Shown: positions 1-61,730 of the stretch, piece after piece | How positions within the stretch are numbered: position 1 is the first letter of the stretch | Layout of the letters: every line of letters begins with the position of its first letter | Source of the DNA: a virus | Direction: 5' to 3' (one strand) | IMG/VR virus record: IMGVR_UViG_3300044972_000763 | Span: 1 to 61,730 of that record | DNA length: 61,730 nt | The notes under the pieces: generated by a model | The model's input: the letters and a program-made list of their open reading frames with translations, nothing else | What the model was told of the DNA's origin: nothing | Database searches by the model: none | Made by a program: the position numbers and the translations under genes

Positions 1-127
1 CTAAAATTCTGGACGCGCTTGATTGGACCATTCCTGTTGTCAGCCCAATACTTAGTGAGGTCGCTGTCAGACTTGGCGTCCGGCAGGAATTTTGTGATGG
101 CATTTTCAATCCACGCAACAAGCGTGG
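1..127. repeat. 127-bp exact terminal duplication, copy 1 (identical to 61604..61730)
   Basis: Bases 1-127 recur base for base at 61604-61730. A minus-strand reading frame continues through the join with no stop. Confidence 0.95.
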
Positions 128-599
128 CTTCTTCTTCCTTACTGAGCGCAGGCTTGGGCGCCTCGACCTTCTCAGGCTTGCCATTCAACTCATTAGGGTT
201 GGTGGCATCGGCATCCATTTCCCCGGTTTCAATCTTGAACAACTGGCGCATGAACACCTTGTCAGCATAAGACATAGCTGAACCAGCAGACTGCGCCCCT
301 TGGATGGGGTGAAGGATATTCAGGGACGTAAAGTCCTTCTTTTCATCCCCATCAGAATGAAGGAGGTCAACAGCGTATGAGAAATTCAAGGCGCCATTCT
401 TGCCTAGATCGGACAGATGCTTACAGTCTTTCACCCGGAGAACCCAAGTTAGACCATGCCTTGCAGCGACCTTCCCCACTTCGGCGTAGTAGTTATCAAT
501 AGGGACATAGTTATATCCCCCGTGCTGGTTCTTTTCGCCCTTGGCAAGTGACTTGATTTCACTTGTCACGGCAACGATAGCCTTTACGATGTTAGACAT
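1..599 (-). CDS. ERF-like single-strand annealing protein, 5' part of a gene that wraps the contig join (227 aa in total, continues 61603 down to 61519)
   Basis: Manual translation from ATG 599-597 gives MSNIVKAIVAVTSEIKSLAKGEKNQHGGYNYVPIDNYYAEVGKVAARHGLTW...GSAMSYADKVFMRQLF with no stop down to base 1. This resembles the ERF-type N-terminal pattern as I remember it. Absent from the ORF track because the window edge cuts it. Confidence 0.6.
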   Translation of the reverse strand, partial: MSNIVKAIVAVTSEIKSLAKGEKNQHGGYNYVPIDNYYAEVGKVAARHGLTWVLRVKDCKHLSDLGKNGALNFSYAVDLLHSDGDEKKDFTSLNILHPIQGAQSAGSAMSYADKVFMRQLFKIETGEMDADATNPNELNGKPEKVEAPKPALSKEEEATLVAWIENAITKFLPDAKSDSDLTKYWADNRNGPIKRVQNF

Positions 600-912
600 T
601 TTTCCTCTTTTGCGCCCTGCGCCTGTTAAGTGTGATCGTGCCGTAGCCGTCGCCGTAGCCGTCGCCGGAGCCGTAGCCGTAGCCGTAGCCGTCGCCGTAG
701 CCGTAGCCGTAGCCGTCGCCGTAGCCGTAGCCGTCGCCGTAGCCGTAGCCGTCGCCGGAGCCGTCGCCGTAGCCGTAGCCGTCGCCGGAGCCGTAGCCGT
801 AGCCGTAGCCGTCGCCGTAGCCGTAGCCGTCGCCGTAGCCGTAGCCGTCGCCGGAGCCGTCGCCGGAGCCGTAGCCGGAGCCGTAGCCGACCGGCCTAAA
901 GGTGGCTTCCAT
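592..912 (-). CDS. Gly/Tyr/Asp-rich low-complexity protein (106 aa) with a basic C-terminal tail
   Basis: ATG 912-910 overlaps the upstream stop (TAATG). The stop at 594-592 overlaps the ERF-like start. The body is almost only GYGYGD/GSGD units, then TITLNRRRAQKRKNV. The track ORF 592..924 uses an upstream TTG. Confidence 0.6.
   Translation of the reverse strand: MEATFRPVGYGSGYGSGDGSGDGYGYGDGYGYGDGYGYGYGSGDGYGYGDGSGDGYGYGDGYGYGDGYGYGYGDGYGYGYGSGDGYGDGYGTITLNRRRAQKRKNV
640..891. repeat. 42 tandem hexanucleotide units (GCCGTA/GCCGTC/GCCGGA) with a ~120-bp higher-order duplication
   Basis: Read directly. The block 660-709 recurs at 780-829. Confidence 0.9.
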
Positions 913-1232
913 TAAAGCCCCCAATCATCCGGCACAGGGACACAGAAAATCTCCGAACCCTCGGGAATATCAACATCAGCAATAGGCCGAAGATCAGCAT
1001 TTGCCTTCTTGGTATTTTCAATCATCCCGGCAAAGCCGATTGATTCCCATTTGAACACATGCAGGGCGCGGGACAAATGAATGCGCCCATCCTTGCGGGT
1101 TATATCGCCCGCAAAAATCCAGCCACGGTCAACGACAACCACGGCCCGCGTCCCCGATACCTTTTTAACCGGGGCATATTCCACACCGTTGATAATCATG
1201 TTCGTCTTTTCCTTCTGCTTTGAGTTAGACAT
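912..1232 (-). CDS. hypothetical protein (106 aa)
   Basis: Track ORF 912..1277. I prefer ATG 1232 (MSNSKQKEK...), which lies just after the upstream stop at 1235-1237. Confidence 0.6.
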   Translation of the reverse strand: MSNSKQKEKTNMIINGVEYAPVKKVSGTRAVVVVDRGWIFAGDITRKDGRIHLSRALHVFKWESIGFAGMIENTKKANADLRPIADVDIPEGSEIFCVPVPDDWGL

Positions 1233-1234
1233 GG

Positions 1235-2137
1235 TTACTCCTTTCCTTCTTCTTCCTGTGCCTTCAAGGCAGCCCATTGGCTACACCATTCAGACACGGC
1301 ACAAAACTCTGCACACTTCTTGTTCTGGCCCGGCCTCTCCACAACCGTTGCCTTATTCTCCTTGGCGTATTCTTCTGCTTCATCCTTTTGCTCAGGATCA
1401 AACAGCTTCAGCGCCCGCTTCCGTCCATCCTTGATAACCGCCAACTGACCTGGGCTATACCAGCGTTCTTCAGCGGAACATTCAGGTGGATCATTCCAAT
1501 CCATAAGGGCTTCCGCTTCCTTATGGGTTTTTACCCGTTCATTGAAATACTGCTCTGCCGCTTCCGGCGACCAAAGCGGAATCTCAATAACCTTCATCGG
1601 AGCAGGGGGATAATTAGGATCAGTCTTAGCCCGCGCCCGAACCCAATCCCGCATGATGGCGTTGATTGCCAATCCCGTAATCTCATAGTTCTTTGTCTTG
1701 CGGGCTAGGTGAGCATAGCAATTAAGCTGCTTTTCCCACTCCGACTTCCCGTTAATCACATTGTATGTAGAGGTCAGCTTATAATCACTGATATCGCAGT
1801 TAAGGGTTCCATCTTCATCAAGATTCATGGACTGAAGATCAACCCCGCCGCTAATGCGCCAGCCATCATGTTCAATGAACAGCCGTTCCTCTGCGCGATT
1901 ATCTTCATCGGCGCCCTTCTCGACCACCTCATGCAGAGCGGTTCCAATCAATGCCCACAGCTTATCAGCTACGTCCTCGACAATTTCATCTTCATGCTTC
2001 TGAGTTAGAAGCCTAACGCGCGGGCTGCCAATCAACTGAGTGACGGAGATATGGGCATCGCCCCGGCTGTAGGTATTACGATTTGCAAAGTTGACTAGGG
2101 TTTGCGGCAAGCCATACTTGTTGGTTAGTTTTGCCAT
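1235..2137 (-). CDS. Cas4/RecB-family PD-(D/E)XK exonuclease with a C-terminal Cys cluster
   Basis: GGVDL ... DISDYKLT (D..D-x-K) and EKQLNCYAHL (QxxxY), plus Cys residues PECS ... CAEFCAVSEWC. Sits next to the ERF-like gene. Confidence 0.65.
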   Translation of the reverse strand: MAKLTNKYGLPQTLVNFANRNTYSRGDAHISVTQLIGSPRVRLLTQKHEDEIVEDVADKLWALIGTALHEVVEKGADEDNRAEERLFIEHDGWRISGGVDLQSMNLDEDGTLNCDISDYKLTSTYNVINGKSEWEKQLNCYAHLARKTKNYEITGLAINAIMRDWVRARAKTDPNYPPAPMKVIEIPLWSPEAAEQYFNERVKTHKEAEALMDWNDPPECSAEERWYSPGQLAVIKDGRKRALKLFDPEQKDEAEEYAKENKATVVERPGQNKKCAEFCAVSEWCSQWAALKAQEEEGKE

Positions 2138-2198
2138 TTACTGTCTCCTTGTTATGGCGTATATACAGGAACATTTAGTGGATTGCAAGAGGTTTTTT

Positions 2199-2549
2199 AT
2201 GGTAACTTTCATGATCTATGGTGAACCTGCGTCCAAAGCTAATAGTCGCAGGCTCGTTAAGCGGGGCAAGCGTGTTATCTCCATCAAGTCTGCAAAGGCG
2301 CTGAATTACTGTGACGTCTTTATCGAGCAATGTCCGGTGCTGGATACCTTAATGGATGGTGAGTTGGTTGCTCACATTCATATTTGGTATGCTAGTCAGC
2401 GCCCGGACCTGGACCCTAGTTTGATTCTGGATTTAATGCAGGAACGCATTTACCAGAACGACAGGCAGGTTAGAGAAATGCACCTATACCATTGGATTGA
2501 TAAACATACTCCAAGGGCGCAGATCACTATAGAAAGAAGGTCGTCATAA
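2199..2549 (+). CDS. rusA: RusA-like Holliday junction resolvase
   Basis: MVTFMIYGEPASKANSRR...RPDLDPSLILDLMQERIYQNDRQV resembles the RusA pattern. ATG 2199 chosen inside track ORF 2091..2549. Confidence 0.6.
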   Translation: MVTFMIYGEPASKANSRRLVKRGKRVISIKSAKALNYCDVFIEQCPVLDTLMDGELVAHIHIWYASQRPDLDPSLILDLMQERIYQNDRQVREMHLYHWIDKHTPRAQITIERRSS

Positions 2550-2631
2550 GCCAGTGGGCGGCAAGGCTCCCCAATAGGAATCCTGACAGGGCGACCAAAA
2601 GAATGATGGCTGTTGCTTTAGTCCTGCTCAT
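2527..2631 (-). CDS. possible 34-aa membrane peptide
   Basis: MSRTKATAIILLVALSGFLLGSLAAHWLMTTFFL. The ATG lies 4 nt after the upstream stop. Below the track size cut-off, and its 3' end overlaps rusA convergently. Confidence 0.25.
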   Translation of the reverse strand: MSRTKATAIILLVALSGFLLGSLAAHWLMTTFFL

Positions 2632-2635
2632 GCGT

Positions 2636-2785
2636 CTAACCCTTTATGATTGTGTAGATAAACAGACCGAGCGCCACGATGAATGTGTAGATACCCAGCG
2701 TCCGTTCCACTTTATCGCTGGGCCACACCGCCATTAACAGGCTGAATGTGGCAACGAAAGCAAGTATGCATAACCAGAAGATCAT
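2636..2785 (-). CDS. small two-TM membrane protein (49 aa)
   Basis: MIFWLCILAFVATFSLLMAVWPSDKVERTLGIYTFIVALGLFIYTIIKG. ATGA overlap with the upstream stop at 2782-2784. Confidence 0.4.
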   Translation of the reverse strand: MIFWLCILAFVATFSLLMAVWPSDKVERTLGIYTFIVALGLFIYTIIKG

Positions 2786-3027
2786 GGCATATCCTTCATG
2801 ACCTTGGCCCGTAGGTCGTTGATGATTTCCACGGCGCCCTGCAATCCCTGTTTAGGAGCCTTGTGATAAGAAACGATAATGGTCCCCCTATCTGAAATGG
2901 TTTCCCTGGTTGCCCTTGGTTCTTCGCAAGCCTTTTGGACTGCGAGAAGGGCGGCTAGGTATCCATCCCGATAGCCGGTAGCCATGATGCGCTTGGCGTC
3001 TGAGACTGTGTAGATTGGTTCACTCAT
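2782..3027 (-). CDS. hypothetical protein (81 aa)
   Basis: Track ORF 2782..3060. ATG 3027 follows GGAG and overlaps the upstream stop. Confidence 0.55.
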   Translation of the reverse strand: MSEPIYTVSDAKRIMATGYRDGYLAALLAVQKACEEPRATRETISDRGTIIVSYHKAPKQGLQGAVEIINDLRAKVMKDMP

Positions 3028-3196
3028 CTTTCTTCCACTCCCATCGGTCCATTCTGACAAAAATCAGAAGCGAAAACCACACAAGAGCCAGCCTCCAAAA
3101 GCTATCGAAGAGGTCCGGTTTCATTATTGATATAAAGATGTAGAGGCACAGTCCTTGGACGCCGCCCTTAACCATGTCGTGCCAAAACTTACTCAT
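3020..3196 (-). CDS. small membrane protein (58 aa)
   Basis: MSKFWHDMVKGGVQGLCLYIFISIM... ATGA overlap with the stop of 3193..3519. Confidence 0.5.
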   Translation of the reverse strand: MSKFWHDMVKGGVQGLCLYIFISIMKPDLFDSFWRLALVWFSLLIFVRMDRWEWKKDE

Positions 3197-3519
3197 CCCA
3201 TCGCCGCCCTTGCCCGTAGCGCGGCGGCGCTGGCCTTGCGAGGGCATGACGGAATGACCTGGGGCAGCGCGAAATACAGCGTAACCGCCGCGTCTAGACT
3301 GGCGGTGTAGGATGGTAATTCTGGCGCGCGATATTCAGTGTCATCATAATCGTAATCCAACACCATTACAGAGTAATACTTATGCCCATAGAAGCAGTTG
3401 CCGTCGCGGCTGGTAACTACGCCACAAGCCAGCGCAATCTCTGCATCCAACTCCCGATCCGGCCCGGCTGCCTGTTCGCAGCGGTCGGCAAGGGCTAGAA
3501 GGGTGGCGCGGTCAGTCAT
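3193..3519 (-). CDS. hypothetical protein, MTDRATLLALA N-terminal family
   Basis: Track ORF. Shares a 41-bp perfect start-region repeat with 3713..3943. Confidence 0.6.
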   Translation of the reverse strand: MTDRATLLALADRCEQAAGPDRELDAEIALACGVVTSRDGNCFYGHKYYSVMVLDYDYDDTEYRAPELPSYTASLDAAVTLYFALPQVIPSCPRKASAAALRARAAMG

Positions 3520-3716
3520 TGGCTTGCTCCTTCAGCGCGGTTTGCCTCTCTGAAAATTGCCTCAACCTGTTTTGATTGCTTTAATGTTAAAGCAGCCGAT
3601 GCCCTTAAAAAAACCTGCGGACTATCGCGTTCGCATTCTATGTGCACAAGGCCCTGAGCGCGGGTTATGCGAAAGCGGAAGCCGTCAGCGCTTATTTCGT
3701 AGGTCTTTTCCATCAT
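3516..3716 (-). CDS. hypothetical protein (66 aa)
   Basis: Track ORF. AAGGAGGA precedes ATGATG, and it overlaps the neighbouring stop codon. Confidence 0.55.
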   Translation of the reverse strand: MMEKTYEISADGFRFRITRAQGLVHIECERDSPQVFLRASAALTLKQSKQVEAIFREANRAEGASQ

Positions 3717-3943
3717 TCCTCCTTTGCGGCGGCAAGCGCCTCTGTTAAACGATCCGCAGCAAACCGAAAATCAAACTCACCGTCGAATGTTGCGATAAAC
3801 TCCTTCGTGTCAAACAAGCTGGCATATTCATTCCCCCCCTGGAGCGATTGCACCAAAGCATCATAGATCATGCGCGCAAGAACCTCGCGATCAGGTAGCG
3901 CGCAGCGTTCGGCAAGGGCTAGAAGGGTGGCGCGGTCAGTCAT
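3713..3943 (-). CDS. hypothetical protein, MTDRATLLALA N-terminal family (76 aa)
   Basis: ATG 3943 inside track ORF 3713..3982. The start region is identical to that of 3193..3519. Confidence 0.6.
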   Translation of the reverse strand: MTDRATLLALAERCALPDREVLARMIYDALVQSLQGGNEYASLFDTKEFIATFDGEFDFRFAADRLTEALAAAKEE

Positions 3944-3947
3944 TGGC

Positions 3948-4103
3948 TTAATCCTTCGCGGCGGCAAGCACGGCATCGGCAAGTAGGCCAGCGTGAAGGT
4001 GGTTCATCCCTAGTTGCCGATTCCCGCCATGTCGGGACGGCACTTCGACATAGCCTGCGGGCAGCGCGCGAAGGAACGCGGCGCGGTTTCGATTGAATGC
4101 CAT
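3948..4103 (-). CDS. possible small protein (51 aa)
   Basis: MAFNRNRAAFLRALPAGYVEVPSRHGGNRQLGMNHLHAGLLADAVLAAAKD. The ATG directly abuts the upstream TGA (TGAATG). Below the track cut-off. Confidence 0.35.
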   Translation of the reverse strand: MAFNRNRAAFLRALPAGYVEVPSRHGGNRQLGMNHLHAGLLADAVLAAAKD

Positions 4104-5069
4104 TCACTCATTGCCTTTCCCTTTCAGCGCGCGGCCACGAATAGCGTCACGGAACGCCTCATTAAATACAAGTAGGGCTTTTTCCCATGCCTCAAGCGGC
4201 GTCCAAGTTTCTGCGCCGTCTGGCACTTCCACTTTGACGCTAACGCTCGCACACGCCTCGCGCTCGTTATCCACACGCTCTCGGATGGCTTCGATGATCC
4301 GGCTCGCCGTTGCGTCCATAGGAAGGCGCAATTCTTCAGTGATGCGACCAAGGCGGTTAAAAAATTCGTCGCGCTCTTGCTCTGCTTCGCTGGCGTAAGT
4401 GCCGGGCGGCGTGTCGGAAAGCGCGCGGATGTCGGCGGCGATATATTCCGCAATCTCGGCGTTATTCTCCCATGCCTGTTTCCATTCATACGGCATGCCT
4501 CCTGGCCTTTTCCATTTCTCAGGCATTTCGACGCGATATAAACGGACAACCGCATCACAGGCCGCGATGCACTCTGCCAGCGCGCTTTGCCGGGCCTGGG
4601 CAACTAGATTAGCAGCGGATTTTGACGCCACCGGGTCAAGCGCGCGGATCCATGCCGCGCCTTCGGATAGGGCGCGGTAATAGCCCACGTCATGCTCAGA
4701 ACCTTCCCCGGTTTCAGGGTTGTATTTGTGGTTCTTGTGTAGCTCTTCCAGTCGCAGCGCCGCTTCTTCCAGCGCGCTATCCCGTGCGTTTTCCATCAGC
4801 GCATCGGTATCGTGGTTCAACTCGGCAAGCCATTCCTTGCGCGCGGTGGCGATACGCGCTTCCACTTCGGAGGGCGTGAGAACTGGACCAGCATACACAA
4901 AATGGGCGCCGATTGCATCTTTGGTAAAGATGCTGTGCCATCCTCTATTCGCAGCCCAGTCCACTATAAATTGCCGATCACTGTCAGGGTCTTTGAGCCA
5001 GTGAGGCCCATCCCGTTCCGGGTTCAGCGGCACCCCAGGCTTGCCGGGCCATCCGTTATTGTCGGTCAT
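4104..5069 (-). CDS. coiled-coil early protein (321 aa), Ead/Ea22-like in style
   Basis: Track ORF. N-terminus GWPGKPGVPLNPERDGPHWL, followed by a long Ala/Glu/Arg-rich helical region. Confidence 0.6.
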   Translation of the reverse strand: MTDNNGWPGKPGVPLNPERDGPHWLKDPDSDRQFIVDWAANRGWHSIFTKDAIGAHFVYAGPVLTPSEVEARIATARKEWLAELNHDTDALMENARDSALEEAALRLEELHKNHKYNPETGEGSEHDVGYYRALSEGAAWIRALDPVASKSAANLVAQARQSALAECIAACDAVVRLYRVEMPEKWKRPGGMPYEWKQAWENNAEIAEYIAADIRALSDTPPGTYASEAEQERDEFFNRLGRITEELRLPMDATASRIIEAIRERVDNEREACASVSVKVEVPDGAETWTPLEAWEKALLVFNEAFRDAIRGRALKGKGNE

Positions 5070-5377
5070 TGTGTTTCTCCTAGTGCCTTTGTCAGGGTTA
5101 AACGCGCGCCGATAACGTCCTTGTCGTCAATGCACTCTCGCGCCATTTCAATAGCTTCCCGCAGCCTGGCGTTCTCGGCCTGTAGCTTGTCAGCCTTAAT
5201 ATGTTGACGATCCCGCGCTTCTTCTGTGTGAGCGAAGTCGTCTTGAAGGCTGGCATTCTCGGCCCGCAACGCATCACGCTCGGCGGCAAGGGTGCGGAGG
5301 GCGGTGGCGTTCCGGTCCATATCAAGGCGGTTCAATATCATCGCCAACCGTTCCGCTTCTTCCGTGGTGATGCTCAT
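5066..5377 (-). CDS. coiled-coil protein, TTEEAERLA family (103 aa)
   Basis: Track ORF. Paralogous to the C-terminal half of 5729..6238. Confidence 0.6.
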   Translation of the reverse strand: MSITTEEAERLAMILNRLDMDRNATALRTLAAERDALRAENASLQDDFAHTEEARDRQHIKADKLQAENARLREAIEMARECIDDKDVIGARLTLTKALGETQ

Positions 5378-5532
5378 GTCAGCACTCCGCGCAGCGCCGT
5401 TCGTAGCTTTTCGATTTCGTCGGCGGCTTCAAAAGGTGCGCGGTCGTAATTCCGCACTACGGATTTCCACGATCCGAATTCTTCGCGCATCCAGTTTGGC
5501 GTGTTCCGCAGCCGTTCCACAATGTCGCTCAT
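5374..5532 (-). CDS. small protein (52 aa)
   Basis: MSDIVERLRNTPNWMREEFGSWKSVVRNYDRAPFEAADEIEKLRTALRGVLT. ATGA overlaps at both ends. Below the track cut-off. Confidence 0.45.
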   Translation of the reverse strand: MSDIVERLRNTPNWMREEFGSWKSVVRNYDRAPFEAADEIEKLRTALRGVLT

Positions 5533-5732
5533 TCCTTTTCTCCCAATACATCGCGTCCGGCCTCAGTCAGCGTCCATGGTTCATTATTCACCGCCCAGCC
5601 AAACGGCGGTTCGATGAAATGCCAACCGCGCTTGCACATTTTAACCTTAATGTCGAAAGGCACGGTCTCGCATAGGCCCGGAGTGCTAAGCGCGAGGAGC
5701 AAGTCTTTCTGATCCTGTGGCATGTCGCTCAT
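5529..5732 (-). CDS. hypothetical protein (67 aa)
   Basis: Track ORF. Its start region is a 24-bp perfect copy of the start region of 5374..5532. Confidence 0.55.
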   Translation of the reverse strand: MSDMPQDQKDLLLALSTPGLCETVPFDIKVKMCKRGWHFIEPPFGWAVNNEPWTLTEAGRDVLGEKE

Positions 5733-6238
5733 TCCTTTTCTCCCACCGCCACGCGGGCAATATCAATGATACTGTCATACCCGCCTTCAAAGTCTGCAAC
5801 TTCCACATCATATTCTGTGTCCAGTTCATCAGTTTTCTTTTGGCGCGCTATATCGCGCAGCGCCTCCCACAGCCGGGCGTTCTCTGCATTCAGCGCATCA
5901 CGCTCGGCGGCAAGGGAGCGGAGGGCGGTGGCGGTCCCCGCGTATAGGTCGCGGTTCATGGTTTCTCTACCTTGTATCCACCATATCCCCGCCAGCCGTT
6001 CCGCTTCTTCCGTGGTGATGGTCATGTCAGCACCACCAACGCCAGCATCATAGAAATTACCGCAAGCGCATACGGATTTGAAAAGTAGCCTTGCTATCTT
6101 CTCCAGCTTCAAGATAGCCGTGCGCTGCTCCGATGCGGCATCCTCCAGCCATTCCATGCGCCTTTCAAGCGACGGTTTGGGGGCCGCGTTCATCAAGACC
6201 GGACGCCGCATGGCGCGAGAGAGTTCTTCCTCGGTCAT
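5729..6238 (-). CDS. hypothetical protein (169 aa) whose C-terminal half is a TTEEAERLA-family module
   Basis: Track ORF. The internal MTITTEEAERLAG... matches the N-terminus of 5066..5377. Confidence 0.55.
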   Translation of the reverse strand: MTEEELSRAMRRPVLMNAAPKPSLERRMEWLEDAASEQRTAILKLEKIARLLFKSVCACGNFYDAGVGGADMTITTEEAERLAGIWWIQGRETMNRDLYAGTATALRSLAAERDALNAENARLWEALRDIARQKKTDELDTEYDVEVADFEGGYDSIIDIARVAVGEKE

Positions 6239-6444
6239 TTTTTCCGCGCCTCCATTTCTTCCACCAATGCCTCGTAAGCCGGGTTAATGTCTTGATCAGC
6301 CCACGGACTTCCATCTTCATCAAAATTACCAAACACAACATACTTACTGCCATTCCGTTCCATGGAATTGATGCAGTTCTGAATGTGCGCTGTGGTCATT
6401 TGACTGATGGGGATTTTAACCCCGTTCTTGGTTGTCCAAATCAT
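6235..6444 (-). CDS. hypothetical protein (69 aa)
   Basis: Track ORF, coupled to its neighbours. The C-terminus EEMEARKK resembles that of 6441..6830. Confidence 0.55.
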   Translation of the reverse strand: MIWTTKNGVKIPISQMTTAHIQNCINSMERNGSKYVVFGNFDEDGSPWADQDINPAYEALVEEMEARKK

Positions 6445-6830
6445 TTCTTCCGCGCCTCCATCATTTCATCGGCAAAGGCATAAGCTAATCGCGCCGTGGT
6501 TGTTATGGTCAAATTGCTTTGCGAGCCTCTTTTTGCGTACTCCCAAGCCACAGTAAGCGCAGCCATCGCAAATTCATCGCGCAGGGTTTTGGCTTCCGGC
6601 GCTGGTGCATTGGCAGGCGGCGTGTCGCTGACATAGACTTCGCTGATTAGGTCCATGTCATGACTATCATCAAATTCGCACCAACGACCTTCATCCGTCC
6701 AACACGGTGCGCCGTCTTGAAAACCAAGCGCACAAAAACTCCATTTCGCGGCACGATAACCCACATGATTCATCGGCCCAACAATGCGCCCGCCCCGTGT
6801 GCGGTAATACGCGCCTTCACGAATCTGCAT
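6441..6830 (-). CDS. hypothetical protein, REGxYYRxRxGxIxGP family
   Basis: ATG 6830 follows AAAGGAG. The track start at 6836 is a TTG. Confidence 0.55.
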   Translation of the reverse strand: MQIREGAYYRTRGGRIVGPMNHVGYRAAKWSFCALGFQDGAPCWTDEGRWCEFDDSHDMDLISEVYVSDTPPANAPAPEAKTLRDEFAMAALTVAWEYAKRGSQSNLTITTTARLAYAFADEMMEARKK

Positions 6831-7173
6831 TTTCAATCTCCTTTAGGAAAGCATCTGCATATTGAAGAGCTTGTCTTGCTGCCATTGATGGAGTTAGATC
6901 AGGCGCCAAACGAGGTAGGATTTTAGAAGCTAGGACAACCCTATCCACCTTCGGTGTTGCGTTCGGAGTAAGAGCGGGCGGGTTGGCTTCTAACTCCGTG
7001 AGTTCGGCAATTAGATCATACGGAGTGTCAGGACCAACGCTGGTTTTACCACCCTCAGTCCAAGACTCACAGCCAAAAAAGAATGGATAAATTCGCTTCT
7101 GCTCATAGCGAGATAGCGGCCCATGTATCTTGCCATTGCGCGCCCGATAATACCGTCCTTCTTTAAGGATCAT
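6817..7173 (-). CDS. hypothetical protein, paralog of 6441..6830 (118 aa)
   Basis: ATG 7173 lies 6 nt after AAGGAGA. The N-terminus MILKEGRYYRARNGKIHGPL parallels MQIREGAYYRTRGGRIVGPM. Confidence 0.55.
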   Translation of the reverse strand: MILKEGRYYRARNGKIHGPLSRYEQKRIYPFFFGCESWTEGGKTSVGPDTPYDLIAELTELEANPPALTPNATPKVDRVVLASKILPRLAPDLTPSMAARQALQYADAFLKEIENADS

Positions 7174-7197
7174 TTCATGTCTCCTTTGGTTTCCCAT

Positions 7198-7227
7198 CTT
7201 ATATCACTTCCCAATCCCCATTGTCAA
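7198..7227 (-). promoter_or_regulatory. sigma70-like promoter (TTGACA - 18 nt - TATAAG) reading leftward
   Basis: The minus strand reads CTATTGACAATGGGGATTGGGAAGTGATATAAG about 25 nt upstream of the 7173 start. The 12-mer CTATTGACAATG recurs near 18960 on the minus strand. Confidence 0.45.
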
Positions 7228-7246
7228 TAGATAATTTGCACATAAA

Positions 7247-7666
7247 TTAGGGATTGATATGACTCAGGCGCCAGCCTGTTATATTTTGAGTGATGGTTTC
7301 ATTGAAGTTAAGCCCGTCCATCCTGGACGGAACTCTGGACCAGCCCCCTGTATCTGGATCGTAGTAACCTATAGTCACTATCACCTCTTCCTCTGTTTCA
7401 GTCCTGAGTGTCAGGACGGTTCCATTCCTAGGTGCATACCTCATATTGAACCATTCCATATCTGTCTGTTTGTGTGGATTGATTTCTTCCATTACCTCTC
7501 CGGTCTTAGGATCAATCCTTCTTACATTAGAAGCTGGTCCAAACTTCTGCTTCTGCCAGAATTGTTTAGTATTCACCTTTGGTTTATTTGGTTTTTTAAT
7601 TCCATTTTGTTGTTGAGATAGTATTTCTATCTCCCTCTCTCTCTGATTTCTGTATTTCATCTTCAT
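7247..7666 (-). CDS. hypothetical protein (139 aa)
   Basis: Track ORF. First gene left of the 565-bp ORF-poor region. Confidence 0.55.
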   Translation of the reverse strand: MKMKYRNQREREIEILSQQQNGIKKPNKPKVNTKQFWQKQKFGPASNVRRIDPKTGEVMEEINPHKQTDMEWFNMRYAPRNGTVLTLRTETEEEVIVTIGYYDPDTGGWSRVPSRMDGLNFNETITQNITGWRLSHINP

Positions 7667-8231
7667 TCTACATATCCTTTTCTATGGTTTCATTGTTACC
7701 TTGGGAGCAATGTCCCACCCTCCGCCCCCAAAAATTAATTTGAGGGCGCCGGGTAAAAACAAATTCGTAATTCTCTCTGCCTCGCGCGTTTTGCTACGGG
7801 CTCATTCCCATTCTCAGAGAACTGCCCTGCCCACCCTGCTTCCGGTGGATTTCTAGAACATCGCCCTCAGTAATTACGAACTGGGGCCGGGGTCGGAGTC
7901 TGTTTCCCCGCGCGACATCACCGCTTACTAGTCCAGGGTTTCGGCATCCTGGGAGTTGCATCTGTCAGTGGGGAGAGCAACGGTAGCAGCCCCTTGGATT
8001 TCTCCAAAAAGAACCTTGACTACCGGACTAAAATGGGAGATAAAATCGCCTATGGCGTTCTCGCCCACCTTGCCGGTAACAAGGTGACTTTTTGAGGGGG
8101 ACGCTTTTCCAGAGCGTTCCCCTCCCTCATTTTGTAGCATCCCTATTATATCGGCGCAAGAGAAAAAATAGGTTGAAATTATCCCCAAAATATGTTAGCG
8201 CCCCGATAGTTTTGCACACAAGGGGAGACTT

Positions 8232-9242
8232 ATGCAAAAGCTGACAGACCAAGAGTTCATTAAAGCATGGCATGATGGGCAGGGTTCTCCTGCCAAGGTA
8301 TCAAAGCTAACCGGCGTTGATCTAAGGACAATTTACCGGCGCCGAGATAAGCTAATGGTCACGGGTATTAACCTGGAAACCATTAAGGCTAATGGGATGA
8401 GCAATCGTCCAGTAGAGTATATCAAGAGGGCGCCGGTCAACATTGATTCGGGCGCCATTGTTATATTCAGTGACGCCCATTGGTGGCCCAAGGCCAATCT
8501 AACCCCAGCCAATCATGCTTTGCTTAAAGTTATCAATGATCTAAAGCCCAAGGCCGTAATTGCCAACGGGGACATTCTTGATGGGGCTTCTATCTCTCGC
8601 CATGATCCTGAAGGCTGGCGTGATGTTCCGCCTCTCCATGCTGAGTTGGATGAAGTAAAGCAGCGTATGGCTGAGATTCAAGAGGCCGCTGGTGATGCTG
8701 AGTTGCTTCGGACAATCGGCAACCACGACATTCGGTTTGACAAGCGGCTTGCCCTACAAGCCCCTGATTACCGCCACCTAGCGGGCATGATGCTGCGCCA
8801 TCACCTAGAGGATTGGCAGGAATCCATGTCAATCGAGATTAACAACAGCGTGATTGTGAAGCACCGCTGGCATAACGGTATCCATGGCGCCTATAACAAT
8901 GTCCTGCGGGCTGGCCGGTCTATTGTGACGGGGCACTTGCATCGGCTTCAGGTGACGCCCTGGACCGACTACAACGGGCGCCGGTTTGGTATTGACTGCG
9001 GCACCCTGGCTGACATTGGCGGGCCTCAGTTTGATTATGATGAGGATAGCCCTAAGAACTGGGGTCAAGGGTTCTGTGTCCTGACCTTCCATAAGGGTCA
9101 GTTGTTGCCGCCTGAGATTTGTGAAGTGTTGGGTGGGCGCGCGTTCTTCCGGGGGAGTCTGGTCTATGAAGCGAAAGATTCCAAGCCGAATAAAGGAACT
9201 GGCAAAGCTGCCGCCCGGCCCCGTTCTAAAGCTCGAAATTGA
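8232..9242 (+). CDS. calcineurin-like metallophosphoesterase with an N-terminal HTH-like segment
   Basis: SDAHWWP (DxH), NGDILDG (GDxxD), IGNHD (GNHD) and TGHLHR (GHxH). RBS GGGGAG upstream. Confidence 0.8.
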   Translation: MQKLTDQEFIKAWHDGQGSPAKVSKLTGVDLRTIYRRRDKLMVTGINLETIKANGMSNRPVEYIKRAPVNIDSGAIVIFSDAHWWPKANLTPANHALLKVINDLKPKAVIANGDILDGASISRHDPEGWRDVPPLHAELDEVKQRMAEIQEAAGDAELLRTIGNHDIRFDKRLALQAPDYRHLAGMMLRHHLEDWQESMSIEINNSVIVKHRWHNGIHGAYNNVLRAGRSIVTGHLHRLQVTPWTDYNGRRFGIDCGTLADIGGPQFDYDEDSPKNWGQGFCVLTFHKGQLLPPEICEVLGGRAFFRGSLVYEAKDSKPNKGTGKAAARPRSKARN

Positions 9243-9393
9243 ATGTTCTGCCTGCGGGTATGAATGGATTGCCGCTACTGTAAAGCATCCGTTGTATTTC
9301 CGGTGTCCGTCCTGTGGAAAGAGGAAGGGTGAACGGAAGGATGATGGGTCTAGTGCGGTGATCGCCGTTATCACTGGCGCTTTTGATAATTGA
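9166..9393 (+). CDS. small Zn-ribbon protein (75 aa)
   Basis: MKRKIPSRIKELAKL...CSACGYEW...RCPSCGKRK has two CxxC pairs. ATG 9166 follows GGGGGAG and overlaps the 3' end of 8232..9242 by 77 nt in another frame. Confidence 0.45.
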   Translation: MKRKIPSRIKELAKLPPGPVLKLEIECSACGYEWIAATVKHPLYFRCPSCGKRKGERKDDGSSAVIAVITGAFDN

Positions 9394-9505
9394 ATCTCGG
9401 GCGCCTTAGTGGTATTTAGATAGCAACCAGCTACCCTAGTCTCCCCAGATCGGGTCGCAATGCTGGTGCAACAGGTGAAACGTGAGCCTGTAACTCAACG
9501 GGGAA

Positions 9506-11209
9506 ATGATGCTGGCAGATTATGTCATAACCCGCGCCAATCGTGGGGAGAACAGGGTATTTTGCCCGTCATGCGGGCCACAGCGAAGGAACAAGTCAGA
9601 CACGCCATTATCTCTCCGGGATGAAGGAGACAGGGTGGTATATCATTGCCACCATTGCGGGATAAGCGGTGTATCTAAGCGAGAAGAACCCAAAAGGAGA
9701 GTTGAAGTGCAGCAGACCAGTGTTGTTCCTATGAAGAAGATTGAGAAGGCTGATCTGACAATGGATGCCCTGGCATGGTTAGAAGAACGGGGTATTTCGT
9801 CCGAGGTTGCAGAGGCAGCAGGAATCATCAGCGGCAAGGCTTTCTTTCGCAAGTTGAATAGGGAAGCTGATGCGGTTGGCTTTGTGTATAGACATAAAGA
9901 CAATGACTATGCCGTGAAATGGCGGTGTATTGAGGAGAAGGCTTTTTCTCAGACTGGATCGGCGCAAACCCTATACCTTGCTGATAAGTGTGTGGTTGGT
10001 GAGCCGGTCCTGATCACAGAAGGAGAAGGTGATGCAATTTCCTTCTGGCAGGCCGGGATGGCTGCCGCCTCTATTCCATCAGGGGCGATTGAGGCTAACA
10101 CACAGGATGATGCCTCTCGTTTGAAATGGATGGCGCATCATGACGAGTTACTAGCTAAGGCGCCTGACATTTACCTAGCGGTGGATGCTGACGGTCCAGG
10201 CCAAACCACGGCTAATGAGTTGGCCCGGCGCCTGGGTAAAGCTAAGTGTTGGAAAGTCACCTATCCCCAAGGCTGTAAGGATGCCAATGACGTATTGGTG
10301 AAGCATGGCCCTGATGCCCTGCGAGATTGTATTAAGAACGCTGTCCGTTGGCCCATTGAAGGGGTTGCCAGCGCCTCCGATTATCTGGATAGGGTTGTGG
10401 ACCTTTACCGGAAGGGGATGCCCCCTGGCCTTTCTACGGGCTTTAAGAGCGTGGATGAGTTTTTCACATTGAATCCTGGCAACTTGGTTGTGGTGACGGG
10501 CGTTCCCAATTCCGGAAAGTCTCCCTTCATTGATACCATTATGGTCAATGCGATGAGGTTACATGATTGGCGCGTGGCTTTCGCGGCCTTTGAATCTCCT
10601 CCTGCTATGCACCTAGCCCGGCTGGCTGCCCTGAAAACCGGCAAGCCCTTTGGTGATGGCCCTACCCCCCGTATGAATGAGGGGACACTGCTAGAGGCTA
10701 TGGCGTGGCTGAATGAACGGGTGACGTTGCTCACGCATGACGGGGTTATGCCGACGCCTGAGAGTTTGATCGAACGTTTTGAAACCGCCGTGAGGCGGAT
10801 GGGTGTTAAGGCTTGCGTGGTTGATCCGTTTAATTTCGTGAAGCTAAATGCCAAGGAAGGTGGCGGCATAGATACCGCTGCGATTGGGGAAATGCTGGCA
10901 AAGTTCAAAATGTTTGCTGAACGCGCCGAGGTTGTGTTCTTTATCATCGCGCACCCTGCAAAGCCGATGGGGCAAAGCGCCGATTGGGTTCCTGGCGGGT
11001 ATGCTATTTCCCATAGTGCCGAGTGGTATAACCGGCCTGACTTTGGCTTGACGATTCATAGGTCCAAGGAAAAGGGCAATGAGTTTCATGTGTGGAAGGC
11101 TAAGTGGAGCCATCAAGGGAAGGTTGGTTGGACGGGGATTCAGTATGTCCCTGCGACTGGCGGGTTTAGCGATGGGTCTGAGTGGGATTTACCGGATGAT
11201 CCATTTTAA
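9506..11209 (+). CDS. bifunctional primase-helicase (Zn finger + Toprim + DnaB/RepA-like NTPase)
   Basis: CPSCG...CHHCG zinc finger, ITEGEGDAISF and AVDADGPGQ (Toprim), and VTGVPNSGKSPF (Walker A). Confidence 0.85.
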   Translation: MMLADYVITRANRGENRVFCPSCGPQRRNKSDTPLSLRDEGDRVVYHCHHCGISGVSKREEPKRRVEVQQTSVVPMKKIEKADLTMDALAWLEERGISSEVAEAAGIISGKAFFRKLNREADAVGFVYRHKDNDYAVKWRCIEEKAFSQTGSAQTLYLADKCVVGEPVLITEGEGDAISFWQAGMAAASIPSGAIEANTQDDASRLKWMAHHDELLAKAPDIYLAVDADGPGQTTANELARRLGKAKCWKVTYPQGCKDANDVLVKHGPDALRDCIKNAVRWPIEGVASASDYLDRVVDLYRKGMPPGLSTGFKSVDEFFTLNPGNLVVVTGVPNSGKSPFIDTIMVNAMRLHDWRVAFAAFESPPAMHLARLAALKTGKPFGDGPTPRMNEGTLLEAMAWLNERVTLLTHDGVMPTPESLIERFETAVRRMGVKACVVDPFNFVKLNAKEGGGIDTAAIGEMLAKFKMFAERAEVVFFIIAHPAKPMGQSADWVPGGYAISHSAEWYNRPDFGLTIHRSKEKGNEFHVWKAKWSHQGKVGWTGIQYVPATGGFSDGSEWDLPDDPF

Positions 11210-11315
11210 GGGTTGAAAATGGATTGTTTGTTTGTTATTTAATGGGCGCCGGGAGCCTTATACAATGTGGGCTAGATGGCGACTCGCCTAACCGGCATTT
11301 TCTTCTAAATGAAAC

Positions 11316-11352
11316 AGGCCGGGAAGATTTCTCCTCCCGGCCTTTCGATTTG
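11316..11352. terminator. bidirectional hairpin terminator between convergent units
   Basis: Perfect 9-bp stem AGGCCGGGA / TCCCGGCCT with a 10-nt loop. T-rich runs follow on both strands. Confidence 0.6.
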
Positions 11353-11390
11353 TGCGAAACCCGCCCGGACGACGCGCGCTATGCGCGATA

Positions 11391-11567
11391 TTACACCCCC
11401 CAAATGAACGAGAGAAGAAGGGCAGCAACCGAGAACATAGCACCTGTAACTGAGGCATTGAAAACCTTATCCCACTTATCCCCCCGCTGTTTGGTTAGGG
11501 CTGCTGAGATAAGGAAGCCAGCCCCACACATAACCGCCAGCGTTGCGCTAATTTTCGCAATGAGCAT
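11391..11567 (-). CDS. small membrane protein (58 aa)
   Basis: MLIAKISATLAVMCGAGFLISAAL...AMFSVAALLLSFIWGV. RBS GGGAGA upstream. Below the track cut-off. Confidence 0.45.
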   Translation of the reverse strand: MLIAKISATLAVMCGAGFLISAALTKQRGDKWDKVFNASVTGAMFSVAALLLSFIWGV

Positions 11568-11579
11568 GTCTTGTCTCCC

Positions 11580-11672
11580 TTAAAAGACGAAGAAAACATA
11601 CCACACAAATGTCAAAGACACAAGTGCGGTGATGAAGATAAGAGCGATTGATTCCAGAAACAGGCGGATCAT
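11580..11672 (-). CDS. possible 30-aa membrane peptide
   Basis: MIRLFLESIALIFITALVSLTFVWYVFFVF. ATGA overlap with the stop of 11669..12067. Confidence 0.3.
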   Translation of the reverse strand: MIRLFLESIALIFITALVSLTFVWYVFFVF

Positions 11673-12067
11673 GTGGGTTGCCCGTAGGGTTTTAGGTTGA
11701 ATCTATTAGTCAAGCGATCTGCTTCCTGCATAAAAATACGCAAGAAATCTGCCCATCTTGAGGCTGCATCATGTGCGTCTTGCAGATAACTAATCAAATC
11801 CACATGAGGAACAAGGCTCTTTGGCAGCCTGCCTTTAAGGTTAAGCTGAAGAACCCCGGTGTTCTCCTCAATGAGCGCCGAGTAAAAGCTATCAGGGATA
11901 ACATGCCCTGCTGCACATTTAAGGCCGTCCGGGCCTCGATAGAGGCACCTATCGTTATCCCCAACACTAGGGCGCCCCTGTTTCACAATAGCCTCCACGA
12001 TGTAGTCATAGAGTTCCTGTGCTTCGATTGGCTGGTTCTGTTCGATCCGGGTTAGTAGGTCAGTCAT
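11669..12067 (-). CDS. hypothetical protein (132 aa)
   Basis: ATG 12067 ([10 protein letters not shown]...) inside track ORF 11669..12196, preceded by AAAGGAGAC. Confidence 0.55.
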   Translation of the reverse strand: MTDLLTRIEQNQPIEAQELYDYIVEAIVKQGRPSVGDNDRCLYRGPDGLKCAAGHVIPDSFYSALIEENTGVLQLNLKGRLPKSLVPHVDLISYLQDAHDAASRWADFLRIFMQEADRLTNRFNLKPYGQPT

Positions 12068-12189
12068 TGGTTGTCTCCTTTCAGCGTGTAAATCGTAAAT
12101 GAACCCCTGGCGCCAACAATCACGGTCAGGATCAGCAGCGCGCAAAGCGGGCCAAGCACGATCCACCAGATAAGACGTTCGGGGGTCAT
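12064..12189 (-). CDS. small membrane protein (41 aa)
   Basis: [45 protein letters not shown] overlaps at both ends. The C-terminus repeats the end of 13718..13942. Confidence 0.4.
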
Positions 12190-12860
12190 GGCGCATCCCT
12201 CCACCGCTTTATAGCTTTGGCGAACATCGCCAAAATATCTTGCGTTTCATCGCCAAGCGGCGTCCCCGCGCGCGTGTCCTTCCAGTGCTTGCGGCCTTCT
12301 TTCAGCGTAAAAAACCGGCAACCTGCCTTGATGTAAAAGCCATCTTCGCAATGCCACAGGAAAAACTCATAACCATCCGACCGCGTGGCGCGGCGCAGGA
12401 TACCAAAGGCGGTCTTGCCGTTGTTGATTTTGGCGCCGGGCAAATTCGCGCGGGACAAATTCGCGCCGGACAAATCCGCGCTGTACAAATTCGCGCCGGA
12501 CAAATCCGCGCCGGACAAATTCGCGCGGGACAAATTCGCGCCGGACAAATTCGCGCGGGACAAATTCGCGCCGGACAAATTCGCGCGGGACAAATTCGCG
12601 CGCTTGCCGCCTTCGCCGCGCAGCCATTTAAGATGCTCAGCCAGCACAACGGAAATTTCTTCCTTGGTCATGGCCTTAGCCCCTATACCGGGGCCAGCGG
12701 TCTTCTGGACATATACCGGCGCATCATCCTCAGCGCGGCGCGCCGCTTCTTCCAGAGCATCGTTCCGGCCTTGGGCAATCATCCGCCCAATCGCTTCCGT
12801 ATCTGCCGCGTTCAGCGTAAGGCCGGTGGCGGCATAGATTTTGTCTGCTAGGTCAGTCAT
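12186..12860 (-). CDS. pentapeptide-repeat protein (224 aa)
   Basis: About 13 consecutive A(N/D)LSx pentapeptides ([15 protein letters not shown]...). The C-terminal domain contains [32 protein letters not shown]. Confidence 0.85.
12436..12602. repeat. about 11 tandem 15-bp units (GGACAAATTCGCGCS) inside the pentapeptide gene
   Basis: Read directly. Most units differ by 0-2 bases. Confidence 0.9.
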
Positions 12861-13152
12861 TGGCTTGCTCCTTCGGTTGTGATGCTACCCAATTAAGGAA
12901 TTGCAGGACTTCATCAGGTGATTGATAGCCCTTCACTGTGTCGGAATCTTCCGGGTCCATTGCCACCAATTCCCCGCTTGGGTTTAGTGCGGCAATCTCC
13001 GCATCCTTGCTTTCGCGCGGCATTTCTTCGTCGTCCGTGCTGCAATACATGCCGTAGCCCCATTGGACTGAGGCAGTCCAGCCGTTAGCGAAGGTGATCT
13101 GGAAGCCTCTTCCGAATTTATCGCGCCCGCGATGGCTGATTCTAAAGGTCAT
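12853..13152 (-). CDS. hypothetical protein (99 aa)
   Basis: Track ORF with a coupled start. Confidence 0.55.
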
Positions 13153-13408
13153 TGGTTGTCTCCTTTTCTCCGAGTGATGTTCTTTCTTCTAGTGTCAGTG
13201 GATAGAGTGCTTGATGAACAAGCATATCCGTTGCTTGCCATTCGTCGTCCTGAAGAAAAGCAGGTTCCCATTCATGAATCCATTGCATCACTTCATTCAG
13301 CGCAGACTTTAGATTTTTGTTCTCATTCAACAGTGCGCGCACATCTTCATCAGCGATAGCCCGGCCTTCATCAAGGCGGGCGCGGATGATTGTTGAGATT
13401 TCAGTCAT
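13142..13408 (-). CDS. hypothetical protein (88 aa)
   Basis: Track ORF, coupled to its neighbours. Confidence 0.55.
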   Translation of the reverse strand: MTEISTIIRARLDEGRAIADEDVRALLNENKNLKSALNEVMQWIHEWEPAFLQDDEWQATDMLVHQALYPLTLEERTSLGEKETTNDL

Positions 13409-13728
13409 ACCGATACCTCCACCGTTGCGTCTGGGTTTTCCTTACAAGCCTCAAGATATTTCTCAACAAACTCAACGAAATGAGGGTAAATCCCCCATCC
13501 GTTTGCTGCGTCAAACTGTTTGTAATGCTCCGGCCTTGCCTTCAATTCAGCCAAGCCATTTTCAAGAGGCTCGATTAGCTGTTCGGCCTTGCTCATGCCT
13601 ATTGTCTCGGGCCTCCATAGGCAATCATAAATCCCAGCCTCGGCAGCCATCTTACCGAGATTGTGAGTGATGTTGCTGCTATAGATTGTCGTCGGGCGGA
13701 TTGCCGTCAGATATACGTCAAGCGACAT
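13405..13728 (-). CDS. hypothetical protein (107 aa)
   Basis: Track ORF, coupled to its neighbours. Confidence 0.55.
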   Translation of the reverse strand: MSLDVYLTAIRPTTIYSSNITHNLGKMAAEAGIYDCLWRPETIGMSKAEQLIEPLENGLAELKARPEHYKQFDAANGWGIYPHFVEFVEKYLEACKENPDATVEVSV

Positions 13729-13942
13729 TTTCTTTGTCTCCTTTCAGCGTGTAAATGGTGAATGAACCCTTAGCGCCCGTCAGTCCGAAGCACCTGTGCT
13801 GTTGCGCTTCAAGCCCGTGCTTGCGCCGGATCATAGAAAGCCAGTTGTTAGCCGTGCCTTTGGTCCAGCCGGTGACTTGGATGATAGCTTGAAGGGTGGC
13901 GCCTGTTCGCAACAGTGCGAGGGCAGTTTCACGTTTGGTCAT
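13718..13942 (-). CDS. small HTH protein, DUF3489-like in pattern
   Basis: TKRETALALLRTGATLQAIIQVTGWTKGTANNWLSMIRRKHGL resembles the family signature as I remember it. Confidence 0.45.
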   Translation of the reverse strand: MTKRETALALLRTGATLQAIIQVTGWTKGTANNWLSMIRRKHGLEAQQHRCFGLTGAKGSFTIYTLKGDKENVA

Positions 13943-13946
13943 TGAG

Positions 13947-14384
13947 TCAATCCTTTAGAATCAGGGGTGGAAAGGCTGCGATAAGGTCTTGGCGTTGGGT
14001 TTCTTTTTCCGCCGCCGCCATCCGCCGCGCGGAGGCCGCCTCCACCCACGCCGCCGCCGCCGCCGCCGCTTCGAGGTCGGCGGGCCTGCCCGCAATCCAA
14101 TCATGAATGACGGCAATGCAATCATGCACTCGCTTGTCAGTGGTGTGTTTGGCCGCACGTTCCACGGACGGCATCACGGCTGCGACAACCTGCCGCCGAA
14201 CGGCCATATCTGACCAATCCAGCGCCCGAACGCACCACCACGCATCTGCGGCGTCATTAGACTTAGCCACATCGCCAAGGCTAATCACGGTACCCATTGG
14301 CGGATTGCCGAGGGATTTCAATAGCTTGGTCCATCCCTCTGTGCAGGGGGATTGATCACGAATCTGTTGTAAGGTCAGCATCAT
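13947..14384 (-). CDS. hypothetical protein (145 aa)
   Basis: ATG 14384 (MMLTLQQIRDQSPCTEGW...) inside track ORF 13947..14399. Confidence 0.55.
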   Translation of the reverse strand: MMLTLQQIRDQSPCTEGWTKLLKSLGNPPMGTVISLGDVAKSNDAADAWWCVRALDWSDMAVRRQVVAAVMPSVERAAKHTTDKRVHDCIAVIHDWIAGRPADLEAAAAAAAWVEAASARRMAAAEKETQRQDLIAAFPPLILKD

Positions 14385-14535
14385 CTTCTCCAATGTCAAT
14401 GGTTTTGGATTTGAGCAGGGCTTCCATAAACTCTGCTACATCATCATCATCCACCCCCGGCGATTTCCCGCCAGAGGTTAGATATTCCTTTAGGATTTGA
14501 TAGGCTGCGAAGGCAGCGGCGGACGTTACACGCAC
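14356..14535 (-). CDS. small acidic protein (59 aa), GTG start
   Basis: AAAGGAGCCGCACAAGTG gives an RBS 8 nt before GTG. The track ORF 14356..14607 would overlap its upstream gene by 47 nt. Confidence 0.45.
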   Translation of the reverse strand: MRVTSAAAFAAYQILKEYLTSGGKSPGVDDDDVAEFMEALLKSKTIDIGEDDADLTTDS

Positions 14536-14560
14536 TTGTGCGGCTCCTTTTGTTTGGGTT

Positions 14561-14782
14561 TCATCTGCTTGTTGTCTGAGTTGCCGCGCGCCTGATAAGG
14601 ATGGCAAGCCCCTCTGCTGTCTTACTATGCCCTCTCAATTCATCCGCCACTTGGTCCATACCAATCCGAAAGAATGTGTTTGAGAGTTCGTTTAATTCCC
14701 AGCACACTTGATTCAATTCATTGGCGGCGCCGATGATTGTATCTTGTGGGGAATCCAAAACTGTTGCCTTGTTTTTGCTCAC
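14561..14782 (-). CDS. hypothetical protein (73 aa), GTG start
   Basis: Track ORF. Its start context AAAGGAGACGCACAAGTG is nearly identical to that of 14356..14535. Confidence 0.5.
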   Translation of the reverse strand: MSKNKATVLDSPQDTIIGAANELNQVCWELNELSNTFFRIGMDQVADELRGHSKTAEGLAILIRRAATQTTSR

Positions 14783-14904
14783 TTGTGCGTCTCCTTTGTT
14801 AGCGCCATCAATGCTTCCTCAGCATCGGCGCGGGTTGGAAACGGGAAGCCGTGAAAGGCTCCCAGGTTGACGATATAAAACCAGCCGTTGATTTCTTTAA
14901 CCAT
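14779..14904 (-). CDS. possible small protein (41 aa)
   Basis: MVKEINGWFYIVNLGAFHGFPFPTRADAEEALMALTKETHK. Its stop overlaps the next GTG start (GTGA). Below the track cut-off. Confidence 0.35.
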   Translation of the reverse strand: MVKEINGWFYIVNLGAFHGFPFPTRADAEEALMALTKETHK

Positions 14905-15145
14905 GGCCGGGGTGGATAACTTCAAGATTCGCGTATCCGTTTTTGCGATAGGTGAAAACTAGACTTGAGCCGTCCGGGTAAGTATAGCGGGCGTATGTAA
15001 CGCGCCCGTCTTCGTTTCGGCGCTCCTGCTCAAGCTTGCCTTGGGGAAAGGTTTTCCGGGTTCCACCTGTCACTGAGTAGCCATAGGCTATGGCATAGGC
15101 GGACGCACCCGCGCAACCTTGCGCGGCTTGGTTTGCTTCGGTCAT
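14897..15145 (-). CDS. hypothetical protein (82 aa)
   Basis: Track ORF. Confidence 0.55.
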   Translation of the reverse strand: MTEANQAAQGCAGASAYAIAYGYSVTGGTRKTFPQGKLEQERRNEDGRVTYARYTYPDGSSLVFTYRKNGYANLEVIHPGHG

Positions 15146-15157
15146 TGGTTTGATCTC

Positions 15158-15439
15158 CTATGTAGCCTTGGCGATAGCTGCGCCAACTTGGCAAGTGATG
15201 GGGTGCGCGGGGCCAAGTCGCGCGATTAAGGACGTATAGGCTGCCTCAAGTGCCGCCAGCATAACCGGCCCGGCAGCTATCAATGGCGCGTTTTCTGGCG
15301 CGCAATAGGCTACATGTCCGCCATTTTCGGAAGCATCCTCGACGGCAACCCATGAGGGGTTTTCAAGTAGGGCTTGCGCCATAACTTCCGGCTCTGCCGT
15401 GTGATCTTCCAGCCAAGGGCCAGGGGTATGTTTTGCCAT
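15158..15439 (-). CDS. hypothetical protein, MAKHTPGP family (93 aa)
   Basis: Track ORF. Shares a 36-bp start-region repeat with 16283..16465. Confidence 0.55.
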   Translation of the reverse strand: MAKHTPGPWLEDHTAEPEVMAQALLENPSWVAVEDASENGGHVAYCAPENAPLIAAGPVMLAALEAAYTSLIARLGPAHPITCQVGAAIAKAT

Positions 15440-15442
15440 GGT

Positions 15443-15844
15443 TCAAGCCTCCTCAATTTCAGAGCGCACCCATCCAGCCGCATCTTGCGCCCACCATTCA
15501 ACGGCAAACCAAACAAGGAAGCCAATGGTTAGGCTGTCGCGCTTGTCGCGCGGGCGCGGCTGTTCGCCCGTTTCTTCCTGATAGGCGTATAAGGCCGCGT
15601 CTATTTCATCCCACCAGCCCGAAACCTTTTCGGCTATTTCGTGGTTATAGATAAGGCCGGGCGGGGCATGACATGCGGCGCAGTCAATGCTCTCGAGGTG
15701 GTGGATTACATCGGAATCCGTGGCGCCCTCCCATGATGCGAAGGCGTTTTCAGTCCATTCCAGAATAGCGGCGGCAATGCGCGGCGCGTCTTTCTGTTCT
15801 TTGGCCCATGTGGCGAGGGATGCAAGGGCGGCTTGTGCGGTCAT
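15443..15844 (-). CDS. hypothetical protein (133 aa)
   Basis: Track ORF. Confidence 0.55.
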   Translation of the reverse strand: MTAQAALASLATWAKEQKDAPRIAAAILEWTENAFASWEGATDSDVIHHLESIDCAACHAPPGLIYNHEIAEKVSGWWDEIDAALYAYQEETGEQPRPRDKRDSLTIGFLVWFAVEWWAQDAAGWVRSEIEEA

Positions 15845-15858
15845 TGTCTTGTTTCCTT

Positions 15859-16215
15859 TCAGCGCACTAGATAGGCTTGGCCGTCAAAATCAATTTCGGT
15901 ATAGTCAACCCGGATATTTTGGGCCGTGGCTTCCCAATCAATGGCGATATAGTGTGGCAGATCGCGCGGGATTTCGCCGCAATCTTCGAGCATTTCTTGG
16001 GCGTATTTTGTGAAGTAGCTTGAGTGAATCAGGATAGCGCCGTGCAGCCAATCCTCGGCATAATCCTCGGCCTCTTTAGCGAAGGCTGAGAGAGCCTTAA
16101 ACTCTTCTTCCTCTTCCTCATCCCGCTCTGCGCCTTCCAGATATTCGAGACGAGCGATAACTTCCCGGCTGTCAATAGTGGATTCGGTGTTGATGATTTC
16201 GCTTGTTTCGGTCAT
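15859..16215 (-). CDS. acidic protein resembling the C-terminal part of ArdA anti-restriction proteins
   Basis: A DEEEEEEF run, then GAILIHSSYFTKYAQEMLEDCGEIPRDLPHYIAIDWEATAQNIRVDYTEIDFDGQAYLV. This parallels the remembered ArdA C-terminus (IIIHSD..YYIEETG..VP..L..YIDY.A.GRDL...). Confidence 0.45.
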   Translation of the reverse strand: MTETSEIINTESTIDSREVIARLEYLEGAERDEEEEEEFKALSAFAKEAEDYAEDWLHGAILIHSSYFTKYAQEMLEDCGEIPRDLPHYIAIDWEATAQNIRVDYTEIDFDGQAYLVR

Positions 16216-16260
16216 AGGTCAATCTCCGCTTGCCAAGCCCTCGCCGGTATGGCGGGGGCT

Positions 16261-16283
16261 AGAAAAGCGGGGCTTGCGCCCCT
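16261..16283 (-). terminator. rho-independent terminator-like hairpin after 16283..16465
   Basis: The minus strand reads GGGGC-GCAA-GCCCC followed by GCTTTTCT. Confidence 0.45.
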
Positions 16284-16465
16284 TAGTCTGTAGCCTTTTC
16301 AATGGCGGGTATGGCGGTAAAGTTCCACCAGCCAGCATACCAAAGGGCAATTTTTCGTAGTGCCTCAATGTCGTTCGTGATTGCTGCGTTGTGAACCCAT
16401 ACGGGGCAATTTCCCGCTTCAAGTGCTGCCAGTAATTCAGAGGGGCCAGGGGTGTGTTTTGCCAT
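16283..16465 (-). CDS. hypothetical protein, MAKHTPGP family (60 aa)
   Basis: Track ORF. Confidence 0.5.
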   Translation of the reverse strand: MAKHTPGPSELLAALEAGNCPVWVHNAAITNDIEALRKIALWYAGWWNFTAIPAIEKATD

Positions 16466-16468
16466 GGT

Positions 16469-16684
16469 TCAAGCCTCCTCCCTGTTAGCTGCCCGGAGAA
16501 CATAGGCATAGAAGTAGCGCGCCCGTGACCCGTTGGCGTTTTTGGGCTTCCGGTATTTCATTTCAGATGCTTCCCCCAAAAGGGCGTAAACATCGCTATT
16601 CGATAACATGAAGAAGTCAGGCTTGTGCCCAAGGCGGCACCGGGTAAGGATACCTTGGGCGGTTTCGCGTGTCATGCGGGGCAT
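16469..16684 (-). CDS. hypothetical protein (71 aa)
   Basis: Track ORF. Confidence 0.55.
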   Translation of the reverse strand: MPRMTRETAQGILTRCRLGHKPDFFMLSNSDVYALLGEASEMKYRKPKNANGSRARYFYAYVLRAANREEA

Positions 16685-16699
16685 GGTCTGGGGTTCCTT

Positions 16700-17248
16700 T
16701 CAATAATCTTCACAGGCGGTATGAAGGGCGCTCAGGCCATCATCGCCAAGCGCCGCGCGCAATTTCAGGGCGGTTTCGATGCACTCCCTATAAATCTTTT
16801 CAGCCTTGCGGCTGTCGGCGTCATAGCCCATTTCTGCGGCCCAATCCTCAAAGCCTGAGTAATTCAAAACCCCAGCCTCACTCGCCAGAGAATAGAGAAC
16901 GTTGCAGGCTTCCGGCATTAGCGGGCTTTTCTTGTCGGCGCGAATCCCGCCCCATTCTGCGATTGCCGCAAAACCATTTTCGATCTCAAAAGCGCCCGCC
17001 GCTTCCTTCCACATTCTCAGGTTGCCGGAATATGGCGCGGGCGCCTTGGTGGCTTTATAGGATGGGGCATGGCCAATGCCCGCGCTGTAATCTGTGGTTA
17101 TGACCTCGCGGCCCTTGACCTTTAGAGTCACGCGCCAGTTAAGGGACTCCCAGCCGCCTTTGTTGCGCGATTGTGAGAACGGAATACAAACCGATTCGAC
17201 GGTAATGCTGTGGGAATCCATGAAGGATTCAATTTCCTGTTTAGCCAT
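16700..17248 (-). CDS. hypothetical protein (182 aa)
   Basis: ATG 17248 (MAKQEIESF...) follows AAAGGAGAC inside track ORF 16700..17275. Confidence 0.6.
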   Translation of the reverse strand: MAKQEIESFMDSHSITVESVCIPFSQSRNKGGWESLNWRVTLKVKGREVITTDYSAGIGHAPSYKATKAPAPYSGNLRMWKEAAGAFEIENGFAAIAEWGGIRADKKSPLMPEACNVLYSLASEAGVLNYSGFEDWAAEMGYDADSRKAEKIYRECIETALKLRAALGDDGLSALHTACEDY

Positions 17249-17501
17249 TGGTCTAGTCTCCTTTGGTTTCCGCACTTGTGCGGGGTCTGGTTTGTTTCAT
17301 ATCATAAGCCTAAAACGCTTTGCAAGATGTTTTTAACATCTTTTGCAAGTTTTTTCGGGCTTGCATTTTGAGAAGTTTTGGGGCAATATACGCCTTGTCA
17401 GACTCAGATGGTTGCTGACATGTAGTCTCCTTTTGTGCGTCTAGGGGCGGGGGTCTGGTCAACCTCCGCCCCGATTGCGTTCTAGGCCGCACCTGTGCGG
17501 A

Positions 17502-17669
17502 TTATTCCAAACCCCGGAGAATATCGGAGAGGCTAACGGGTTCCTCACGGGGATATTCTGCCGGGCGGGTTCTGGCTACGGACCGCGCCAAGGCTTCGGC
17601 GGGATCGTCCAGCCTCACCAGGACGGGCGGCAGGGTGCCGGGGTGGGGGATAGGGCGGGGCTGTGGCAT
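17502..17669 (-). CDS. possible Pro-rich small protein (55 aa)
   Basis: MPQPRPIPHPGTLPPVLVRLDDPAEALARSVARTRPAEYPREEPVSLSDILRGLE. Starts 4 nt after the upstream stop. Below the track cut-off. Confidence 0.35.
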   Translation of the reverse strand: MPQPRPIPHPGTLPPVLVRLDDPAEALARSVARTRPAEYPREEPVSLSDILRGLE

Positions 17670-17673
17670 GGGT

Positions 17674-17796
17674 CTAGCCTTTCGATTCGGTCAAGATGCG
17701 CTTCACCTCAGCGCAGGCTTCGGCGTGTGTGGGTTCGCGGCCCAGCTTATCGGCTAGGGCTTGCCATATTGTGGGGGGTCTAGGCTTGGTGGTCAT
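17674..17796 (-). CDS. possible small protein (40 aa)
   Basis: MTTKPRPPTIWQALADKLGREPTHAEACAEVKRILTESKG. AAAGGAAA precedes the ATG inside track ORF 17674..17865. Confidence 0.35.
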   Translation of the reverse strand: MTTKPRPPTIWQALADKLGREPTHAEACAEVKRILTESKG

Positions 17797-17877
17797 GGGT
17801 CTATTTCCTTTTGCGCTTTCGCTTTCGGGCCTGCCCAGAATGAACAGGCCGGAAGGCGGGGACAAGCCCCGCGCGGG

Positions 17878-18054
17878 TTAAATGCCAGCCCAAAACTTAG
17901 CATCCTCTGCCAGCCTTTCGGGCTTGTCGCCTGTTCGCCAGCACTCCGCGAGATTCCAATGGGCGGGGATCGCTTTGACGCCTAATTTCTGGCAGGCCAG
18001 AATGAAGGCTTGGCGCCATTCTTCGAAGGTTGTGGTAGGAAATAGGCTGTCCAT
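17878..18054 (-). CDS. small protein (58 aa)
   Basis: MDSLFPTTTFEEWRQAFILACQKLGVKAIPAHWNLAECWRTGDKPERLAEDAKFWAGI. AAGGAAA lies 7 nt before the ATG. Below the track cut-off. Confidence 0.45.
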   Translation of the reverse strand: MDSLFPTTTFEEWRQAFILACQKLGVKAIPAHWNLAECWRTGDKPERLAEDAKFWAGI

Positions 18055-18101
18055 CTTTGATTTCCTTTTTTTGGTTAGGGGGACGTTACCGCGAAAGCGG
18101 G

Positions 18102-18686
18102 CTAGGCTTGCCTTGCGTTTCTTCCTGCTGTGGTTATTGCACCGGCTTTATTCAGGAAACCGCGTTTAATAAGCGAATCCTTGGCGCCATTCCATTGTTC
18201 CCGGCTTAGGGGTTCCCGTTTGCAATATCCGGCGCGGATATCATCTAGCGCCATTTGGTAACGGTCTCTCCCCATGTAGCTGCTTTTCCGTGTCGCGGTA
18301 TATTCCAGCACAAGGGATTCATCGGGGCTTAATTCAACGGGGGCGGGAAGCATTGGCGCCGCGTCTTGAGGGGATAGGTAAAACGTCAAGCCCATATCTT
18401 TCCCGCAAAAATAGGAATGACGAACCACGGCGAAGCCGGATTGAATGGCAATCTGGCGCTCTTTCCGGTCAGGATTCCAAGGGGAAGAACCCTGCCCTGG
18501 CATGGCAACCACGACTCCATCGGAGATTCGCACAACTCCATAATGTTCCCGGCTTCCCCCGGACCATAACCCGGCATCGGCTGGGATTGTCACGGCCTCG
18601 GCTATAATTGCCTTAAACTTGTTTCCGGCATAGCCTCCCCGAAGTGAAGGGGGAACAAGGCGCGGTTCTAGGTGTATTGTTTGCAT
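18102..18686 (-). CDS. hypothetical protein (194 aa)
   Basis: Track ORF. RBS GAGGAGA upstream. Confidence 0.6.
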   Translation of the reverse strand: MQTIHLEPRLVPPSLRGGYAGNKFKAIIAEAVTIPADAGLWSGGSREHYGVVRISDGVVVAMPGQGSSPWNPDRKERQIAIQSGFAVVRHSYFCGKDMGLTFYLSPQDAAPMLPAPVELSPDESLVLEYTATRKSSYMGRDRYQMALDDIRAGYCKREPLSREQWNGAKDSLIKRGFLNKAGAITTAGRNARQA

Positions 18687-18724
18687 GGGTATGATTCTCC
18701 TCTTGAGGCGTGATTACCTCACAA

Positions 18725-18746
18725 GATAGCCGGAAAACCGGCTATC
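18725..18746 (-). other. perfect 9-bp hairpin (GATAGCCGG-AAAA-CCGGCTATC) between two leftward genes
   Basis: Read directly. No clear U-tract follows, so its role is unclear (terminator or processing site). Confidence 0.4.
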
Positions 18747-18760
18747 GCGTGAAGTAACCA

Positions 18761-18901
18761 TCAAAACTCTTCCTTCAGTAGCTTTTTAACAAGCTCGTCG
18801 TCCCTTGCCTTCAGCGCCGCGCGAATCTTCTCGTTCTCCAGGGCATAGAGCGGGAAGATTGAAAGGCTGGTGCAAAGTTCGTAAAACCCAATGCGCGTCA
18901 T
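18761..18901 (-). CDS. possible first leftward small protein (46 aa)
   Basis: MTRIGFYELCTSLSIFPLYALENEKIRAALKARDDELVKKLLKEEF. GGAG lies 9 nt upstream. Below the track cut-off. Confidence 0.35.
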   Translation of the reverse strand: MTRIGFYELCTSLSIFPLYALENEKIRAALKARDDELVKKLLKEEF

Positions 18902-19075
18902 GGTCATAATCTCCTGGGCTTGATTGCCTGCGATATGAATTAAACAAGGCTTTTCACATTGTCAATAGGTTTTTTTGGCTTTTTTTCGTTATTGTTTAAA
19001 GGCCAGGTTTTGCAATAGGTTAGGCGTACGCGGTGGGTAATCGGACGCTACCGCGCAAGCGGGATAGATGGCGCC

Positions 19076-19633
19076 ATGGGTAAGCTAATAGGGAGCAAAG
19101 GTAAGGGGAACAAGCCAAAGGCTAGGCTACCAGTCTATATACCAGACACTACTCTAGGCGCCTCTAATGTTCTAGCTTTACCGCAAGCCGATATGGGCAA
19201 GCTTACAATGAAGCAAGAAGCCTTCGCTCAGGCTATTGCATCCGGTCTCTATCCTAATCAAGCGGCGGCGTATCGCGTGGCATATGACGCCGAGCAAATG
19301 GCAGCCAGCACGATCTACCAAGAAGCCTCCAGGCTAATGGCTAACCCGCTCATAGCCGCAAGAATAGATGAGATAAAAGCACTAAAAGAGGCAGGGGAGA
19401 GGCTTGATCATGCCAAAATCCGCGCTCATGTCATCGCCAGACTGCATATTGAATCCCTAGACCCTGATTCTAGCCCTGCATCCCGAATAAGGGCTTTGGA
19501 ATTGCTGGGCAAGCTGGGGGGCGTGGCCGCATTTGAGAAACAAGCGGAAGACACTAGCCTTCCACAGGATGCGGATAGCGTATCTAAAGCCCTGAAAGCT
19601 AAACTAGAATCCCTAATGAAATCAAGCGCTTAA
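19076..19633 (+). CDS. terS: terminase small subunit (Terminase_2-like pattern)
   Basis: LTMKQEAFAQAIASGLYPNQAAAYRVAYDAEQMAASTIYQEASRLMANPLIAARI matches the remembered terS helix-turn-helix signature. Lies upstream of terL on the same strand. Confidence 0.6.
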   Translation: MGKLIGSKGKGNKPKARLPVYIPDTTLGASNVLALPQADMGKLTMKQEAFAQAIASGLYPNQAAAYRVAYDAEQMAASTIYQEASRLMANPLIAARIDEIKALKEAGERLDHAKIRAHVIARLHIESLDPDSSPASRIRALELLGKLGGVAAFEKQAEDTSLPQDADSVSKALKAKLESLMKSSA

Positions 19634-19922
19634 CTAGAATCCGGTTAATTTTTACATAATCCACCTTACGCGGTAACTTATGGAAAGACTATTGCAATCA
19701 ATAGGTTAGCACTAGCCTAGTGCTAGGCGATAGGTAAGCACTACTTACTAAAGGCTAGATGTTCCTGGTTTGTTCTAGCCTGTTAGATGTAGGTTACTGT
19801 ACTGGTAGCAGATAGAATCCAATCAGCCAGGGGTAGACGGGGTTTGAATCGGCAATGGCTGGACCCCACCCACGGGGGGAAGGGGGTAATCAGCGAGCGC
19901 AGGCGTGTGGGTTTACATAGTA

Positions 19923-19990
19923 TTCCACACTAATCTTTTCGTATTTCCACACCAATCTTTTCATTATTCCACACTTTCCAATCTTTCCAA
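19923..19990. repeat. three direct TTCCACAC(Y)(N)AATCTTT repeats phased at 22 bp
   Basis: Copies start at 19923, 19945 and 19967. Read directly. Confidence 0.85.
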
Positions 19991-20097
19991 CCGCTTACCT
20001 CCCCACATTTCATTGGCGCTTTCAAAATTCACTTCACAAAAATCAATTTATAGTTTGTTATGTCCGGTTAAATGTCCGGTTAGATGTAGGGCATATA

Positions 20098-20106
20098 TGT
20101 TATAGT
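20098..20106 (+). promoter_or_regulatory. possible extended -10 promoter (TGTTATAGT)
   Basis: A TGn + TATAGT motif read in the terS-terL gap. No good -35 element. Confidence 0.25.
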
Positions 20107-20282
20107 TTTTATGGTTCGCGCAATTTTCTTACTTTCGCTCGCTGACGAGATTATAATTTGTTGCGTGGGCCCCCACCCCCTTTGTAATTTTATTACTTTG
20201 TTTCATATTTTTGTATATGGAAACCACCCCCCTTACAATTTATGGTCCCCTTTGATAGCCGGTATTGCTATCAGGGGTAGTT

Positions 20283-20402
20283 ATGACGCCTAGTCGGTTT
20301 CTTGATGTATTGGCTGCTATGTTGTTTATTGTGGTGGTCTTTGTGGCTGGCGCGTTTATAGGGTCATGGCTGATTGTTATGTTAATAGCGATATTGTTTT
20401 AG
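20283..20402 (+). CDS. possible 39-aa membrane peptide
   Basis: MTPSRFLDVLAAMLFIVVVFVAGAFIGSWLIVMLIAILF. AGGGG lies 5 nt upstream. Below the track cut-off. Confidence 0.3.
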   Translation: MTPSRFLDVLAAMLFIVVVFVAGAFIGSWLIVMLIAILF

Positions 20403-20476
20403 GGGTTGTAATGTTGGTTGTGCTTCTATAGGTTGTGTTTATGTCTCTCTAGACATGTGTCTCCTTTTAAAACTTG

Positions 20477-20507
20477 CCCGGTGGCTTTAGGGCTGCCGGG
20501 TTTTTTT
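20477..20507 (+). terminator. rho-independent terminator 9 nt upstream of the terL start
   Basis: A 9-bp stem (CCCGGTGGC / GCTGCCGGG, two G-U pairs) with a 6-nt loop, followed by TTTTTTT. Confidence 0.6.
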
Positions 20508-20515
20508 GGTGATTT

Positions 20516-22993
20516 ATGGACGCTGCTGCTATTGCTCAGATATTGCCAAAGTTATCTTCGATGCCGATTGCGGATCAGGTTGAGTTGTTGAAGCTGTTGG
20601 AGGGTTTGGAGGACGCTAAGGAGAAGGAGAAGGCAAAGAGTAAGTTCCTTCCTTTTGTGAAGCGTATGTGGCCTGGGTTTATTGAGGGGCCTCACCACAA
20701 GATCATGGCTGATACATTTGATCGGGTGATTAGTGGGGAGTGTAAGCGGGTTATTATTAATATGGCGCCCAGGCACCGTCTTAATATCAACACTCCAATT
20801 CCGACTGCCGAGGGCTGGAAGGCGGTAGATTCGGTTCAAGTAGGGGATTATGTTTTTGCGCCAGATGGAAGTCCAGTTCTTGTAACTGGAAAATCTGACC
20901 AATATGAAGAAGACCTTTATGAAGTAGAAACTTCTGATGGGCAGATTATTGAATGTGATGCTGAACACCTTTGGACGGTTAGGTTTGGTTCTGGGCGCCC
21001 GTATGAAACTCTCTCTACGGCAGAAATTCTTAAAAAACTAGAAACTGAATCCTGGCGCAAAACGGGCAATCTTCCCATGCTGCCCCCCCAAAGTGCCGCT
21101 CAATATCCCTATAGGCCACTTCCAATTGATCCGTATGTTTTGGGTGTTTGGCTGGGGGATGGAAGTTCTTGGGATGGGTCAATTGGATGCTCGTTTAAAG
21201 ATATGGCCCAAATGCGGTCCCAGATTGAGGCTTGCGGCTATCAAACAACGCACAACCCAAAATTCCAAAAGTTTAATATCCTTGGGTTGATGGGGCAGGT
21301 TAAGGCCGCTGGGCTGCTTCGCAATAAACAGATACCAGAAGAGTATCTTTGTTCTTCTATTGAGCAAAGGATGGCTTTGCTGCAAGGGCTAATTGACACT
21401 GATGGTAGCGTTGGTTCGGATGGGAAAGTTACCTTTCATCAAACGAATTTAGATTTAACAAATCAAGTTCTTTGTTTAATTCATTCACTTGGGATTAAAG
21501 CGCGCATTACTAAGCGGCAAACTTTTTATGGTGAAAAGGAAAGTGAGCCATCTTTTAGGGTTATGTTTAAGGCTGCTAATGCAGCCAGAATCCCCAGGAA
21601 AGCGGTGAACTGCCGCCCTCTTAACGGGAACTGGGGTAGGTCAATTGATATTCGTAAAACAGACCGGCGCGGCCAAGTGCGCTGTCTCGAAGTGGCAAAT
21701 GAAGATGGGTTGTTTATGGCTGGCCGTGGCTGGGTTGTGACTCACAACACTAAGTCAGAGTTTGCTTCATATTTATTGCCTGCATTTTTTATGGGCAGGT
21801 ATCCTGAGAAGAAGATTATTCAGGCTACCCATACGGCTGAGTTGGCGGTTGATTTTGGTCGTAAGGTTAGAAACTTAATTAAGGACGAAGGTTTTAGTGA
21901 AGTGTTCCCTGGGGTCGGGTTGCGGGCTGACTCGACTGCATCTGGCCGGTGGAACACTACATCGAATGGCTCCTATTTTGCCGTAGGTGTTGGCGGCGCT
22001 ATCGCTGGTAAGGGCGCCGATCTATTCATCATTGATGATCCCCATAGCGAGCAGGAGGCTATTCAGGCTGCTCATGACCCTAAAGTATTTGAGAAGGTGT
22101 ATGAGTGGTATTCCTCTGGCCCCAGGCAGAGGCTACAGCCTAATGCGGCCATTGTGGTAGTTATGACTCGCTGGGGTGTTGGCGACCTTACAGGGCGCCT
22201 CGTACAAGCCTCTATTGACCGTGGGGATGGGGACCAGTGGGAGGTGATTGAGTTACCTGCTATTCTCCCATCCGGTGAACCTATGTGGCCTGCGTTCTGG
22301 TCAAAACCCGCCCTAGAGGCTTTGAAGGCCGAACTGCCCGCTTCTAAGTGGAACGCTCAGTATCAACAGCAACCCACCTCAGAAGAAGGGGCTATTCTCA
22401 AACGAGAATGGTGGCGCCGTTGGGATAAGAAGCGTTTGCCTAATTGTGAATACATTATCATCGCATCGGATACCGCCTTTACCAAGAACAACCGGAGCGA
22501 CTATTCGGCCTTTACCGTTTGGGGGGTGTTCGAGAATGAGAATGAGGGCGGGTCTAACATTATCATGCTGGACGCCTGGAAGGATCGTTTGGAGTTCCCT
22601 GATCTGAAGGCTAAGGCCATTGAGATATATAAAGAATGGGAGCCCGATACCTTCCTTATTGAAGCCAAGGCGTCCGGGTTGCCTTTGATTCATGAATTAA
22701 GGAAGGCCGGGGTGATGGTTTCTGAGTTCACTCCGACTAGAGCATCCGGGGATAAGGTGATGCGCGCCAATTCTATCTCTGACATATTTGCATCGGGGGT
22801 TGTTTGGGCGCCTACTGGTAATTGGGCGAATGAAGTGATTGAAGAATGTGCGTCGTTTCCTGTTGGGGCGCATGATGACTATGTAGATACGGTCATTATG
22901 GCCCTTATGAGGTACAGGCAGGGTGGTTTATTGAGGCTTCCAAGTGATGATGAGGACGATTATAGTCCACCCGCTAGGGCCGAATACTATTAA
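20516..22993 (+). CDS. terL: terminase large subunit interrupted by an intein (exteins about 20516..20776 and 21749..22993, roughly 501 aa spliced)
   Basis: N-extein ...KRVIINMAPRH and C-extein TKSEFASYLLP rebuild a PRHxKS-type Walker A. DLFIIDDPH is a Walker B-like motif. The C-terminal nuclease-like region contains SDTAF ... GAHDDYVD. Confidence 0.85.
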   Translation: MDAAAIAQILPKLSSMPIADQVELLKLLEGLEDAKEKEKAKSKFLPFVKRMWPGFIEGPHHKIMADTFDRVISGECKRVIINMAPRHRLNINTPIPTAEGWKAVDSVQVGDYVFAPDGSPVLVTGKSDQYEEDLYEVETSDGQIIECDAEHLWTVRFGSGRPYETLSTAEILKKLETESWRKTGNLPMLPPQSAAQYPYRPLPIDPYVLGVWLGDGSSWDGSIGCSFKDMAQMRSQIEACGYQTTHNPKFQKFNILGLMGQVKAAGLLRNKQIPEEYLCSSIEQRMALLQGLIDTDGSVGSDGKVTFHQTNLDLTNQVLCLIHSLGIKARITKRQTFYGEKESEPSFRVMFKAANAARIPRKAVNCRPLNGNWGRSIDIRKTDRRGQVRCLEVANEDGLFMAGRGWVVTHNTKSEFASYLLPAFFMGRYPEKKIIQATHTAELAVDFGRKVRNLIKDEGFSEVFPGVGLRADSTASGRWNTTSNGSYFAVGVGGAIAGKGADLFIIDDPHSEQEAIQAAHDPKVFEKVYEWYSSGPRQRLQPNAAIVVVMTRWGVGDLTGRLVQASIDRGDGDQWEVIELPAILPSGEPMWPAFWSKPALEALKAELPASKWNAQYQQQPTSEEGAILKREWWRRWDKKRLPNCEYIIIASDTAFTKNNRSDYSAFTVWGVFENENEGGSNIIMLDAWKDRLEFPDLKAKAIEIYKEWEPDTFLIEAKASGLPLIHELRKAGVMVSEFTPTRASGDKVMRANSISDIFASGVVWAPTGNWANEVIEECASFPVGAHDDYVDTVIMALMRYRQGGLLRLPSDDEDDYSPPARAEYY
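20777..21748 (+). mobile_element. intein (~324 aa) with a double-motif LAGLIDADG homing endonuclease; class-3-like WCT signature
   Basis: Block A-like LNINTPIPTAEGW, block B DAEHLW, LAGLIDADG motifs LGVWLGDGSS and LLQGLIDTDGSV, blocks F/G VRCLEVANEDGLFMAGRGWVVTHN followed by +1 Thr. The N-terminal boundary is uncertain by 1-2 residues. Confidence 0.75.
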
Positions 22994-23047
22994 ATGGCTT
23001 GACAGAGATGTTTTACTTGGACCATACCCCGATTATGGAGAGTTTTA

Positions 23048-25489
23048 ATGAGTATTGATAAGCCTTTGGAGCATTCATTAGACAAAAAGCCTGCCGATGT
23101 TACTATTGGTGTTGTGAATCCCGAGGCAGTAACCATTGAGACCGAAGATGGTGGCGCCATTGTTATATTTGGTTCTGAAGAAAAAGATGAACCCGAGTTT
23201 GGCGCTAATCTAGCTGAGTATATTGATGATAGTGAACTTGGGCGTATTTCACAGGAACTAGTTTCTCATTTTGACAATGATATTCGGTCTAGGGCTGATT
23301 GGGAAAAGACATACAAGAGTGGTTTAGACCTTCTTGGTCTGAAGATTGAAGATCGTTCTACCCCTTGGGCTGGGGCTTGTGGGGTGTTTCACCCTATTCT
23401 GTCTGAAGCGGCGGTTAGGTTTCAGTCTCAGTCTATTATGGAGACCTTCCCTGCTGGTGGCCCCGTTCGAACCCAAATTGAGGGTAAGGTCACACCAGAA
23501 AAAGAGAAGCAGGCCCTTCGAGTTAAGAATGATTTAAACTATCATCTGACTAAAAAGATGAGTGAGTACCGATCCGAGCATGAGCGGCTTTTGTTTAGCC
23601 TTCCTTTGGCTGGGGCTGCATTTAAGAAGGTGTATTATGATCCTTCATTGGGGCGCCCGGTTGCTATGTTTGTGCCAGCAGAGGATTTAGTGGCGCCATA
23701 CGGGGCTTCTGACTTGGTTTCTTGCCCTCGTTATACCCACATCATGTATAAATATCCCAATGAATTGAAGAAGTTACAGGTTTCTGGGTTCTACCGGGAC
23801 ATGGATTTGCCTGAGCCTGTAACGCAGATTAGTCAAATTCAGCAGAGTAAAAATGAATTAACGGGCGAAACTGAGGCTAGTGCTGATGATCGCCACCAAC
23901 TCCTTGAAATGCACGTTGAATTGGACATTGAGGGATATGAGGACAAGGATGAGAATGGTGATCCCACTGGTATTGCCCTGCCTTATGTTGTCACTATTGA
24001 CCGCCAGAGTGGTTTGATTCTTTCTATCTATCGGAACTGGCGCCAAGATGATCCGTTGAACTTAAAGCGAATGCACTTTGTTCAATATGCGTATATTCCT
24101 GGGTTTGGGTTCTATGCCTTTGGTTTGATTCATTTGATTGGTGGTATTGCCAAATCTGCCACTTCCATTCTTAGGCAGCTTGTAGATGCTGGGACGCTGG
24201 CTAATCTCCCGGCTGGTTTGAAGGCTCGTGGTTTGAGAATTAAAGGCGACAGTACGCCTTTAATGCCGGGTGAGTTTAGGGACGTTGATGTTCCTTCGGG
24301 CGCCATTAAGGACGCTATTACCTTCCTTCCGTATAAGGAGCCCTCTCAGGTGCTTGCCGCCCTGTTAGGGACAATGGTGGAAGAGGGGCGCCGGTTTGCT
24401 TCTATTGCTGACTTGCAGATTGGGGACTCAAACCAACAGGCCCCGGTAGGCACCACGCTTGCTCTGATGGAGCGGGCGATGAAGGTTATGTCTGCCGTCC
24501 AAGCGAGGCTTCATGCTTCCTTGGCGCAGGAATTGGATATTCTTGTTGAGATTATCAAGACCCACGCGCCTGATGAATATGAATATGAGACTGATCCGGG
24601 TGCTACCCGTGGTAAGGATTATGATGATCGGGTAGATGTGATTCCAGTTACCGATCCCAATGCGGCTTCTTTGTCGCAGCGGGTGGTTCAATATCAGGCA
24701 GCCCTACAGTTGGCGGCACAAGCCCCGAATATGTATGACTTGCCTGAACTACATCGGCAGATGCTCGCTGTGCTTGGTATCAATGATATTGATAAAATTA
24801 TCCCTTCGACCAAAGACAAACGGCCTGCCGACCCCATTTCTGAGAATATGGACATTCTAAACGGCAAACCCGTCAAGGCGTTCATTTATCAGGATCATGA
24901 GGCCCATATTCAAACTCATATGTCAGCCATGCAAAACCCTCGTATTATGGCGCTCATTGGGCAGAACCCGATGGCCGGGGGTATCCAGGCCGCTATGATG
25001 GCCCATATCAATGAGCATATCGCCTTCCAGTATCGCCGGGAGATTGAAGAACAACTTGGCGTCCAACTGCCAGAACCTAATGCTGAGTTGCCGGAAGATG
25101 TGGAAGTGATGCTGTCTAAGCTGGTTGCCGAGGCTTCTAATCGCCTTCTGGCAAAGGATCAGGCAGAGGCGCAGCAGCAGCAGATTCAACAGCAGATGCA
25201 AGACCCGGTGGTTCAAGCGCAGATGCAGGACGCTCAAAATAAACAGATGGAAGTCCAGCGTAAGATCGCCAAAGATCAAGCTGACAATATGGCAAAGGCG
25301 GACCAGCGGCAAATTGAGCGTGATCGGATTGAATCTCAGGAGCGTATTGCCGGGGTTAATGCCGGGATTAAGGCATCAAACGAGCGTGATAAGAATATCA
25401 TGACTGCCGATAAGAATAGGACTGATGCAAAGCTGGCTGGGTTTAAGGCCGGTCATGAAATGATGAGGGGCCTCAATGGATCAGTTTGA
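23048..25489 (+). CDS. portal protein (813 aa)
   Basis: Large ORF immediately after terL. RBS GGAGAG upstream. Gln/Glu-rich coiled C-terminal region. Assigned mainly by size and position. Confidence 0.7.
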   Translation: MSIDKPLEHSLDKKPADVTIGVVNPEAVTIETEDGGAIVIFGSEEKDEPEFGANLAEYIDDSELGRISQELVSHFDNDIRSRADWEKTYKSGLDLLGLKIEDRSTPWAGACGVFHPILSEAAVRFQSQSIMETFPAGGPVRTQIEGKVTPEKEKQALRVKNDLNYHLTKKMSEYRSEHERLLFSLPLAGAAFKKVYYDPSLGRPVAMFVPAEDLVAPYGASDLVSCPRYTHIMYKYPNELKKLQVSGFYRDMDLPEPVTQISQIQQSKNELTGETEASADDRHQLLEMHVELDIEGYEDKDENGDPTGIALPYVVTIDRQSGLILSIYRNWRQDDPLNLKRMHFVQYAYIPGFGFYAFGLIHLIGGIAKSATSILRQLVDAGTLANLPAGLKARGLRIKGDSTPLMPGEFRDVDVPSGAIKDAITFLPYKEPSQVLAALLGTMVEEGRRFASIADLQIGDSNQQAPVGTTLALMERAMKVMSAVQARLHASLAQELDILVEIIKTHAPDEYEYETDPGATRGKDYDDRVDVIPVTDPNAASLSQRVVQYQAALQLAAQAPNMYDLPELHRQMLAVLGINDIDKIIPSTKDKRPADPISENMDILNGKPVKAFIYQDHEAHIQTHMSAMQNPRIMALIGQNPMAGGIQAAMMAHINEHIAFQYRREIEEQLGVQLPEPNAELPEDVEVMLSKLVAEASNRLLAKDQAEAQQQQIQQQMQDPVVQAQMQDAQNKQMEVQRKIAKDQADNMAKADQRQIERDRIESQERIAGVNAGIKASNERDKNIMTADKNRTDAKLAGFKAGHEMMRGLNGSV

Positions 25490-25673
25490 GGACGGCATTC
25501 TTATTGCGGTGAGGAAGAAAATTCGCGCGACCATGGATCAAATTGCAGACAACATTGCCTGCGGTGGTTGCGCTTCATTTGAGGAATATAAACGCCAGAC
25601 CGGGATTATCGAAGGTTTGGCGCTTGCGGAACGGGAACTCCTTGATTTACTTGAAAAATATCAGGAGTCCTAA
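25476..25673 (+). CDS. hypothetical head-module protein (65 aa)
   Basis: Track ORF that overlaps the portal stop. Confidence 0.5.
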   Translation: MDQFEDGILIAVRKKIRATMDQIADNIACGGCASFEEYKRQTGIIEGLALAERELLDLLEKYQES

Positions 25674-25727
25674 GTATTCATCCCATAGTGGGATGCAGGG
25701 CGCTTACCAGCCCTTAATTGGTATGCG

Positions 25728-26138
25728 ATGGGTGTAGTAATGGAATTGGACTATAAGAAGATTGACCTGAATAGTTTGAAATTGGATTCAGGTATTGAAG
25801 GTAAGCCTAATGTATTGCCTGATCCTAAAGGCTACAAGATGCTTATTATTTTGCCAGAGTTTGAGGAAAAGACTTCTGGCGGTATTCTCCTTCCGGGGCA
25901 GGCGCTTGAGCGTGAACAAACCGCTTCTGTGGTTGGGTTTGTGCTGAAGATGGGCGACCTTTGCTATAAGGACGAGAATAAGTTTCCCACGGGGCCTTGG
26001 TGCCAGGAAGGGGATTGGGTTGTATTTCGCGCCTATTCCGGCTCCCGCATTAAGATTCATGGCCGGGAGTTTCGTCTAATCAATGACGATACTGTAGAGG
26101 CTGTGGTTGATGATCCGAGGGGGATTACCCGCGCATGA
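25728..26138 (+). CDS. GroES/Cpn10-like co-chaperonin fold protein
   Basis: MLIILPEFEEKTSGGILLPGQALEREQTASVVGFVLKMG...EGDWVVFRAYSGSRIKIHGREFRLINDDTVEAVV parallels the GroES pattern (ekT.gGI.lP ... G.V.avG ... GD.V.f). Confidence 0.55.
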   Translation: MGVVMELDYKKIDLNSLKLDSGIEGKPNVLPDPKGYKMLIILPEFEEKTSGGILLPGQALEREQTASVVGFVLKMGDLCYKDENKFPTGPWCQEGDWVVFRAYSGSRIKIHGREFRLINDDTVEAVVDDPRGITRA

Positions 26139-27055
26139 GCGACATTGAAGATAAGGACGCTGAGGCGCCTGAATTTGAAATCATTGTAGAGGATGACACC
26201 CCGGAGGCCGATAAGGGCCGGGTTGTTGCCCCAGAGCAAACCGAGTCCGACGACGACATTAAGGTTGGGGACGACGAGGCCACACGATACAATAAAGATG
26301 TCCAGAAGCGGATTAAGGACTTGTCCTTTAAGGCCCATTCTGAACGCCGGGCCAAGGAAGCTGCCGCTAAGGAACGTGATGAGGCGGTTCGCTTTGCCCA
26401 AACTCTTATGGAGAAAAACAAGCAACTAGAGAATCTAAGGGTTTCTCAGGAAACCGCTCTGGTTGAACAGGCAAAAGGCCGGTCTGAATCTCAGATTACC
26501 CTTTTGAAGCGGGCCGCAAAGGAAGCCTTTGAGGCGGGCGATACCGAGAAGTTCATGGAGTTTAATGAGCAACTTCAAAGGTCTATCGTTGAAAATGAGC
26601 GGTATAAAGGTTATCGGGCGCCGGAGCCTGAAGCCCAAGTTCATCAACTTCCTCCCCCGCCACCAAAGCCGGATGCCAAGGCCGAGAAATGGTATGAGGC
26701 CAATAGTAATTGGTTCCAGGCGGAAGGTGATCTACAAGAAGAAATGACTGCTTATGCTTTCGGTGTGTCAGACATTCTAAGAAAAAAAGATGTTGACCCC
26801 CGTTCTGATAAGTATTATGAAGAAATTGACGCTAGAGTTCGTCAAAGATTTCCGGAATACTTCGGAAAACAGTCTGAGTCGGCAAGTTACGCGACGACTA
26901 AGGCTCCTTCGGTAGTGGCCCCCGCTGGTCGGGCGGTCAAGAATGCTACCCGCCAAGTGCGTATATCTGAGTCCACCATGCGATTTATCCGCAAAGCTGG
27001 AATCACGCCCCAACAATATGTTGAGCAATACATGAAGGATAACCCCAATGGCTGA
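26135..27055 (+). CDS. putative scaffolding protein (306 aa)
   Basis: Acidic N-terminus and long charged helical regions. Sits between the portal and capsid genes. Confidence 0.5.
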   Translation: MSDIEDKDAEAPEFEIIVEDDTPEADKGRVVAPEQTESDDDIKVGDDEATRYNKDVQKRIKDLSFKAHSERRAKEAAAKERDEAVRFAQTLMEKNKQLENLRVSQETALVEQAKGRSESQITLLKRAAKEAFEAGDTEKFMEFNEQLQRSIVENERYKGYRAPEPEAQVHQLPPPPPKPDAKAEKWYEANSNWFQAEGDLQEEMTAYAFGVSDILRKKDVDPRSDKYYEEIDARVRQRFPEYFGKQSESASYATTKAPSVVAPAGRAVKNATRQVRISESTMRFIRKAGITPQQYVEQYMKDNPNG

Positions 27056-27491
27056 TCGTACTCCCCGTTCCCTTGATCTCCGTGAGAATGCGGGGCGCGT
27101 AGCCTCTTGGAAACCCCCTTCTATTCTTCCCGATCCAAACCCGCAAGAGGGTTATGTTTTCCGTTGGGTTAGTGTTGCGGCAGGCGGCGAAGATCAAGCC
27201 GCTAATGTCACGGCACAAATGAATGAAGGTTATGAGCCTGTTCTCGCATCAGAACACTCCGAGATTAAGGTTCGGCGCCCGAAAAATGCGGAGTTTGGCG
27301 AAAATATCCTTATTGGAAATTCGCTGCTTTGTAAGGCCCCGGCAGAAATCATCAATCAACGCGCGCAGCATTATGAAAATTGGACACGGCAACAGATTGA
27401 TGCTGTGGACAATAATATGTTTCGGGAGAATGACCCTCGCGCGCCTCTGCTTCGCCCTGAGCGGGCATCAAGCGTTATGAGGCACCGTTGA
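27048..27491 (+). CDS. head-module protein of unknown function (147 aa)
   Basis: Track ORF, coupled to the scaffold gene. Confidence 0.55.
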   Translation: MADRTPRSLDLRENAGRVASWKPPSILPDPNPQEGYVFRWVSVAAGGEDQAANVTAQMNEGYEPVLASEHSEIKVRRPKNAEFGENILIGNSLLCKAPAEIINQRAQHYENWTRQQIDAVDNNMFRENDPRAPLLRPERASSVMRHR

Positions 27492-27543
27492 TATGGGAAT
27501 GGTCCTGTATCAATTCTCAATTTTTTTCTGAAAGGAAAAGTAG

Positions 27544-28164
27544 ATGGCTCTTACATCTGCTCCGTATGGGCTTCAGCCCATTAACCTTTTGGGTGGGCAG
27601 GGCTTCGCTGGTTCGACTCGGTTGTATTCGATTCCGTCCGGCTTGGCTGTGAACATTCAAACTGGTGATCCGGTTATTGTCGTTAATACCGGCGCCAATC
27701 GCGGCACGATTACCCGCATGAACACCACCACGACTGCTACTACCGTTACTTCTACGGGCGGTGGCTTTGGTTTTGTTGGTGTGTTTGTGGGTTGCACCTA
27801 CACCGATCCGGTGTTTGGTAAGATTTTCCGTCAAACCTATGTTTCTGGTACGGTTGCTTCGGACATTCAGGCTTATGTCGTGGATGATCCTGACGCCATG
27901 TTCCAAATTCAGGCTGATGGTTCTCTTGGTCAGACTGCGCTTGGGTGCAATGCGTCCCTGATTCAAACGCGCGCTGGTGGTTCTGGTTACTTTGCTTCTG
28001 GCCTTGCGTTGCAGGCTTCGAGCGTTGCCACCACTGCCACGCTTCCGCTGCGAATTGTGGATTATGTAACCATTGGCGATGCCTTTACTGATGTGGTGGT
28101 GCGTATCAACACTCACTTCCATCGGTCAGGCAATACCGGCATTGCCGGTACAGCGGCGTCGTAA
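27544..28164 (+). CDS. putative capsid decoration/auxiliary capsid protein (206 aa)
   Basis: Track ORF directly upstream of the major capsid gene. Thr/Gly/Val-rich. RBS AAAGGAAAAG upstream. Confidence 0.4.
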   Translation: MALTSAPYGLQPINLLGGQGFAGSTRLYSIPSGLAVNIQTGDPVIVVNTGANRGTITRMNTTTTATTVTSTGGGFGFVGVFVGCTYTDPVFGKIFRQTYVSGTVASDIQAYVVDDPDAMFQIQADGSLGQTALGCNASLIQTRAGGSGYFASGLALQASSVATTATLPLRIVDYVTIGDAFTDVVVRINTHFHRSGNTGIAGTAAS

Positions 28165-28177
28165 GGAGGGCTGAGAT

Positions 28178-29086
28178 ATGGCTATTAGTCGCGCACAGCT
28201 TCTTAAAGAACTGCTGCCGGGTTTGAACAAGCTGTTTGGCTTGGAATATAACCGCTATGGTGAACAGCATAAGGAAATCTATGAGGTGGAAACCTCGGAG
28301 CGTTCCTTTGAAGAGGAAGTGAAACTTTCTGGCTTCGGGGCCGCGCCCGTGAAGAACGAAGGTATGCCGATTGCGTATGATAACGCGCAAGAGGCGTTCA
28401 TTGCCCGCTACAACCATGAAACGATTGCCCTTGGTTACTCCCTTACGGAAGAAGCCTTTGAGGACAATCTGTATGAAAGCCTCTCGATCCGCTACACGAA
28501 GGCCCTGGCTCGCGCTATGGCTTACACGAAGCAGATCAAAGCGGCTGATTTGCTGAATCGTGGTTTCACCACCTTCCAATCTGGCGATGGTGTTACCCTG
28601 TTTAGCACGGCTCACCCGCTGGTTGGCGGTGGTGTCAACAGCAATCGCCCGACAGTCGGCGCGGATTTGAATGAAACCTCCCTTGAGGCGGCGGTAATTC
28701 AGATGGCGCTTTGGACGGACGAGCGTGGTCTGCTTATCGCGGCCAAGCCGCGTAAGCTGATTGTCCCGCCGCAGCTTCAGTTTGTTGCTACCCGCATTCT
28801 CGAAACTGCGCTTCGTGTCGGGACTTCGGATAACGACCTTAACGCGCTGAAGAATAACGGTTCTATTCCTGAAGGCTATACGGTCAACAACTTCCTGACT
28901 GATCCGAATGCTTGGTTCCTTAAAACTGACGTTCCGAATGGCATGAAGCACTTTGTTCGTGTGTCTCAGGAAACCAAGACTGACGGTGACTTTGATACCG
29001 GCAATATCCGCTGGAGGGCGCGTGAACGTTACTCCTTTGGTGTCTCGGACGCTCTCGGCATCTTTGGAAGCCCCGGAAGCAATTAA
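28178..29086 (+). CDS. major capsid protein (HK97-fold type, 302 aa)
   Basis: RBS AGGAGGG upstream and a strong terminator immediately downstream. The sequence style (AHPLVGGG...LIVPPQL...) recalls HK97-like capsid proteins. Also supported by position in the head module. Confidence 0.7.
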   Translation: MAISRAQLLKELLPGLNKLFGLEYNRYGEQHKEIYEVETSERSFEEEVKLSGFGAAPVKNEGMPIAYDNAQEAFIARYNHETIALGYSLTEEAFEDNLYESLSIRYTKALARAMAYTKQIKAADLLNRGFTTFQSGDGVTLFSTAHPLVGGGVNSNRPTVGADLNETSLEAAVIQMALWTDERGLLIAAKPRKLIVPPQLQFVATRILETALRVGTSDNDLNALKNNGSIPEGYTVNNFLTDPNAWFLKTDVPNGMKHFVRVSQETKTDGDFDTGNIRWRARERYSFGVSDALGIFGSPGSN

Positions 29087-29100
29087 CCTTCTAAACAAGG

Positions 29101-29124
29101 AAGGGGGTGAAAGCCCCCTTTTTT
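29101..29124 (+). terminator. rho-independent terminator after the capsid gene
   Basis: AAGGGGG-TGAAAG-CCCCCTT followed by TTTTTT. Confidence 0.75.
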
Positions 29125-29178
29125 GTTGCCAAAAATATATACATTATGCTATACAGATTTAGTAGATAGGAGTCTGTA

Positions 29179-30942
29179 ATGGCAAACCAAAACTCATGGA
29201 AAGCTTCGGCTGCAAGTCGCAGAAAAATTGCCGAATTAAAATTTTGGGAATCTGTATCAAGTCTTTATGGGGATTCCTTGGATTTTACTGATTTCCAATA
29301 TCAGGGGGCTACTACGTCCTGTTTTGTGTCCTGCATTAAGCATGGACCGTTCAAAACAAAACCAACGTACCTTGTGAATGGATATGGCTGCCCATCATGC
29401 GGAAGAGAAAAAATCAAAGAAGCGGCGATGGGCAAGCGCCTTGGGTTTGATGGTTTTGTTTCTAAAGCTATGGAAATACACGGTAATTTATATTCATATC
29501 CAGAACAAGAATATGTGACAAATAAAGATAAGGTAAAAATTATCTGCTCGAAGCATGGAGAGTTTTGGCAGAAGCCCAACTCTCACCTTTCTGGCAAGGG
29601 CTGTTATGAGTGCGCTAATGATTCAAAAAGAGCCAGAAATTCGGCTGTAAGCGCGCTTACAAAAAGTGGATTATTGGATAGGTTGATTGAGGCAAACCCA
29701 TCTTGGGAATATGATCTATCTTCTTTTACGGGGATGGCAAAAAATCTAAGAGCCATCTGCCCCGAGCATGGGGAATTTTATTCAACCCCAAATAATATGC
29801 TTCGCAATAGTGGCTGCCCAGGATGCGGCGAAAGAAAAATGCTAGCAGCATCCGCCGCCAGAAAGTTAACAACAGAACGGTGGATCGAAAGGGCTAAAGC
29901 TGTTCATGGCGGGAAATACCTATATTGTGATACCGTTTATGATACAAATGGGAAAATGGCGGTTCAATGCCCCAAGCATGGAGAGTTTCTTACAACTTCA
30001 GACCACGTGTATCAGGCAACTGGTTGCCCTAGGTGTTCTATACATTTATCTAAGGCCGAGGACGAAATTGCAAATTTATTAAAGATTTATACTGAGGTTG
30101 ACCAGCGTAATAGGTCATTGATTAAACCGCTCGAATTAGATATATTTTTACCCAAGCATGGTGCGGCTATAGAGTACTGCGGGGATTATTGGCACAGTCA
30201 TGGAGACCCCGACTCGGAAAAGGCGGGAATGGCCAAGCATCACAAGAAGTACAATTTGTGCGCCCAAATGGGAATTAGGCTTATCACTATATTTGAAAGC
30301 GAGTGGATGGGTCGAAGGGCGGCGATTAAGCGCATTTTGTTAAATTGCATAGGGAAAACAAGGGGCAGATTGATGGCCCGCAAATGTAGTGTCGGGCGCC
30401 CCACAAGCTCAGAAGCTAGAGATTTTTTTGAATTATACCACCCACAGGGAGGCAATGGCAACGGTGAGCATTACGCCCTTTATCATAATGCGAAGATAGT
30501 CGCCTGCATGAGGTTCACGCTTGGCGCCAATGACCGTGGCGTAGGCGCTGAGAGGTCTTGGACGCTATCTAGGTATGCTACTAGGGTTAATGTGGTCGGA
30601 GGCGCCTCTAGGCTTTTTAGTGCGTTTAGAGAAGAAAATGACCCTGATTTTGTAAAGTCGTTTTCAGACAATAGGTATTTTGAAGGAGAAATGTATAAAC
30701 GACTCGGCTTTGAGTTAGATGCTGAATTGCCGCCAGATTACATGGTTTGGAGTCATAAGGTTGGTTTGAAGCCAAAGTCTTATTATCAAAGAAAGTTTAT
30801 TCCCCAAAGGCTTTTGGACCATGGGATTCAAGACCCCTTTGAACCAAGCACAGACAATAGGACTGAGGCAGAAATGACATATCTAATGAAGTGTAGGAGA
30901 ATATATGATTGTGGCAAGAAAAGATGGGTTTGGCGCAAATAG
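29179..30942 (+). CDS. free-standing homing-endonuclease-like protein (587 aa)
   Basis: Four C-x-(K/E)HG-x-F ... GCPxC zinc-ribbon-like modules. A PD-(D/E)XK/Vsr-like core (SKAEDEI...ELDIFLPKHGAAIEYCGDYWHS). A C-terminal ARKC...FFELYHPQG...VVGGASRLF...FSDNRYFEGEMYKRLGF domain. Visibly AT-richer than the flanking genes. Confidence 0.6.
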   Translation: MANQNSWKASAASRRKIAELKFWESVSSLYGDSLDFTDFQYQGATTSCFVSCIKHGPFKTKPTYLVNGYGCPSCGREKIKEAAMGKRLGFDGFVSKAMEIHGNLYSYPEQEYVTNKDKVKIICSKHGEFWQKPNSHLSGKGCYECANDSKRARNSAVSALTKSGLLDRLIEANPSWEYDLSSFTGMAKNLRAICPEHGEFYSTPNNMLRNSGCPGCGERKMLAASAARKLTTERWIERAKAVHGGKYLYCDTVYDTNGKMAVQCPKHGEFLTTSDHVYQATGCPRCSIHLSKAEDEIANLLKIYTEVDQRNRSLIKPLELDIFLPKHGAAIEYCGDYWHSHGDPDSEKAGMAKHHKKYNLCAQMGIRLITIFESEWMGRRAAIKRILLNCIGKTRGRLMARKCSVGRPTSSEARDFFELYHPQGGNGNGEHYALYHNAKIVACMRFTLGANDRGVGAERSWTLSRYATRVNVVGGASRLFSAFREENDPDFVKSFSDNRYFEGEMYKRLGFELDAELPPDYMVWSHKVGLKPKSYYQRKFIPQRLLDHGIQDPFEPSTDNRTEAEMTYLMKCRRIYDCGKKRWVWRK

Positions 30943-31080
30943 TTTAAAGTAATTGAAAATACCTATTGCATGTTATCTCGCATGTGTCCTATATCAAAGG
31001 TAACCGGGTTTTAACTCGCCATACCAACTGCCCCGGCAGACAAGCACAGATGGTATGGTTGTTGTGCAGGAGTTTTATCA

Positions 31081-31557
31081 ATGGCTTTTTCATCTTTTAC
31101 TGGGCCACTTCGTTCTGGCCCCACCAAAGAAGGCCCGAACCGTAATACGGGTCTAGCCGTTCTTTCTCAATCCTGGGATTCTGGCGATCTAACTGGACGT
31201 GTTGTTGGCAGCACCGACACGGCGGTTTTTCGCTTGCCGCAGGGCGCGCAGATTGTCAGCATTTTTGTGGATCAAACTGTTGCCGCTACGGCTGGCACCA
31301 CCACGATTTCTGTGGGTAATGCTTCTGGTGGCGCTCAGTTGATGGCTGCTGTTGCTACCACGGCTGGTGGTCGTTTTACTGGCACGACGACTGCCGCGAC
31401 ACAGGCTGCTTGGCAGACCTCTACCACGGCTGATACCCAGGTATTTGTTCGTGTTACTGTCGCTACTGCCACGCTTACGGCTGGTCGAGCGATTGTCACT
31501 GTCAACTATGTTCAGCGTCTTGAGGACGGCTCCGCAAATCCGGCCAACAGCCTGTAA
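31081..31557 (+). CDS. virion structural protein (158 aa), Thr/Ala-rich
   Basis: Track ORF. RBS GCAGGAG upstream. Confidence 0.55.
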   Translation: MAFSSFTGPLRSGPTKEGPNRNTGLAVLSQSWDSGDLTGRVVGSTDTAVFRLPQGAQIVSIFVDQTVAATAGTTTISVGNASGGAQLMAAVATTAGGRFTGTTTAATQAAWQTSTTADTQVFVRVTVATATLTAGRAIVTVNYVQRLEDGSANPANSL

Positions 31558-31572
31558 TTAAGGGAGGGTCAG

Positions 31573-33681
31573 ATGGGTGGCTATGCACCTCTAATCAGTA
31601 CTGAAACTGGTCGTTCTTCTCATTGGAAGGCGACCAATGAAGCGGCTCACGTTATTTCAAGCAACGTAACCACTAAGTTCCGTGATGCCTTTGAAACGTA
31701 TGACCCGAATGACGGGAAATATTCTCAAAGCATTCAGGCCGGTGACTATGCTTATGTAGATGGTAATGCCGCATCTGCCTCCTATTTGGTGTTTAGCAAA
31801 TCTCCGCTGAATGCTGGCACGGAAAGTTATATTGAGAGTTCGCTTACGCTTGATATGCCGATTGAGGTTGCTGTTGGGCTTAGCATGTCTCAACGTACCT
31901 TGGGTCAAGATTTCTCGGTTGAAATTGTCAGCACCGATTCTTCTTTGATTTCGCAGGCCGATGTTGCAATTTCTAGCATATCTCAAACCACAACCACATT
32001 GACGGTTACGACTGCCACAAATCACGGGATTTCTGTTGGTAAGGCTATTGGTATTGAGGGCGTCAATGATAGCCGCTTTAATTACAATTCCCTGGTGGTT
32101 GCTTCTGTTCCGGCGCCCAATCAGTTCACGGCAACGGCTGGCCCTGGCGGTACTATTGCTTCGGTAACTGCTGGCCCGTTCACTACGGGTTATGTATATC
32201 ATCGCCCTCGCCTTGGTGGGGCTAATGATGGCCTTTCGATGATTTTTGAAAACGCCACAGCAACCAACGCTAGTTTTTACACGAGGTCTGAGGCGGGTGA
32301 TGCGCTGCCAAGCGGCACTATCGCAGGTAGCCATTCTGTGGCTATAGGCACAACTGCTTCTGTTCAGCTTGTGAACTCGGCATATCAATATGCCTTTGCC
32401 CCCACAACGGAGTATAGGTTTATTTTACAAGCTGATCGTGTTCAAGTTCAAGATCAGGCTGTTGATGTTCTGTCTGGTAGCACTTCCCGTTTGCTTCGGA
32501 CGAGCGTTGTTCCAAATCCAAACAAGAAGTATAAATTGCGTTTTCGTGCGGCCAATGCGGATTCTTACCCCGTTCCGGTGGCGCAGGTTGTTTCCGCTGT
32601 AAAGACTGGCACTACCACGGCAACGGTGACGTTTGATCGCCCACACGGACTAACCACCGCCGATCTTATTGTCGCGTATGGCGCGCGTGATGCCACCAAC
32701 TTCCCGAACCTTGCCACCGCTACGGCGGTTGCTTCTGTAGTGGATGCTACCACGATTACGGTTGTTTGGGGCGGCGCGGTAACTGCCACTACCTACGGTG
32801 GATTTGTTGCGCGCGTCCAGGGCGGTAACTTGTTGAGCGCCCTTGGCGCGGTTGCACAGTCGGCCCAATCTGCCACGCTCTCTACCCTTACGGATGGCAC
32901 CCGTCAGCTTGTGTTGGTTGGTTCCGCTAATTGGGCGGCTCCTGCAACTATAATTGGTGACACATTGGAACTGGTTGGTTGCCGTGATATTGCGACTGGC
33001 GCCTCGCTTGGTATTGATGGGGCTTGGAAGATTGCCAACGTGGGGACAACCAACCTGACTCTGGTTTTGCCATTTGCTAATAGCATGACGCTCCCGGCTG
33101 ACTTTGCTACTATCAACTGCGGCGGCGGGCTTATCAAGCGCACTGAACTCCGCGTCTCTTACATGAGGGCTTTCGACTTTGCCCGCGAGCGTGTGGAATG
33201 GACGCAGCGCCCGATCACGGATATTTCTGCTTCTATCCCGGCGTATATTACTAACGCCTCTATCCCGATCACCTATACTCAGGGTGCCTTGGTTGCCGGT
33301 ACTGCAATCATTGGTGATGTTGGCGTTACTTATCGCGCAAATAATACTGGCGCGGCGAGTGGTACGCACATTGTTTCTGCCGCCACCACCAACCCAACGC
33401 TAGTAAAGAACGCGGCGGGTCGTGTGCTTGGTTGGATTTTCGGCAACAACACCGCATCCTTCAGGTATGTGAAGTTGCATAATCAGGCTACGGCTCCGAC
33501 TGCTGGTACGGGCGTTGTCCGTACAATCGCCCTGCCGCCCAATTCAACCGTCACCTATACCATAGAGGGTGGTATTGGTTTTGCCACTGGAATTGGTTTG
33601 ACGATTGTTACGGGTGTGGCTGATGCTGATAATACTGCGGTTGGCTTGAATGAAGTGGTTGGCGATATATTCTTTGCGTAA
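31573..33681 (+). CDS. large structural protein (702 aa) with repeated HG...G...N...V beta-type modules
   Basis: Track ORF. RBS AAGGGAGGG upstream. Internal repeats such as TLTVTTATNHGISVGKAIGIEGVND and TATVTFDRPHGLTTADLIVAYGARD. Confidence 0.6.
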   Translation: MGGYAPLISTETGRSSHWKATNEAAHVISSNVTTKFRDAFETYDPNDGKYSQSIQAGDYAYVDGNAASASYLVFSKSPLNAGTESYIESSLTLDMPIEVAVGLSMSQRTLGQDFSVEIVSTDSSLISQADVAISSISQTTTTLTVTTATNHGISVGKAIGIEGVNDSRFNYNSLVVASVPAPNQFTATAGPGGTIASVTAGPFTTGYVYHRPRLGGANDGLSMIFENATATNASFYTRSEAGDALPSGTIAGSHSVAIGTTASVQLVNSAYQYAFAPTTEYRFILQADRVQVQDQAVDVLSGSTSRLLRTSVVPNPNKKYKLRFRAANADSYPVPVAQVVSAVKTGTTTATVTFDRPHGLTTADLIVAYGARDATNFPNLATATAVASVVDATTITVVWGGAVTATTYGGFVARVQGGNLLSALGAVAQSAQSATLSTLTDGTRQLVLVGSANWAAPATIIGDTLELVGCRDIATGASLGIDGAWKIANVGTTNLTLVLPFANSMTLPADFATINCGGGLIKRTELRVSYMRAFDFARERVEWTQRPITDISASIPAYITNASIPITYTQGALVAGTAIIGDVGVTYRANNTGAASGTHIVSAATTNPTLVKNAAGRVLGWIFGNNTASFRYVKLHNQATAPTAGTGVVRTIALPPNSTVTYTIEGGIGFATGIGLTIVTGVADADNTAVGLNEVVGDIFFA

Positions 33682-33692
33682 GGGATGGTGAA

Positions 33693-33860
33693 ATGAACAT
33701 TACAGACTTGATTCGGCTTCTTGAAAACCGATTGTCTTACACGCAGCAACAGCGTCAAGTTGCGTTTAATCGCGGTGATGTGGAGGCCGTTTCAGCGATG
33801 GATGGGGATATTTCATCCACCCAATCCTCTCTTTCGGCTCTGCGTTCATTGGGTCAGTAA
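33693..33860 (+). CDS. small protein (55 aa)
   Basis: MNITDLIRLLENRLSYTQQQRQVAFNRGDVEAVSAMDGDISSTQSSLSALRSLGQ. GGGATGG upstream. Below the track cut-off. Confidence 0.4.
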   Translation: MNITDLIRLLENRLSYTQQQRQVAFNRGDVEAVSAMDGDISSTQSSLSALRSLGQ

Positions 33861-33861
33861 G

Positions 33862-34113
33862 ATGCCTAAGACCCCTGCCTGGACCCGCGCAGAGGGGAAA
33901 AGCCCGGCAGGCGGTCTAAACGCTAAGGGTCGGGCCTCATACAACAGGGCCAATCCTGGCAAGCCTGGATTAAAGCCCCCTCAACCAGAGGGTGGCCCAA
34001 GGCGCGATAGCTTCTGCGCTAGGTCTGATGGTCAGCGCAAAATGCACAACATTAGTTGTTCTGAAACGCCCAAGAAGCCCATCTGCAAGGCGCGCCGTAG
34101 ATGGAAATGCTGA
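33862..34113 (+). CDS. basic Cys-containing small protein (83 aa)
   Basis: ATG 33862 inside track ORF 33721..34113. Reads MPKTPAWTRAEGKSPAGGLNAKGRASYNRANPGKPGLKPP...SFCARS... Confidence 0.5.
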   Translation: MPKTPAWTRAEGKSPAGGLNAKGRASYNRANPGKPGLKPPQPEGGPRRDSFCARSDGQRKMHNISCSETPKKPICKARRRWKC

Positions 34114-34114
34114 C

Positions 34115-34363
34115 ATGAATGAAGGTGAAATCCAAAGGAATCTAGGTTCGCTATCAGCGAAAATGGAAAATATGGAATCTCGCTTAGGCGACATGAAGCG
34201 GGATATGGATATTCGGTTCGAGCGGCAGGATGATCGGCTTGATGAGGTCATTAAAACCCTTAATAAGTTGAGCGGCGGCTGGCAATTTATTATGATGATC
34301 GGGACGGTTGTAGGTATTGTAACTGCCCTAGTAACCGCCTGGAAGATGGGATTTGTAAAATGA
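34115..34363 (+). CDS. putative holin (XhlA-like architecture: coiled N-terminus plus a single C-terminal TM)
   Basis: MNEGEIQRNLGSLSAKMENMESRLGDMKRDM...GGWQFIMMIGTVVGIVTALVTAWKMGFVK. Immediately upstream of, and overlapping, the lysozyme gene. Confidence 0.5.
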   Translation: MNEGEIQRNLGSLSAKMENMESRLGDMKRDMDIRFERQDDRLDEVIKTLNKLSGGWQFIMMIGTVVGIVTALVTAWKMGFVK

Positions 34364-34995
34364 GGCAAATCAATCAAGATGGCTTGAACCTTATCAAGCA
34401 ATGGGAGGGGCTTCGTTTGGAAGCCTATCTATGCCCCGCTAAGGTTTGGACGATTGGCTACGGTCATACCTTGACAGCCAAGAAGGGTATGAGCATTAGC
34501 GAGGCCGAGGCTGTCAATCTATTGCGTGGCGATTTGGCTAGGTTTCAGCGTTGCGTGGAAGATGCAGTTAAAGTCACCGTGAATGACAACCAATTTGCTG
34601 CCCTTGTGTCTTTCTGCTTCAATGTTGGCGAGGGCGCTTTTCGTGGTTCAACCCTTCTGAAGAAACTGAACGCCGGTAACTTTGATTCTGTTCCGGGTGA
34701 GTTGGCGCGCTGGAATAAGATCGGCAAGAATGTGTCTGCTGGCCTTGTTAATCGCCGGGCGGCTGAAGCTGGCTTGTGGGTAAAGGGGGCTTATGTGTCC
34801 TCTAACTACATTGAGCCTTCCGCTCCTTCGGATGGGAAGGCTTCTGCCGTGGCTTCATACGGTGGTATTGCCGCTGCCGCCGCTACTGCCGCCCCTGCTG
34901 TACAAGCCCTTGGCGGGGTTCCAATGTGGGTTGGCGTGGCGATTGTAGCTGCCGCTGTGGTGATCGCCGCCATTGTTCTGTTGAGGAAGAAATGA
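34360..34995 (+). CDS. GH24 lysozyme-type endolysin with a C-terminal transmembrane helix
   Basis: QWEGLRLEAYLCPAKVWTIGYGHT fits the E-x8-(D/C)-x5-T catalytic pattern. The C-terminus is GGVPMWVGVAIVAAAVVIAAIVLLRKK. Confidence 0.85.
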   Translation: MRQINQDGLNLIKQWEGLRLEAYLCPAKVWTIGYGHTLTAKKGMSISEAEAVNLLRGDLARFQRCVEDAVKVTVNDNQFAALVSFCFNVGEGAFRGSTLLKKLNAGNFDSVPGELARWNKIGKNVSAGLVNRRAAEAGLWVKGAYVSSNYIEPSAPSDGKASAVASYGGIAAAAATAAPAVQALGGVPMWVGVAIVAAAVVIAAIVLLRKK

Positions 34996-35225
34996 TTGCC
35001 ATTGGGTTTATTTGGGCCAAGATTAAGGCGTATGTGATTGGCGCTGTTGCCGTTATCGGTATCTTGATGGCTGCCTTCTTTTCTGGTCGTAGGGAGGGTA
35101 AAGCCCTTGCCCAAAAGGATCAGCTAGAGGGAACCTTAGATAGTTTGCAGAGGGGAAACGAGGCTGCCGCCCAATATAAGGGGAATGGTGGTGCGGTTGA
35201 TGCCCTTGATAAGGGGAAGTTTTGA
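34992..35225 (+). CDS. i-spanin-like protein (77 aa, N-terminal TM)
   Basis: MIAIGFIWAKIKAYVIGAVAVIGILMAAFF... then a charged periplasmic segment. The ATG overlaps the endolysin stop. Confidence 0.55.
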   Translation: MIAIGFIWAKIKAYVIGAVAVIGILMAAFFSGRREGKALAQKDQLEGTLDSLQRGNEAAAQYKGNGGAVDALDKGKF

Positions 35226-35431
35226 AATACGTCCTTCCTCTTTGTTTATTGGTTCTAGCTGGGTGCGGGCATAATACAGCCTTGGTTTGTCCAAGCATTG
35301 TCCCGTATAGCCTAAGTATTCAACAGGGCGCGGCGGCTGAATTAAAGGCTTTGCCTAGCAATTCTATTGTTGCTAGAATGATGGAAGATTATGGTGAACT
35401 TCGTGCCCACATTCGGGCTTCTTGTAAATAG
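35222..35431 (+). CDS. o-spanin-like lipoprotein (69 aa)
   Basis: Lipobox LLVLAGC. The TTG start overlaps the i-spanin stop. Confidence 0.6.
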   Translation: MKYVLPLCLLVLAGCGHNTALVCPSIVPYSLSIQQGAAAELKALPSNSIVARMMEDYGELRAHIRASCK

Positions 35432-35440
35432 GAGAGTGTT

Positions 35441-35713
35441 ATGAAGAGTATGAAGCCTAGGATGAAGAAAATGGGTGGCGACATGGAAATGTCCACCCCC
35501 CGCTTTGCGGCCCGCGCTATGCGTCCGGGCGGGATGAAGAAGGGTGGGCCGGTTCATTCCGATGCCGCCATGGATAAGAAGCTGATGCGTAAAGAAATCG
35601 CCCGCGCCGAGAAGATGGAAGATAACGGCATGAAGAAGGGCGGTAAGGTCATGAAATACGCCAAGGGTGGTGGTGTTGAAATGAAGGGTAAGACCAAAGG
35701 CAAGGTGGTGTGA
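35441..35713 (+). CDS. Met/Lys/Gly-rich small basic protein, family member 1 (90 aa)
   Basis: About 16 percent Met. N-terminus MKSMKPRMKKM, GMKKGG motifs, C-terminus EMKGKTKGKVV. Confidence 0.65.
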   Translation: MKSMKPRMKKMGGDMEMSTPRFAARAMRPGGMKKGGPVHSDAAMDKKLMRKEIARAEKMEDNGMKKGGKVMKYAKGGGVEMKGKTKGKVV

Positions 35714-36042
35714 TGAAGGACCGCGATCTTCCTTTGCCACCGCGTCCACCTGCTCGTGGCATGGCTCGCGCCCGCCCTCGTTCATTTGAGGAAGATACCA
35801 CCCCTCCGCGTGGTATGCGGAATTACCGTCCTGAAATGACGCCGGGCGGTGTTGAGTCTTTCGAGGAAGATATGACTCCCCCTGCTGGAATGAGGAACAT
35901 GAACATGAAGCCTCGCCCTGAAAAACGCATGAAGGCGGGTGGTAAGGTTAAGAAGATGGCTTACGGCGGTTCCGTGAAATCATCTTGCCAGCGTGGCGAT
36001 GGGATTGCCATGAAGGGTAAGACTAAAGGAAAGATGGTATAA
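35710..36042 (+). CDS. Met/Lys/Gly-rich small basic protein, family member 2 (110 aa)
   Basis: Internal duplication SFEED(T/M)TPP(R/A)GMRN. C-terminus KKMAYGGSVKSSCQRGDGIAMKGKTKGKMV. Confidence 0.65.
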   Translation: MMKDRDLPLPPRPPARGMARARPRSFEEDTTPPRGMRNYRPEMTPGGVESFEEDMTPPAGMRNMNMKPRPEKRMKAGGKVKKMAYGGSVKSSCQRGDGIAMKGKTKGKMV

Positions 36043-36398
36043 TGGCAAAATTCAATGACACCGAGTTTGGGCTTTCGGTTTTAAGCCCTGCTTTTGCTGC
36101 ATCTAAAGTGTTGGGTGGTGACGCTGACATTGGCGACCTTGGTATTATGGGCGCTATTAAGCGGTTTGGTGGTGGTGATAAAAAGCCTGATGGCACACCG
36201 CTAACTGAGGAGGAAAAGCAGAAGGTTCGCAATATGCTTGCGGCGCAGGGCAAACCTGTTCCTCCCGGCATGAAGCGCGGTGGTATGGTGAAGAAGCCAA
36301 AGATGAAGAAGATGGCCTCCGGTGGTTCTGTAAAGTCATCTTACACCCGTGGAGATGGTTGCGCCATTAGGGGTAAGACGCGCGGGAAGAGCGTATAA
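36042..36398 (+). CDS. Met/Lys/Gly-rich small basic protein, family member 3 (118 aa)
   Basis: C-terminus KKMASGGSVKSSYTRGDGCAIRGKTRGKSV aligns with member 2. Confidence 0.65.
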   Translation: MAKFNDTEFGLSVLSPAFAASKVLGGDADIGDLGIMGAIKRFGGGDKKPDGTPLTEEEKQKVRNMLAAQGKPVPPGMKRGGMVKKPKMKKMASGGSVKSSYTRGDGCAIRGKTRGKSV

Positions 36399-36880
36399 TG
36401 TGGCTACTTGGGATCATTGTAGGGGCTATTGGTTTTCGACTGAGGGGTGATGCCATCTTTCAGGAGATTACCGGGCGCGGCGCCACCACAGCGCGCATTG
36501 TCTGTTGGGCTATTCCAATGGGTTTGCTGTCCCTTTCCACGGTCCCGTGGTGGGCGTCCGTATTGGTGACGGTGGGGTTCTTCCTTGGTGCTATGCCGGG
36601 ATGGTATGGAAGTTTAGACCTGGGGCGCCGTGAAGGTGATCCGATTAAAGACCGCCTTATCATGGTTGCCCGTGGTTTGGTTTGGACGCTGCCCGCCGCC
36701 CTGGTGGTTTGGCAGTTTGATATTGGTAATGCGATTGCATTGATGATTGTCGGATTGGCCTGCCCGTTGTTCTATGAATTGGGATTTAGGGCGCCTTCAA
36801 AGATTCCTTACTTGCGACAGGGGCCGGAAGTAGGGGAGGTGTTCTTTGGTGCTGCTATTGGATTGGCGCTAACGCTATGA
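36398..36880 (+). CDS. multi-pass membrane protein (160 aa)
   Basis: Several hydrophobic helices (LLGIIVGAIGF, WAIPMGLLSL, VLVTVGFFLGAMPGW, AIALMIVGLACPLF). Confidence 0.6.
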   Translation: MWLLGIIVGAIGFRLRGDAIFQEITGRGATTARIVCWAIPMGLLSLSTVPWWASVLVTVGFFLGAMPGWYGSLDLGRREGDPIKDRLIMVARGLVWTLPAALVVWQFDIGNAIALMIVGLACPLFYELGFRAPSKIPYLRQGPEVGEVFFGAAIGLALTL

Positions 36881-37032
36881 AGCCTGTTTGGGAGCAGAAA
36901 AGGCCGAAAGGATTGGGGAAATCAAAGCCCCTATCCGGTAAGCAGAAGGCTTATGCCAAAGCGTCTGCAAAGGCGGCTGGTCGCCCTTATCCAAATGCTG
37001 TTGATAATATGCGGGCTGCGAGGAAGAAGTGA
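36877..37032 (+). CDS. small basic protein (51 aa)
   Basis: MKPVWEQKRPKGLGKSKPLSGKQKAYAKASAKAAGRPYPNAVDNMRAARKK. ATGA overlap with the upstream stop. Below the track cut-off. Confidence 0.4.
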   Translation: MKPVWEQKRPKGLGKSKPLSGKQKAYAKASAKAAGRPYPNAVDNMRAARKK

Positions 37033-37056
37033 TGTCGGGTCATAGGGATTAAAGTA

Positions 37057-37734
37057 ATGCCTACTAGCGGAACGGCAACTTGGAATATCGAAATAACGGA
37101 CCTGATCGAGGACGCTTACGAACGTGCCGGTTTGGAAGCTAGGACTGGGTATGACTATAGAACCGCGCGCCGTTCCCTGAATATGATTAGTGCTGAGTGG
37201 TCTAACCGAGGTTTGAACCTTTGGACCGTTGAGCAGCTATCCATCACGCTTTCCCCCAATGTATCTACCTACAACCTACCGGCTGACAACATTGATGTGA
37301 TTGATGCTATTGTCCGGTTGCCGGGTCAGGGGTCTAACTTTGACTATCCGCTATCGCGTATCGGCGTGACGGACTATGCGACCCTGCCTAATAAGGCAAC
37401 GACAGGGCGCCCCCTTCAGATTTACGTCCAGAAGCAGATTAGCCAATCCTTCATTCTTTGGCCGGTTCCCGATCAAGCCTATACGGTCCTGTATTGGCGT
37501 ATGCGACGGATGCAGGATGCCACCAATGCCGTTGACAATATGGACGTGCCGGTTAGGTTTGTGCCAGCCTTGGCGGCTGCCCTGGCCTATCAGATTGCCC
37601 TAAAGCGTCCAGAGGCGATGGGGCGGGTTGCTATGCTGCAAGCTGAGTATGAGCGGCAGTTTGCCTTGGCGGCAGAGGAAGATCGGGAGCGGTCTCCCGC
37701 CACCTTCGTTCCCTGGAATTATAGCAAGCTATGA
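37057..37734 (+). CDS. virion protein, possible head-tail adaptor/tail tubular A analogue (225 aa)
   Basis: Track ORF. Assigned by position ahead of the tail genes. Function is low-confidence. Confidence 0.35.
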   Translation: MPTSGTATWNIEITDLIEDAYERAGLEARTGYDYRTARRSLNMISAEWSNRGLNLWTVEQLSITLSPNVSTYNLPADNIDVIDAIVRLPGQGSNFDYPLSRIGVTDYATLPNKATTGRPLQIYVQKQISQSFILWPVPDQAYTVLYWRMRRMQDATNAVDNMDVPVRFVPALAAALAYQIALKRPEAMGRVAMLQAEYERQFALAAEEDRERSPATFVPWNYSKL

Positions 37735-38039
37735 CCCAGAAATTTGCCTTTGGTAAGCGGGCTTTTGGGTTCTGTGACCGTTGCGGGTTTCGGGCTCCAT
37801 TAGCCAAACTAGATTGGCAGGTGGTGAACCAGAAACCTACGGGCATTAAGGTGTGTTCTGCCTGCAATGATGAGGACCATCCTCAGTTGCAGTTGGGTAG
37901 GTTCCCGATAAATGATCCTGTGGCGCTGCTTAATCCTAGGCCAGATGTTGACCCTGGTAGGAGTTTATTTGGCTGGAATCCTGTTGGTAATCCGGCTATA
38001 TTCGCTACTGGCCTAGTCGGAATAGTAAATATAAATTAG
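37731..38039 (+). CDS. Zn-ribbon-containing structural-module protein (102 aa)
   Basis: FCDRCGF ... VCSACND gives two CxxC pairs. Confidence 0.5.
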   Translation: MTQKFAFGKRAFGFCDRCGFRAPLAKLDWQVVNQKPTGIKVCSACNDEDHPQLQLGRFPINDPVALLNPRPDVDPGRSLFGWNPVGNPAIFATGLVGIVNIN

Positions 38040-38055
38040 AACTGTAGTTTATGGG

Positions 38056-38253
38056 GTGAATGATATGAAAATGGACATGAAGAAAATGCCGCTTCCAGAG
38101 GTGGGCAAAGACTACAACCGGGGCTTGAAGGGTTTGTCTATGTCTGTAGGCAGTATGACTACCTGTGCTGATTATCCGCCCAAGAAGCCATCCGCGAAGA
38201 TTCGCGGTACGGGCGCTGCCACTAAAGGAACTATGTTCCAAGGCGATCAGTAA
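38056..38253 (+). CDS. Met/Lys-rich small protein, divergent family member 4 (65 aa)
   Basis: The N-terminus MNDMKMDMKKM parallels MKSMKPRMKKM. The C-terminus IRGTGAATKGTMF echoes the RGDGxAxKGKT box. Confidence 0.5.
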   Translation: MNDMKMDMKKMPLPEVGKDYNRGLKGLSMSVGSMTTCADYPPKKPSAKIRGTGAATKGTMFQGDQ

Positions 38254-38266
38254 TAGGTAAGCGGCA

Positions 38267-38899
38267 ATGAATTACGCAGAACTTTCGAGTATGTTGCAAG
38301 ACTACACTCAGAATTATTCTTCTGAGTTTATTGCCGCTATTCCTGACTTTGTGAACTTGGCCGAGGACAGGATTTACAAGGCCGTCCAAATACCGGCGCT
38401 AAGGAAGGTTCAAACCTTCACGCTAACTGCGAATGACAAGTATTTTACCGTTCCAAGTGATTTCCTTTCTGCTTACGCTGTGGCGGTTATCACGGGTGGG
38501 TCCTATAATTACCTTCTGGAAAAGGAAGCTGGTTATCTAAATGAGGCTTTTCCGGTTGTTAGTTATCGTGGGATTCCAAGGGTTTATGCTGTAATTGATG
38601 AGGATAAGCTGGCATTTGCTCCTACTCCTGGGTCTGCTTATAGTATTGAAATGTATTACTTTTATGAACCTGAAAGCATTGTCACTACCAATACTAGCTG
38701 GCTTGGTGAAAATGCTGAGAGTGTATTGTTCTATGGTGCTTTGATTGAAGCCTATACTTATATGAAGGGCGATGCTGACTTGATTGCGCTTTATACCGCG
38801 CGCTATAATGAAGTATTGGCTAGGTTGAAGAATCTTGGCGAGGGTCTTAATAAGAAAGACAACTTCCGCATTGATGCTCCGCGCCTTCAGGTGACATGA
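38267..38899 (+). CDS. virion protein (210 aa), possible neck/adaptor component
   Basis: Track ORF in the tail-proximal module. Confidence 0.4.
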   Translation: MNYAELSSMLQDYTQNYSSEFIAAIPDFVNLAEDRIYKAVQIPALRKVQTFTLTANDKYFTVPSDFLSAYAVAVITGGSYNYLLEKEAGYLNEAFPVVSYRGIPRVYAVIDEDKLAFAPTPGSAYSIEMYYFYEPESIVTTNTSWLGENAESVLFYGALIEAYTYMKGDADLIALYTARYNEVLARLKNLGEGLNKKDNFRIDAPRLQVT

Positions 38900-38900
38900 T

Positions 38901-39335
38901 ATGATAAATTCAGCATATTGCACGTCATTCAAAAAGCAGCTTTTGGAAGGGGCGCATGACTTCCGTGTTGGGCAGAATGTGTTTAAGATTGCCCTTTATG
39001 CGGAGTCTGCCAATCTTGATGCGAATACCACGGCCTATACCACGGCAGGGGAGATTGTCGGGCTAGGTTATACCGCTGGCGGTTTGACCTTGACCCAATC
39101 TAATCCGGTTGAGTTTGGTGCTAGTGGGATTGTGACGTTCTCCAATGCGTCTTGGACGGGCGCTACAATAGCTGCCCGTGGCGCATTGATCTACAATTCA
39201 ACCCCTGTTCATACCTATACCAATCCAGCCTGCATTGTGTTGGATTTTGGGATTACTAGGGCGGCTTTCAACAATACGTTTGAGATTCGGTTTCCTGCTG
39301 CCACCGATCAAACGGCGATTATAAGGGTGTATTGA
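38901..39335 (+). CDS. structural protein (144 aa)
   Basis: Track ORF, tightly packed against its neighbours. Confidence 0.5.
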   Translation: MINSAYCTSFKKQLLEGAHDFRVGQNVFKIALYAESANLDANTTAYTTAGEIVGLGYTAGGLTLTQSNPVEFGASGIVTFSNASWTGATIAARGALIYNSTPVHTYTNPACIVLDFGITRAAFNNTFEIRFPAATDQTAIIRVY

Positions 39336-39336
39336 C

Positions 39337-40911
39337 ATGCCTTCAACTTATTCAACGTCTTTGCGACTGGAATTAATGGGGGCTGGTGAGCAGGCCGGGA
39401 ATTGGGGAAACACCACCAATTACAACCTTGGAACCCTGTTGGAACAAGCCATCGCTGGCGTTGAAAATGTCACTATCTCAGGGACTAGTTACACTTTGAC
39501 AACTGGCAGTGGTGTGGCGGATCAGGCGCGTAATGCGGTGATTAACCTGACCGGGACGCTATCGGCTAATTGCAATGTGATCGTGCCTTCTGTAGATAAG
39601 GTTTATACTATCCGCAATTCCACCACTGGTGGGTTTTCGGTGGTGGTTAAGACTGCTGCTGGTTCTGGTGTGACAGTTGCTAATGGTTTGACGCAATCTA
39701 TGTATTGCGATGCGACTAATGTGGTTGCTTCTACGGTTGCCTTTAATAACGCCACCAATACCATTGCAAGCAATGTGACCGGCAATTTGACCGGGAATGT
39801 GACCGGGAATGTGTCTTTCGGCGCTGGCTCTGCTGGATCGCCCGGTCTTTCTGTTACTGGCGATTCAGATACGGGGATTTTTTCGCCTGGGGCAAACGTG
39901 CTTTCTGTCGCGGTGGGTGGCGACCGCCTTATGGATTTCTACCAATCCACATCAATTCTGCAAAATAAACTTGGCGATGCCGAGGCAAATTATTGGGTGC
40001 GACTTGGTGACGCCAGCGCAGTAAATGTAAGGGCTTGCCAATATGGTGCGCTAAACGAGAGTAGTATTCCTGTTGCTTCGGTTCGGCCTGTTTTGGCTAC
40101 GGATGGCAGTAGCAACATTGAATTATACGCTACCCCTGCTGGCTCGCGCGCATCTGACCGCCGCGTGTTGCGGATGAATGTTCCGGGTTCCGGTCAAATC
40201 ACCATGAATGGCGGTCTTGGCCTTAATGCGGGCACCGCCGCCGCGCCTGCGTATAGCTTTAGTAGCGATACAAACACGGGGATTTTCTCGCCTGGGGCTG
40301 ACCAGTTGGCGTTTTCTTTGGGTGGCGTCAATTTTGTGACAATGCTGGGCAGCGCGATTGGTTTCGGTATTGCTAATCCTGGCTATCCGGTCACAATTCA
40401 GGCAAACGCCAGCACGGGCGCTTTGAGGCTTGTTGGCCGCGTGGCAGATGATATTTCAACAATGGAATTTGGGAACAGTACCCAAAGCACGACAAACGCG
40501 ATTATTCAATCTGGTCCTGGTTACTTATCATTTGGGCCAAGTGGCACAGAGCAGGCGCGCGTGGAAAATACAGGGGCCTTTCGCTTTAATTCCGGCTATG
40601 GTTCCGTCGCCACCGCTTTCGGTTGCCGCGCCTGGGTGAACTTCAACGGCACCGGCACGGTTGCAATCCGCGCTTCTGGTAATGTCAGCAGCATCACTGA
40701 TAATGGGCTGGCGGATTATACGGTCAATCTGACCACACCTATGCCAGATGCAAATGGCTCTGTGACAGTCGGGGCATGGGCCTCGCTGCAAAGCAACAGC
40801 CAAGCCTACGCCGACATGCGCGTCACAAACATAGCGGCATCCAGTTTCAGGCTGGAAGGTACATCATCTGTGTCTGATCCGGCTATCGTTTGTGCGGCGT
40901 TGCACCGCTGA
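39337..40911 (+). CDS. tail fibre protein (524 aa)
   Basis: The N-terminus MPSTYSTSLRLELMGAGEQAGNWGNTTNYNLGTLLEQAIAG matches a remembered podophage fibre N-terminal signature. Contains the repeat NVTGNLTGNVTGNV. Confidence 0.6.
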   Translation: MPSTYSTSLRLELMGAGEQAGNWGNTTNYNLGTLLEQAIAGVENVTISGTSYTLTTGSGVADQARNAVINLTGTLSANCNVIVPSVDKVYTIRNSTTGGFSVVVKTAAGSGVTVANGLTQSMYCDATNVVASTVAFNNATNTIASNVTGNLTGNVTGNVSFGAGSAGSPGLSVTGDSDTGIFSPGANVLSVAVGGDRLMDFYQSTSILQNKLGDAEANYWVRLGDASAVNVRACQYGALNESSIPVASVRPVLATDGSSNIELYATPAGSRASDRRVLRMNVPGSGQITMNGGLGLNAGTAAAPAYSFSSDTNTGIFSPGADQLAFSLGGVNFVTMLGSAIGFGIANPGYPVTIQANASTGALRLVGRVADDISTMEFGNSTQSTTNAIIQSGPGYLSFGPSGTEQARVENTGAFRFNSGYGSVATAFGCRAWVNFNGTGTVAIRASGNVSSITDNGLADYTVNLTTPMPDANGSVTVGAWASLQSNSQAYADMRVTNIAASSFRLEGTSSVSDPAIVCAALHR

Positions 40912-40923
40912 AGGACCATAACC

Positions 40924-41271
40924 ATGCAAGCAATCATCTACCCAAACGACCAAGGCGGCATTGCCGTAATCATCCCCGCGCCGGATTGCGGTATTCCGCT
41001 ATTCGAGATTGGCCGGAAGGATGTTCCGCCGATTGTGACCTATGAAGGCACGGGCCAATTCATCCTTGATGAACAAACGGATGAAGAGCGGGAAATCATG
41101 CGGAAGGTAGTCACGCCCCGTCCCTTCCGCATCATCCCAACATCGGCCATCCCGCAAGATCGCACCTACCGCGAAGCCTGGACCGCTGATTTTAGCGCGC
41201 CGGATGGGCATGGCATTGGTGCTGATGCGTGGTTTGCGGAACAAGAGGAGACTGCAAATGATCCAGATTGA
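40924..41271 (+). CDS. hypothetical protein (115 aa)
   Basis: Track ORF. Confidence 0.5.
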   Translation: MQAIIYPNDQGGIAVIIPAPDCGIPLFEIGRKDVPPIVTYEGTGQFILDEQTDEEREIMRKVVTPRPFRIIPTSAIPQDRTYREAWTADFSAPDGHGIGADAWFAEQEETANDPD

Positions 41272-41491
41272 TATGGCGAAGGCGGTTGAAATTCAGCGCA
41301 ACCGTATCCGTGCCTTGCGTGAGCCATTGCTGGCCGCGCTTGATGTGGAATTTATGCGCGCGGTGGAAAGGGGCGATCAGGCAGAACAAGCCCGAGTTGT
41401 GGCGGAAAAGCAAAGGCTGCGCGATTTACCCAATGACCCGCGCCTGACTGCCGCAAGGACTGTGGATGAATTAAAGATTATCACGGTTTAA
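41258..41491 (+). CDS. hypothetical protein (77 aa)
   Basis: ATG 41258 ([25 protein letters not shown]...) inside track ORF 41204..41491. Confidence 0.45.
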
Positions 41492-41501
41492 GAAAAGTGA
41501 T

Positions 41502-43802
41502 ATGCCCCTAAAGAAACTTACATTCACGCCAGGAATACAGCATGACGGATCACGTTATGCTTCTTCTGGTTCTTGGTCTGATGTGGATAAGGTAAGGTTT
41601 AGGTCTGGCGCCCCTGAAAAAATTGGGGGCTGGCAGAAAGCTACATCATCTTCATTTCGTGGGATATGCCGAAACCTAAAGCCATTTACTGACTTGAATA
41701 ACAACTACTTCCTAGGTGTCGGGACGCATTTGAAATACTACATTGAACGTGGTGGGGGGTTTAATGACATTACCCCATTGAGAACCACGATAGTTCAATC
41801 CAATCCCTTTACTACGGTAAATGGCTCTGCCACTGTTACTGTCACTATTCCTAATCATGGGGCGGTGGTGAATGATTTTGTCACATTTACCGGCGCCAGC
41901 GCCGTTGGCGGGTTTACACTGAACGGTGAATATCAGATTGTATCTGTAGTTAATTCAAGTATTTTCACTATTATTCCTGGGCCAATCTTAAATTATACCA
42001 ACATAAATTACATAACTGATTCAACAAATGTGGCTGTAATTGCAGCCCCAATATCTTCTATTTCTGAAGAAGAAGTTTATGTGAATGGGATAAAAAAAAC
42101 TCAATACACTAAATTGGCTGATCTATTTGATCCGAGTCAAACATGGATAATTTTTCCTTTTAATATAAGGCCCCCTGAAGGGGCTGTGGTTAGAGTTTCA
42201 GTCCCCACTATAGCAACATCAAATGCTACAGGTGGTGGTTCTGTAACCGCTGCCTTTCAAATCCAAAGCGGACTTGATTCTACCTTGTATGGTAATGGAT
42301 GGGGCGCTGGCACATGGGGTGGTATTACTGGCAGCGTATCTTTTACCGGATCAATTAGCGGCACCACACTGACTGTATCAGCGGTGGCTTCCGGCACATT
42401 GGCGGTTGGGCAGTTGATTGTAGGTGCGGGTGTATCTGCATCGCCCCCCGGCTCAAATGCAACTTACATCACGGCCCTAGGGACGGGTTCTGGCGGGGTT
42501 GGAACCTACACGGTAGGTGTGTCTCAAACTGTAACCTCAAGGGCTATGACGGCCTATTCAGGGACGGGGTGGGGTTCTCCTGCTGCTGGACTTACACCAG
42601 GGCAAAAACTTAGAGTTTGGTCGTCTGATAACTTTGGGCAGGATTTGGTTATCAATCATAATGATGGCCCAATCTACTATTGGTCTAATGCTTCTGGTTT
42701 AGGTGTGAGGGCTGTTCTACTGTCTAGCCTTGCTGGGGCGTCTGACGTTCCTGCTGTTGCCCGGCAGATTATGGTGACGGATCAGGACCGGAAAGTGTTG
42801 GCCTTTGGTTGTTCTGATATTGTTTCTGGTTTGCAGGATAGGTTGTTGGTTAGGTGGTCTGACACTGAGAATCCGGTTGATTGGACCCCGACAGAGATAA
42901 ATTCTGCGGGTGGGATTAGGATTCCTACCGGGTCTGAGTTTATGACTGCCTTGGAGACTCGCCAGGAAATACTTGTTTGGACGGATGCTGCTGTTCATTC
43001 AATGAGATACATCGGGGCGCCCTTTGAATACTCGATTGCTCAGATTGGCTTGACTTCCCTTCTATCCCCTAGCGGGGTGGCGGCGGCTAATGACATGGTA
43101 TTCTGGATGGGGACTAATGGGTTCTATGCCTATAATGGTCGCATTGCTGGTTTGCCTTGTTCCGTTAAAGATTATGTTTTCAATGACATAAACTACGATC
43201 AGGCTGAGAAGATTACAGCCGGTAGTAATATGGCGTTCAATGAAGTTTGGTGGTTCTACCCTTCGGCCAATTCATCTGAGAATGACCGTTATGTGGTGTA
43301 TAACTACAATGAGAATGTGTGGTTTGTTGGGTCCATTGTCAGGACGGTTTGGATTGACCGGGGGATTGAAGATTATCCCCGTTCCGCTTCGACGGACGGA
43401 TACATCTACTTCCATGAACTAGGGCAGGATGATGGGTCTGTGAACCCACTTGCCCCTATTACTGCATATATTGAAAGCGCCCCGTTTGAGATTGGTGATG
43501 GTGAACAATTCGGTTTTGCATGGCGCATGATACCTGACATTACATTCAGGGATAGTGCTAATGCCAATCCTTCTGTTAATTTCATATTGAAAACCCAAGA
43601 CTATTCTGGTGGGAATTTCAAACAGACTTCTAACAATAACGCGGTCAGGACTGCCACCTTGCCGATTGAGCAATTCACGGACCAGACTTATTTCCGGCTG
43701 CGAGGCCGCATGATGAGTTTGAGGGTGGAAAGCACGGCTGTAGGTGTAGCGTGGCGCCTAGGTATCCCTAGGATTGACGTTAGAACGGACGGGCGCCGAT
43801 GA
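41502..43802 (+). CDS. large tail protein (766 aa), tail tubular B / nozzle analogue
   Basis: Size and position. N-terminus [37 protein letters not shown]. Carries one HG...G...NG...V module like those in 31573..33681. Confidence 0.5.
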
Positions 43803-44371
43803 TTGGCCGGGCGAGGCTACCCACCCCACCGGAGGTTTATGATCCCCAATGGGCCATGCAATTCCACCGGGCCATAGACCAAAACCTAGATAGGTCGTTT
43901 GAGGGTTCCCCTAACTTTGCCGAGGCTTCTGGTTACTATGGTTCGTTCTACGACACCACGACACAGACTGCGGCGGCGGCAAATACTGCCTATGCCATGA
44001 GGTTTAACTCTACCGTATCCGCCAATCAGGTAGGTGTAACTAATAATAGTCGCATTACGGTGAAGAACCGTGGGGTATATAACCTACAGTTTTCGGCGCA
44101 GATAGATCAGAGTAGTGGTTCTAATCATTATGTCTGGATATGGTTAAGAAGAAACGGTATAGATGTAAGTAATTCAACTAGTAAGGTTTCTATTCAGGGA
44201 TCAAAGTCTGAGTTAATTCCTGCTTGGAATTTCGTTATACCTTTGCTTGGTGGGGATTACTTAGAGGTTATGTGGGCCGTGGAAGATACTGCTGTTCAAC
44301 TTATAGCTGAAGCTGCGACTGCTTTTTGTCCTGCTATTCCATCTGTTATAGCAACGGTTACGTCAATCTAG
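43799..44371 (+). CDS. putative receptor-binding protein with a C1q/TNF-like (BclA-C-like) jelly-roll pattern
   Basis: [18 protein letters not shown]...[14 protein letters not shown]...GGDYLEVMW matches the remembered pattern (G.Y.i.f ... NG ... GD.i.l). Confidence 0.4.
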
Positions 44372-44381
44372 GGGTAATGTC

Positions 44382-45668
44382 ATGAAGAATGTAGCCAATG
44401 GTCTAGCGAGATATGGCCGGAATGGTGACAATAATCTTGTCCATGTGAGTGACAAGGAACTTGCTGGCATTGAACAGTTGACGGGCCGGAAATTCACAAC
44501 CAATCCTCAAACTGGATTGCCGGAAGCCTTTAACTTTGCGTCCTTGCTGCCTGTGGTTGCTGGGATTGGCGGCACTGTATTGTCCGGTGGTAATCCTCTG
44601 GTTGGGGCCTTGGCCGCTGGCGCGGTTAGTGGCGGTGTTAGCGCGGCGCAAGGTGAAAGCACAGAGACGGCACTTACCAAGGGTTTGATTTCTGGCGTAA
44701 CCACTTATGCCGGAGGGCAGTTGCTGTCGGGTGTTGGAGAGGCGGCTGCTGCTGGTGGGGCTGAGGCCGCTGGCGCCGCTGGGCAGGCTGCTGCTACTGC
44801 CGCCCCTACCGCTGGTGGGGCTGTTACCGTTCAGCCGCTAGGTGAAATTGCTGCATCGGGCGCTTCTTCTGCCGCTGGTCCAGCAACCACAATCCCTGCT
44901 GTTGCTGGCTCTGGTATTCCTAGTACGCCCTTGGCTCCCGGCTTAGAGGCGGCACAAGCCCCTATGAGTTTTGGTGATAAGTTGTCTGCTATCGGGAATA
45001 ACCCTAGCGCGGCTTTGGATAAATTAGGCTCCAATATTGTTGCTAATCCTATTAAATCCGGCATATTTGCTGGCGGCACATACGCCACTGCTACCGGCGC
45101 CCTTGATACCCCGAAGATGCCGGGAGAACCTGAGTATGATCCAAGCAAATATCCAGAAAGGTTCCCGTCAAGCCCCCGCCAATGGAACGCGCCACCATCA
45201 AGCTATCAGCCGGGGTATTCTCCCGAGTATCGGTATTTTGCCAAGGGCGGTCTAGCCGATCTTCGGGAAGGCAACCAAGAGACAACCGCCAATCTAATGA
45301 ATGAAGCCAAGGCTGCATTGTTAGGTGAGCATCCTAAGCCACAGGAAGCTATTGAGCGGTTCCGTAATGTGATGGGTGATGATGCCTTCATGGCCTTGAA
45401 GGACCGGATTACAGGCGGGCGGATTAAGGGCGCTGGTGGCGGGCTAGATGATCTAGTCCCTGGCACTATCGAGGGGCGCCAGAAGGTAAGGCTTGCAGAC
45501 GGCGAATTTATTTTTCCGGCAGACGTGGTTTCCGCGATTGGTGACGGTTCAACGGACGCTGGCGCTAGGCGTTTGCATGAAATGATGGATGGTATTCGCA
45601 AGCAAAAGACAGGATCAACAAAGCAACCAGCCCGGTTAAAGGCCGGTTCATTGGTTCATGAACAATGA
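44382..45668 (+). CDS. Ala/Gly-rich internal virion (ejection) protein candidate (428 aa)
   Basis: Low-complexity A/G stretches. Position after the tail genes. Confidence 0.45.
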   Translation: MKNVANGLARYGRNGDNNLVHVSDKELAGIEQLTGRKFTTNPQTGLPEAFNFASLLPVVAGIGGTVLSGGNPLVGALAAGAVSGGVSAAQGESTETALTKGLISGVTTYAGGQLLSGVGEAAAAGGAEAAGAAGQAAATAAPTAGGAVTVQPLGEIAASGASSAAGPATTIPAVAGSGIPSTPLAPGLEAAQAPMSFGDKLSAIGNNPSAALDKLGSNIVANPIKSGIFAGGTYATATGALDTPKMPGEPEYDPSKYPERFPSSPRQWNAPPSSYQPGYSPEYRYFAKGGLADLREGNQETTANLMNEAKAALLGEHPKPQEAIERFRNVMGDDAFMALKDRITGGRIKGAGGGLDDLVPGTIEGRQKVRLADGEFIFPADVVSAIGDGSTDAGARRLHEMMDGIRKQKTGSTKQPARLKAGSLVHEQ

Positions 45669-46078
45669 ATGTAAGTATTGTTCCAGTTGAATACATCAAT
45701 GATGTTTGGGATACAGTAAAGGTTATTCTTAAACCAGCCGTTGAAGTCACTAATGGCCGGTTTATGCTTTATGATATTTACTCATTTGCTCAAATGGGTA
45801 GGTATCAGATGTGGATAGCCTTTGATGATGATAAGCAAATTCATGGTTGCGAAGTAACCACTGTTACAGATTACCCGTCTAAAAGGGTTTTAACTTCGCT
45901 TTTTACTGGTGGTGATGATATTCGTTCTTGGCGTAATCAGATGATTGATGTTATTACTAGATTTGCCAAGGATCAGGATTGTGAAGCTATTGAGGGTCAT
46001 GGCCGGGAAGGCTGGATTAAGCTGCTAGAGCCTTATGGTGTAAAGCGTGGCTTGACGATGTTTGAGAAGGATATTTGA
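45665..46078 (+). CDS. hypothetical virion-module protein (137 aa)
   Basis: Track ORF. Confidence 0.5.
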   Translation: MNVSIVPVEYINDVWDTVKVILKPAVEVTNGRFMLYDIYSFAQMGRYQMWIAFDDDKQIHGCEVTTVTDYPSKRVLTSLFTGGDDIRSWRNQMIDVITRFAKDQDCEAIEGHGREGWIKLLEPYGVKRGLTMFEKDI

Positions 46079-46079
46079 T

Positions 46080-47051
46080 ATGGGTGGTGGTGGCGGCGGT
46101 CAACCTACGCAAAGCACAACCAATACTTCCAATCTTCCAGAGTATGCCCAGCCATATTTTGAGCGGATGATGGGCCGGGCAGAGGCGGAATCAAACCAGC
46201 CTTATGTTTCATACGGCGGTCAGCGGATTGCTGGTTTCACTCCTGATACACAAGCTGGATTTCAGCAAACCCGTAATGTCCAGGGCGCCGAGAATGTTCA
46301 AGCTGGTTCTGCTTTGGTTGGGGCGGCTGGCTTGCAAGGATTAGGGGCTTCTGGCTATCAGGCTAATCCCATTCAGCAATCGTCCTTTGGTTCGCAACAG
46401 GCCGAACAATATATGTCGCCCTACATGCAACAGGTGATTGACCGGCAAAAATCGTCTGCCGTTCAAGATTATCAAGAGGGTCAGGCGGGGCGGGATACCC
46501 AGGCAATCAAGGCCGGTGCTTTTGGTGGATACCGGCAGGGTATTCAAGAGGGTGTAGCACAACGGGGCCTTGGTCGGCAGCTTTCAGACATTGAAGGCGC
46601 TGGTCGTCAAAAGGCCTTTGAACAGGCTCAAGGTCAGTTTGAACGTGATCGGGCTGCATCTGTCCAAGCGCAGGGTTTGACCGAACAACAGCGTCTTGCC
46701 GGGGAGCAGTTTGGCTTGTCTGGTGCTGGCCTTAGTATGCAGGCCGGTTCTGCCTTGGGGCAACTTGGGGCCACCGAACAGGGTCTTGGGTTGCAACGGG
46801 CGCAGGCGTTGCAGCAGCAGGGGACGGCGCAACAGCAGCAAGAGCAACGTGGTATTGATATGGGCTATCAGGATTTCTTGGATCAACGTGATTACGGACG
46901 TACTAACATTGATTTTCTTTCGCGCATTTTGCGAGGGACGCCTGTTACCCCGAATACGGTCCAGAACACTTATGCTAACCCCAATCCCTTTACGCAAGTT
47001 GCTGGCTTAGGTTTGGCTGGCTTGGGCGCTTATAATCAGTATAACCGGTGA
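46080..47051 (+). CDS. Gln/Gly-rich internal virion protein candidate (323 aa)
   Basis: ATG 46080 (MGGGGGGQPTQ...) inside track ORF 46062..47051. Confidence 0.5.
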   Translation: MGGGGGGQPTQSTTNTSNLPEYAQPYFERMMGRAEAESNQPYVSYGGQRIAGFTPDTQAGFQQTRNVQGAENVQAGSALVGAAGLQGLGASGYQANPIQQSSFGSQQAEQYMSPYMQQVIDRQKSSAVQDYQEGQAGRDTQAIKAGAFGGYRQGIQEGVAQRGLGRQLSDIEGAGRQKAFEQAQGQFERDRAASVQAQGLTEQQRLAGEQFGLSGAGLSMQAGSALGQLGATEQGLGLQRAQALQQQGTAQQQQEQRGIDMGYQDFLDQRDYGRTNIDFLSRILRGTPVTPNTVQNTYANPNPFTQVAGLGLAGLGAYNQYNR

Positions 47052-47058
47052 GGTTGAT

Positions 47059-48576
47059 ATGAACATTCTTCAGGTTCAAGATGCACTAAAGAACGCATCT
47101 GACATGCAGCTTTCCGGTGAGTTGCAGAATCCTACTGGTATGGCCCCGTCTTACTTGGTGCTATCAGAAGTGAAACGGCGCCAGCAAATGAGGCAGGGCG
47201 CGATGGCTAGTCCAGCGCCACAGTCTAGCATGGCTGAGGAAGCTGCAAGCCAAGCGCAGCCTGAGTATTACCCTGAAGAACAGCCGCAAGAGGAAGAGGC
47301 TGGTATTGAGGCTTTCAGGGAAGGTGGTGTTGTACGGATGGCAGAGGGTGGACTTTCTGCGGTTCCATTGGAAGTTCTTGAGTCTGAGTATAGGCGCAGG
47401 AATCCAGTTCCGCCAGAACCTTCAAGGCCTATTGAGTTGCCTAGGTGGTTGCGTGGTGGTCGTCGTGAGGAGCCGCCGCCTGGGACTCAAAGATGGACGG
47501 AACCTCCGCAATTCCCGCCCGGAACTGTTTTGCCATTTGGTACACCCAGAAATGCCATTCCGGCCCAAACCGCGACTAGAGATGATTTGGAGGCTGAAAT
47601 TTCTCGCCGCCGCGCTGGTTCTATCGGTTCTTACATGGAAGCCGAAACCGCAGGTTTGAGAAATTTTAATCCGCCGCTCCCTTCGGCTAGTGAGCCTACT
47701 GCCCCGACTGAAACAGCCGGTGGTCTATATGGTCCTCCCGCCCCTCCTGCTGGTGCTGCTGCCCCTCCTGCTGGTGCCCCTAGGGCTGGCGCCTCTGAAT
47801 CCCGTGGTGGTGGCGCCATGCCATCTGGCGGGGGTATGCCTTCTGGTCAACCTTCCGGTCAAAGCACAGACCCCACCATACAAGCCTTGTATGACCGTCT
47901 AAGGGCTACTGGACAGAGCCGGGAAGATTACCGGAAGGATGCTGTTAATACCGGCTTGATGCAGGCTGGCCTTGCTATGATGGCGAGCAAAGACCCTAAC
48001 GCCCTAGCCAATATTGGGCAGGGTGGCTTGCGTGGTCTTGAGTCTTATACCCAGGAAATGCGCCAAGGCCGTCAGGGTGAGCGTCAGGGTATTCAGGATG
48101 AAATCACTATCCGTCGCGCTCAGACTGAGGAAGCCTATCGTCGTGGCATTATCACCAATCAGGAACGTCAACTTAGGTTGGCTGAATTGCGGGTTGGTGA
48201 GGCTGCGGGGGATCGTTCTGAGCGCCGTGCAGACAGGCAAATCCAACTTGAGGAAGCTAATAGGTTGCGTTCTGAGGGTCAGATGGGCCGGTTAATTCCA
48301 GCTATGGAAGGCAGAATAACTAGGTTAAATGAGCAAATTGGGGCATTTTCCATGGCGAGAAGTACCCCAGAAGGGCAGACCCCCAGGACTCGTGATCCGT
48401 CCATGCAGGGCGCTTATGATGCTTTGGTTCGTGAGCGCGCTCAGTTGCAAAACCGCGTTAGAAACGCGCAGGATTTCTTAATTGAGCGCGGTGGTGTTGA
48501 TCTATCTACATTGGATAGGCCAGCCCCCACACAGGGCGCCCCTGGACAACCCCCTGGCCCTGTAGTTCGTCTATGA
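47059..48576 (+). CDS. internal virion protein candidate (505 aa), Pro/Ala/Gly-rich centre
   Basis: Track ORF directly upstream of the 2090-aa gene. Confidence 0.5.
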   Translation: MNILQVQDALKNASDMQLSGELQNPTGMAPSYLVLSEVKRRQQMRQGAMASPAPQSSMAEEAASQAQPEYYPEEQPQEEEAGIEAFREGGVVRMAEGGLSAVPLEVLESEYRRRNPVPPEPSRPIELPRWLRGGRREEPPPGTQRWTEPPQFPPGTVLPFGTPRNAIPAQTATRDDLEAEISRRRAGSIGSYMEAETAGLRNFNPPLPSASEPTAPTETAGGLYGPPAPPAGAAAPPAGAPRAGASESRGGGAMPSGGGMPSGQPSGQSTDPTIQALYDRLRATGQSREDYRKDAVNTGLMQAGLAMMASKDPNALANIGQGGLRGLESYTQEMRQGRQGERQGIQDEITIRRAQTEEAYRRGIITNQERQLRLAELRVGEAAGDRSERRADRQIQLEEANRLRSEGQMGRLIPAMEGRITRLNEQIGAFSMARSTPEGQTPRTRDPSMQGAYDALVRERAQLQNRVRNAQDFLIERGGVDLSTLDRPAPTQGAPGQPPGPVVRL

Positions 48577-48591
48577 TAAAATGAGAATTAA

Positions 48592-51500
48592 ATGAGCCGC
48601 TATATCCAACTGCCTGACAATTCGTATGTAGAAATCCCCGAAGGCATGAGCGATGATGAAGCTCGCCAGAAGGTGTTTCTTGATCCCCGCTTTCGTCCGA
48701 TTATTGAACAAGCTATCTCGCAACAATCTAGTATCATCCCTGACTTGGGTGGTAGCGTTGTAAGGGGTGTTGGTTCTATCCCTACGGCAGTAGGAAGGCT
48801 TACCGACCTTGTTCCGGGGATGCAGGATAACATTGTATCCCGTGGTCTAACATCTGCCGGTGAATATCTAAGCCAGCGCGGGACTGCGATGATGAGTCCT
48901 GGCGGGCAGATGCAACAGCGTTTGTTCCAAGCCGTGATGGACGAGGCTGAAAACCAGGGCCTTGTGGATCAGGCCAAGGTTGCCTTGCGGGAAGCTATTT
49001 CCAATCCCCGGATGCTTGCCAATATCACGGCAGAAAGCATCCCTTCATTGGTTGCTTCCTTTGGTGGTGGCTTGGCCGTGCGTGGCGCGGCGGCTGTTGG
49101 CTCCCGTCTAGCGGGCAGGCAACTTGGGGCAGAGGGCGCGCGTAGGGCCGCTGTTGCTGGCGCTATCGGGACTGAATCATTGCTTGAGGGTGGTGGTTCT
49201 GCCGACGATGTGTATAAGGAAATCAAGGGTCTTAAAGAGGAAGAACTACAGAAAAGCCCTGAATATCAGGAGTTGCTTCGTGGTGGCTTGAAACCAGAGG
49301 ATGCTAGGGAATCTTTGGCCCGTAGTGCTGCTAGGCAGGCCGGGCTTCAGACTGCGGCTATCTCAGGGACTATCGGGGCTGCATTGCCCGGTGTGGAAAC
49401 AATGCCGTTTGCTAGGGCTTCTACTGCCGGTAGGGGGCGTAGGGCTTTAACGGGCGCTGGTACTGAATTGGGGCAAGAGGGTGGTCAAGAAGGTGGCGCT
49501 GCGCTTTCAGAGAACATTGCTAGGCAACGTGCGGAGATTGAGCGTGAACTGACTGCTGGCGTTGGTTCCCGTGCTGCGCTTGGTGCGGTGGTTGGTGGTA
49601 TTACAGGTGGTGCATTTGGTGGTTTAAGGTCGTCTGCCCCTGAAGTTTACCGGACTGAAGATGCTGAATTGCGTAGCGCCTTGCAGGCTGGGCAGCCTGA
49701 GTTTCAACGGGCGGCGATTGTAGAGCGCGGCCTTAATATCCCTGCTGAAGATTTCCTTTCCCGTCCAGCGGAAGAACAAGAGAAGCTACTGGCCGAGGCC
49801 CAAAAGGCATTGCAGCCCACGCCAACTATTCGCCAAGTCAGCCCTGAAGATTTTGCCGCTGCCGCCCAAGGGTTGCGCTCCGGTGAGAATCAGGAAGCGT
49901 CTATTGGAACCTTAGCGTCCCAATACATTGCCGATCAGATTAAGGATAAGCCATCCTACACTGTTTCTGTTCCATCGCTTCAAGCTTATCTTTCTGGTAT
50001 TGCGGGCAGGCAGATACCTACCGGCGAAGTTAAGGCTGCGCTTGATAGGCAAATTCAGTCACCCGAGAATCAATCTGGTGAGTTTGGGTTTTCCCTTGCC
50101 AAAGGTGAATCCAAAAAGGGCAAGATTAAGAAGTATGTTGCCAACAATCTTTCGGCGCAGAACCAAGAGGTTGTAAGTGAGCGTGTTGCTGCCGTTGAAG
50201 AAGGGCGCGTTGAAACCCCGATGGGCGCCCCGGCTGCTGCCCCTGAAGGCCCTGGCTTTGCTCTACCGCCCGATGTAAAGCAGAACCTTGAAGATTTGCG
50301 TAAGGGCGTAAAGCCACAACAACAATCCTTGGTGCAATTTCTTAGGAAGGCCGGTGGCTTAAACAACACTGGTTATATGGCCGGTGAGGTTTCCAATATC
50401 CTTGGTTCAAACCGTGCGCTTCCTGGCCTTATTAACAACCAAGCCAGGACGCCAATTAAGAACCAGAATGGTAAGGTGGTTGGTTACAAGGGTGGCCTTA
50501 CACTAGACCGGGCGCGGGAGAAGCTAGTTGAAGAAGGTTTCCTTCCCGAAGATGCAGACATTAACGATATGCTTAATGCTATCCGAGATGAATTATCCGG
50601 TGGTGGCGCCAACTTTGGTTTGACTGAGGATTTTGAAGGTCAGGAACGGCAACGTGCGGCGCAGCAACTAGAGCGCGCCCTAGATGAAGCCGGTGTGACT
50701 GCCCGTGATAGTGATGAAGATATTGCCCGCGTCCTTGGGTTCGAGGTTCAATCCCGTCCTGCGACGGAAGAAGATGTTGAAGCCCTAGACCGTGAACGGT
50801 TTGGTAATGTGCCACCTAAGCCGCTAGGACCGGCTGCTGAATACTCCGCCCGTGGTCAGGCAGGGCAAGCCCCTCAAACCGAACAGACTGCCCCTAAAGC
50901 CTTTGACTACATGGCGGTTATCAATGACCGGCTGAATAAGATCAGGGCCAAGGGCAAGCAGGGTGAAGCCATTGCTGCCGCCATTGAGAAGGATTTGAGA
51001 AGCGGTAAGTATCAACCGGAACAGCTTTATGCCGCCTTCAAGGCTGGCGAAGTGATGGCTGGTATTCTGCCTTCCGGCGCTAACCATGAGATTAGGTTTG
51101 TAGAGCGTATCCTGAAGGGTGATATAGAGGCCCAAGGTCGCCGGTTGCCGCCCGAGAATACCGCGTCAGCGGGAATTATTGAGATTTCCCTATCCGATTC
51201 AGCATTGAGTATGGCGCAAGAAACAGCAGCCCATGAAGCCTTCCACGTTCTTCAAGACTACTACGGCCAATATGATTCAGCCTTCAAGAAACTAATGGGT
51301 CAGTCCTTCAAGGACGGCATGACGCTGGATCAAGTTGATTCCACTATCAAGCGAAAACTACAGACAATCCGTATGCCGGGGTCTAAGCAATCTTATTGGG
51401 ATTTCCTTAGTTCTAGTTTGCCGGGTAAGATTGATAGCGCCCGTGAGGCCGAGGCTTATGTCTTTGGTTCATTGCATGATGCCGCCAAGCGCGGGATTCC

Positions 51501-54500
51501 AATGACCGGATTGAAGCCTGCCTTCACGCGGTTTGTGAATATGCTGACCAAGTTCACTCGGCGCATGGGTAATGCCCTGCGTGGTGATGGGTTTAATAGC
51601 CCTGATGATGTGTTTGGTAGGGTTGTAGAGGGTGATGCTGGTAGGTTTGCTGGTGAGGCCGCGCCTGAGTTTAGGGGTGGTGAGGAGTTTAGTAGCCGCC
51701 TTCCTGCCACCATTGAAGTAGATGGAGTATCCCGCCCTACCACCAATAGTGAAGGGCGCCCTATTCACCCAACAGAAGAAGGGGTGCGTAACTTCTGGCG
51801 GTGGTTTGGTGATAGTAAGGTGGTTGATGCGGGTGGGAAGCCGCTGGTGGTTTATCATGGGACCGATAAGAGGTTCACTAAGGTCAATCTTAATAAGGGA
51901 ACGCAGGGACTTTTTTGGTTCACGTCCGATAGGGCCGCGATTGAGGCGGGCGATGTTGGCGCTGCCGGTAGGGGCGTTATCATGGATTTATACGCCAAGA
52001 TTGAAAGTCCCGCAAACTGGAAACAATACGACCAGCTATCACTTGGAGAATTTAGGTCGCGTGGACTTGATGGGGCCATTCTTCCCGAATCTGATGGCAC
52101 TATGACTGGATTTATTATTGACCGGCCCAATCAAATAAAATCAGCCGTCAACAACACGGGCGCCTTTTCCCCCGCTGATGCCCGCATTCAATACAGCGCC
52201 CGCACCTTACCCAAGGTAAGTTCCACATACCAAAGCGCCATTGACAAGGTAACAGGGACATACGGACAGGAGCCGGACAGCCTATTCCGTAGGGCGCTGG
52301 ATGGCCTTACAGGGGCAAGGGCCAAATACACAATGCTGTATGGTGGCGATAAGCCCCAGCGGGTTAAGGCCACTGATAGCCTTGTCATGTCCAGCGTCAA
52401 CCAATTCCATGCAGGCCATTTGGCTGACCAACTCCTGAAATCCAAGGGCAGGCCGGATGCGGCTGTTATTGGCCGGTCTTGGGAGTCTGCCAACAATAAT
52501 GATGCCCGTATTGCCTATATGATGAACGGTGGTGGGTATAGGCTAGACAAAACCCGTGGGGTTTTGGTGCGTGATCCCAAGGTGAAATCCATTAAGGATA
52601 TGTTCGCCAATAAGGTTCCCACTGATGAGGCCGGGCAAAAGCGGTTCCAAACCTACGCTGTGGCGAACCTAGAGCGTGATCTTCGTAAGCGGGGTAAGAA
52701 AGGCTTTCTTAACCTGACTGATACTGAGATTGCTTCTGTTATCCAAGAGTCTGAACGGTCCTTCCCGCAATGGAAGGAAGTGATTAAGGACTTGAATAAC
52801 TGGAACAATAGCCTGTTGCAGTTGTTGGTGGATGCGGGGAACATTGACCAAGCCACCAAAGATAAACTGATGCAGGTGTTCTACACCCCATTGTATCGCA
52901 AGATGGAAGATGATGCTTACCATAATGCTGATATGGTGGTGGGGCCAGCAACGGCGGGGACGCTCAAGAATCCTAGTGACGCATTAAAGCGTCGTGAGGG
53001 TGGGGAAGAACCCATTGGTGATCTATTCGAGAACATTGTTCGGAATGCAGATGCCATTGTGAAGTCTGCCCTGAAGAATGTTGCCATGGAGAACACCGCT
53101 AAGGGGCTTGAAATTGCGGGGCTGGCCGAGAAGGTTCCCGCTAAACTTGATGGCGCCAAGAATATCATGACCCTTCGCCGGGATGGTAAGGACGTTCATT
53201 ACCGGATTGATGATCCGTTGATGATGATTGCCATTAGCACGGCGCCCATGCAGATTCAGAACGGGTTTTACAAGGCAATGGCTTCTATCTCTGGATTTCT
53301 CAGGGATATGATTACCCTTGCGCCCCCCTTTATGTTGGCAAACCTATGGCGCGGCAAGATTGTGTCTTATGTCCAAGAGGGCGTCCCCTTGTGGCGCTCG
53401 ACATGGCTTGGCCTTAAAGATGCTTTGAAGCAAACCTCCTCTATGACCTCCATCGGGGACGTGACGGGCTTTGGTGGCTACACTTGGGGGCAAGGTAGTC
53501 AGGATTTGGTTGGCGAATTGAAGCGCCAAGTGCGCCTTGCTGACGGCACGGCTTCTATGCTGGATCGGGCCAAGGGTATTGTCCAGGGCTTGCGGCATGT
53601 GGGTGAAGCAACTGAATTTGCTGAACGTGTTAAGGTGGTGGACCATCTTATCTCCAAGGGTATGAACCCTGATGATGCCGCTTTCCAAGGATACCTTCTG
53701 GCGCCCTTCTCTCGACGCGGTATGGGGACCGGCTTCTTTGGTTCCATTGCTTCATTCTTGGCGCCGATTGTCCCGTTCTTGAACGCCAAAATCCAGGGTA
53801 CATACCGCCTATTGGAGAATGAAAAGAACCTACCGAAGCATAAGTTTATTATGCAAATGATGGCGCGCGGTTCGGTTGTGACTATGTTTAGTATGGCCCT
53901 TGCTGCTCTGGCATCCGATGATGAGCGGTGGGAAAACGAGCCGGTTGAACGGAAGATGCTGTATGACATTTTCTATGTAGGCGATAAAACCATTCTTCTC
54001 CCAAGAGCATTTGAAGTGGGGACTTGGTTTGGTGCTATTCCCGTGATGCTTTTTGATGCAGCCCGCAAGGAGCATGGTGGTGATCTTGGGAAGGCATTTG
54101 CCTTTGCGATAACCAATACCCTTGGGTTTAGTCCAATCCCGGCCTCGATTGCCCCGCTAATTACAGTTGCAACAAACTATGATTTCTTCATGGGTCGGGA
54201 GTTAGAAAGCGCGGGCATGAGGTCGCGCCCTGCCAGCGAGAGAAGCCAAGAGGACACATCTAGGGTTGCGGAAGGTGTGGCATACGCCATCAATAATAGC
54301 CTTGGTGAGTTGCCTCGCGGCATGAGAACTGAGTTGTCTCCCATTCAAGTCCAGGCGCTTCTACAGGGCTACCTAGGGACCGCTGGCACTATGATACTGA
54401 GTGCTGTAGATGGGTTCCTTGGCTGGTCTGGTGTGACCCCTGGCAAGCCCGCTGGCCCGCTTGGTGATCCTAATAGCCCGCTTGGTATTGCCACCACCCT

Positions 54501-54864
54501 TTCAGGTATGCGGCGGTTTGTGAAAGGCGATGAGGAAAAGGTTAGCCGGTTTGTTGGTGACTTCTATGATCTAAAGCGTGAAGTGACGCAATGGACCACA
54601 GCCATGAATGACGCCCGGCTTGCCGGGGATATGGCTAGGGCTAACGAGATTGCTTCTGAAAGGTCTGACTTGTTTAGCCTAAAGAAGCAGGTTGATAAAG
54701 CATCCCGTGATGTTGGCGAGATTAGCCGTAGGATGAGGGCTATTCAGAACAATCCTAATATGGACCCACAGGAAAAGGCCGATGCCCTGGTCCCGCTAAG
54801 GCAACGGCGCAATGAAATCACGGGTACGGTTATGCAGCAGGCTGTTGACCGGGGAGTGCGCTAA
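48592..54864 (+). CDS. 2090-aa polyvalent virion protein (zincin-like HExxH region + ART-like domain + C-terminal membrane-segment region)
   Basis: AAHEAFHVL at aa 879-887 (HExxH at 881-885, nt 51232-51246). VVYHGT at aa ~1086-1091 (His 1089, nt 51856). FWFTSD, then PNQIKSAVNNTGAF. Hydrophobic segments FFGSIASFLAPIVPFL, GSVVTMFSMALAALA and GTWFGAIPVMLF lie in the last 400 aa. Confidence 0.75.
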   Translation: MSRYIQLPDNSYVEIPEGMSDDEARQKVFLDPRFRPIIEQAISQQSSIIPDLGGSVVRGVGSIPTAVGRLTDLVPGMQDNIVSRGLTSAGEYLSQRGTAMMSPGGQMQQRLFQAVMDEAENQGLVDQAKVALREAISNPRMLANITAESIPSLVASFGGGLAVRGAAAVGSRLAGRQLGAEGARRAAVAGAIGTESLLEGGGSADDVYKEIKGLKEEELQKSPEYQELLRGGLKPEDARESLARSAARQAGLQTAAISGTIGAALPGVETMPFARASTAGRGRRALTGAGTELGQEGGQEGGAALSENIARQRAEIERELTAGVGSRAALGAVVGGITGGAFGGLRSSAPEVYRTEDAELRSALQAGQPEFQRAAIVERGLNIPAEDFLSRPAEEQEKLLAEAQKALQPTPTIRQVSPEDFAAAAQGLRSGENQEASIGTLASQYIADQIKDKPSYTVSVPSLQAYLSGIAGRQIPTGEVKAALDRQIQSPENQSGEFGFSLAKGESKKGKIKKYVANNLSAQNQEVVSERVAAVEEGRVETPMGAPAAAPEGPGFALPPDVKQNLEDLRKGVKPQQQSLVQFLRKAGGLNNTGYMAGEVSNILGSNRALPGLINNQARTPIKNQNGKVVGYKGGLTLDRAREKLVEEGFLPEDADINDMLNAIRDELSGGGANFGLTEDFEGQERQRAAQQLERALDEAGVTARDSDEDIARVLGFEVQSRPATEEDVEALDRERFGNVPPKPLGPAAEYSARGQAGQAPQTEQTAPKAFDYMAVINDRLNKIRAKGKQGEAIAAAIEKDLRSGKYQPEQLYAAFKAGEVMAGILPSGANHEIRFVERILKGDIEAQGRRLPPENTASAGIIEISLSDSALSMAQETAAHEAFHVLQDYYGQYDSAFKKLMGQSFKDGMTLDQVDSTIKRKLQTIRMPGSKQSYWDFLSSSLPGKIDSAREAEAYVFGSLHDAAKRGIPMTGLKPAFTRFVNMLTKFTRRMGNALRGDGFNSPDDVFGRVVEGDAGRFAGEAAPEFRGGEEFSSRLPATIEVDGVSRPTTNSEGRPIHPTEEGVRNFWRWFGDSKVVDAGGKPLVVYHGTDKRFTKVNLNKGTQGLFWFTSDRAAIEAGDVGAAGRGVIMDLYAKIESPANWKQYDQLSLGEFRSRGLDGAILPESDGTMTGFIIDRPNQIKSAVNNTGAFSPADARIQYSARTLPKVSSTYQSAIDKVTGTYGQEPDSLFRRALDGLTGARAKYTMLYGGDKPQRVKATDSLVMSSVNQFHAGHLADQLLKSKGRPDAAVIGRSWESANNNDARIAYMMNGGGYRLDKTRGVLVRDPKVKSIKDMFANKVPTDEAGQKRFQTYAVANLERDLRKRGKKGFLNLTDTEIASVIQESERSFPQWKEVIKDLNNWNNSLLQLLVDAGNIDQATKDKLMQVFYTPLYRKMEDDAYHNADMVVGPATAGTLKNPSDALKRREGGEEPIGDLFENIVRNADAIVKSALKNVAMENTAKGLEIAGLAEKVPAKLDGAKNIMTLRRDGKDVHYRIDDPLMMIAISTAPMQIQNGFYKAMASISGFLRDMITLAPPFMLANLWRGKIVSYVQEGVPLWRSTWLGLKDALKQTSSMTSIGDVTGFGGYTWGQGSQDLVGELKRQVRLADGTASMLDRAKGIVQGLRHVGEATEFAERVKVVDHLISKGMNPDDAAFQGYLLAPFSRRGMGTGFFGSIASFLAPIVPFLNAKIQGTYRLLENEKNLPKHKFIMQMMARGSVVTMFSMALAALASDDERWENEPVERKMLYDIFYVGDKTILLPRAFEVGTWFGAIPVMLFDAARKEHGGDLGKAFAFAITNTLGFSPIPASIAPLITVATNYDFFMGRELESAGMRSRPASERSQEDTSRVAEGVAYAINNSLGELPRGMRTELSPIQVQALLQGYLGTAGTMILSAVDGFLGWSGVTPGKPAGPLGDPNSPLGIATTLSGMRRFVKGDEEKVSRFVGDFYDLKREVTQWTTAMNDARLAGDMARANEIASERSDLFSLKKQVDKASRDVGEISRRMRAIQNNPNMDPQEKADALVPLRQRRNEITGTVMQQAVDRGVR

Positions 54865-55498
54865 GCGCCTCCCAAGCGGCTACAGTATCTGGCAATTCAT
54901 TCTTCAAGATAGCATAGCATTTATCCGCCACCTCGATATGCTCAGGTTGTGTCCCGTTACCGCGCCTTACATCGCAGTAATGCAGCCATGAGCGAATATC
55001 ACCACTCACATACATACGGGTTGTGGTTAGCCCTTCCGGCAGAATAGACCGCGCCACTTCCTTAGCGATGCCGTATCCAAGGGCAGCGGTATAGATAACG
55101 TCTGCCTTCATTTTCATTTTGGCTTGGGCTTCATCCCACCATTTCAAGATTTCTGGATCATCGCAGGGATTGGACTTCTGCCGATTCTTTGGGTCCTGCA
55201 TCCTAGCCGGGCGATTGGGCGCTGCTGGCAAGGTGCTAGTAATCATATATCTTTGACTAAACTCCTGAATTTGCAGGCTTTTATGCCTAATAATCTGCCT
55301 GCTAATGTCCCGTTCTGTGATGATTTCCAGGCACATATTAGCCATAGTGAACGGGGACCAATGCTTATGCTTGATGAGATAGGCAATCAGCGAGGACGCA
55401 TCATCATTTGGCTTTGCGTTTACATTGCTGACACGGGCGATGTAGCCAATCATCTGATCGGCATTGGGTGTTACCCAAACCAGATTCACTTCAGACAT
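54830..55498 (-). CDS. thyX: flavin-dependent thymidylate synthase ThyX
   Basis: RHKSLQIQEFSQRY is the ThyX RHR-x7-S motif with an R-to-K change. HWSPFTMANMCLEI lies upstream of it. Confidence 0.8.
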   Translation of the reverse strand: MSEVNLVWVTPNADQMIGYIARVSNVNAKPNDDASSLIAYLIKHKHWSPFTMANMCLEIITERDISRQIIRHKSLQIQEFSQRYMITSTLPAAPNRPARMQDPKNRQKSNPCDDPEILKWWDEAQAKMKMKADVIYTAALGYGIAKEVARSILPEGLTTTRMYVSGDIRSWLHYCDVRRGNGTQPEHIEVADKCYAILKNELPDTVAAWEALSALPGQQPAA

Positions 55499-55507
55499 TG
55501 TATCTCC

Positions 55508-56002
55508 TTATTTGTTTAGGTTTTCTACTACCTGTCTAGCATGGTCTATTAGTTTCTCCATGCTTTTCTTATGGACATTACCATTGATGGCTTGTTCTAG
55601 GTCATTGACACAATCAGTCAGGATGATGGCTAGACCTTCTGCCTTGCCTTGCCATAAGCCTGCGTTACGGGCTGATTGACCTACTAGCTTGATAGCTTCT
55701 AGGGCGCCCTGCTTATGTTCTTCTAGTGCCGCTTGCGCGGCTTTCGCCCGTTGATAGTTTTGCTGAGATACCTCGGACCATTCATGGCAGGCTTTGGTTA
55801 GTTGTTCGTTGTCCTTTTCCAAGTCCTCAATACGGCGCCCCTTATCCAAAAGGGATTTGGCTAATTGTCCAGCCAGGGCGTCACGGCTATTGGCCCTACC
55901 ATCCCATTTAAGGGCTAAGGCGCGAACCAAATTCCAATCCACATAAAGTTCACCCTCTTTCCTCTCGTGGATGGCGGCAAACTGGTCAACCTTATAGGAC
56001 AT
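55508..56002 (-). CDS. coiled-coil hypothetical protein (164 aa)
   Basis: Track ORF. Confidence 0.55.
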   Translation of the reverse strand: MSYKVDQFAAIHERKEGELYVDWNLVRALALKWDGRANSRDALAGQLAKSLLDKGRRIEDLEKDNEQLTKACHEWSEVSQQNYQRAKAAQAALEEHKQGALEAIKLVGQSARNAGLWQGKAEGLAIILTDCVNDLEQAINGNVHKKSMEKLIDHARQVVENLNK

Positions 56003-56210
56003 TTCTTTCCCCCTTCTCCTTCATAACCCTCTCCACCGCATCCCGCGTTTCCTGCTCTAACCTATTCCAATCCCCTCGCCAGATGTTTTTAGCCATGTCG
56101 TGAATAGCGGATTGTAGTTTCTCGATTTCATTGGCTGCTTCATTCATAGTGTCCAGCCATCGTGGCGACCCGCTTGAAGGATCGCGCAACCGCTTTGTAA
56201 GGTCAGTCAT
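55992..56210 (-). CDS. hypothetical protein (72 aa)
   Basis: Track ORF. Confidence 0.5.
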   Translation of the reverse strand: MTDLTKRLRDPSSGSPRWLDTMNEAANEIEKLQSAIHDMAKNIWRGDWNRLEQETRDAVERVMKEKGERNVL

Positions 56211-56466
56211 TCTTTACCTCCCCATTGCCGCCAAAGTTCCATTCCATCTTTTTGAAAGATGCCACATTAAGAACCTTCACGATTTCAATGCGGAGAATGC
56301 GGAGCCGGTTGTTGTGTTCATACCAGCCGTTCCGGCCATGTGCGAAAATGATTTGTGCTTGATCCCAAGCATCTTTATACGTGGCGCCCCCACCAACTTC
56401 CCGAATAGACTGAACATCGGTAAGCAGGTTTTCAATGTGGGCATATACCTTGTATCCAAGGGTCAT
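56203..56466 (-). CDS. hypothetical protein (87 aa)
   Basis: Track ORF. Confidence 0.5.
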   Translation of the reverse strand: MTLGYKVYAHIENLLTDVQSIREVGGGATYKDAWDQAQIIFAHGRNGWYEHNNRLRILRIEIVKVLNVASFKKMEWNFGGNGEVKND

Positions 56467-56690
56467 TCTTTGTCTCCTTCTTGCGGAACAATAGCTAACT
56501 TATATCCAATAGCCCCCAGCATATCATCGAAGGATTGGATGGATGGTCTAATGCCGTCATAGCGCCATCGGAATATGGCTGCCCTATCATATCCCGCCTT
56601 CTCGGCGGTGGCGGCGATTCCCATTTTCCTTTCCTTGATTAGCCTTATTAAATCTAACACCATTGGGTGTGCGGGCCTTTTTCCTGGCAT
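56463..56690 (-). CDS. small HTH DNA-binding protein (start uncertain)
   Basis: MGIAATAEKAGYDRAAIFRWRYDG is an HTH-like segment. Overlaps 56587..56931 by 104 nt if the ATG at 56690 is used. Confidence 0.45.
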   Translation of the reverse strand: MPGKRPAHPMVLDLIRLIKERKMGIAATAEKAGYDRAAIFRWRYDGIRPSIQSFDDMLGAIGYKLAIVPQEGDKE

Positions 56691-56931
56691 ATTTTTCTTC
56701 CACGAGTTTGTATAATTCCCAACCCTTCAATCTGAAGGGCGCGGCGGCTTGGATTAAAACCTCCACCCTAGGAAGGCACCGGCCTGATTCCCAGTTGCAT
56801 AATGTGTTCTCCCCTATACCCGCTTTATCGGTGTATGTCATATTTGCCATATTAGCATGGTCACGGAGATTGTAAAGGACTTCTCCCATTGCGAGGGAGA
56901 ATTTTTCCTTATCGGTAGAACGCATGGTCAT
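56587..56931 (-). CDS. XRE-like HTH protein (3' end uncertain)
   Basis: MTYTDKAGIGENTLCNWESGRCLPRVEVLIQ is an HTH-like segment. The last ~35 aa are low-complexity basic sequence in the overlap with the next ORF. Confidence 0.45.
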   Translation of the reverse strand: MTMRSTDKEKFSLAMGEVLYNLRDHANMANMTYTDKAGIGENTLCNWESGRCLPRVEVLIQAAAPFRLKGWELYKLVEEKYARKKARTPNGVRFNKANQGKENGNRRHRREGGI

Positions 56932-57409
56932 TGATCCTTATTGCCTTGCGTGGGGCTGTGCTGGGCGTCCTGAAGAACAGGGCGCCCTCAGTAATGTCAG
57001 GAAAGCCGTATAAGGCTAGGTGCGCCACCTCTAGGGCTTTGCTCCATGATTCCCTGTCAGCCGGTTCACGGTCCTTATTGCGTGTGCATACCCAAGAGAA
57101 TTGGCATGTGTTTCCCTGGCGCTGGTAGATTACCTGACAGGGATCATTAGGCCATCGTCCATCCTGGGTGCGGTTCATCACAACCTGGGCGACTGCAAGC
57201 ATCCCGATTTTGGGTTGATTGCGGGCTTCCCAATAGATGTTCCTTGCCATGCAATTTAGGTGTTCCACGTTGATTGGTTCTGGTTCTGGTAGAAACTCAA
57301 TCACGTTCACCACCTCCACCTTGGGCGGATTCTGAATCTTATCTAGGATCAGGAACCCAATGGCGGTGAAGGTGATGGTATGTAGGATGGCGCTAACGAC
57401 ATGCTTCAT
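56909..57409 (-). CDS. SleB-like cell-wall hydrolase (Hydrolase_2 pattern) with an N-terminal TM anchor
   Basis: N-terminal TM VVSAILHTITFTAIGFLIL, then LNCMARNIYWEARNQPKIGMLAVAQVVMNRTQDGRWPNDPCQVIYQ..QFSW. Confidence 0.6.
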   Translation of the reverse strand: MKHVVSAILHTITFTAIGFLILDKIQNPPKVEVVNVIEFLPEPEPINVEHLNCMARNIYWEARNQPKIGMLAVAQVVMNRTQDGRWPNDPCQVIYQRQGNTCQFSWVCTRNKDREPADRESWSKALEVAHLALYGFPDITEGALFFRTPSTAPRKAIRINDHAFYR

Positions 57410-57423
57410 GTGTCTCTCTTGGG

Positions 57424-57723
57424 TTAGCCGTTGTCGCAGATGGTGAACTTAGTGCAGGCTTTCACCATTTTATTAGCTTGGATCAGCCGGTCCAACAGCT
57501 TCAGCATATCCTCCTTAGCCACCATAACCACGGCAGGCCCGGCTTTCACTAGGGCGCGGTATTCTTGGTCGTTCATTTTGTTTCCCATCAAGAGTAGAAA
57601 ATCAGGAATATCATGGCCGAACACCATGATCTTTGTGGGGTAAGCGTCCATAATAGCCTTTGCATCTTCGAGGGATGAGTTGGCTATTAACTCGGCAACC
57701 TCCTCAATGCTTTTGCCAGTCAT
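57424..57723 (-). CDS. hypothetical protein (99 aa)
   Basis: Track ORF. Confidence 0.5.
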   Translation of the reverse strand: MTGKSIEEVAELIANSSLEDAKAIMDAYPTKIMVFGHDIPDFLLLMGNKMNDQEYRALVKAGPAVVMVAKEDMLKLLDRLIQANKMVKACTKFTICDNG

Positions 57724-57733
57724 CGCAAACCCC

Positions 57734-57976
57734 CTATGCCGGTCCTTTTATCTCAAAGGTTGGGATGATTTCGTGCTTCCCGTCATCAATCCAGCGAAAC
57801 TCCGATACGTCAGCTTCAACCCCGGCAAGCGCGGGAATCTCTTTGGTCAGGGTTCGAAACGCATGGTGAGTTTCGATCCAGTTTTGAAAATCCTTCAGTG
57901 CGTGTTCAAGTTTTTCCTGCGGTATTGTCAAGAAATCGGCGGGCGTTTTGATGATGTAGCGCGGATGCTCGCTCAT
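57734..57976 (-). CDS. hypothetical protein (80 aa)
   Basis: ATG 57976 follows GGAGGAG and overlaps the upstream stop (ATGA), inside track ORF 57734..58033. Confidence 0.5.
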   Translation of the reverse strand: MSEHPRYIIKTPADFLTIPQEKLEHALKDFQNWIETHHAFRTLTKEIPALAGVEADVSEFRWIDDGKHEIIPTFEIKGPA

Positions 57977-58329
57977 TTCAGTCTCCTCCGCAAAGCCAAG
58001 ATGATATTGGCGATAGCCTGACCATCCGGCCAAATAGGATTGCCGTTGCCGTCCCTCTCGGTGGCAACGAATGATGCTTCCACAAGACCAGCGTTAAGTT
58101 GTTCGTCCTGTTTTTGAAGCAGCTTCACAACCCGTCCCGCTAGTGTGCCTTCCTCTGCCGCTACAAAATGCCCGTCAAGGGCTAGTTGGGCTAGGTGGTA
58201 GTCCTGCCTTAGCTGGAAATCCACAGCGGCTTCAGCGGCCTTCTCTGGGGGAATCCAGCCTGTTTGGACAAGCCGTTCCCTCACCTCGCATCCGGTGGTG
58301 GATGCGGTTGATTCACAGTCGAATTGCAT
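57973..58329 (-). CDS. hypothetical protein (118 aa)
   Basis: Track ORF. Confidence 0.5.
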   Translation of the reverse strand: MQFDCESTASTTGCEVRERLVQTGWIPPEKAAEAAVDFQLRQDYHLAQLALDGHFVAAEEGTLAGRVVKLLQKQDEQLNAGLVEASFVATERDGNGNPIWPDGQAIANIILALRRRLK

Positions 58330-58337
58330 GGTGCTTC

Positions 58338-58616
58338 CTATGCGTTACCCGCTGGCCCGTGATACACCACGGCGCCCTCGGATGGTTGTGGCAACATAGT
58401 CAATAGATGATTGCTGGTTTCTGTAAAGAAGTGGGTTACGTCCTTCAACACTTGAGCAATCTCGGTTTCCTCCGTGGTCTGCTGCATGAAGATCATCATT
58501 GCGTAGATGGTCCCCATAACCACACAGGCCGCGCTATCTGCATCCTCTGTATTCTGGTGCATGAAGTTCAACATCACGTCCCGAACAGACAGGGTGTATT
58601 TTTCAGATTTATCCAC
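58338..58616 (-). CDS. hypothetical protein (92 aa)
   Basis: Track ORF. Confidence 0.5.
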   Translation of the reverse strand: MDKSEKYTLSVRDVMLNFMHQNTEDADSAACVVMGTIYAMMIFMQQTTEETEIAQVLKDVTHFFTETSNHLLTMLPQPSEGAVVYHGPAGNA

Positions 58617-58890
58617 GGGGAGTTACCTCTTCCATGATGGCTACATAACCGGCAATATCAATATGGCTATCCTGATGGCCGGGGGTTTGCATGAGCCGAG
58701 CAATCTTAACCATCAACATCATAATCGCCACATCATAGGCGCTGAGATATTCCTGCTGCGGGCGCTGCTGTAGCCAGAAGTTCCAGAGGGTAGCAATCCG
58801 GTTATGGTTTGCCGTCTTATCCCCGTATTCCTTTTCACGAGGACCGGAGATAATCTCCTTAACCTTATCCAGAAAGGGTGCTGCTTGCAT
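58609..58890 (-). CDS. conserved phage protein (DUF6378-like pattern)
   Basis: REKEYGDKTANHNRIATLWNFWL...SAYDVAIMMLMVKIARLMQTPGHQDSHIDIAGY resembles the remembered family signature. Confidence 0.4.
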   Translation of the reverse strand: MQAAPFLDKVKEIISGPREKEYGDKTANHNRIATLWNFWLQQRPQQEYLSAYDVAIMMLMVKIARLMQTPGHQDSHIDIAGYVAIMEEVTPRG

Positions 58891-58899
58891 GGCGCGTCC

Positions 58900-59355
58900 T
58901 TACAGGGATTGAGTTGAGCCTTTGCTTACGGCAAGACAGAGTGGAAGCTGGACAACAAGATCAGCGCCCGCTTCCGGACCGTCCTTGTAGTCAAGGTTTT
59001 TGCCATATTGATCCCACCGATAACCAACATCAAACATACAGAATGTGTTTGTATCTTCATGGTATGAAAGCGGTTCCGTCATGCCTCCGGTGACGTAATA
59101 GTATCGCTGTCCAGGCTTCAGTGTTAGAGGATACAGACTTTGGATATAAGGTTCCTTAATGTCCCACTCTGGCGGGAGCGTTAAATTCTTGCCCTGAAAA
59201 TCCCACTTTCTTTGATCGTGTGGATTTCCAAAAACGAAGGCGACTGCCCGTTCACGCTGCCAATCAATTCGCATAGGGGTTGTGATTAACCCATTATACA
59301 AAACATACTGATGCGCCAAGATTGGCGGGCAGGTGTTGCGTTCAACAATATCCAC
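58900..59355 (-). CDS. hypothetical protein (151 aa), GTG start
   Basis: TAGGAGAGAAATC precedes GTG 59355. The track ORF 58900..59397 begins at a TTG inside the upstream gene. Confidence 0.5.
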   Translation of the reverse strand: MDIVERNTCPPILAHQYVLYNGLITTPMRIDWQRERAVAFVFGNPHDQRKWDFQGKNLTLPPEWDIKEPYIQSLYPLTLKPGQRYYYVTGGMTEPLSYHEDTNTFCMFDVGYRWDQYGKNLDYKDGPEAGADLVVQLPLCLAVSKGSTQSL

Positions 59356-59365
59356 GATTTCTCTC

Positions 59366-59809
59366 CTATAGTTTCGCTGTTGAAAACTGACTTGCAAGGT
59401 CCAGAAATACCTTCCTAGCCTCGCGGTTAGTCTTTAACTCCGTGCGGCTGGTAATACCGCAATGCTCCCTGAGAGCAGCAATGGCGCTGTCCTCAGAAAT
59501 ATCCAGGGCCAAACCTTCCCGGTGTATCCATTGCTGGAACCTTAGATTCCGGCAAAGCATCCCGGCAGAAGCCATAGCCTTATCCCCTTCATCGGCGTCC
59601 CTGCCCTTTATGGGTTCCTCGTTCTCATCAATGTGAACCAGGGCGCAGCCGAACCTAGAACCTGCTGGCGCTGCGAATAGGTCAAGCGGAACTTGGTTGG
59701 GGTGGATGGCAAGGGTGATGTAACTACCCTTTCCATCCTGCCGCATTGAAACCTTGACGGCTTCAAACGACATAGCCGCTTCTTTAGCTGTCGCCATTGC
59801 GAGCCTCAT
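59366..59809 (-). CDS. hypothetical protein (start uncertain: 59809, 59797 or 59773)
   Basis: Track ORF. Confidence 0.5.
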   Translation of the reverse strand: MRLAMATAKEAAMSFEAVKVSMRQDGKGSYITLAIHPNQVPLDLFAAPAGSRFGCALVHIDENEEPIKGRDADEGDKAMASAGMLCRNLRFQQWIHREGLALDISEDSAIAALREHCGITSRTELKTNREARKVFLDLASQFSTAKL

Positions 59810-60164
59810 GCTCGTCTAGGACCGATTGAAGATTAGGGGGCGCCCATCCTGAAGGCTTGAGAATCTTTCCGTCTGACCGGCGCTTTACCAAGCCCGTTTC
59901 AGGATCAACCTTAGCCATGTTAGAAACATGCACAGCATCCCACAATTCCTTCATCGGCCAACCACGGGATAGACCGTAGCCAATACACACCACGATAATA
60001 TCAATGATGGCATCGGCTAGGTCGCGTTCCGCATAGGCTTCCTTAAACTCCTCGTATTCCTCGCGGATCAACTCGGCATACATATTGGCTTGCTTTGGGT
60101 TAAACCGATCAACGGTTTGACCGCAAGCCTCCATGAAGTCTGCCTGATCGTCAAAGATGCTCAT
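59784..60164 (-). CDS. MazG-like all-alpha nucleotide pyrophosphohydrolase
   Basis: LIREEYEEFKEAYAERDLADAIIDIIVVCIGYG fits the EExxE...D pattern of MazG/HisE-like NTP-PPases. Confidence 0.55.
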   Translation of the reverse strand: MSIFDDQADFMEACGQTVDRFNPKQANMYAELIREEYEEFKEAYAERDLADAIIDIIVVCIGYGLSRGWPMKELWDAVHVSNMAKVDPETGLVKRRSDGKILKPSGWAPPNLQSVLDEHEARNGDS

Positions 60165-60361
60165 AGTCCTAGTTCCTTCTCTTTGTCTTTATCCCTATCC
60201 GGTAGTGGGGACCAAGCCATGTAATACTTGGTATCATCCTTGATGCTGCCGATTACAGCCACGCCAGAAGATGTAAGCAACAGGCACCTCCTTTCCCTGG
60301 GGCAAAGGTTCATGTCGTATATCCATCCCGCCGCGCCAGATAGGGCCGGTATCATTCCCAA
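60161..60361 (-). CDS. hypothetical protein (66 aa)
   Basis: Track ORF. Confidence 0.5.
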   Translation of the reverse strand: MGMIPALSGAAGWIYDMNLCPRERRCLLLTSSGVAVIGSIKDDTKYYMAWSPLPDRDKDKEKELGL

Positions 60362-60585
60362 GTCCTCGGACTTAGCTTCTTCGCTGCTTTATACCAGCAG
60401 CCGCCGATGCTATCCCAAAACCTGTTGTTGTCCTTTTCATAAGCGACCCATGTCTCTACACACTTATGAACGTCATGTAGATACAGTTCCCCGTCGCTTA
60501 CTGCTCTGGACGCCACTTGAAACCCATTACGGAGCATGGCTGCCGCGATGAGTTCCTTTGTGTGCGCCACTACTCCGTACGCCAT
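60352..60585 (-). CDS. hypothetical protein (77 aa)
   Basis: Track ORF. Confidence 0.5.
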   Translation of the reverse strand: MAYGVVAHTKELIAAAMLRNGFQVASRAVSDGELYLHDVHKCVETWVAYEKDNNRFWDSIGGCWYKAAKKLSPRTWE

Positions 60586-60821
60586 ATCCGCACCCCTTCC
60601 CCTGCCAATCCTGTATTTTCCCGCTGAACGGTAAATTTGCGTAAGAGTTTCTTGCCATGTGTGGAAACAAACACACAGGCTGTGGGGTATTTCTTCTGAA
60701 CAAAGAAAGACTCCCCCACTTCCATGATCTTCATGGTATGCAGGATAGACTTATTGATAGGCGTCATTTTACCCGCATGTGGAATAGGTATTTCAATACC
60801 CTTTTCAATCTCGATTTCCAT
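60570..60821 (-). CDS. hypothetical protein (83 aa)
   Basis: Track ORF. Confidence 0.5.
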   Translation of the reverse strand: MEIEIEKGIEIPIPHAGKMTPINKSILHTMKIMEVGESFFVQKKYPTACVFVSTHGKKLLRKFTVQRENTGLAGEGVRIWRTE

Positions 60822-61032
60822 TCTCTACTCCTGTAATCAATGCCGAAACTGGCAAGTCACCATCTTTATCAATGGGAACCCATTTCCCATCTAAGAGGCC
60901 GATCCAATCCCCGGCCTCCCATTCTTTGTCTGGCCTGGGCAGAAGGTCTAACTCCCGCTTGATCCATCCCTCCGGTGCTTCCGCATAGACTCGCACCAAT
61001 CTAACGGGTTGATCCCCTTCGTATCCCACCAT
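60805..61032 (-). CDS. hypothetical protein (start uncertain)
   Basis: Track ORF. Overlaps the 3' end of 60948..61244 by 85 nt. Confidence 0.4.
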   Translation of the reverse strand: MVGYEGDQPVRLVRVYAEAPEGWIKRELDLLPRPDKEWEAGDWIGLLDGKWVPIDKDGDLPVSALITGVENGNRD

Positions 61033-61244
61033 GTCTTTTCATCCCCAAACATGTGCAATTCCAGATGATGCTCGGCGCATAGAGGAACCGCCCAATCATC
61101 CCCTGACTTCAGCCCCATTGCGGAAGGTTCCGCGAACATGAGGTGGTGAGCCTGCGCCCATCTATCGCAGATCAGGCAACCATGTTCCCTGACCTTTGAG
61201 AGATAGGCTTTACTGCGGAAGCGTTTAGTCTTTGGCCCCATCAA
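60948..61244 (-). CDS. DUF968/Ref-like HNH-type nuclease candidate
   Basis: HGCLICDRWAQAHHL...GLKSGDDWAVPLCAEHHLELH matches the remembered C..C..HH...PLC..HH pattern. Confidence 0.5.
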   Translation of the reverse strand: MMGPKTKRFRSKAYLSKVREHGCLICDRWAQAHHLMFAEPSAMGLKSGDDWAVPLCAEHHLELHMFGDEKTWWDTKGINPLDWCESMRKHRRDGSSGS

Positions 61245-61522
61245 AAAGGCACGGAGTCATCATCGTCACGGGACGGCGAACCACTGGATTCAGGCTTCTC
61301 GTAGGGCTTAGATGCCGATAAAGAGATAAATGTTCCGCCTGTTCTGGTGGGCTTATTCCAGCCAGAAAGCTGCATTTTCAGCGGTTCATTCTTCTTCGCC
61401 ATAGCGATAAGATGATTCAGGGTTTCCCGAGAGATTTCCAGATTTCCGGTATAATCCGGGGCCTTGGGTGATCGCTTCTTGTCCTGATGAAACAAGACGC
61501 CACCAGGGGGGTAATTACTCAT
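61241..61522 (-). CDS. small SSB-like protein with a canonical acidic SSB tail
   Basis: The C-terminus SRDDDDSVPF resembles the bacterial SSB tip DDDIPF. Sits directly upstream of, and coupled to, the ERF-like gene. Confidence 0.5.
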   Translation of the reverse strand: MSNYPPGGVLFHQDKKRSPKAPDYTGNLEISRETLNHLIAMAKKNEPLKMQLSGWNKPTRTGGTFISLSASKPYEKPESSGSPSRDDDDSVPF

Positions 61523-61730
61523 GCTGATTCTCCTTCAGGTTTCTTGCTGAGTTCTTTGCGCCTTGCTGTGAAGGCGGCTAAAAGGTTGTTGTAGGCTTCT
61601 TCACTAAAATTCTGGACGCGCTTGATTGGACCATTCCTGTTGTCAGCCCAATACTTAGTGAGGTCGCTGTCAGACTTGGCGTCCGGCAGGAATTTTGTGA
61701 TGGCATTTTCAATCCACGCAACAAGCGTGG
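61519..61730 (-). CDS. ERF-like SSAP, 3' part (61604-61730 duplicates bases 1-127)
   Basis: Same frame continues ...RVQNFSEEAYNNLLAAFTARRKELSKKPEGESA then stop TGA at 61521-61519. That stop overlaps the next gene's ATG (ATGA). Confidence 0.6.
   Translation of the reverse strand, partial: TLVAWIENAITKFLPDAKSDSDLTKYWADNRNGPIKRVQNFSEEAYNNLLAAFTARRKELSKKPEGESA
61604..61730. repeat. 127-bp exact terminal duplication, copy 2
   Basis: Identical to 1-127. Fits circular-contig overlap better than a biological terminal repeat. Confidence 0.95.

Follow-up and report, generated by a model that had tools for sequence, protein, structure and literature searches.

The 61,730-nucleotide viral sequence analysed here in full as the window (IMG/VR record IMGVR_UViG_3300044972_000763) represents a circular genome, whose ends share a direct repeat of 127 bp, and carries on the minus strand a gene for a 106-aa protein dominated by glycine and tyrosine. 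This gene, here called the GY-array gene (592..912; ATG 912-910, TAA 594-592), follows a gene for another 106-aa protein, designated gpU (912..1232, minus strand), which is predicted to have an Sm/LSm-like fold, and precedes the gene of an ERF-family single-strand annealing protein. As the genome is circular with a 127-bp terminal overlap, the ERF gene wraps from 599..1 to 61603..61519. Its N-terminal 599 nt (1..599, minus strand; PF04404, E 4.5e-19; phrog_155, E 1e-30) and C-terminal 85 nt (61519..61603, minus strand), joined over the circular junction, give a complete ORF of 684 nt and 227 aa. A PD-(D/E)XK (Cas4-like) exonuclease is encoded at 1235..2137 on the same strand (PF12705, E 7e-5; phrog_2139 exonuclease, E 6e-49) and is at most 38% identical to proteins of cultured phages. 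No DNA match was obtained for positions 1-8000 of the window among 50,697 GenBank phages. A preliminary description had placed the array gene between the Cas4-like exonuclease and the annealase; the annealase does lie downstream, but the gene directly upstream is gpU and the exonuclease is one gene further.

The GY-array gene is composed of three parts. The conserved N-terminal motif MEATFRPVG (886..912) begins at an ATG that overlaps the gpU stop (914-912) as TAATG. It is followed by a (Gly-X)41 array with X = Y, D or S (640..885), which is the length-variable part as judged from TRF, codon usage and the alleles of relatives, and by the conserved basic C-terminal tail TITLNRRRAQKRKNV with the stop codon (592..639), within which are found the Shine-Dalgarno sequence and the start of ERF. 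The GY gene end and the ERF start (599) share the 8 nt ATGTCTAA, and the overlaps on which translational coupling at both sides of the gene was proposed are indeed present. Residue counts (G 42, Y 23, D 12 and S 6 in 106 aa) gave 78.3% G/Y/D/S, in line with the earlier estimate of about 80% for an ORF ending in a basic tail. At the DNA level the span 640-891 consists of 42 hexamers, each GGC followed exclusively by TAC, GAC or TCC, and a TRF call covers 640-889, with matches of 89-91%, a score of up to 388 and periods of 12, 18 and 30 nt, all multiples of the 6-nt unit; the near-perfect 6-bp tandem array first reported is confirmed by both counts. The higher-order duplication of about 120 bp reported with it does not stand out, the array self-identity at lag 120 (0.90) being not above that at lags 30, 48 or 96, and the clearest internal copy is an exact 25-aa (75-nt) repeat displaced by 96 nt.

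More than 1800 homologs of gpU were found, forming 210 clusters at 50% identity. A (Gly-X)n ORF begins at the gpU stop or overlaps it in 79 of 80 gpU-bearing IMG/VR contigs, and the order gpU then array was also encountered in two further lineages found by protein look-ups. The profile scan of genome contigs for the pair was made with an alignment of closer gpU relatives, and the pair is present in MAG contigs and in a Novosphingobium genome contig. One ORF (P0276) is a natural fusion of GY and gpU, and Eggerthella phage PMBT5 encodes a direct gpU homolog and then an array. Genes of the Pfam family DUF6948 (PF22253) are likewise followed by GY arrays in 3/3 metagenomic and 7/8 GenBank contexts checked, the GenBank carriers including Iodobacter phage PhiPLPE, Pectobacterium phages Sabo and Taid, and Ralstonia phage NK-7. 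Most DUF6948-paired arrays are without the FRPVG motif and basic tail, or have extra domains, so that these motifs are not universal. Phages of Actinobacteria, Proteobacteria and Chlorobi all retain arrays, and in cultured GenBank phages their genes are misleadingly annotated or unannotated.

In hundreds of unrelated phages the array gene is placed almost always directly behind the Sm-like gpU gene. The other neighbours are replication and recombination genes (VRR_NUC, YqaJ, PDDEXK, ERF, RecT, SSB, AAA_24 and helicases) that differ by lineage; ERF was encoded by 2 of the 91 downstream ORFs scanned, and it is the downstream gene in the window's lineage only. A search for a conserved slot between ERF and exonuclease genes, suggested at the outset, showed that the array instead tracks gpU. 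Its assignment specifically to an exonuclease-ERF recombination module did not hold either, the constant partner being gpU and not the exonuclease or ERF, which are lineage-specific neighbours of the gpU-GY pair.

Across the window array the antisense (Ala-Val)n frame (AV) and the ERF frame are also free of stops and the DNA repeat is near-perfect, as would be expected of a functional DNA or RNA repeat (iterons, pac, Chi-like, structured RNA), of an antisense (Ala-Val)n gene or of an N-terminal extension of ERF. These explanations are largely refuted, and only a very slight chance is left to them, by ten alleles from close relatives (42-114 aa), in all of which the GY frame is open and is the sole frame without a stop, whereas 4 of the 10 have a stop in the AV frame and 4 have one in the ERF frame. 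The AV frame is open in just 38 of 61 family alleles. Moreover, the DNA unit varies by lineage and some alleles are non-repetitive, the array mRNA has less structure than 100 of 100 shuffles (z = +3.8), an Rfam search with the array RNA gave no match, and ERF lies downstream in the window's lineage only. The preliminary description had taken the GY frame for a genuine coding gene and had asked whether the AV frame might instead be the conserved one; the former is upheld by the ten alleles and the latter is contradicted by the stops in four of them. Readthrough of the gpU stop into ERF via an (Ala-Thr)n frame is contradicted by one clade, in which this frame contains a stop.

The nucleotide lengths of the ten close alleles all equal 3 modulo 6, so their differences are multiples of 6 nt, as are 19 of the 21 length differences observed within lineages of the family, in agreement with the in-frame expansion and contraction that had been anticipated and with a contingency-type in-frame VNTR, in which alleles differ by whole units and the frame is kept. 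These lengths come mostly from short-read assemblies, in which contigs break inside the array in 12 of 80 gpU-bearing cases and some contain N gaps, so that individual array lengths may be mis-assembled. As a DNA minisatellite, the array gains or loses hexamers or multiples of them, and its length therefore varies while the frame stays. Since hexamer slippage preserves the frame automatically, in-frame variation of pure arrays is not in itself evidence of selection, and the array might be tolerated junk, namely a neutral or selfish, slippage-prone minisatellite within a short coupled ORF that acts only as a translational bridge from gpU to the following gene and whose peptide is functionless. 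Such an origin would account for hexamer units that hold frame without selection, for array codons (GGC/TAC/GAC/TCC) that ignore the genome-preferred GGT, TAT, GAT and TCT, and for arrays homogenised at the DNA level with length free from 37 to 164 aa. It is nevertheless considered unlikely, as all but one of the 80 loci keep the array, as do phages of Actinobacteria, Proteobacteria and Chlorobi, and as the same Gly-[YDNS] peptide is encoded by independent units, GGG-TAC in allele L123 and GGC-TAT/GAT/TCT in phage CV-1-33, and by alleles that are not repetitive at all. In one of these (L039) the flanks are near-identical and the centre is non-repetitive yet G/Y-rich with mixed Gly and Tyr codons, and a second (L112) likewise retains the pattern. 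Across lineages the peptide pattern is kept and the DNA unit is not. Position X of the family arrays is Y in 52%, D in 20%, N in 15% and S in 5%, and alanine occupies 21 of about 1900 positions, though GCC is one step from codons in use; conservation of the N- and C-terminal motifs also speaks against a functionless peptide.

The family proteins, 37-164 aa long, share an N-terminal consensus F-[RMK]-P-[VI]-G (MEATFRPVG, MDSAFRPVG, MQPNFMPVG and MASTFRPIG among lineages) and positively charged, Arg-rich tails (R 152 vs K 44), whose motif [TS]-[VI]-x-[NST]-[ST]-x-x-R-R recurs also where the downstream gene is not ERF. The small protein is hence described as an F-R/M/K-P-V/I-G start, a (Gly-X)n array of Tyr, then Asp, Asn and Ser, and a short Arg-rich tail. 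The single-sequence AF2 prediction of the window protein had a mean pLDDT of 39.4 and no DSSP elements, and the GY protein is accordingly predicted to be disordered. Its composition is prion-like or FUS-type, with 23 [G/S]Y[G/S] motifs in 106 aa and 78% G/Y/D/S, and together with the predicted disorder this bears out the likeness to FUS noted earlier, which extends to hnRNPA proteins.

No characterised family matches the GY protein, in keeping with the preliminary description, which knew of no phage recombination accessory protein of such a composition. Weak matches to Pfam TrAA12, PHROG 18306, an NCBIfam serine-rich model and PDB entries were compositional and below threshold, and a phmmer-style search returned hundreds of compositional look-alikes with one true ortholog (P0008). 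The synteny with DUF6948 was revealed by these look-alikes. Nothing relevant was found in the literature on DUF6948, DUF7666 or phage Gly-Tyr low-complexity proteins, and the two-gene gpU-GY module is undescribed in the literature and curated families. An RTX beta-roll (GGxGxDxUx) was discarded, the array having a period of 2 residues (6 nt) and no hydrophobic position, as was a collagen-like or polyglycine-II arrangement (GXY; T4 gp38-type), because Gly stands at every second and not every third residue. A DGR-type mechanism does not fit the unit variation, which consists of T/G changes in the first codon position and A/C changes in the second and is not adenine-specific.

The AF2 model of gpU (pLDDT 90.7) displays a strongly bent five-stranded beta-sheet, and the best 50 PDB matches listed by Foldseek are all Sm/LSm proteins or constructs derived from these. 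The top match was 1i8f (E 9e-4; TM 0.72 target-normalised and 0.48 query-normalised), most of those listed had E values of 2e-3 to 6e-3, and TM-scores were 0.45-0.50 when normalised to the query and 0.6-0.74 when normalised to the target. On this one AF2 model gpU is confidently predicted to have an Sm/LSm-like fold. LSM and Hfq families were absent from a Pfam scan of the window gpU with E up to 10 and from the 17 families reported for 60 gpU family members with E up to 1, and no Sm1/Sm2 sequence motifs were detectable in gpU. A RiPP precursor was dismissed as a reading of the array, as gpU is all-beta, unlike the winged helix of an RRE, and a conserved modifying enzyme is absent from the vicinity.

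DUF6948 proteins are about 95 aa long and beta-rich, have an overlapping Gly-Tyr array ORF behind their gene, and resemble the gpU model in structure, BFVD models of DUF6948 matching it with E 1.8e-4 to 1.2e-3 (ranks 4-7). In contrast, the window gpU is under the Pfam gathering threshold (27 bits), with no hmmscan match, and the array partners of DUF6948 usually differ from those of gpU in their motifs or domains, as described above. Weak DUF6948 matches were found in 8 of 60 gpU family members (best E 0.02), and hhalign of the deeper gpU alignment against DUF6948 gave a probability of 63% and E 6.8e-5, which is sub-threshold by sequence; with the shallow alignment the probability was 1%. gpU is probably a remote relative of DUF6948.

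In the window array Asp recurs at regular intervals and the net charge is -12, the family median for the whole protein being -4, and arrays are often near exonuclease and annealase genes. Anti-RecBCD genes occupy the equivalent modules of lambda and P22. A Gam-, Ocr- or Abc2-like protein that imitates DNA by its acidity or serves as a nuclease decoy, and so shields phage recombination intermediates from host RecBCD/AddAB or restriction enzymes, could have these properties. This role is quite improbable, given that Asp at X is often swapped for Asn, Ser, Lys or His, that the charge is zero or positive in about 11 of 61 alleles, that neither fixed charge spacing nor a fold is predicted, and that the conserved partner is Sm-like and not a nuclease or annealase.

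A similar weight is given to a host-takeover or toxic peptide, either a Kil-like division inhibitor or an aggregating trap for host factors with gpU as its chaperone or antidote. The gene is small, lies in the early region, changes fast in sequence and is tightly coupled to its partner; Kil-type genes adjoin recombination genes in lambdoid phages, and the pair occurs in the Novosphingobium genome contig. This proposal is distinctly unlikely in view of the lack of similarity to toxin, anti-defence or defence models in PADLOC, NCBIfam and Pfam, and of membrane or targeting features.

GenBank labels for the arrays of PMBT5 and NK-7 ('adsorption protein', and 'fibroin heavy chain-like' for NK-7) would point to a silk- or fibre-like virion structural or adsorption protein, and the (Gly-X)n sequence does resemble the crystalline repeat of Bombyx silk fibroin (GAGAGS/GAGAGY), in which Gly also alternates strictly with a small or aromatic residue. 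Those labels are, however, driven by composition, and the array differs from fibroin in having Tyr, Asp and Asn rather than Ala/Ser at X, and in being acidic, tiny, intracellular and encoded in the early region, with no beta-sheet predicted. The gene is always found among replication and recombination genes and never in structural modules, and low-coverage mass spectrometry of the PMBT5 virion found six proteins, the array protein not among them (PMC9394477). A virion role is extremely improbable.

It is almost certain, on the evidence of the family as a whole, that the GY-array gene is a real coding gene of a widespread undescribed module that joins the Sm-like gpU to a coupled disordered (Gly-X)n protein. 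Several known systems resemble this module in part. Tyr and Arg govern the phase separation of FUS-family proteins, and the GY protein has in common with FUS and hnRNPA1-A2 domains a G/S/Y/N/D-rich composition, dense [G/S]Y[G/S] motifs, predicted disorder and the combination of Tyr-rich and Arg-rich segments; unlike them it is non-homologous, strictly of period 2 (Gly-X), free of Gln and of an RNA-binding domain, stand-alone with 40-165 aa, phage-borne and derived from a hexamer minisatellite. Sm folds are paired with low-complexity tails in Lsm4, SmD1 and Hfq, and such tails of Sm/LSm proteins promote higher-order RNP assembly. The Gly-Arg tails of SmD1/D3, the Q/N-rich tail of yeast Lsm4 and the C-terminal region of Hfq thus parallel the module in adding a repeat or prion-like low-complexity sequence to an Sm fold, whereas in the phages the low-complexity part is a separate coupled polypeptide, Gly-Tyr and not Gly-Arg or Q/N, and gpU, whose fold is predicted, is without detectable Sm1/Sm2 motifs. 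Disordered Gly-rich elements or small ORFs beside annealase and exonuclease are also represented by the linker and acidic tip of E. coli SSB, by P22 Arf and by lambda Gam/Kil, from which the array module differs in that it travels with gpU and is not tied to one recombinase. Background on phase separation driven by Tyr and on condensates of Hfq is available in PMC10519987 and PMC11839049, the latter for Hfq.

The best guess is that the GY protein would serve an Sm-like, nucleic-acid-binding ring as a partner with multivalent Tyr/Arg stickers. gpU may form such a ring and, within the replication/recombination region of the phage, bind RNA or ssDNA, with the GY protein docking on it via its terminal motifs or the array. 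Tyr stickers with Gly spacers, Tyr-Arg contacts made by the tail and the polarity of an acidic block and a basic tail could then give multivalent weak contacts, which would build a higher-order nucleoprotein assembly (condensate, gel or fibril) whose valency would be tuned by array length. We infer that the GY protein may form condensates and bind nucleic acid. The mechanism, in which a ring and its multivalent GY partner would lead to assembly, is put forward tentatively and is somewhat unlikely, and the statement that combines the module with the mechanism stands slightly below an even chance. A broader proposal, that phages of many host phyla might carry a minimal two-component granule kit, in which an Sm-like ring would hold phage RNA or ssDNA and a separate prion-like Gly-Tyr protein of slippage-tuned valency would seed a condensate or fibrillar scaffold around replication/recombination intermediates, as a viral counterpart of LSm/P-body or Sm-tail/SMN assembly, is doubtful.

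For annotation, arrays that are now unannotated, placed in the wrong frame or called 'adsorption protein' or 'fibroin-like' can be corrected, and contigs in viral metagenome assemblies recurrently break because of them. The family offers a natural length series of 37-164 aa, with cultured carriers in Sabo, Taid, PhiPLPE, NK-7 and PMBT5. If the proposed role is true, a very common 'hypothetical' pair, with more than 1800 gpU homologs and probable relatives in DUF6948, would gain a function, and bacteriophages would possess a compact and genetically tractable assembly driven by low-complexity sequence, its valency written directly in a slippage-prone repeat.

The ORF at 592-912, first noticed for its G/Y/D/S-rich composition, indeed encodes a 106-aa protein on the minus strand (ATG 912-910, TAA 594-592; here the GY-array gene). 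The protein has the layout MEATFRPVG-(GX)41-TITLNRRRAQKRKNV, and 42 Gly, 23 Tyr, 12 Asp and 6 Ser residues make up 78% of it. It is immediately preceded by an unannotated 106-aa ORF (1232..912, minus strand), here designated gpU, with whose TAA stop codon the ATG has one base in common (TAATG). The last 8 nt of the GY ORF (ATGTCTAA) include the start of an ERF-family annealase gene (minus strand; PF04404, E 4.5e-19; phrog_155), and the overlaps described on both sides are both present. The proposed order of exonuclease, GY and annealase genes holds on the downstream side, where ERF follows directly; upstream, gpU and not the exonuclease is the direct neighbour, and the gene for the PD-(D/E)XK Cas4-like exonuclease (2137..1235, minus strand; phrog_2139, E 6e-49) is located one gene beyond gpU.

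As bases 1-127 recur exactly at 61604-61730, the window is a complete, circularly closed phage genome of 61,603 unique bp, and the ERF gene crosses the circular junction. Right behind ERF, with an ATGA overlap, is a 93-aa ORF (61241-61522, minus strand) with a weak PHROG match to SSB (E 9e-4), which may be a miniature SSB-like protein; an acidic SSB-like tip is present at its end. A divergent RusA-like Holliday-junction resolvase gene (2091-2549, plus strand) shares about 47 nt at its 5' end with the start of the exonuclease gene. Two small adjacent minus-strand ORFs (3193-3519 and 3713-3982) have the N-terminus MTDRATLLALA[DE]RC in common and look like paralogs, and neither had a Pfam or PHROG match. 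The largest ORF of the genome (2090 aa) is at 48592-54864 on the plus strand.

In the Tandem Repeats Finder output the array ran from 640 to 889, and repeat periods of 12, 18 and 30 had 89-91% matches. All units consist of GGC plus TAC, GAC or TCC, without exception, and this exclusive codon use, against a genome preference for TAT (68%), GAT (68%) and TCT, marks the array as a minisatellite that was homogenised recently. Among higher-order copies, the clearest is an exact repeat of 25 residues offset by 96 nt, which replaces the duplication of about 120 bp given in the preliminary description.

Ten different alleles of this slot are available when the window is counted with its close relatives, which were drawn from IMG/VR, from JGI metagenomes and through assembly look-ups (106, 106, 42, 104, 114, 82, 76, 80, 90 and 78 aa). 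All ten begin with M-[ED]-x-x-F-[RK]-PVG and end with TITLNRR[RN]A[QR]K, and all have a nucleotide length of 3 mod 6, hence they differ only by hexamer multiples. Within-lineage differences across the family were likewise multiples of 6 nt in 19 of 21 cases, which bears out the predicted in-frame expansion and contraction. Two further lineages, found by exact-protein look-up, have in-frame variants of 90 and 54 aa, and of 105, 109 and 111 aa; these lineages also carry the gpU-GY arrangement, and the genes downstream are not ERF. Array lengths derive mostly from short-read assemblies, in which contigs often stop inside the array or have N gaps there, and individual lengths may therefore be wrong; the existence of the arrays is confirmed by genomes of cultured phages. 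The arrays are a recurrent break point of short-read viral assemblies. Viral contigs ending in the array 50-200 nt past gpU are L072, L076, L080, L082, L093, L094, L096, L101, L105, L121, L128 and L142 (L-numbers denote the loci or contigs compared), and scaffolds L061 and L162 have N gaps in it.

The GY frame is the only one free of stop codons in all ten alleles. Both the antisense (Ala-Val)n frame, considered a possible conserved rival, and the same-strand (Ala-Thr)n frame running into ERF are interrupted by a stop in the clade of L003, L004, L046 and L049. Folding of the array mRNA was less stable than that of 100 out of 100 dinucleotide shuffles (z = +3.8) and the array RNA had no match in Rfam, which makes an RNA element unlikely. 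With the DNA units also differing between phages, it is very improbable that the conserved entity is a DNA or RNA element or another reading frame.

Since hexamer slippage keeps the frame automatically, selection at the protein level is better argued from other evidence. In the L039/L040 allele (L039 1352-1696), the flanks are near-identical to those of the window and the centre is a non-repetitive G/Y-rich sequence of 90 residues that draws on every Gly codon and on both codons for Tyr; this implies replacement of the cassette by recombination, or else very rapid array turnover. The same peptide pattern is encoded by GGG-TAC units in L123 and by GGC-TAT/GAT/TCT units in Chlorobiaceae phage CV-1-33.

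Homologs of gpU number more than 1800 in a collection of 5.8 billion proteins (210 representative clusters at 50% identity) and are encoded in 420 IMG/VR contigs. Many are 75-85% identical across different phage lineages, and a small phage ORF is seldom conserved so strongly. When the best 80 viral loci were examined, a Gly-X-rich ORF started at or overlapped the gpU stop codon (ATGA or TGATG/TAATG) in 79; in the lone exception (L132 2501-3150) no GY array was found, and gpU is followed by an unrelated 110-aa ORF. The 67 complete Gly-X ORFs represent 61 distinct sequences of 37-164 aa (median 94), and 12 others are cut by a contig end inside the array. Family-wide, Y accounts for 52% of the X residues, followed by D (20%), N (15%), S (5%) and F (2%), and Ala hardly occurs. 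The N-terminus carries the motif F-[RMK]-P-[VI]-G. At the C-terminus, [TS]-[VI]-x-[NST]-[ST]-x-x-R-R reappears whichever gene comes downstream, thus the basic tail is not a mere by-product of the ERF ribosome-binding site with which it overlaps in the window. The pair was also present on a 580-kb contig of a Novosphingobium isolate genome. Tandem-duplicated versions of gpU (proteins P0241 and P0242) and a GY-gpU fusion ORF (P0276) were observed.

About 190 flanking ORFs compared with Pfam included genes of replication, recombination and nucleotide metabolism (VRR_NUC, YqaJ, PDDEXK_1, DUF2800, ERF, RecT, AAA_24, SSB, helicases, methylases, DNA polymerase A), with no fixed neighbour among them. 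The module therefore lives in a DNA-metabolism region and does not belong to an exonuclease-ERF unit in particular. The suggested role as a dedicated accessory of that recombination unit is accordingly not upheld, the conserved context being the upstream gpU; the original observation stands and its interpretation is supported in part.

The AlphaFold2 model of gpU, built from a 60-sequence alignment, was confident (pLDDT 90.7). The top 50 Foldseek matches listed from the PDB were all Sm/LSm proteins or constructs derived from such proteins, including archaeal Sm 1i8f, Lsm3, SmD3/B and the metagenomic Sm-like protein 3by7 (among these, best E 9e-4, most 2e-3 to 6e-3; TM-scores 0.6-0.74 target-normalised and 0.45-0.50 query-normalised). 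gpU is thus predicted to have an Sm-like fold, a call that depends on one predicted model. Among predicted viral structures, the best named matches were proteins of the Pfam phage family DUF6948, proteins carrying an 'RNA binding' or 'Sm-like' label, and gp37 from Eggerthella phage PMBT5. By sequence, the window gpU did not reach the DUF6948 threshold; weak DUF6948 matches occurred in 8 of 60 gpU family members, with other families recurring at most twice, and profile-profile comparison gave a probability of 63% (E 7e-5). The relationship is remote. Independently, GY-array proteins identified by their composition (P0011, P0059 and P0047) are each encoded directly behind an overlapping bona fide DUF6948 gene, and these pairs adjoin PDDEXK/AAA_24, RecT/YqaJ or YqaJ genes.

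An array followed the DUF6948 gene in 7 of 8 GenBank phage contexts checked. These are an unannotated 81-aa ORF beside HNH, RecE and Bet in Iodobacter phage PhiPLPE (L152 1164-1409), hypothetical proteins in Pectobacterium phages Sabo and Taid, a 'fibroin heavy chain-like protein' in Ralstonia phage NK-7 (L170 1490-1903), an array in the unannotated record of Vibrio phage IKEMa6-1, one annotated in the wrong, (Met-Ala)n, frame in CV-1-33 (L171 1486-1731) and a degenerate G-rich array in spring-water podovirus ct8d5349; isolate ctRVW222 has the DUF6948 gene with no array behind it. In PMBT5, gp37 is a direct gpU homolog, and the 108-aa array after it (L151 3312-3638) is labelled 'adsorption protein', a label for which neither the phage's paper nor its virion mass spectrometry (PMC9394477) gave support. 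Given also the genomic position, a virion or adsorption function is highly improbable. Such arrays also occur in fusions with other phage domains. They follow DUF7666 at its C-terminal side (P0022, P0056, P0095, P0107; in the example at L070, with no preceding DUF6948 gene), likewise follow an unnamed 'GAC'-motif domain (P0001, P0011, P0024, P0030, P0038, P0054, P0106), and stand N-terminal to another unnamed domain, which contains 'FAHGETL' (P0012, P0059, P0084, P0104). The (Gly-[YDSN])n array behaves as a portable module.

Pfam, PHROGs, NCBIfam, PADLOC and the PDB returned only compositional matches to the GY protein, and literature searches on DUF6948, DUF7666 and phage Gly-Tyr proteins found nothing. 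The single-sequence AlphaFold2 model had a pLDDT of 39 and no secondary structure. gpU and GY form a gene pair that is conserved, translationally coupled and situated among genes of replication and recombination, and the second product of the pair is a predicted disordered (Gly-X)n protein changing in length by hexamer slippage. In the window this protein is a charge-block polymer (array net -12, tail +5) with 23 [G/S]Y[G/S] motifs per 106 residues; the family has a median net charge of -4, and Arg outnumbers Lys in its tails (152 to 44). A role as an acidic DNA mimic or anti-nuclease decoy is considered quite unlikely, as Asp is often replaced by Asn, Ser or Lys and neutral or basic alleles exist; a host-takeover or toxic peptide with gpU as its chaperone is given the same low probability. 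Somewhat less improbable, and still unlikely, is that the array is tolerated junk or a mere coupling bridge, against which stand its retention across host phyla, the avoidance of Ala and the same peptide arising from independent DNA units.

Tentatively, gpU may form an Sm-like ring on RNA or ssDNA, to which the GY protein would dock and build a multivalent higher-order assembly by way of numerous Tyr stickers, the Gly spacers, contacts between Tyr and Arg, and charge blocks of opposite sign, with valency depending on array length. Taken as a whole this scheme is possible rather than probable, and it borrows by analogy from what is established for FUS-family domains and for Sm, LSm and Hfq proteins that carry low-complexity tails. 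Terminal motifs are missing from the DUF6948-paired arrays, which leaves the array as the one universal element and points to the array itself as the functional part. The GY gene genuinely belongs to a large phage module that is uncharacterised, and the pairing of a low-complexity, repeat-encoded disordered protein with an Sm-like partner is previously undescribed.

Follow-up and report, generated by a model that had tools for sequence, protein, structure and literature searches.

A probable mobile class 3 intein in the Walker A loop of the large terminase of an uncultured aquatic phage

The large terminase gene (terL) in the stretch of viral DNA analysed here (61,730 nucleotides in all, hereafter the window) is interrupted within the codons for its Walker A loop. 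This situation raises the questions of what the inserted element is, how the terminase could function in its presence, and whether the insert might serve the phage in any way. The gene is organized as follows.

20516-22993, plus strand: terL precursor ORF, a large terminase with one intein (825 aa plus stop)
20516-20776, plus strand: N-extein, aa 1-87, ending in INMAPRH, the N-terminal half of Walker A (intein-less homologues; weak T7 gp19 alignment, with Walker A AFRGIGKS)
20777-21748, plus strand: intein, 324 aa (aa 88-411), a HINT splicing domain split by a LAGLIDADG endonuclease domain (Pfam, phmmer, structure model, Foldseek)
21749-22993, plus strand: C-extein, aa 412-825, beginning with TKSEF, the C-terminal half of Walker A (homology)
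22016-22045, plus strand: Walker B, ADLFIIDD, within the C-extein (weak T7 gp19 alignment)
22460-22909, plus strand: Terminase_6C nuclease domain, aa 649-798, within the C-extein (Pfam)

The ORF matches phrog_38 (E 2e-104), and the C-terminal RNase H-like nuclease domain of terminases is recognized by both Terminase_6C (52.8 bits, cut-off 22.6) and TIGR01630 (59.8, cut-off 41.65). After in-silico splicing, the ATPase domain scores 14.6 bits with the Pfam model Terminase_6N, for which the cut-off is 22. The spliced TerL aligns weakly to T7 gp19 (E 0.02), with APRHTKS on FRGIGKS and ADLFIIDD on ADIIIADD, and the Walker A motif of this terminase has Thr at the expected Gly position (PRHTKS). The phage that hosts the intein is uncultured and aquatic; among known phages, it is related to pelagiphage HTVC027P and phage 023Pt_psg01, with a TerL identity of 54-56%. 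Two minus-strand ORFs (20552-20968 and 21179-21385) overlap the terL region. We treat them as chance occurrences; homology supports the plus-strand frame from end to end.

A sequence-only reading of this DNA had proposed an insert of about 324 aa within the PRHxKS P-loop of the 825-aa TerL, beginning with Arg88, which is not a nucleophile. A shifted boundary that places Cys or Ser at position 1 would instead imply a class 1 intein, and we therefore examined the junctions (marked below by a slash) in the best 120 of roughly 8000 TerL homologues. The insert is absent from 103 of these 120, and 97 of the 103 have PRHTKS at the site. Intein-less homologues, one of which is 96% identical to the window's TerL, exhibit an uninterrupted INM(A or P)PRHTKSEF. 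We read the junctions directly and then re-derived them with gap-tolerant pairwise alignment, since a MAFFT alignment of full-length TerLs misplaced the intein-less N-exteins. Given that the intein-less homologues run PRHTKSEF unbroken, the position of the boundary is settled and Arg is residue 1 of the insert, which lies between PRH and TKS. The only consistent junctions are H87/R88 and N411/T412, which confirms the proposed extent (aa 88-411, nt 20777-21748). Position 1 has no Cys, Ser or Thr, and the shifted boundary, with the class 1 assignment that would follow from it, is ruled out. The non-nucleophilic first residue is thus borne out by the 103 intein-less homologues as well as by the alignment to PDB entry 6BS8 described below.

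The conserved splicing motifs of the intein are located as follows.

20777-20815, plus strand: block A, RLNINTPIPTAEG, in which residue 1 is the non-nucleophilic Arg88 (6BS8 alignment, homologue alignment)
20948-20980, plus strand: block B, IECDAEHLWTV, with Asp148 (B7), His151 (B10) and Trp153 (B12, the W of WCT) (alignment, family survey)
21674-21721, plus strand: block F, QVRCLEVANEDGLFMA, with Cys390 (F4, nt 21683-21685), the predicted catalytic nucleophile (aligned to Cys118 of 6BS8; invariant)
21728-21751, plus strand: block G, GWVVTHN/T, with Thr409 (G5), His410, Asn411 (the C-terminus of the intein) and Thr412 (+1) (alignment, survey)

Class 3 inteins are defined by the residues W, C and T at positions B12, F4 and G5, respectively (Tori et al. 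2010, PMC2807308). The sequence-only reading had claimed this WCT signature, citing R88, H151 and W153 in DAEHLW, C390 in VRCLEV and T409-H410-N411/T412 in VVTHN/T. All of these residues are as it stated, and the triplet corresponds residue for residue to W67, C118 and T137 of Msm DnaBi1 (6BS8), a class 3 intein that has been characterized experimentally (PMC6195587). It had also suggested alignment to known class 3 inteins, and the best matches of a phmmer search against the PDB are indeed solved class 3 inteins (PMC6195587, PMC7664689), namely 6BS8 (E 8e-16, well beyond chance) and, next to it, 6RIX and 6RIY (E 7e-15). The alignment to 6BS8 extends from intein residue 2 to the terminal Asn, with His151 and Trp153 on H65 and W67 and Cys390 on Cys118; the PDB alignment is in register at position 1, DxxHxW, VRC(L or V)EV and THN. 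In a survey of 120 intein homologues, the B10 His and B12 Trp are present in all 120 and the B7 Asp in 117, while Cys at F4, Thr at G5 and Ser or Thr at +1 each occur in 113 of 113. The +1 residue of the window's intein, in line with class 3, is Thr412. In homologue alignment A1, residues H64, W66, C303 and N324 (intein numbering) are invariant. By homology, the insert is a class 3 intein, and it would be expected to splice via a branched thioester on the block F cysteine.

A non-nucleophilic residue 1 is common to classes 2 and 3 (PMC2807308), and it is conceivable that Thr412 carries out a direct attack on the N-terminal junction in the manner of the KlbA inteins of class 2, with Cys390 playing no catalytic role. 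However, class 2 inteins lack WCT and have Asp at F4 (PMC2807308), whereas here the full triplet is found and does not vary within the family. Moreover, the closest solved relatives belong to class 3, and their F4 Cys is essential, the C118A mutant being inactive (PMC6195587). Thr at +1 is also a poor nucleophile for attacking an amide directly. We consider a class 2-type reaction extremely unlikely.

It is important to emphasize that the WCT motif alone does not guarantee activity, as grafting it onto a class 1 intein led to no splicing (PMC7664689). In the class 3 prototype, substitutions of Pro1 lowered splicing (PMC2807308). Among the 116 homologues that cover residue 1, it is Ala in 110, Arg in 3, and Asp, Gly and Cys in one each. 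Arg is thus rare at this position, and the three homologues with it are all alleles of the window's insertion site. A full-text literature search, with earlier class 3 compilations outside its reach, found no report of Arg1 in a class 3 intein.

The endonuclease domain contains two further motifs.

21134-21169, plus strand: LAGLIDADG motif 1, YVLGVWLGDGSS, aa 207-218, with acidic Asp215 (Pfam; G127 and G129 invariant and D128 nearly so in A1)
21371-21412, plus strand: LAGLIDADG motif 2, MALLQGLIDTDGSV, aa 286-299, with acidic Asp296 (Pfam; D207 and G210 invariant and D209 nearly so in A1)

Both motifs had been claimed previously, and both are present with their acidic residues kept (LGVWLGD215G and LIDTD296G). 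These residues are nearly invariant over 39 aligned sequences, and Pfam detects LAGLIDADG_3 (38.7 bits, cut-off 22.5) and Hom_end (30.5, cut-off 21.1) in the intein. An AF2 model of the intein (pLDDT 95.5, pTM 0.92) was compared to known structures using Foldseek, which matched it to PI-SceI (E 4e-19, TM 0.72), TliVMA and PI-PfuI, and also to 6BS8 in the HINT lobes (TM 0.80-0.83, normalized to the target). In the model, an endonuclease domain interrupts a HINT splicing fold, as in inteins of the PI-SceI type.

We also compared the intein to a diverged allele in a related phage (P0146). Over the whole intein, pN is 0.114 and pS is 0.739; in the endonuclease domain, the values are 0.147 and 0.771, and pN in the splicing lobes is 0.07. 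Synonymous sites are saturated (pS 0.64-0.85), and hence we give pN and pS alone; for the same reason, the divergence times of intein and extein are not datable. Judging from these values, both the splicing and the endonuclease parts are under purifying selection.

The unusual Arg1 might suggest that the insert has decayed and does not splice, so that terL would be dead and the window would represent a defective phage or an assembly remnant. However, the reading frame is intact across 825 codons, all catalytic residues are retained, pN is far below pS in both parts, and the structural model is of very high confidence. Moreover, six alleles with 52-84% identity all keep Arg1. Decay is thus highly improbable.

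The distribution of the intein among related phages bears on its mobility. One phage (L005) that is 92% identical to the window in portal, 92% in capsid and 96% in extein has, at the identical terL site, a Pro1 intein that is only 42% identical to that of the window. Two others, with TerLs that are 96% (P0121) and 91% (P0124) identical, have no intein, and P0146 has an 84%-identical intein inside a 72%-identical extein. GC3 is 0.39 in the intein, compared to values of 0.59 and 0.52 for the exteins. Aligning the two different inteins at the nucleotide level with free end gaps produced short, meaningless matches, which we disregarded. More broadly, the aquatic phage lineage has three intein sites (Walker A, Walker B and C-motif) beside intein-free alleles, and at least three diverged intein lineages occur at one site. 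From this patchy and phylogenetically discordant distribution, mobility of the intein appears evident.

A different possibility is that the intein splices and no longer moves, its LAGLIDADG domain having lost endonuclease activity and persisting as a scaffold. Inactive endonucleases are common among inteins, activity is not readable from sequence, and, as the pN values above indicate, evolution is faster in the endonuclease domain than in the splicing lobes. However, Asp215 and Asp296 are kept, the domain is under purifying selection, and related TerL inteins cleave their intein-less alleles (PMC5050341). The presence, absence and replacement of inteins among phages that are about 90% identical also argue for recent mobility. 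We therefore regard an immobile intein as unlikely.

The element is very probably a mobile intein of class 3 that carries a LAGLIDADG homing endonuclease in frame and is located in the terminase Walker A loop between His87 and Thr412. We infer its chemistry, endonuclease activity and target, with the mechanism based on homology to MP-Be DnaB and Msm DnaBi1. The thiol of Cys390, activated by His151, Trp153 and Thr409, would attack the His87-Arg88 bond to form the block F branched thioester. The N-extein would then be transferred to the hydroxyl of Thr412, giving the block G branched ester. Cyclization of Asn411 would free the intein, and an O-to-N acyl shift would join His87 to Thr412, restoring the APRHTKS P-loop in a terminase of 501 aa. 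Once released, the 324-aa intein would be expected to cut the intein-less terL of co-infecting phages at GCGCCCCGTCAT/ACTAAGTCAGAG, after which it would be copied in by repair; the patchy distribution and the purifying selection on the endonuclease domain lend this cleavage indirect support. In L008, the intein-less site spans 48 bp and reads ATTATTAATATGGCGCCCCGTCAT/ACTAAGTCAGAGTTTGCTTCATAT. Since the intein physically interrupts the Walker A loop, ATPase activity can soundly be taken to depend on splicing, as had been proposed for this locus; the same argument has been made for mycobacteriophage TerL inteins (PMC5050341).

The sequence-only reading went further and suggested a post-translational checkpoint, which is pure speculation and is unsupported. 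In such a scenario, splicing would be conditional on, e.g., redox state, metal or temperature, and would gate DNA packaging to the benefit of the phage. Unspliced TerL, with the intein in its Walker A loop, would be unable to bind ATP normally, and in Msm DnaBi1, a related intein of class 3, a Cys48-Cys118 disulfide mediates reversible inhibition by H2O2 (PMC6195587). The window's intein has Leu where DnaBi1 has Cys48. However, Cys147 (block B position 6) occurs in 10 of 10 inteins of the TerL clade and is uncommon elsewhere. A redox-sensitive pairing of Cys390 with Cys147 could make splicing conditional and thereby gate terminase activation and packaging, in which case the intein might not be a mere parasite. 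Yet most other aligned inteins have Ala at block B position 6, and the Cys may be a conservative swap. Conservation of homing sites alone also explains insertion at conserved sites. Intein-less alleles dominate the clade (the 103 of the best 120 mentioned above), which gives no sign of dependence on the intein, and the intein is dispensable given that relatives 91-96% identical in TerL have none. We consider both the checkpoint and the Cys390-Cys147 pairing very unlikely. A related and equally unlikely possibility is that the Thr-for-Gly Walker A motif of this terminase clade has been maintained by, or has co-evolved with, repeated intein residency at this residue.

Returning to the mobile class 3 intein, it can be compared to several known systems. 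Msm DnaBi1 (Mycobacterium smegmatis, 6BS8) and M. chimaera DnaB1 (6RIX and 6RIY) share its block order, register and P-loop insertion, as well as the non-nucleophilic residue 1, DxxHxW, VRC(L or V)EV, (P or V)THN and Ser or Thr at +1. However, they are mini-inteins that lack an endonuclease, have Ala1, reside in bacterial helicases and use the redox partner Cys48, which is Leu here. The class 3 prototype, MP-Be DnaB of mycobacteriophage Bethlehem (PMC2807308), which we compared by features, is likewise phage-borne and similar in size (341 aa), with WCT and Thr at +1. Both it and the window's intein are inserted directly before Thr-Lys (QDQ/TKNTF and PRH/TKSEF, respectively), whereas MP-Be DnaB has Pro1 and a DnaB-like helicase as host instead of a terminase.

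The class 3 TerL inteins of actinobacteriophages (Kelley et al. 2016, PMC5050341; Gosselin et al. 2025 preprint, 10.1101/2025.01.02.630785) match the window's intein in their location in the terminase ATPase domain, WCT and in-frame LAGLIDADG domain, and representatives both splice and cut intein-less alleles (PMC5050341). The TerL inteins of Gordonia phage Zipp (gp2) and Bacteroides phage BF486P1 are 35% and 33% identical to the window's and are likewise inserted in the Walker A loop. In contrast, these TerL inteins have the classic GK/S junction and begin with Leu or Gln, while that of the window is two residues upstream (H/TKS) and begins with Arg. In a search of 5.8 billion proteins, the closest full-length intein relatives are in dCTP deaminases (33-38% identity over 100% of the intein), several of them named as Actinomycetota, e.g., Stackebrandtia soli (P0018) and Actinomycetospora cinnamomea (P0087). 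These share the WCT residues and LAGLIDADG motifs of the window's intein, but differ in their unrelated extein (EGK/SSLG junction), Ala1 and cellular host.

Descriptions of class 3 inteins with LAGLIDADG domains in the ATPase loops of phage terminases go back to 2010, so such an element in such a gene is well documented and the novelty is limited to a new allele. What is new is an allele with Arg1 whose insertion point precedes the Thr found in place of the Walker A Gly; its host phage is uncultured and aquatic. The allele leaves current understanding unchanged, and its main value is for annotation: terL should be described as encoding a terminase precursor that contains an intein, and the mature peptides as joined at His87-Thr412. 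The Arg1 allele and its H/TKS junction slightly widen the sequence space of class 3 N-terminal junctions, which could interest protein engineers. The locus also documents a class 3 terminase intein outside of actinobacteriophages, and the aquatic lineage in which it occurs, with its multiple sites, intein lineages and empty alleles, is a natural data set for the homing cycle and intein replacement.

The terL gene is one long ORF, and its surroundings are a phage head and packaging module:

19076-19633: small-terminase-like ORF, upstream of terL (phrog_51, E 9e-17)
20516-22993, + strand: terL precursor ORF, 825 aa
23048-25489: portal gene, after terL (phrog_1216)
28178-29086: major head protein gene

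The terL ORF matches phrog_38 'terminase large subunit' (E 2e-104), and its C-terminal part, which also matches TIGR01630 (59.8 bits), is the terminase nuclease domain (Pfam Terminase_6C, 52.8 bits; cut-off 22.6). The terminase, spliced in silico, served as query against 5.8 billion proteins, and we examined the best 120 matches. The insert is absent from 103 of these, including proteins 96% (P0121) and 91% (P0124, with PRHSKS) identical to the query. The closest deposited phages by TerL, 023Pt_psg01, Phage DSL-LC04 and Pelagibacter phage HTVC027P (54-56% identity), each have a TerL of ~500 aa, and in 023Pt_psg01 and HTVC027P the site reads ...IINMPPRHTKSEF... without interruption. Judged from these alignments, His87/Arg88 and Asn411/Thr412 form the sole junction that fits the intein-less sequences. 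A shifted boundary with Cys or Ser at intein position 1 is ruled out by the intein-less homologues, because only this junction fits them. The sequence-only reading had drawn exactly these limits (aa 88-411, nt 20777-21748), and the residues it singled out (R88, H151, W153, C390, T409, H410, N411 and T412) all lie where it placed them.

The top matches of the insert among all PDB chains (phmmer) are three solved inteins reported as class 3, namely 6BS8 (Msm DnaBi1; E 8e-16) and, for M. chimaera DnaB1, 6RIX and 6RIY (PMC6195587, PMC7664689). The alignment with 6BS8 runs from residue 2 through the terminal Asn in both proteins, and pairs DAEHLW with DAQHQW (W67), VRCLEV with VRCVEV (C118) and VVTHN with VPTHN (T137). 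These three residues of 6BS8 are its WCT triplet (PMC6195587, PMC7664689), and the C118A mutant of Msm DnaBi1 is splicing-dead (PMC6195587). In class 3 as defined in PMC2807308, residue 1 is non-nucleophilic and co-varies with Trp B12, Cys F4 and Thr G5, and the +1 residue is Ser or Thr; all five features are present in the terL insert, and we attach no appreciable probability to a class 2-type splicing chemistry.

A dead, non-splicing insert likewise has no appreciable probability. His B10 and Trp B12 are each present in all of the best 120 intein homologues, while Cys F4, Thr G5 and the terminal Asn are each found in 113/113 of those covering the C-terminus, where the +1 residue is Ser or Thr throughout. 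A 39-sequence alignment shows no variation at H64, W66, C303 or N324 (intein numbering). Residue 1 is more variable in the best homologues (Ala 110, Arg 3, Asp 1, Gly 1, Cys 1), and Arg1 is seen solely in alleles of the PRH/TKS site. One relative, P0017, has the WCT triplet and yet Cys1. An AlphaFold2 model built from the 39-sequence alignment (mean pLDDT 95.5, pTM 0.92) retrieves, with Foldseek, the bifunctional LAGLIDADG inteins PI-SceI (E 4e-19, TM 0.72), TliVMA and PI-PfuI, and its splicing lobes match 6BS8 with a target-normalised TM of 0.80-0.83. The LAGLIDADG motifs at aa 207-218 and 286-299 keep the acidic residues Asp215 and Asp296, and Pfam LAGLIDADG_3 and Hom_end each score above cut-off. 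Boundary, class 3 features, homology and fold confirm the initial observation and support its reading as a class 3 intein with a LAGLIDADG endonuclease.

By analogy with homologues, the splicing chemistry is most likely as follows. Cys390 would attack the His87-Arg88 bond to give a block F branched thioester, from which the N-extein would move to the Thr412 hydroxyl, forming a block G branched ester. Cyclisation of Asn411 would then release the intein, and an O-to-N acyl shift would yield a 501-aa terminase with its APRHTKS loop intact. During co-infection, the freed 324-aa intein would serve as a LAGLIDADG endonuclease that cuts alleles lacking the intein. As a separate observation, Cys147 (block B position 6, nt 20954-20956) directly precedes the block B Asp; all 10 inteins of the TerL clade, which represent several lineages at two insertion sites, have Cys at this position, and most relatives, in dCTP deaminases and elsewhere, have Ala.

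Alignment of the spliced TerL to the structure of the T7 gp19 terminase is weak (E 0.02); it pairs APRHTKS with FRGIGKS (Walker A) and ADLFIIDD with ADIIIADD (Walker B). The intein therefore interrupts the Walker A loop, and a single residue separates the insertion point from the Lys. This residue is Thr412, the +1 nucleophile, which falls at the conserved Gly position of GK[ST] (window site 21749-21757, Thr412-Lys-Ser). The Thr does not stem from the intein, because it is the norm among the best 120 TerL matches with or without one: in the P0121-P0240 set, 97 of the 103 intein-less homologues have PRHTKS and only 2 have PRHGKS. A Thr at the Walker A Gly position renders the H/T junction usable by an intein. 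Assembly of the P-loop would require splicing, as was likewise inferred for mycobacteriophage TerL inteins (PMC5050341). The further remark, made from the sequence alone, that splicing could serve as a post-translational checkpoint is unsupported speculation, and a regulatory checkpoint has no appreciable probability as a rival explanation.

Between the small-terminase-like gene and terL lies an ORF-poor stretch of ~880 nt (19634-20515) with a strong T-over-A skew, a possible pac site or regulatory region. It holds short direct repeats TTCCACAC[T/C]AATCTTTTC (19923-19989), a tandem ATGTCCGGTTA (20060-20083), two copies of CCACCCCC..CAATTT (at 20173 and 20224) and a hydrophobic 39-codon mini-ORF (about 20283-20402), at which relatives have a gene called. 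A GC hairpin with a T-run ends ~10 nt ahead of the terL ATG.

Close relatives differ in what they carry at the intein site. In the metagenomic phage contigs L004-L006, whose TerL (P0122) has exteins that share 96% protein and about 90% DNA identity with those of the window (portal and capsid each 92% in L005), a different intein occupies exactly the same codon junction; it has 339 aa, Pro1 and a TLN end, and is 42% identical. This Pro1 lineage (L004 7114-9699, L005 6695-9280; also P0155 and P0202) ends in T-L-N or T-M-N, without the penultimate His and with Trp, Cys and Thr retained. L007 and L008 have no intein, with TerLs 91-96% identical to that of the window (L007 portal 91%); the empty site of L008 matches over 24 nt downstream and differs upstream, over 24 nt, at three synonymous positions only. 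An 84%-identical Arg1 intein of the same lineage resides in a 72%-identical terminase (P0146; portal 70%), and P0153 holds a 70%-identical copy. GC3 is 0.39 in the intein vs 0.59 and 0.52 in the exteins. Such a pattern of presence, absence, replacement and discordance is what the homing cycle classically leaves behind.

The intein could nevertheless be immobile, its endonuclease inactive, and this alone among the rival explanations has appreciable probability. Between the window and P0146, pN is 0.114 and pS 0.739 for the whole intein, with pN 0.147 and pS 0.771 in the endonuclease domain and pN about 0.07 in the splicing lobes; these low pN values relative to pS indicate purifying selection on both the splicing and endonuclease halves. 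Because dS is saturated in this comparison, the intein cannot be dated. An inactive endonuclease would leave the element's identity unchanged. Elsewhere in the structural module, just past the major head protein gene, lies a free-standing HNH/homing endonuclease ORF of 587 aa (29179-30942, + strand; phrog_559, E 1e-114), with Pfam DUF723 and DUF4379 zinc-finger matches. It has the look of another selfish endonuclease insertion, independent of the intein; the gap there is 164 nt in the closely related L005 (capsid 92% identical) vs 1994 nt in the window.

TerL inteins are well known: seven insertion sites, some of them class 3, were mapped in mycobacteriophages, with splicing and endonuclease activity demonstrated (Kelley et al. 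2016, PMC5050341), and a 2025 preprint (10.1101/2025.01.02.630785) puts the numbers in actinobacteriophages at 293 for TerL inteins and 287 for class 3 inteins. Two isolated phages have the same intein family in the Walker A loop of TerL, with a GK/S junction: Gordonia phage Zipp (gp2; Leu1, 35% identical) and Bacteroides phage BF486P1 (Gln1, 33%). In Caulobacter phage CcrColossus, a P-loop intein that starts with Pro1 and has Cys in block F is annotated for TerL in GenBank, and the prototype, MP-Be DnaB, also sits directly before Thr-Lys (QDQ/TKNTF; PMC2807308). The closest full-length intein relatives (33-38% identity; P0007-P0119) are overwhelmingly in dCTP deaminases, at EGK/SSLG, several in carriers named as Actinomycetota; single relatives occur in ThyX (P0052), a Terminase_1 TerL (P0074) and a PD-(D/E)XK protein (P0120).

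The TerL clade (P0122-P0202) is a hot spot where inteins occupy three sites: among the best 120 TerL matches, 7 have one at Walker A, 2 at Walker B and 8 at the C-motif. The Walker A site (PRH/TKS) holds at least three lineages, ~40% identical mutually, with Arg1, Pro1 or Ala1; the Walker B inteins (IIDDPH/SEQEA) are class 3-like with Ala1, and those of the C-motif (VIVM/TRWG) are class 1 with Cys1 and no LAGLIDADG Pfam match. The H/TKS junction is two residues upstream of the classic GK/S, at which related inteins interrupt terminases of the GKS type (P0003, P0004), and the window phage belongs to an uncultured aquatic lineage. Arg1, the H/TKS junction, the host lineage and the three sites are variations on a known kind of element.

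Follow-up and report, generated by a model that had tools for sequence, protein, structure and literature searches.

Polyvalent proteins are predicted to deliver a first strike of phages against host defences and, to our knowledge, almost none of them has been studied. Phage T4 packages the ADP-ribosyltransferase (ART) Alt in its capsid and injects it, and Alt modifies host proteins as infection begins. The polymorphic toxins CdiA and Rhs carry conserved junction motifs ahead of their variable toxin domains, the motif of Rhs being an autoproteolysis site as well. Phage-type polyvalent proteins were described by Iyer, Burroughs, Anand, de Souza and Aravind in 2017 (PMC5512222), who listed the LPD38 domain as restricted to such proteins. 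Two examples are known from phages: proteomics found phi24B gp47 in abundance in virions, and the protein was proposed to be an ejection protein (bioRxiv 10.64898/2026.04.10.717836), and gp25 of the podovirus PTXU04 is encoded by an essential (Fit) gene even on a laboratory host and is toxic on expression (PMC11879866). In phage N4, injection requires the N-terminal domain (NTD) of the virion RNA polymerase (vRNAP), gp50. This NTD inserts into nanodiscs and was proposed to form an inner-membrane complex, and the C-terminal half of gp50 has an HExxH domain (PMC13434306).

Here we analysed a 2,090-aa protein encoded in a 61,730-nt stretch of viral DNA (the window). Our analysis suggests that it is probably a capsid-packaged giant podovirus protein that leaves through the tail along with the DNA and combines a conserved chassis with exchangeable enzymatic cargo.

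The last gene of a podoviral late operon

The open reading frame runs, as the initial annotation described, from an ATG at 48592 to a stop codon ending at 54864. Upstream on the same strand are genes for a terminase, portal, major head protein, adaptor, tail fibre and ejection protein, and a minus-strand gene (54830-55498) overlaps the end of the frame tail to tail, making it the last gene of a plus-strand late operon. Relatives of the phage carry an SU10-type adaptor, and the phage is a short-tailed podovirus. The whole frame has been kept in close and distant homologues alike, which is more than chance would give. The genes at the end of the operon are:

46062..47051, + strand: 329-aa gene, matching phrog_4287 'DNA ejection protein' (E 2e-18)
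47059..48576, + strand: 505-aa gene directly upstream of the 2,090-aa frame, with no PHROG, Pfam or PDB match
48592..54864, + strand: 2,090-aa frame, predicted phage-type polyvalent/ejection protein, with full-length homologues

Three ejection-type proteins had been annotated ahead of the 2,090-aa protein. The 329-aa product has support as one, but the others found none: the 428-, 137- and 505-aa neighbours had no informative match. By its position, and by analogy with the N4 order gp52-gp51-gp50, the 505-aa gene is a candidate ejection protein, with no similarity of its product to N4 gp51 or gp52. The same terminal position in the late operon is occupied in N4, PTXU04 and phi24B.

Conserved terminal modules around variable cassettes

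The protein divides into modules as follows:

48592..49715, + strand: N-module, aa 1-375, Gly/Ala-rich, with a core (aa ~158-450) homologous to N4 vRNAP gp50 NTD aa 255-600
49716..50213, + strand: cassette A, aa 376-541, a hypervariable low-complexity linker, replaced in relatives (protein alignment)
50215..50859, + strand: segment aa 542-756, conserved in relatives, ending in junction motif 1
50842-50853, + strand: junction motif 1, E750-Y-S-A-R754
50860..51699, + strand: HExxH (zincin-like) module, aa 757-1030, with junction motif 2 (conservation, AF2 model)
F1033-S-S-R1036, + strand: junction motif 2, after the HExxH module
51700..52203, + strand: cassette B, aa 1037-1204, ART-PolyVal (PF18760, conserved positions, exchange in relatives); the Pfam span above threshold is aa 1079-1190
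Y1201-S-A-R1204, + strand: junction motif 3, at the end of cassette B
52204..54861, + strand: C-module, aa 1205-2090, mostly helical, conserved core ~1305-2080 (LPD38, profile matches)
53857-53913, + strand: conserved hydrophobic helix, aa 1756-1774 (hydropathy)
53920-54411, + strand: LPD38 (PF18857), aa 1777-1940 (E 2.8e-26; 93 bits against a cut-off of 27)

The Gly/Ala-rich N-terminus seen in the initial annotation is borne out by composition, with Gly and Ala making up 27.4% of aa 1-405 and 36.5% of aa 140-350 compared with 21.5% of the whole protein. Our comparisons add that this region is, on profile evidence, a homologue of the injection/membrane domain of N4 vRNAP. The gp50 region aa 255-600 was matched by a family profile (E 8.5e-19), by phmmer against the PDB (E 7e-8), by a local HMM (E 8e-22) and by hhalign (98%; 33% identity over 152 columns). 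The N-module also matches phrog_2206 and the DarB-like phrog_10089, and many distant homologues carry it right at their N-terminus. Beyond it, DNA homology to the relatives L003 and L005 ends at 49715 and restarts at 50214, on either side of cassette A, and the conserved segment that follows (aa 542-756) had no match in Pfam, the PDB or NCBIfam.

At the other end, 46 homologues share the C-module, and in every one of them it closes the chain at the extreme C-terminus. A profile of the C-terminal ~800 aa matches PTXU04 gp25 (E 1e-200) and phi24B gp47 (E 2e-87), indicating a relationship that is likewise new relative to the earlier annotation. The AF2 model of the module has a pLDDT of 69, and the module has no PDB match and no sequence or structural relative of known mechanism. 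Of the several hydrophobic helices previously annotated in this region, the one at aa 1756-1774 is hydrophobic family-wide (mean KD19 1.46), but hydrophobicity in the remaining segments is moderate, and the protein has no strong transmembrane segment (maximum KD19 1.52). A T7 gp16-type internal core protein was considered as a relative and rejected, with no gp16-like match among PHROGs, PDB sequences or Foldseek results; the annotated likeness to gp16-type ejection proteins is thus one of analogy, not homology.

ART-PolyVal and LPD38 both score above their Pfam cut-offs, as expected from the annotation of a polyvalent protein, and these two and the HExxH module are unrelated domains in one chain that is encoded with late and virion genes. 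By domain content, therefore, the product is a phage-type polyvalent protein, an already-known kind.

A zincin-like HExxH module

The segment AAHEAFHVLQDYY (aa 879-891) contains the HExxH, with H881-E882-x-x-H885 encoded at nt 51232-51246 and a further glutamate, E952, at nt 51445-51447. Each of H881, E882, H885 and E952 is 100% conserved across 81 diverse homologous modules, in a family of ~100 giant proteins. The AF2 model (pLDDT 72) has a sheet, an HExxH helix (residues 116-138 in model numbering) and a Glu helix containing E952 (194-210), an order of predicted secondary structures that fits a zincin. It is this absolute conservation and predicted topology that lead us to use the label 'metallopeptidase-like'.

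The zincin-type metallopeptidase of the initial annotation is upheld to that extent, but neither the MPTase-PolyVal Pfam model nor solved zincins matched. No Pfam model hit the module at E<=1, other peptidase models included; Pfam also misses the HExxH domain of N4 gp50 itself. No significant match was found to PDB sequences, and Foldseek returned no zincin in the PDB at E<=0.5 and only insignificant SprT-like matches in BFVD. Distant members of the family gave only sub-threshold similarity to DUF5700, a 'putative zinc dependent peptidase' (best 21.2 bits compared with 25).

An ART-PolyVal domain in an exchangeable slot

The ART-PolyVal domain of the initial annotation is confirmed by profile: PF18760, a family related to Tox-ART-HYD2, scores 50.4 bits in the whole protein and 58.9 bits in the isolated segment, above a gathering threshold of 31.2. 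Its H, Y and D are intact. KPLVVYHGT places the histidine at 1089 (nt 51856-51858), followed by Y1134 (nt 51991-51993) and D1160 (nt 52069-52071), and across 22 family domains these H-Y-D columns are occupied in 21, 18 and 22 cases, respectively. These residues match the definition of H-Y-D ARTs (PMC5512222), and from the description given there we infer that the three columns correspond to strands 1, 2 and 5 of the ART. The family profile found no PDB sequence. We know of no member of the family that has been assayed biochemically.

Exchange of this cassette is visible at both the protein and the DNA level. The exchanged stretch covers ~51693-52194, with DNA breakpoints at 51692|52195, and in relatives that are 84-88% identical in the flanks, the slot is empty or is filled by another ART allele, a GNAT or an unknown domain. 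Across the near-isogenic phages we counted three ART alleles, one GNAT, two unknown domains and empty slots, the last in P0005, P0008 and P0010, which keep the remainder of the protein. On this evidence, a predicted toxin-like ART-PolyVal sits in a recombination-prone, exchangeable slot. The near-isogenic relatives thus amount to a natural experiment on one effector slot: phages that differ only in the slot effector allow direct tests of effector function, of host-range effects and of the rules by which proteins are delivered.

A short motif between modules

The motif (Q/E)-[FY]-S-[AS]-R separates modules, with three copies in the 2,090-aa protein compared with 0.15 expected, and 91 copies across 159 family proteins compared with 16.5 expected. 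All three copies adjoin low-pLDDT linker residues in the AF2 models. The motif occurs almost only in proteins with the HExxH module (Fisher p 3.5e-6, in a test that ignores shared ancestry), and this co-occurrence suggests that it is a candidate self-cleavage site. In its strongest form, which we think unlikely, the proposal is that the motif is the self-cleavage site of this HExxH zincin clade and that the protein is a 'plug-and-play' delivery polyprotein, built from N4-type injection and LPD38 packaging/ejection modules, in which any effector between two motif copies would be auto-excised and released in the host after ejection. If so, the general autoprocessing proposal of Iyer et al. would gain a concrete site and a concrete protease, and effectors could be swapped without re-evolving delivery.

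There is close to an even chance that the motif is instead not a cleavage site, and is either a structural cap at module ends or a recombination footprint, in which short repeated codons aid in-frame cassette exchange and are inherited within one subfamily; any processing would then fall to a prohead or host protease. The DNA breakpoints lie within repeated S-[S/A]-R codons, AGTAGCCGC and AGCGCCCGC, and empty ART-slot alleles retain exactly one motif copy, both as a footprint would leave them. The strict motif is also absent from 60 of the 96 HExxH-module proteins outside the close clade, and the disregard of phylogeny in the co-occurrence test weighs on the same side. However, the peptide is kept in proteins of <=50% identity, with Q/E enriched at position -1, which argues for selection on the peptide rather than the DNA; moreover, homologous recombination would have very little to work with in an imperfect repeat of 9 nt, and no prohead protease could be identified. 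The HExxH-linked boundary motif yields a precise, falsifiable prediction for giant-protein processing. Should this prove correct, phage particles built on the design could carry enzymes of choice into bacteria.

A proposed ejected chassis with exchangeable cargo

What we observed are the sequence relationships, the conservation of catalytic residues, the exchange of cassettes and the enrichment of the motif; from these we infer packaging and ejection of the protein, both enzymatic activities, a host target of the ART and cleavage, and propose the following course of events. The chassis would consist of the N4-type N-module and the LPD38-containing C-module, and the cargo between them of the HExxH module and ART-PolyVal. 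Synthesized late, the protein most likely travels inside the capsid and enters the host together with the DNA on ejection, given the homology of its N-module to the N4 vRNAP injection domain and of its C-module to phi24B gp47. On infection, it would follow the upstream ejection proteins out or leave alongside them, and the Gly/Ala-rich N-module, possibly also the helix at aa 1756-1774, would engage the inner membrane. The ART could then enter the cytoplasm and modify a host target with NAD+ early in infection, and cleavage by the HExxH module at the (Q/E)-[FY]-S-[AS]-R linkers may free the modules. Because the PTXU04 homologue is essential, the scaffold probably belongs to the core ejection machinery instead of being just an accessory effector, and because PTXU04 gp25 and phi24B gp47 have no clearly detectable N-module, the halves of the chassis are not always paired.

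A possible, if rather unlikely, view of the protein is that it is mainly a structural ejectosome component, resembling T7 gp16 or N4 gp50-NTD/gp51 in forming an inner-membrane complex or a conduit across the envelope. The HExxH module would then act on the cell wall, with peptidoglycan or periplasmic proteins as substrates, rather than on itself or in the cytoplasm, and the ART would be a dispensable add-on. The need for the PTXU04 homologue even on a laboratory host, the three phages with an empty ART slot and the conservation of precisely the N- and C-modules are all in keeping with this, as is the proposal that phi24B gp47 acts on the cell wall to let the conduit pass (bioRxiv 10.64898/2026.04.10.717836). 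Such a role leaves unexplained, however, why the boundary motif is almost confined to HExxH-module proteins, and we found no similarity to known peptidoglycan peptidase families or to T7 gp16. The two views are compatible, a structural role not being exclusive of an ejected chassis that carries cargo.

It is quite unlikely that the ART acts on nucleic acid or NAD+ instead of host proteins, by ADP-ribosylating DNA or RNA or by depleting or altering NAD-derived defence signals, or that it is a catalytically dead spacer. Some members of the ART superfamily do modify DNA or RNA or act as NADases (PMC9503650), and Y1134 is not conserved in every family domain, but Iyer et al. group the family with protein-modifying clades (PMC5512222), and the invariance or near-invariance of H1089, D1160 and the QIKSA..N.G motif speaks against a dead domain. 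We regard it as very improbable that the protein stays unpackaged and works late, as a cytoplasmic enzyme, in assembly or lysis rather than entry; the gene does simply stand at the end of the late operon, but homology to two virion proteins, through the N4 gp50 NTD and the phi24B gp47 C-module, and the shared terminal gene position speak against it. Our preferred reading, and a probable one, is the ejected chassis with exchangeable cargo.

Comparison with known systems

Like the podovirus ejectosome inner-membrane proteins such as T7 gp16, the 2,090-aa protein would be the largest ejection protein and is encoded after smaller ones, but the analogy is functional, with neither sequence nor structural similarity detected. 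Its resemblance to CdiA and Rhs is similarly one of analogy: each has a conserved carrier in which a short peptide motif marks enzymatic cargo swapped by recombination, whereas the sequences and delivery routes are unrelated and the variable module here is internal instead of C-terminal. With T4 Alt it would share the concept of an ART that the capsid delivers alongside the DNA. Alt, however, is a small single-domain protein of the R-S-E (Alt/VIP2) clade with another packaging route, whereas the ART here is of the H-Y-D type and is embedded in a 2,090-aa carrier.

The closer comparisons are by homology. N4 gp50 is a giant ejected protein with a homologous N-terminal injection module, encoded by the last gene after gp52 and gp51. 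Unlike gp50, the 2,090-aa protein has no RNA polymerase (0 of 4 gp50 vRNAP Pfam domains), and neither its HExxH module nor its C-module is related to N4 CTD-C1 or C2 by HMM or hhalign. Nor does the Pfam MPTase-PolyVal model cover the HExxH module. In common with phage-type polyvalent proteins such as phi24B gp47 and PTXU04 gp25, the 2,090-aa protein is a giant multidomain late product with a C-terminal LPD38 module, an ART-PolyVal and an HExxH module, encoded last in the structural operon. Those two proteins differ in their middle domains (LPD5, LPD1 and MuF_C; none in gp25) and lack [FY]SAR punctuation as well as a clearly detectable N4-type N-module. The 2,090-aa protein links two experimentally tractable systems, the injection of N4 vRNAP and the LPD38 proteins of phi24B and PTXU04.

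The giant late gene and its genomic setting

The giant open reading frame is as initially described: it runs from the ATG at 48592 to a stop codon whose last base is 54864, and the peptides quoted from it are present at the residues assigned to them. The N-terminus (MSRYIQLPDNSYVE...) is kept in relatives, which fixes the position of the start codon, and the gene overlaps a minus-strand gene tail-to-tail, thereby closing the plus-strand late operon. The protein contains no cysteine, and a search of the whole sequence against NCBIfam returned no result. Its parts are as follows.

48592-54864 (+), giant protein, 2,090 aa
aa 1-375, N-module
aa 376-541, cassette A, variable among close relatives
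aa 542-756 (window 50215-50859), segment well conserved in the clade, with no match in Pfam, NCBIfam or PDB (aa 552-756 searched in the last)
aa 757-1030, HExxH module
aa 1037-1204, cassette B, which in this protein is an ART-PolyVal domain
aa 1205-2090, C-module

The window looks like a phage genome of ~62 kb, with genes for a primase-helicase, a terminase with a LAGLIDADG insert, a portal, a major head protein, an endolysin, a tail fibre and an adaptor-like protein. Megablast found no near-identical DNA among GenBank phages. Metagenomic relatives of 55-62 kb are collinear with the window and encode an adaptor of SU10 type (PF24175), suggesting that the phage is short-tailed. Three upstream genes had been annotated as ejection-type; of these, 46062-47051 alone gained support (phrog_4287, 'DNA ejection protein', E = 2e-18), the others having no match, and searches of the upstream genes against PDB sequences and N4 gp51 and gp52 were negative. 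Other genes of this genome and its relatives are listed here.

20516-22993 (+), large terminase, 825 aa; the LAGLIDADG/Hom_end homing-endonuclease insert at aa ~272-341 (Pfam) is a probable intein
25728-26138 (+), GroES-like co-chaperonin, 136 aa, between the portal and head genes (phrog_3188, E = 8e-16)
29179-30942 (+), HNH/homing endonuclease, 587 aa, directly 3' of the major head protein gene (phrog_559, E = 1e-114)
Just 3' of the giant gene, thyX (PF02511); interrupted by an intein plus HNH in one relative's locus (L005, 17296-18993, -) and uninterrupted in two others (L003, 16711-17361; L004, 16104-16760), with an extra VWA/DUF1194 gene near it in L003 and L005

Terminal modules related to known and proposed ejection proteins

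The N-terminal region is Gly/Ala-rich, as initially noted (G+A 36.5% over aa 140-350 compared with 21.5% in the whole protein), and sequence comparison indicates that it is more than low-complexity sequence. The N-module matched gp50, the virion RNA polymerase of N4, as a single sequence (aa 267-517, E = 7e-8), as a family profile (aa 255-600, E = 8.5e-19) and by hhalign (98% probability, 33% identity over 152 columns), with specific motifs in common, such as SPeYQ..l..G..PE.A. The region is also contained in PHROG families annotated as vRNAP, 'DarB-like' and large 'endolysin', and in many distant homologues stands at the very N-terminus. In N4, the N-terminal domain of gp50 is needed for injection and is predicted to span membranes. 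It also enters nanodiscs and is proposed to form the inner-membrane complex with gp51 (PMC13434306). A second copy of an N-module motif (YQEIKNLEEKELQKNPEYQKLLRNGLKPEDARESLARSAA) lies in cassette A of one close relative (P0001, aa ~523-580), suggesting internal duplication or within-gene recombination.

The C-module, which spans the last ~800 aa (core at aa ~1305-2080) and contains LPD38, formed the very C-terminus of all 46 homologues that have it, downstream of domains that include methylases, helicases, ARTs, Zeta and RadC. Its profile matched two experimentally studied proteins: PTXU04 gp25 (E = 1e-200), the product of a fitness-essential podovirus gene that is toxic on expression (PMC11879866), and phi24B gp47 (E = 2e-87), which is abundant in virion proteomics, missing from the cryo-EM map and proposed by its authors to be a capsid-packaged ejection protein (bioRxiv 10.64898/2026.04.10.717836). 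From these two proteins we infer a role for the C-module in encapsidation, conduit formation or both. The AF2 model is mostly helical (pLDDT 69); its best Foldseek match in the PDB had E = 0.62, the hits being scattered helical membrane transporters without significance, and the profile matched no PDB sequence. The several hydrophobic helices initially noted here were borne out only in part: one helix (aa 1756-1774) is hydrophobic family-wide, and no 19-residue Kyte-Doolittle mean exceeded 1.52. We also considered whether the whole N4 chassis, N- and C-terminal, is shared, and rejected this because comparison of the C-module with the N4 C-terminal domain was negative by both HMM and hhalign.

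A putative zincin outside current peptidase models

The initial annotation had placed a zincin-type, metallopeptidase-like module around the HExxH motif and proposed a comparison with MPTase-PolyVal. The module matched neither that nor any other Pfam peptidase model, a weak negative given that Pfam also misses the HExxH domain of N4 gp50. Its family profile had no match among PDB sequences, and Foldseek with a usable AF2 model (pLDDT 72, pTM 0.69) recovered no zincin from the PDB (best E = 0.54) or from BFVD, where the only match was another polyvalent protein. Conservation and predicted topology point the other way. A word-index search with the HExxH segment had returned a single fragment, so an exhaustive profile search was used instead, and this placed the module in ~100 clusters of giant proteins. 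Across 81 near-full-length modules, H881, E882, H885 and E952 were each 100% conserved. In the model, a beta-sheet is followed by a long helix bearing HExxH, with E952 on a helix further along, as has been described for zincins. The only recurrent Pfam matches in distant members, all sub-threshold, were to DUF5700 ('putative zinc dependent peptidase'). The module is thus very probably a zincin-type metal-dependent hydrolase, of a clade unmodelled by current libraries and outside Pfam MPTase-PolyVal. Kinship with the N4 CTD-C1 domain was rejected, as HMM and hhalign comparisons aligned only 20 columns around HExxH (probability 0.9%).

A similar HExxH...E region, weakly matching the module profile, lies in phi24B gp47 (29149-37572 of the phi24B locus), where Pfam LPD5 and LPD1 flank it (aa 1297-1399). 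Because the helix carrying the Glu is inside LPD1, LPD5-HExxH-LPD1 may together form one unrecognised zincin domain. Separately, the last ~90 residues of the module profile (profile positions 214-309; aa ~970-1033, window ~51500-51690; MTGLKPAFTRFVN.LTKF.RRMGNALRGDGF.SPDDVFGRV) recur at least twice in otherwise different proteins of 4,000-5,800 aa (P0156, P0166, P0170, P0173, P0177 and P0184), and may be a small repeat domain in their own right.

An exchangeable effector slot

The ART-PolyVal assignment was supported by Pfam, at 50.4 bits for the whole protein and 58.9 bits for the isolated segment against a gathering cut-off of 31.2. This family is defined by a strand-1 His, a strand-2 Tyr and a strand-5 Asp (Iyer et al., PMC5512222). 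In an alignment with 22 further ART domains from homologues, all strongly conserved positions were kept, namely H1089 (YHGT), Y1134, D1160 (G-x-D-G) and Q1181-I-K-S-A..N..G, so the domain looks catalytically intact, its ART nature, like that of the whole family, being assigned computationally. The family profile detected no solved relative among PDB sequences.

Eleven close relatives, 50-93% identical, have a common scaffold and differ sharply in two segments, cassettes A and B, the latter with seven allelic states.

Content of cassette B in close relatives
P0001: ART identical to that of the protein studied here
P0004/P0011 and P0007: two other ART alleles, with the breakpoint just after YHGT
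P0002/P0003: ~100-aa domain, GNAT by transitivity (E = 4.5e-11 to a region of P0051 that Pfam annotates as Acetyltransf_7)
P0006 and P0009: two domains without assignment
P0005, P0008 and P0010: empty

A recurrent motif at module boundaries

A short motif bounds cassette B on both sides (E-E-F-S-S-R and Q-Y-S-A-R), and a further copy, E-Y-S-A-R, lies ahead of the HExxH module; these three copies compare with 0.15 expected, and in the predicted models all adjoin low-confidence linker residues. In a set of 159 large proteins of the family, [FY]S[AS]R was counted 91 times, where 16.5 instances were expected. The consensus, (Q/E)-[FY]-S-[AS]-R, has polar flanks and domain-sized gaps between copies, which cluster at the ends of HExxH and ART modules. 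Its density is 0.34 per 1,000 aa in proteins with the HExxH module and 0.013 in relatives without it, an association that holds with the close clade excluded (Fisher's exact test, P = 3.5e-6). It is absent from N4 gp50, PTXU04 gp25 and phi24B gp47.

An attractive reading is that the motif is a candidate self-cleavage site. Iyer et al. (PMC5512222) treat autoprocessing generally, naming no site and making no mention of linkers, and a search for a prohead protease as an alternative processing enzyme found none that was recognisable. The enrichment is not simply the C-terminal end of the ART domain itself, as only 11 of the 91 instances lie at ART ends. Inheritance of the motif by common descent is an alternative, as is its being a recombination joint; at the DNA level, flanks 84-88% identical meet at 51692|52195, and this cassette B junction falls within the repeated S-(S/A)-R codons.

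Relation to known systems

In substance, these results support the initial interpretation of the giant protein as one of the phage polyvalent proteins, a known class. It is most likely packaged and ejected, judging from its homologies, and carries an apparently intact ART and a probable zincin. To this our analysis adds an N4-type injection module, a connection to two LPD38 proteins that have been studied by experiment, a clean slot for effectors, in seven allelic states, and a motif that is a candidate for processing. As in the phage studied here, the giant gene of N4 comes last, where it directly follows the genes encoding the ejection proteins.
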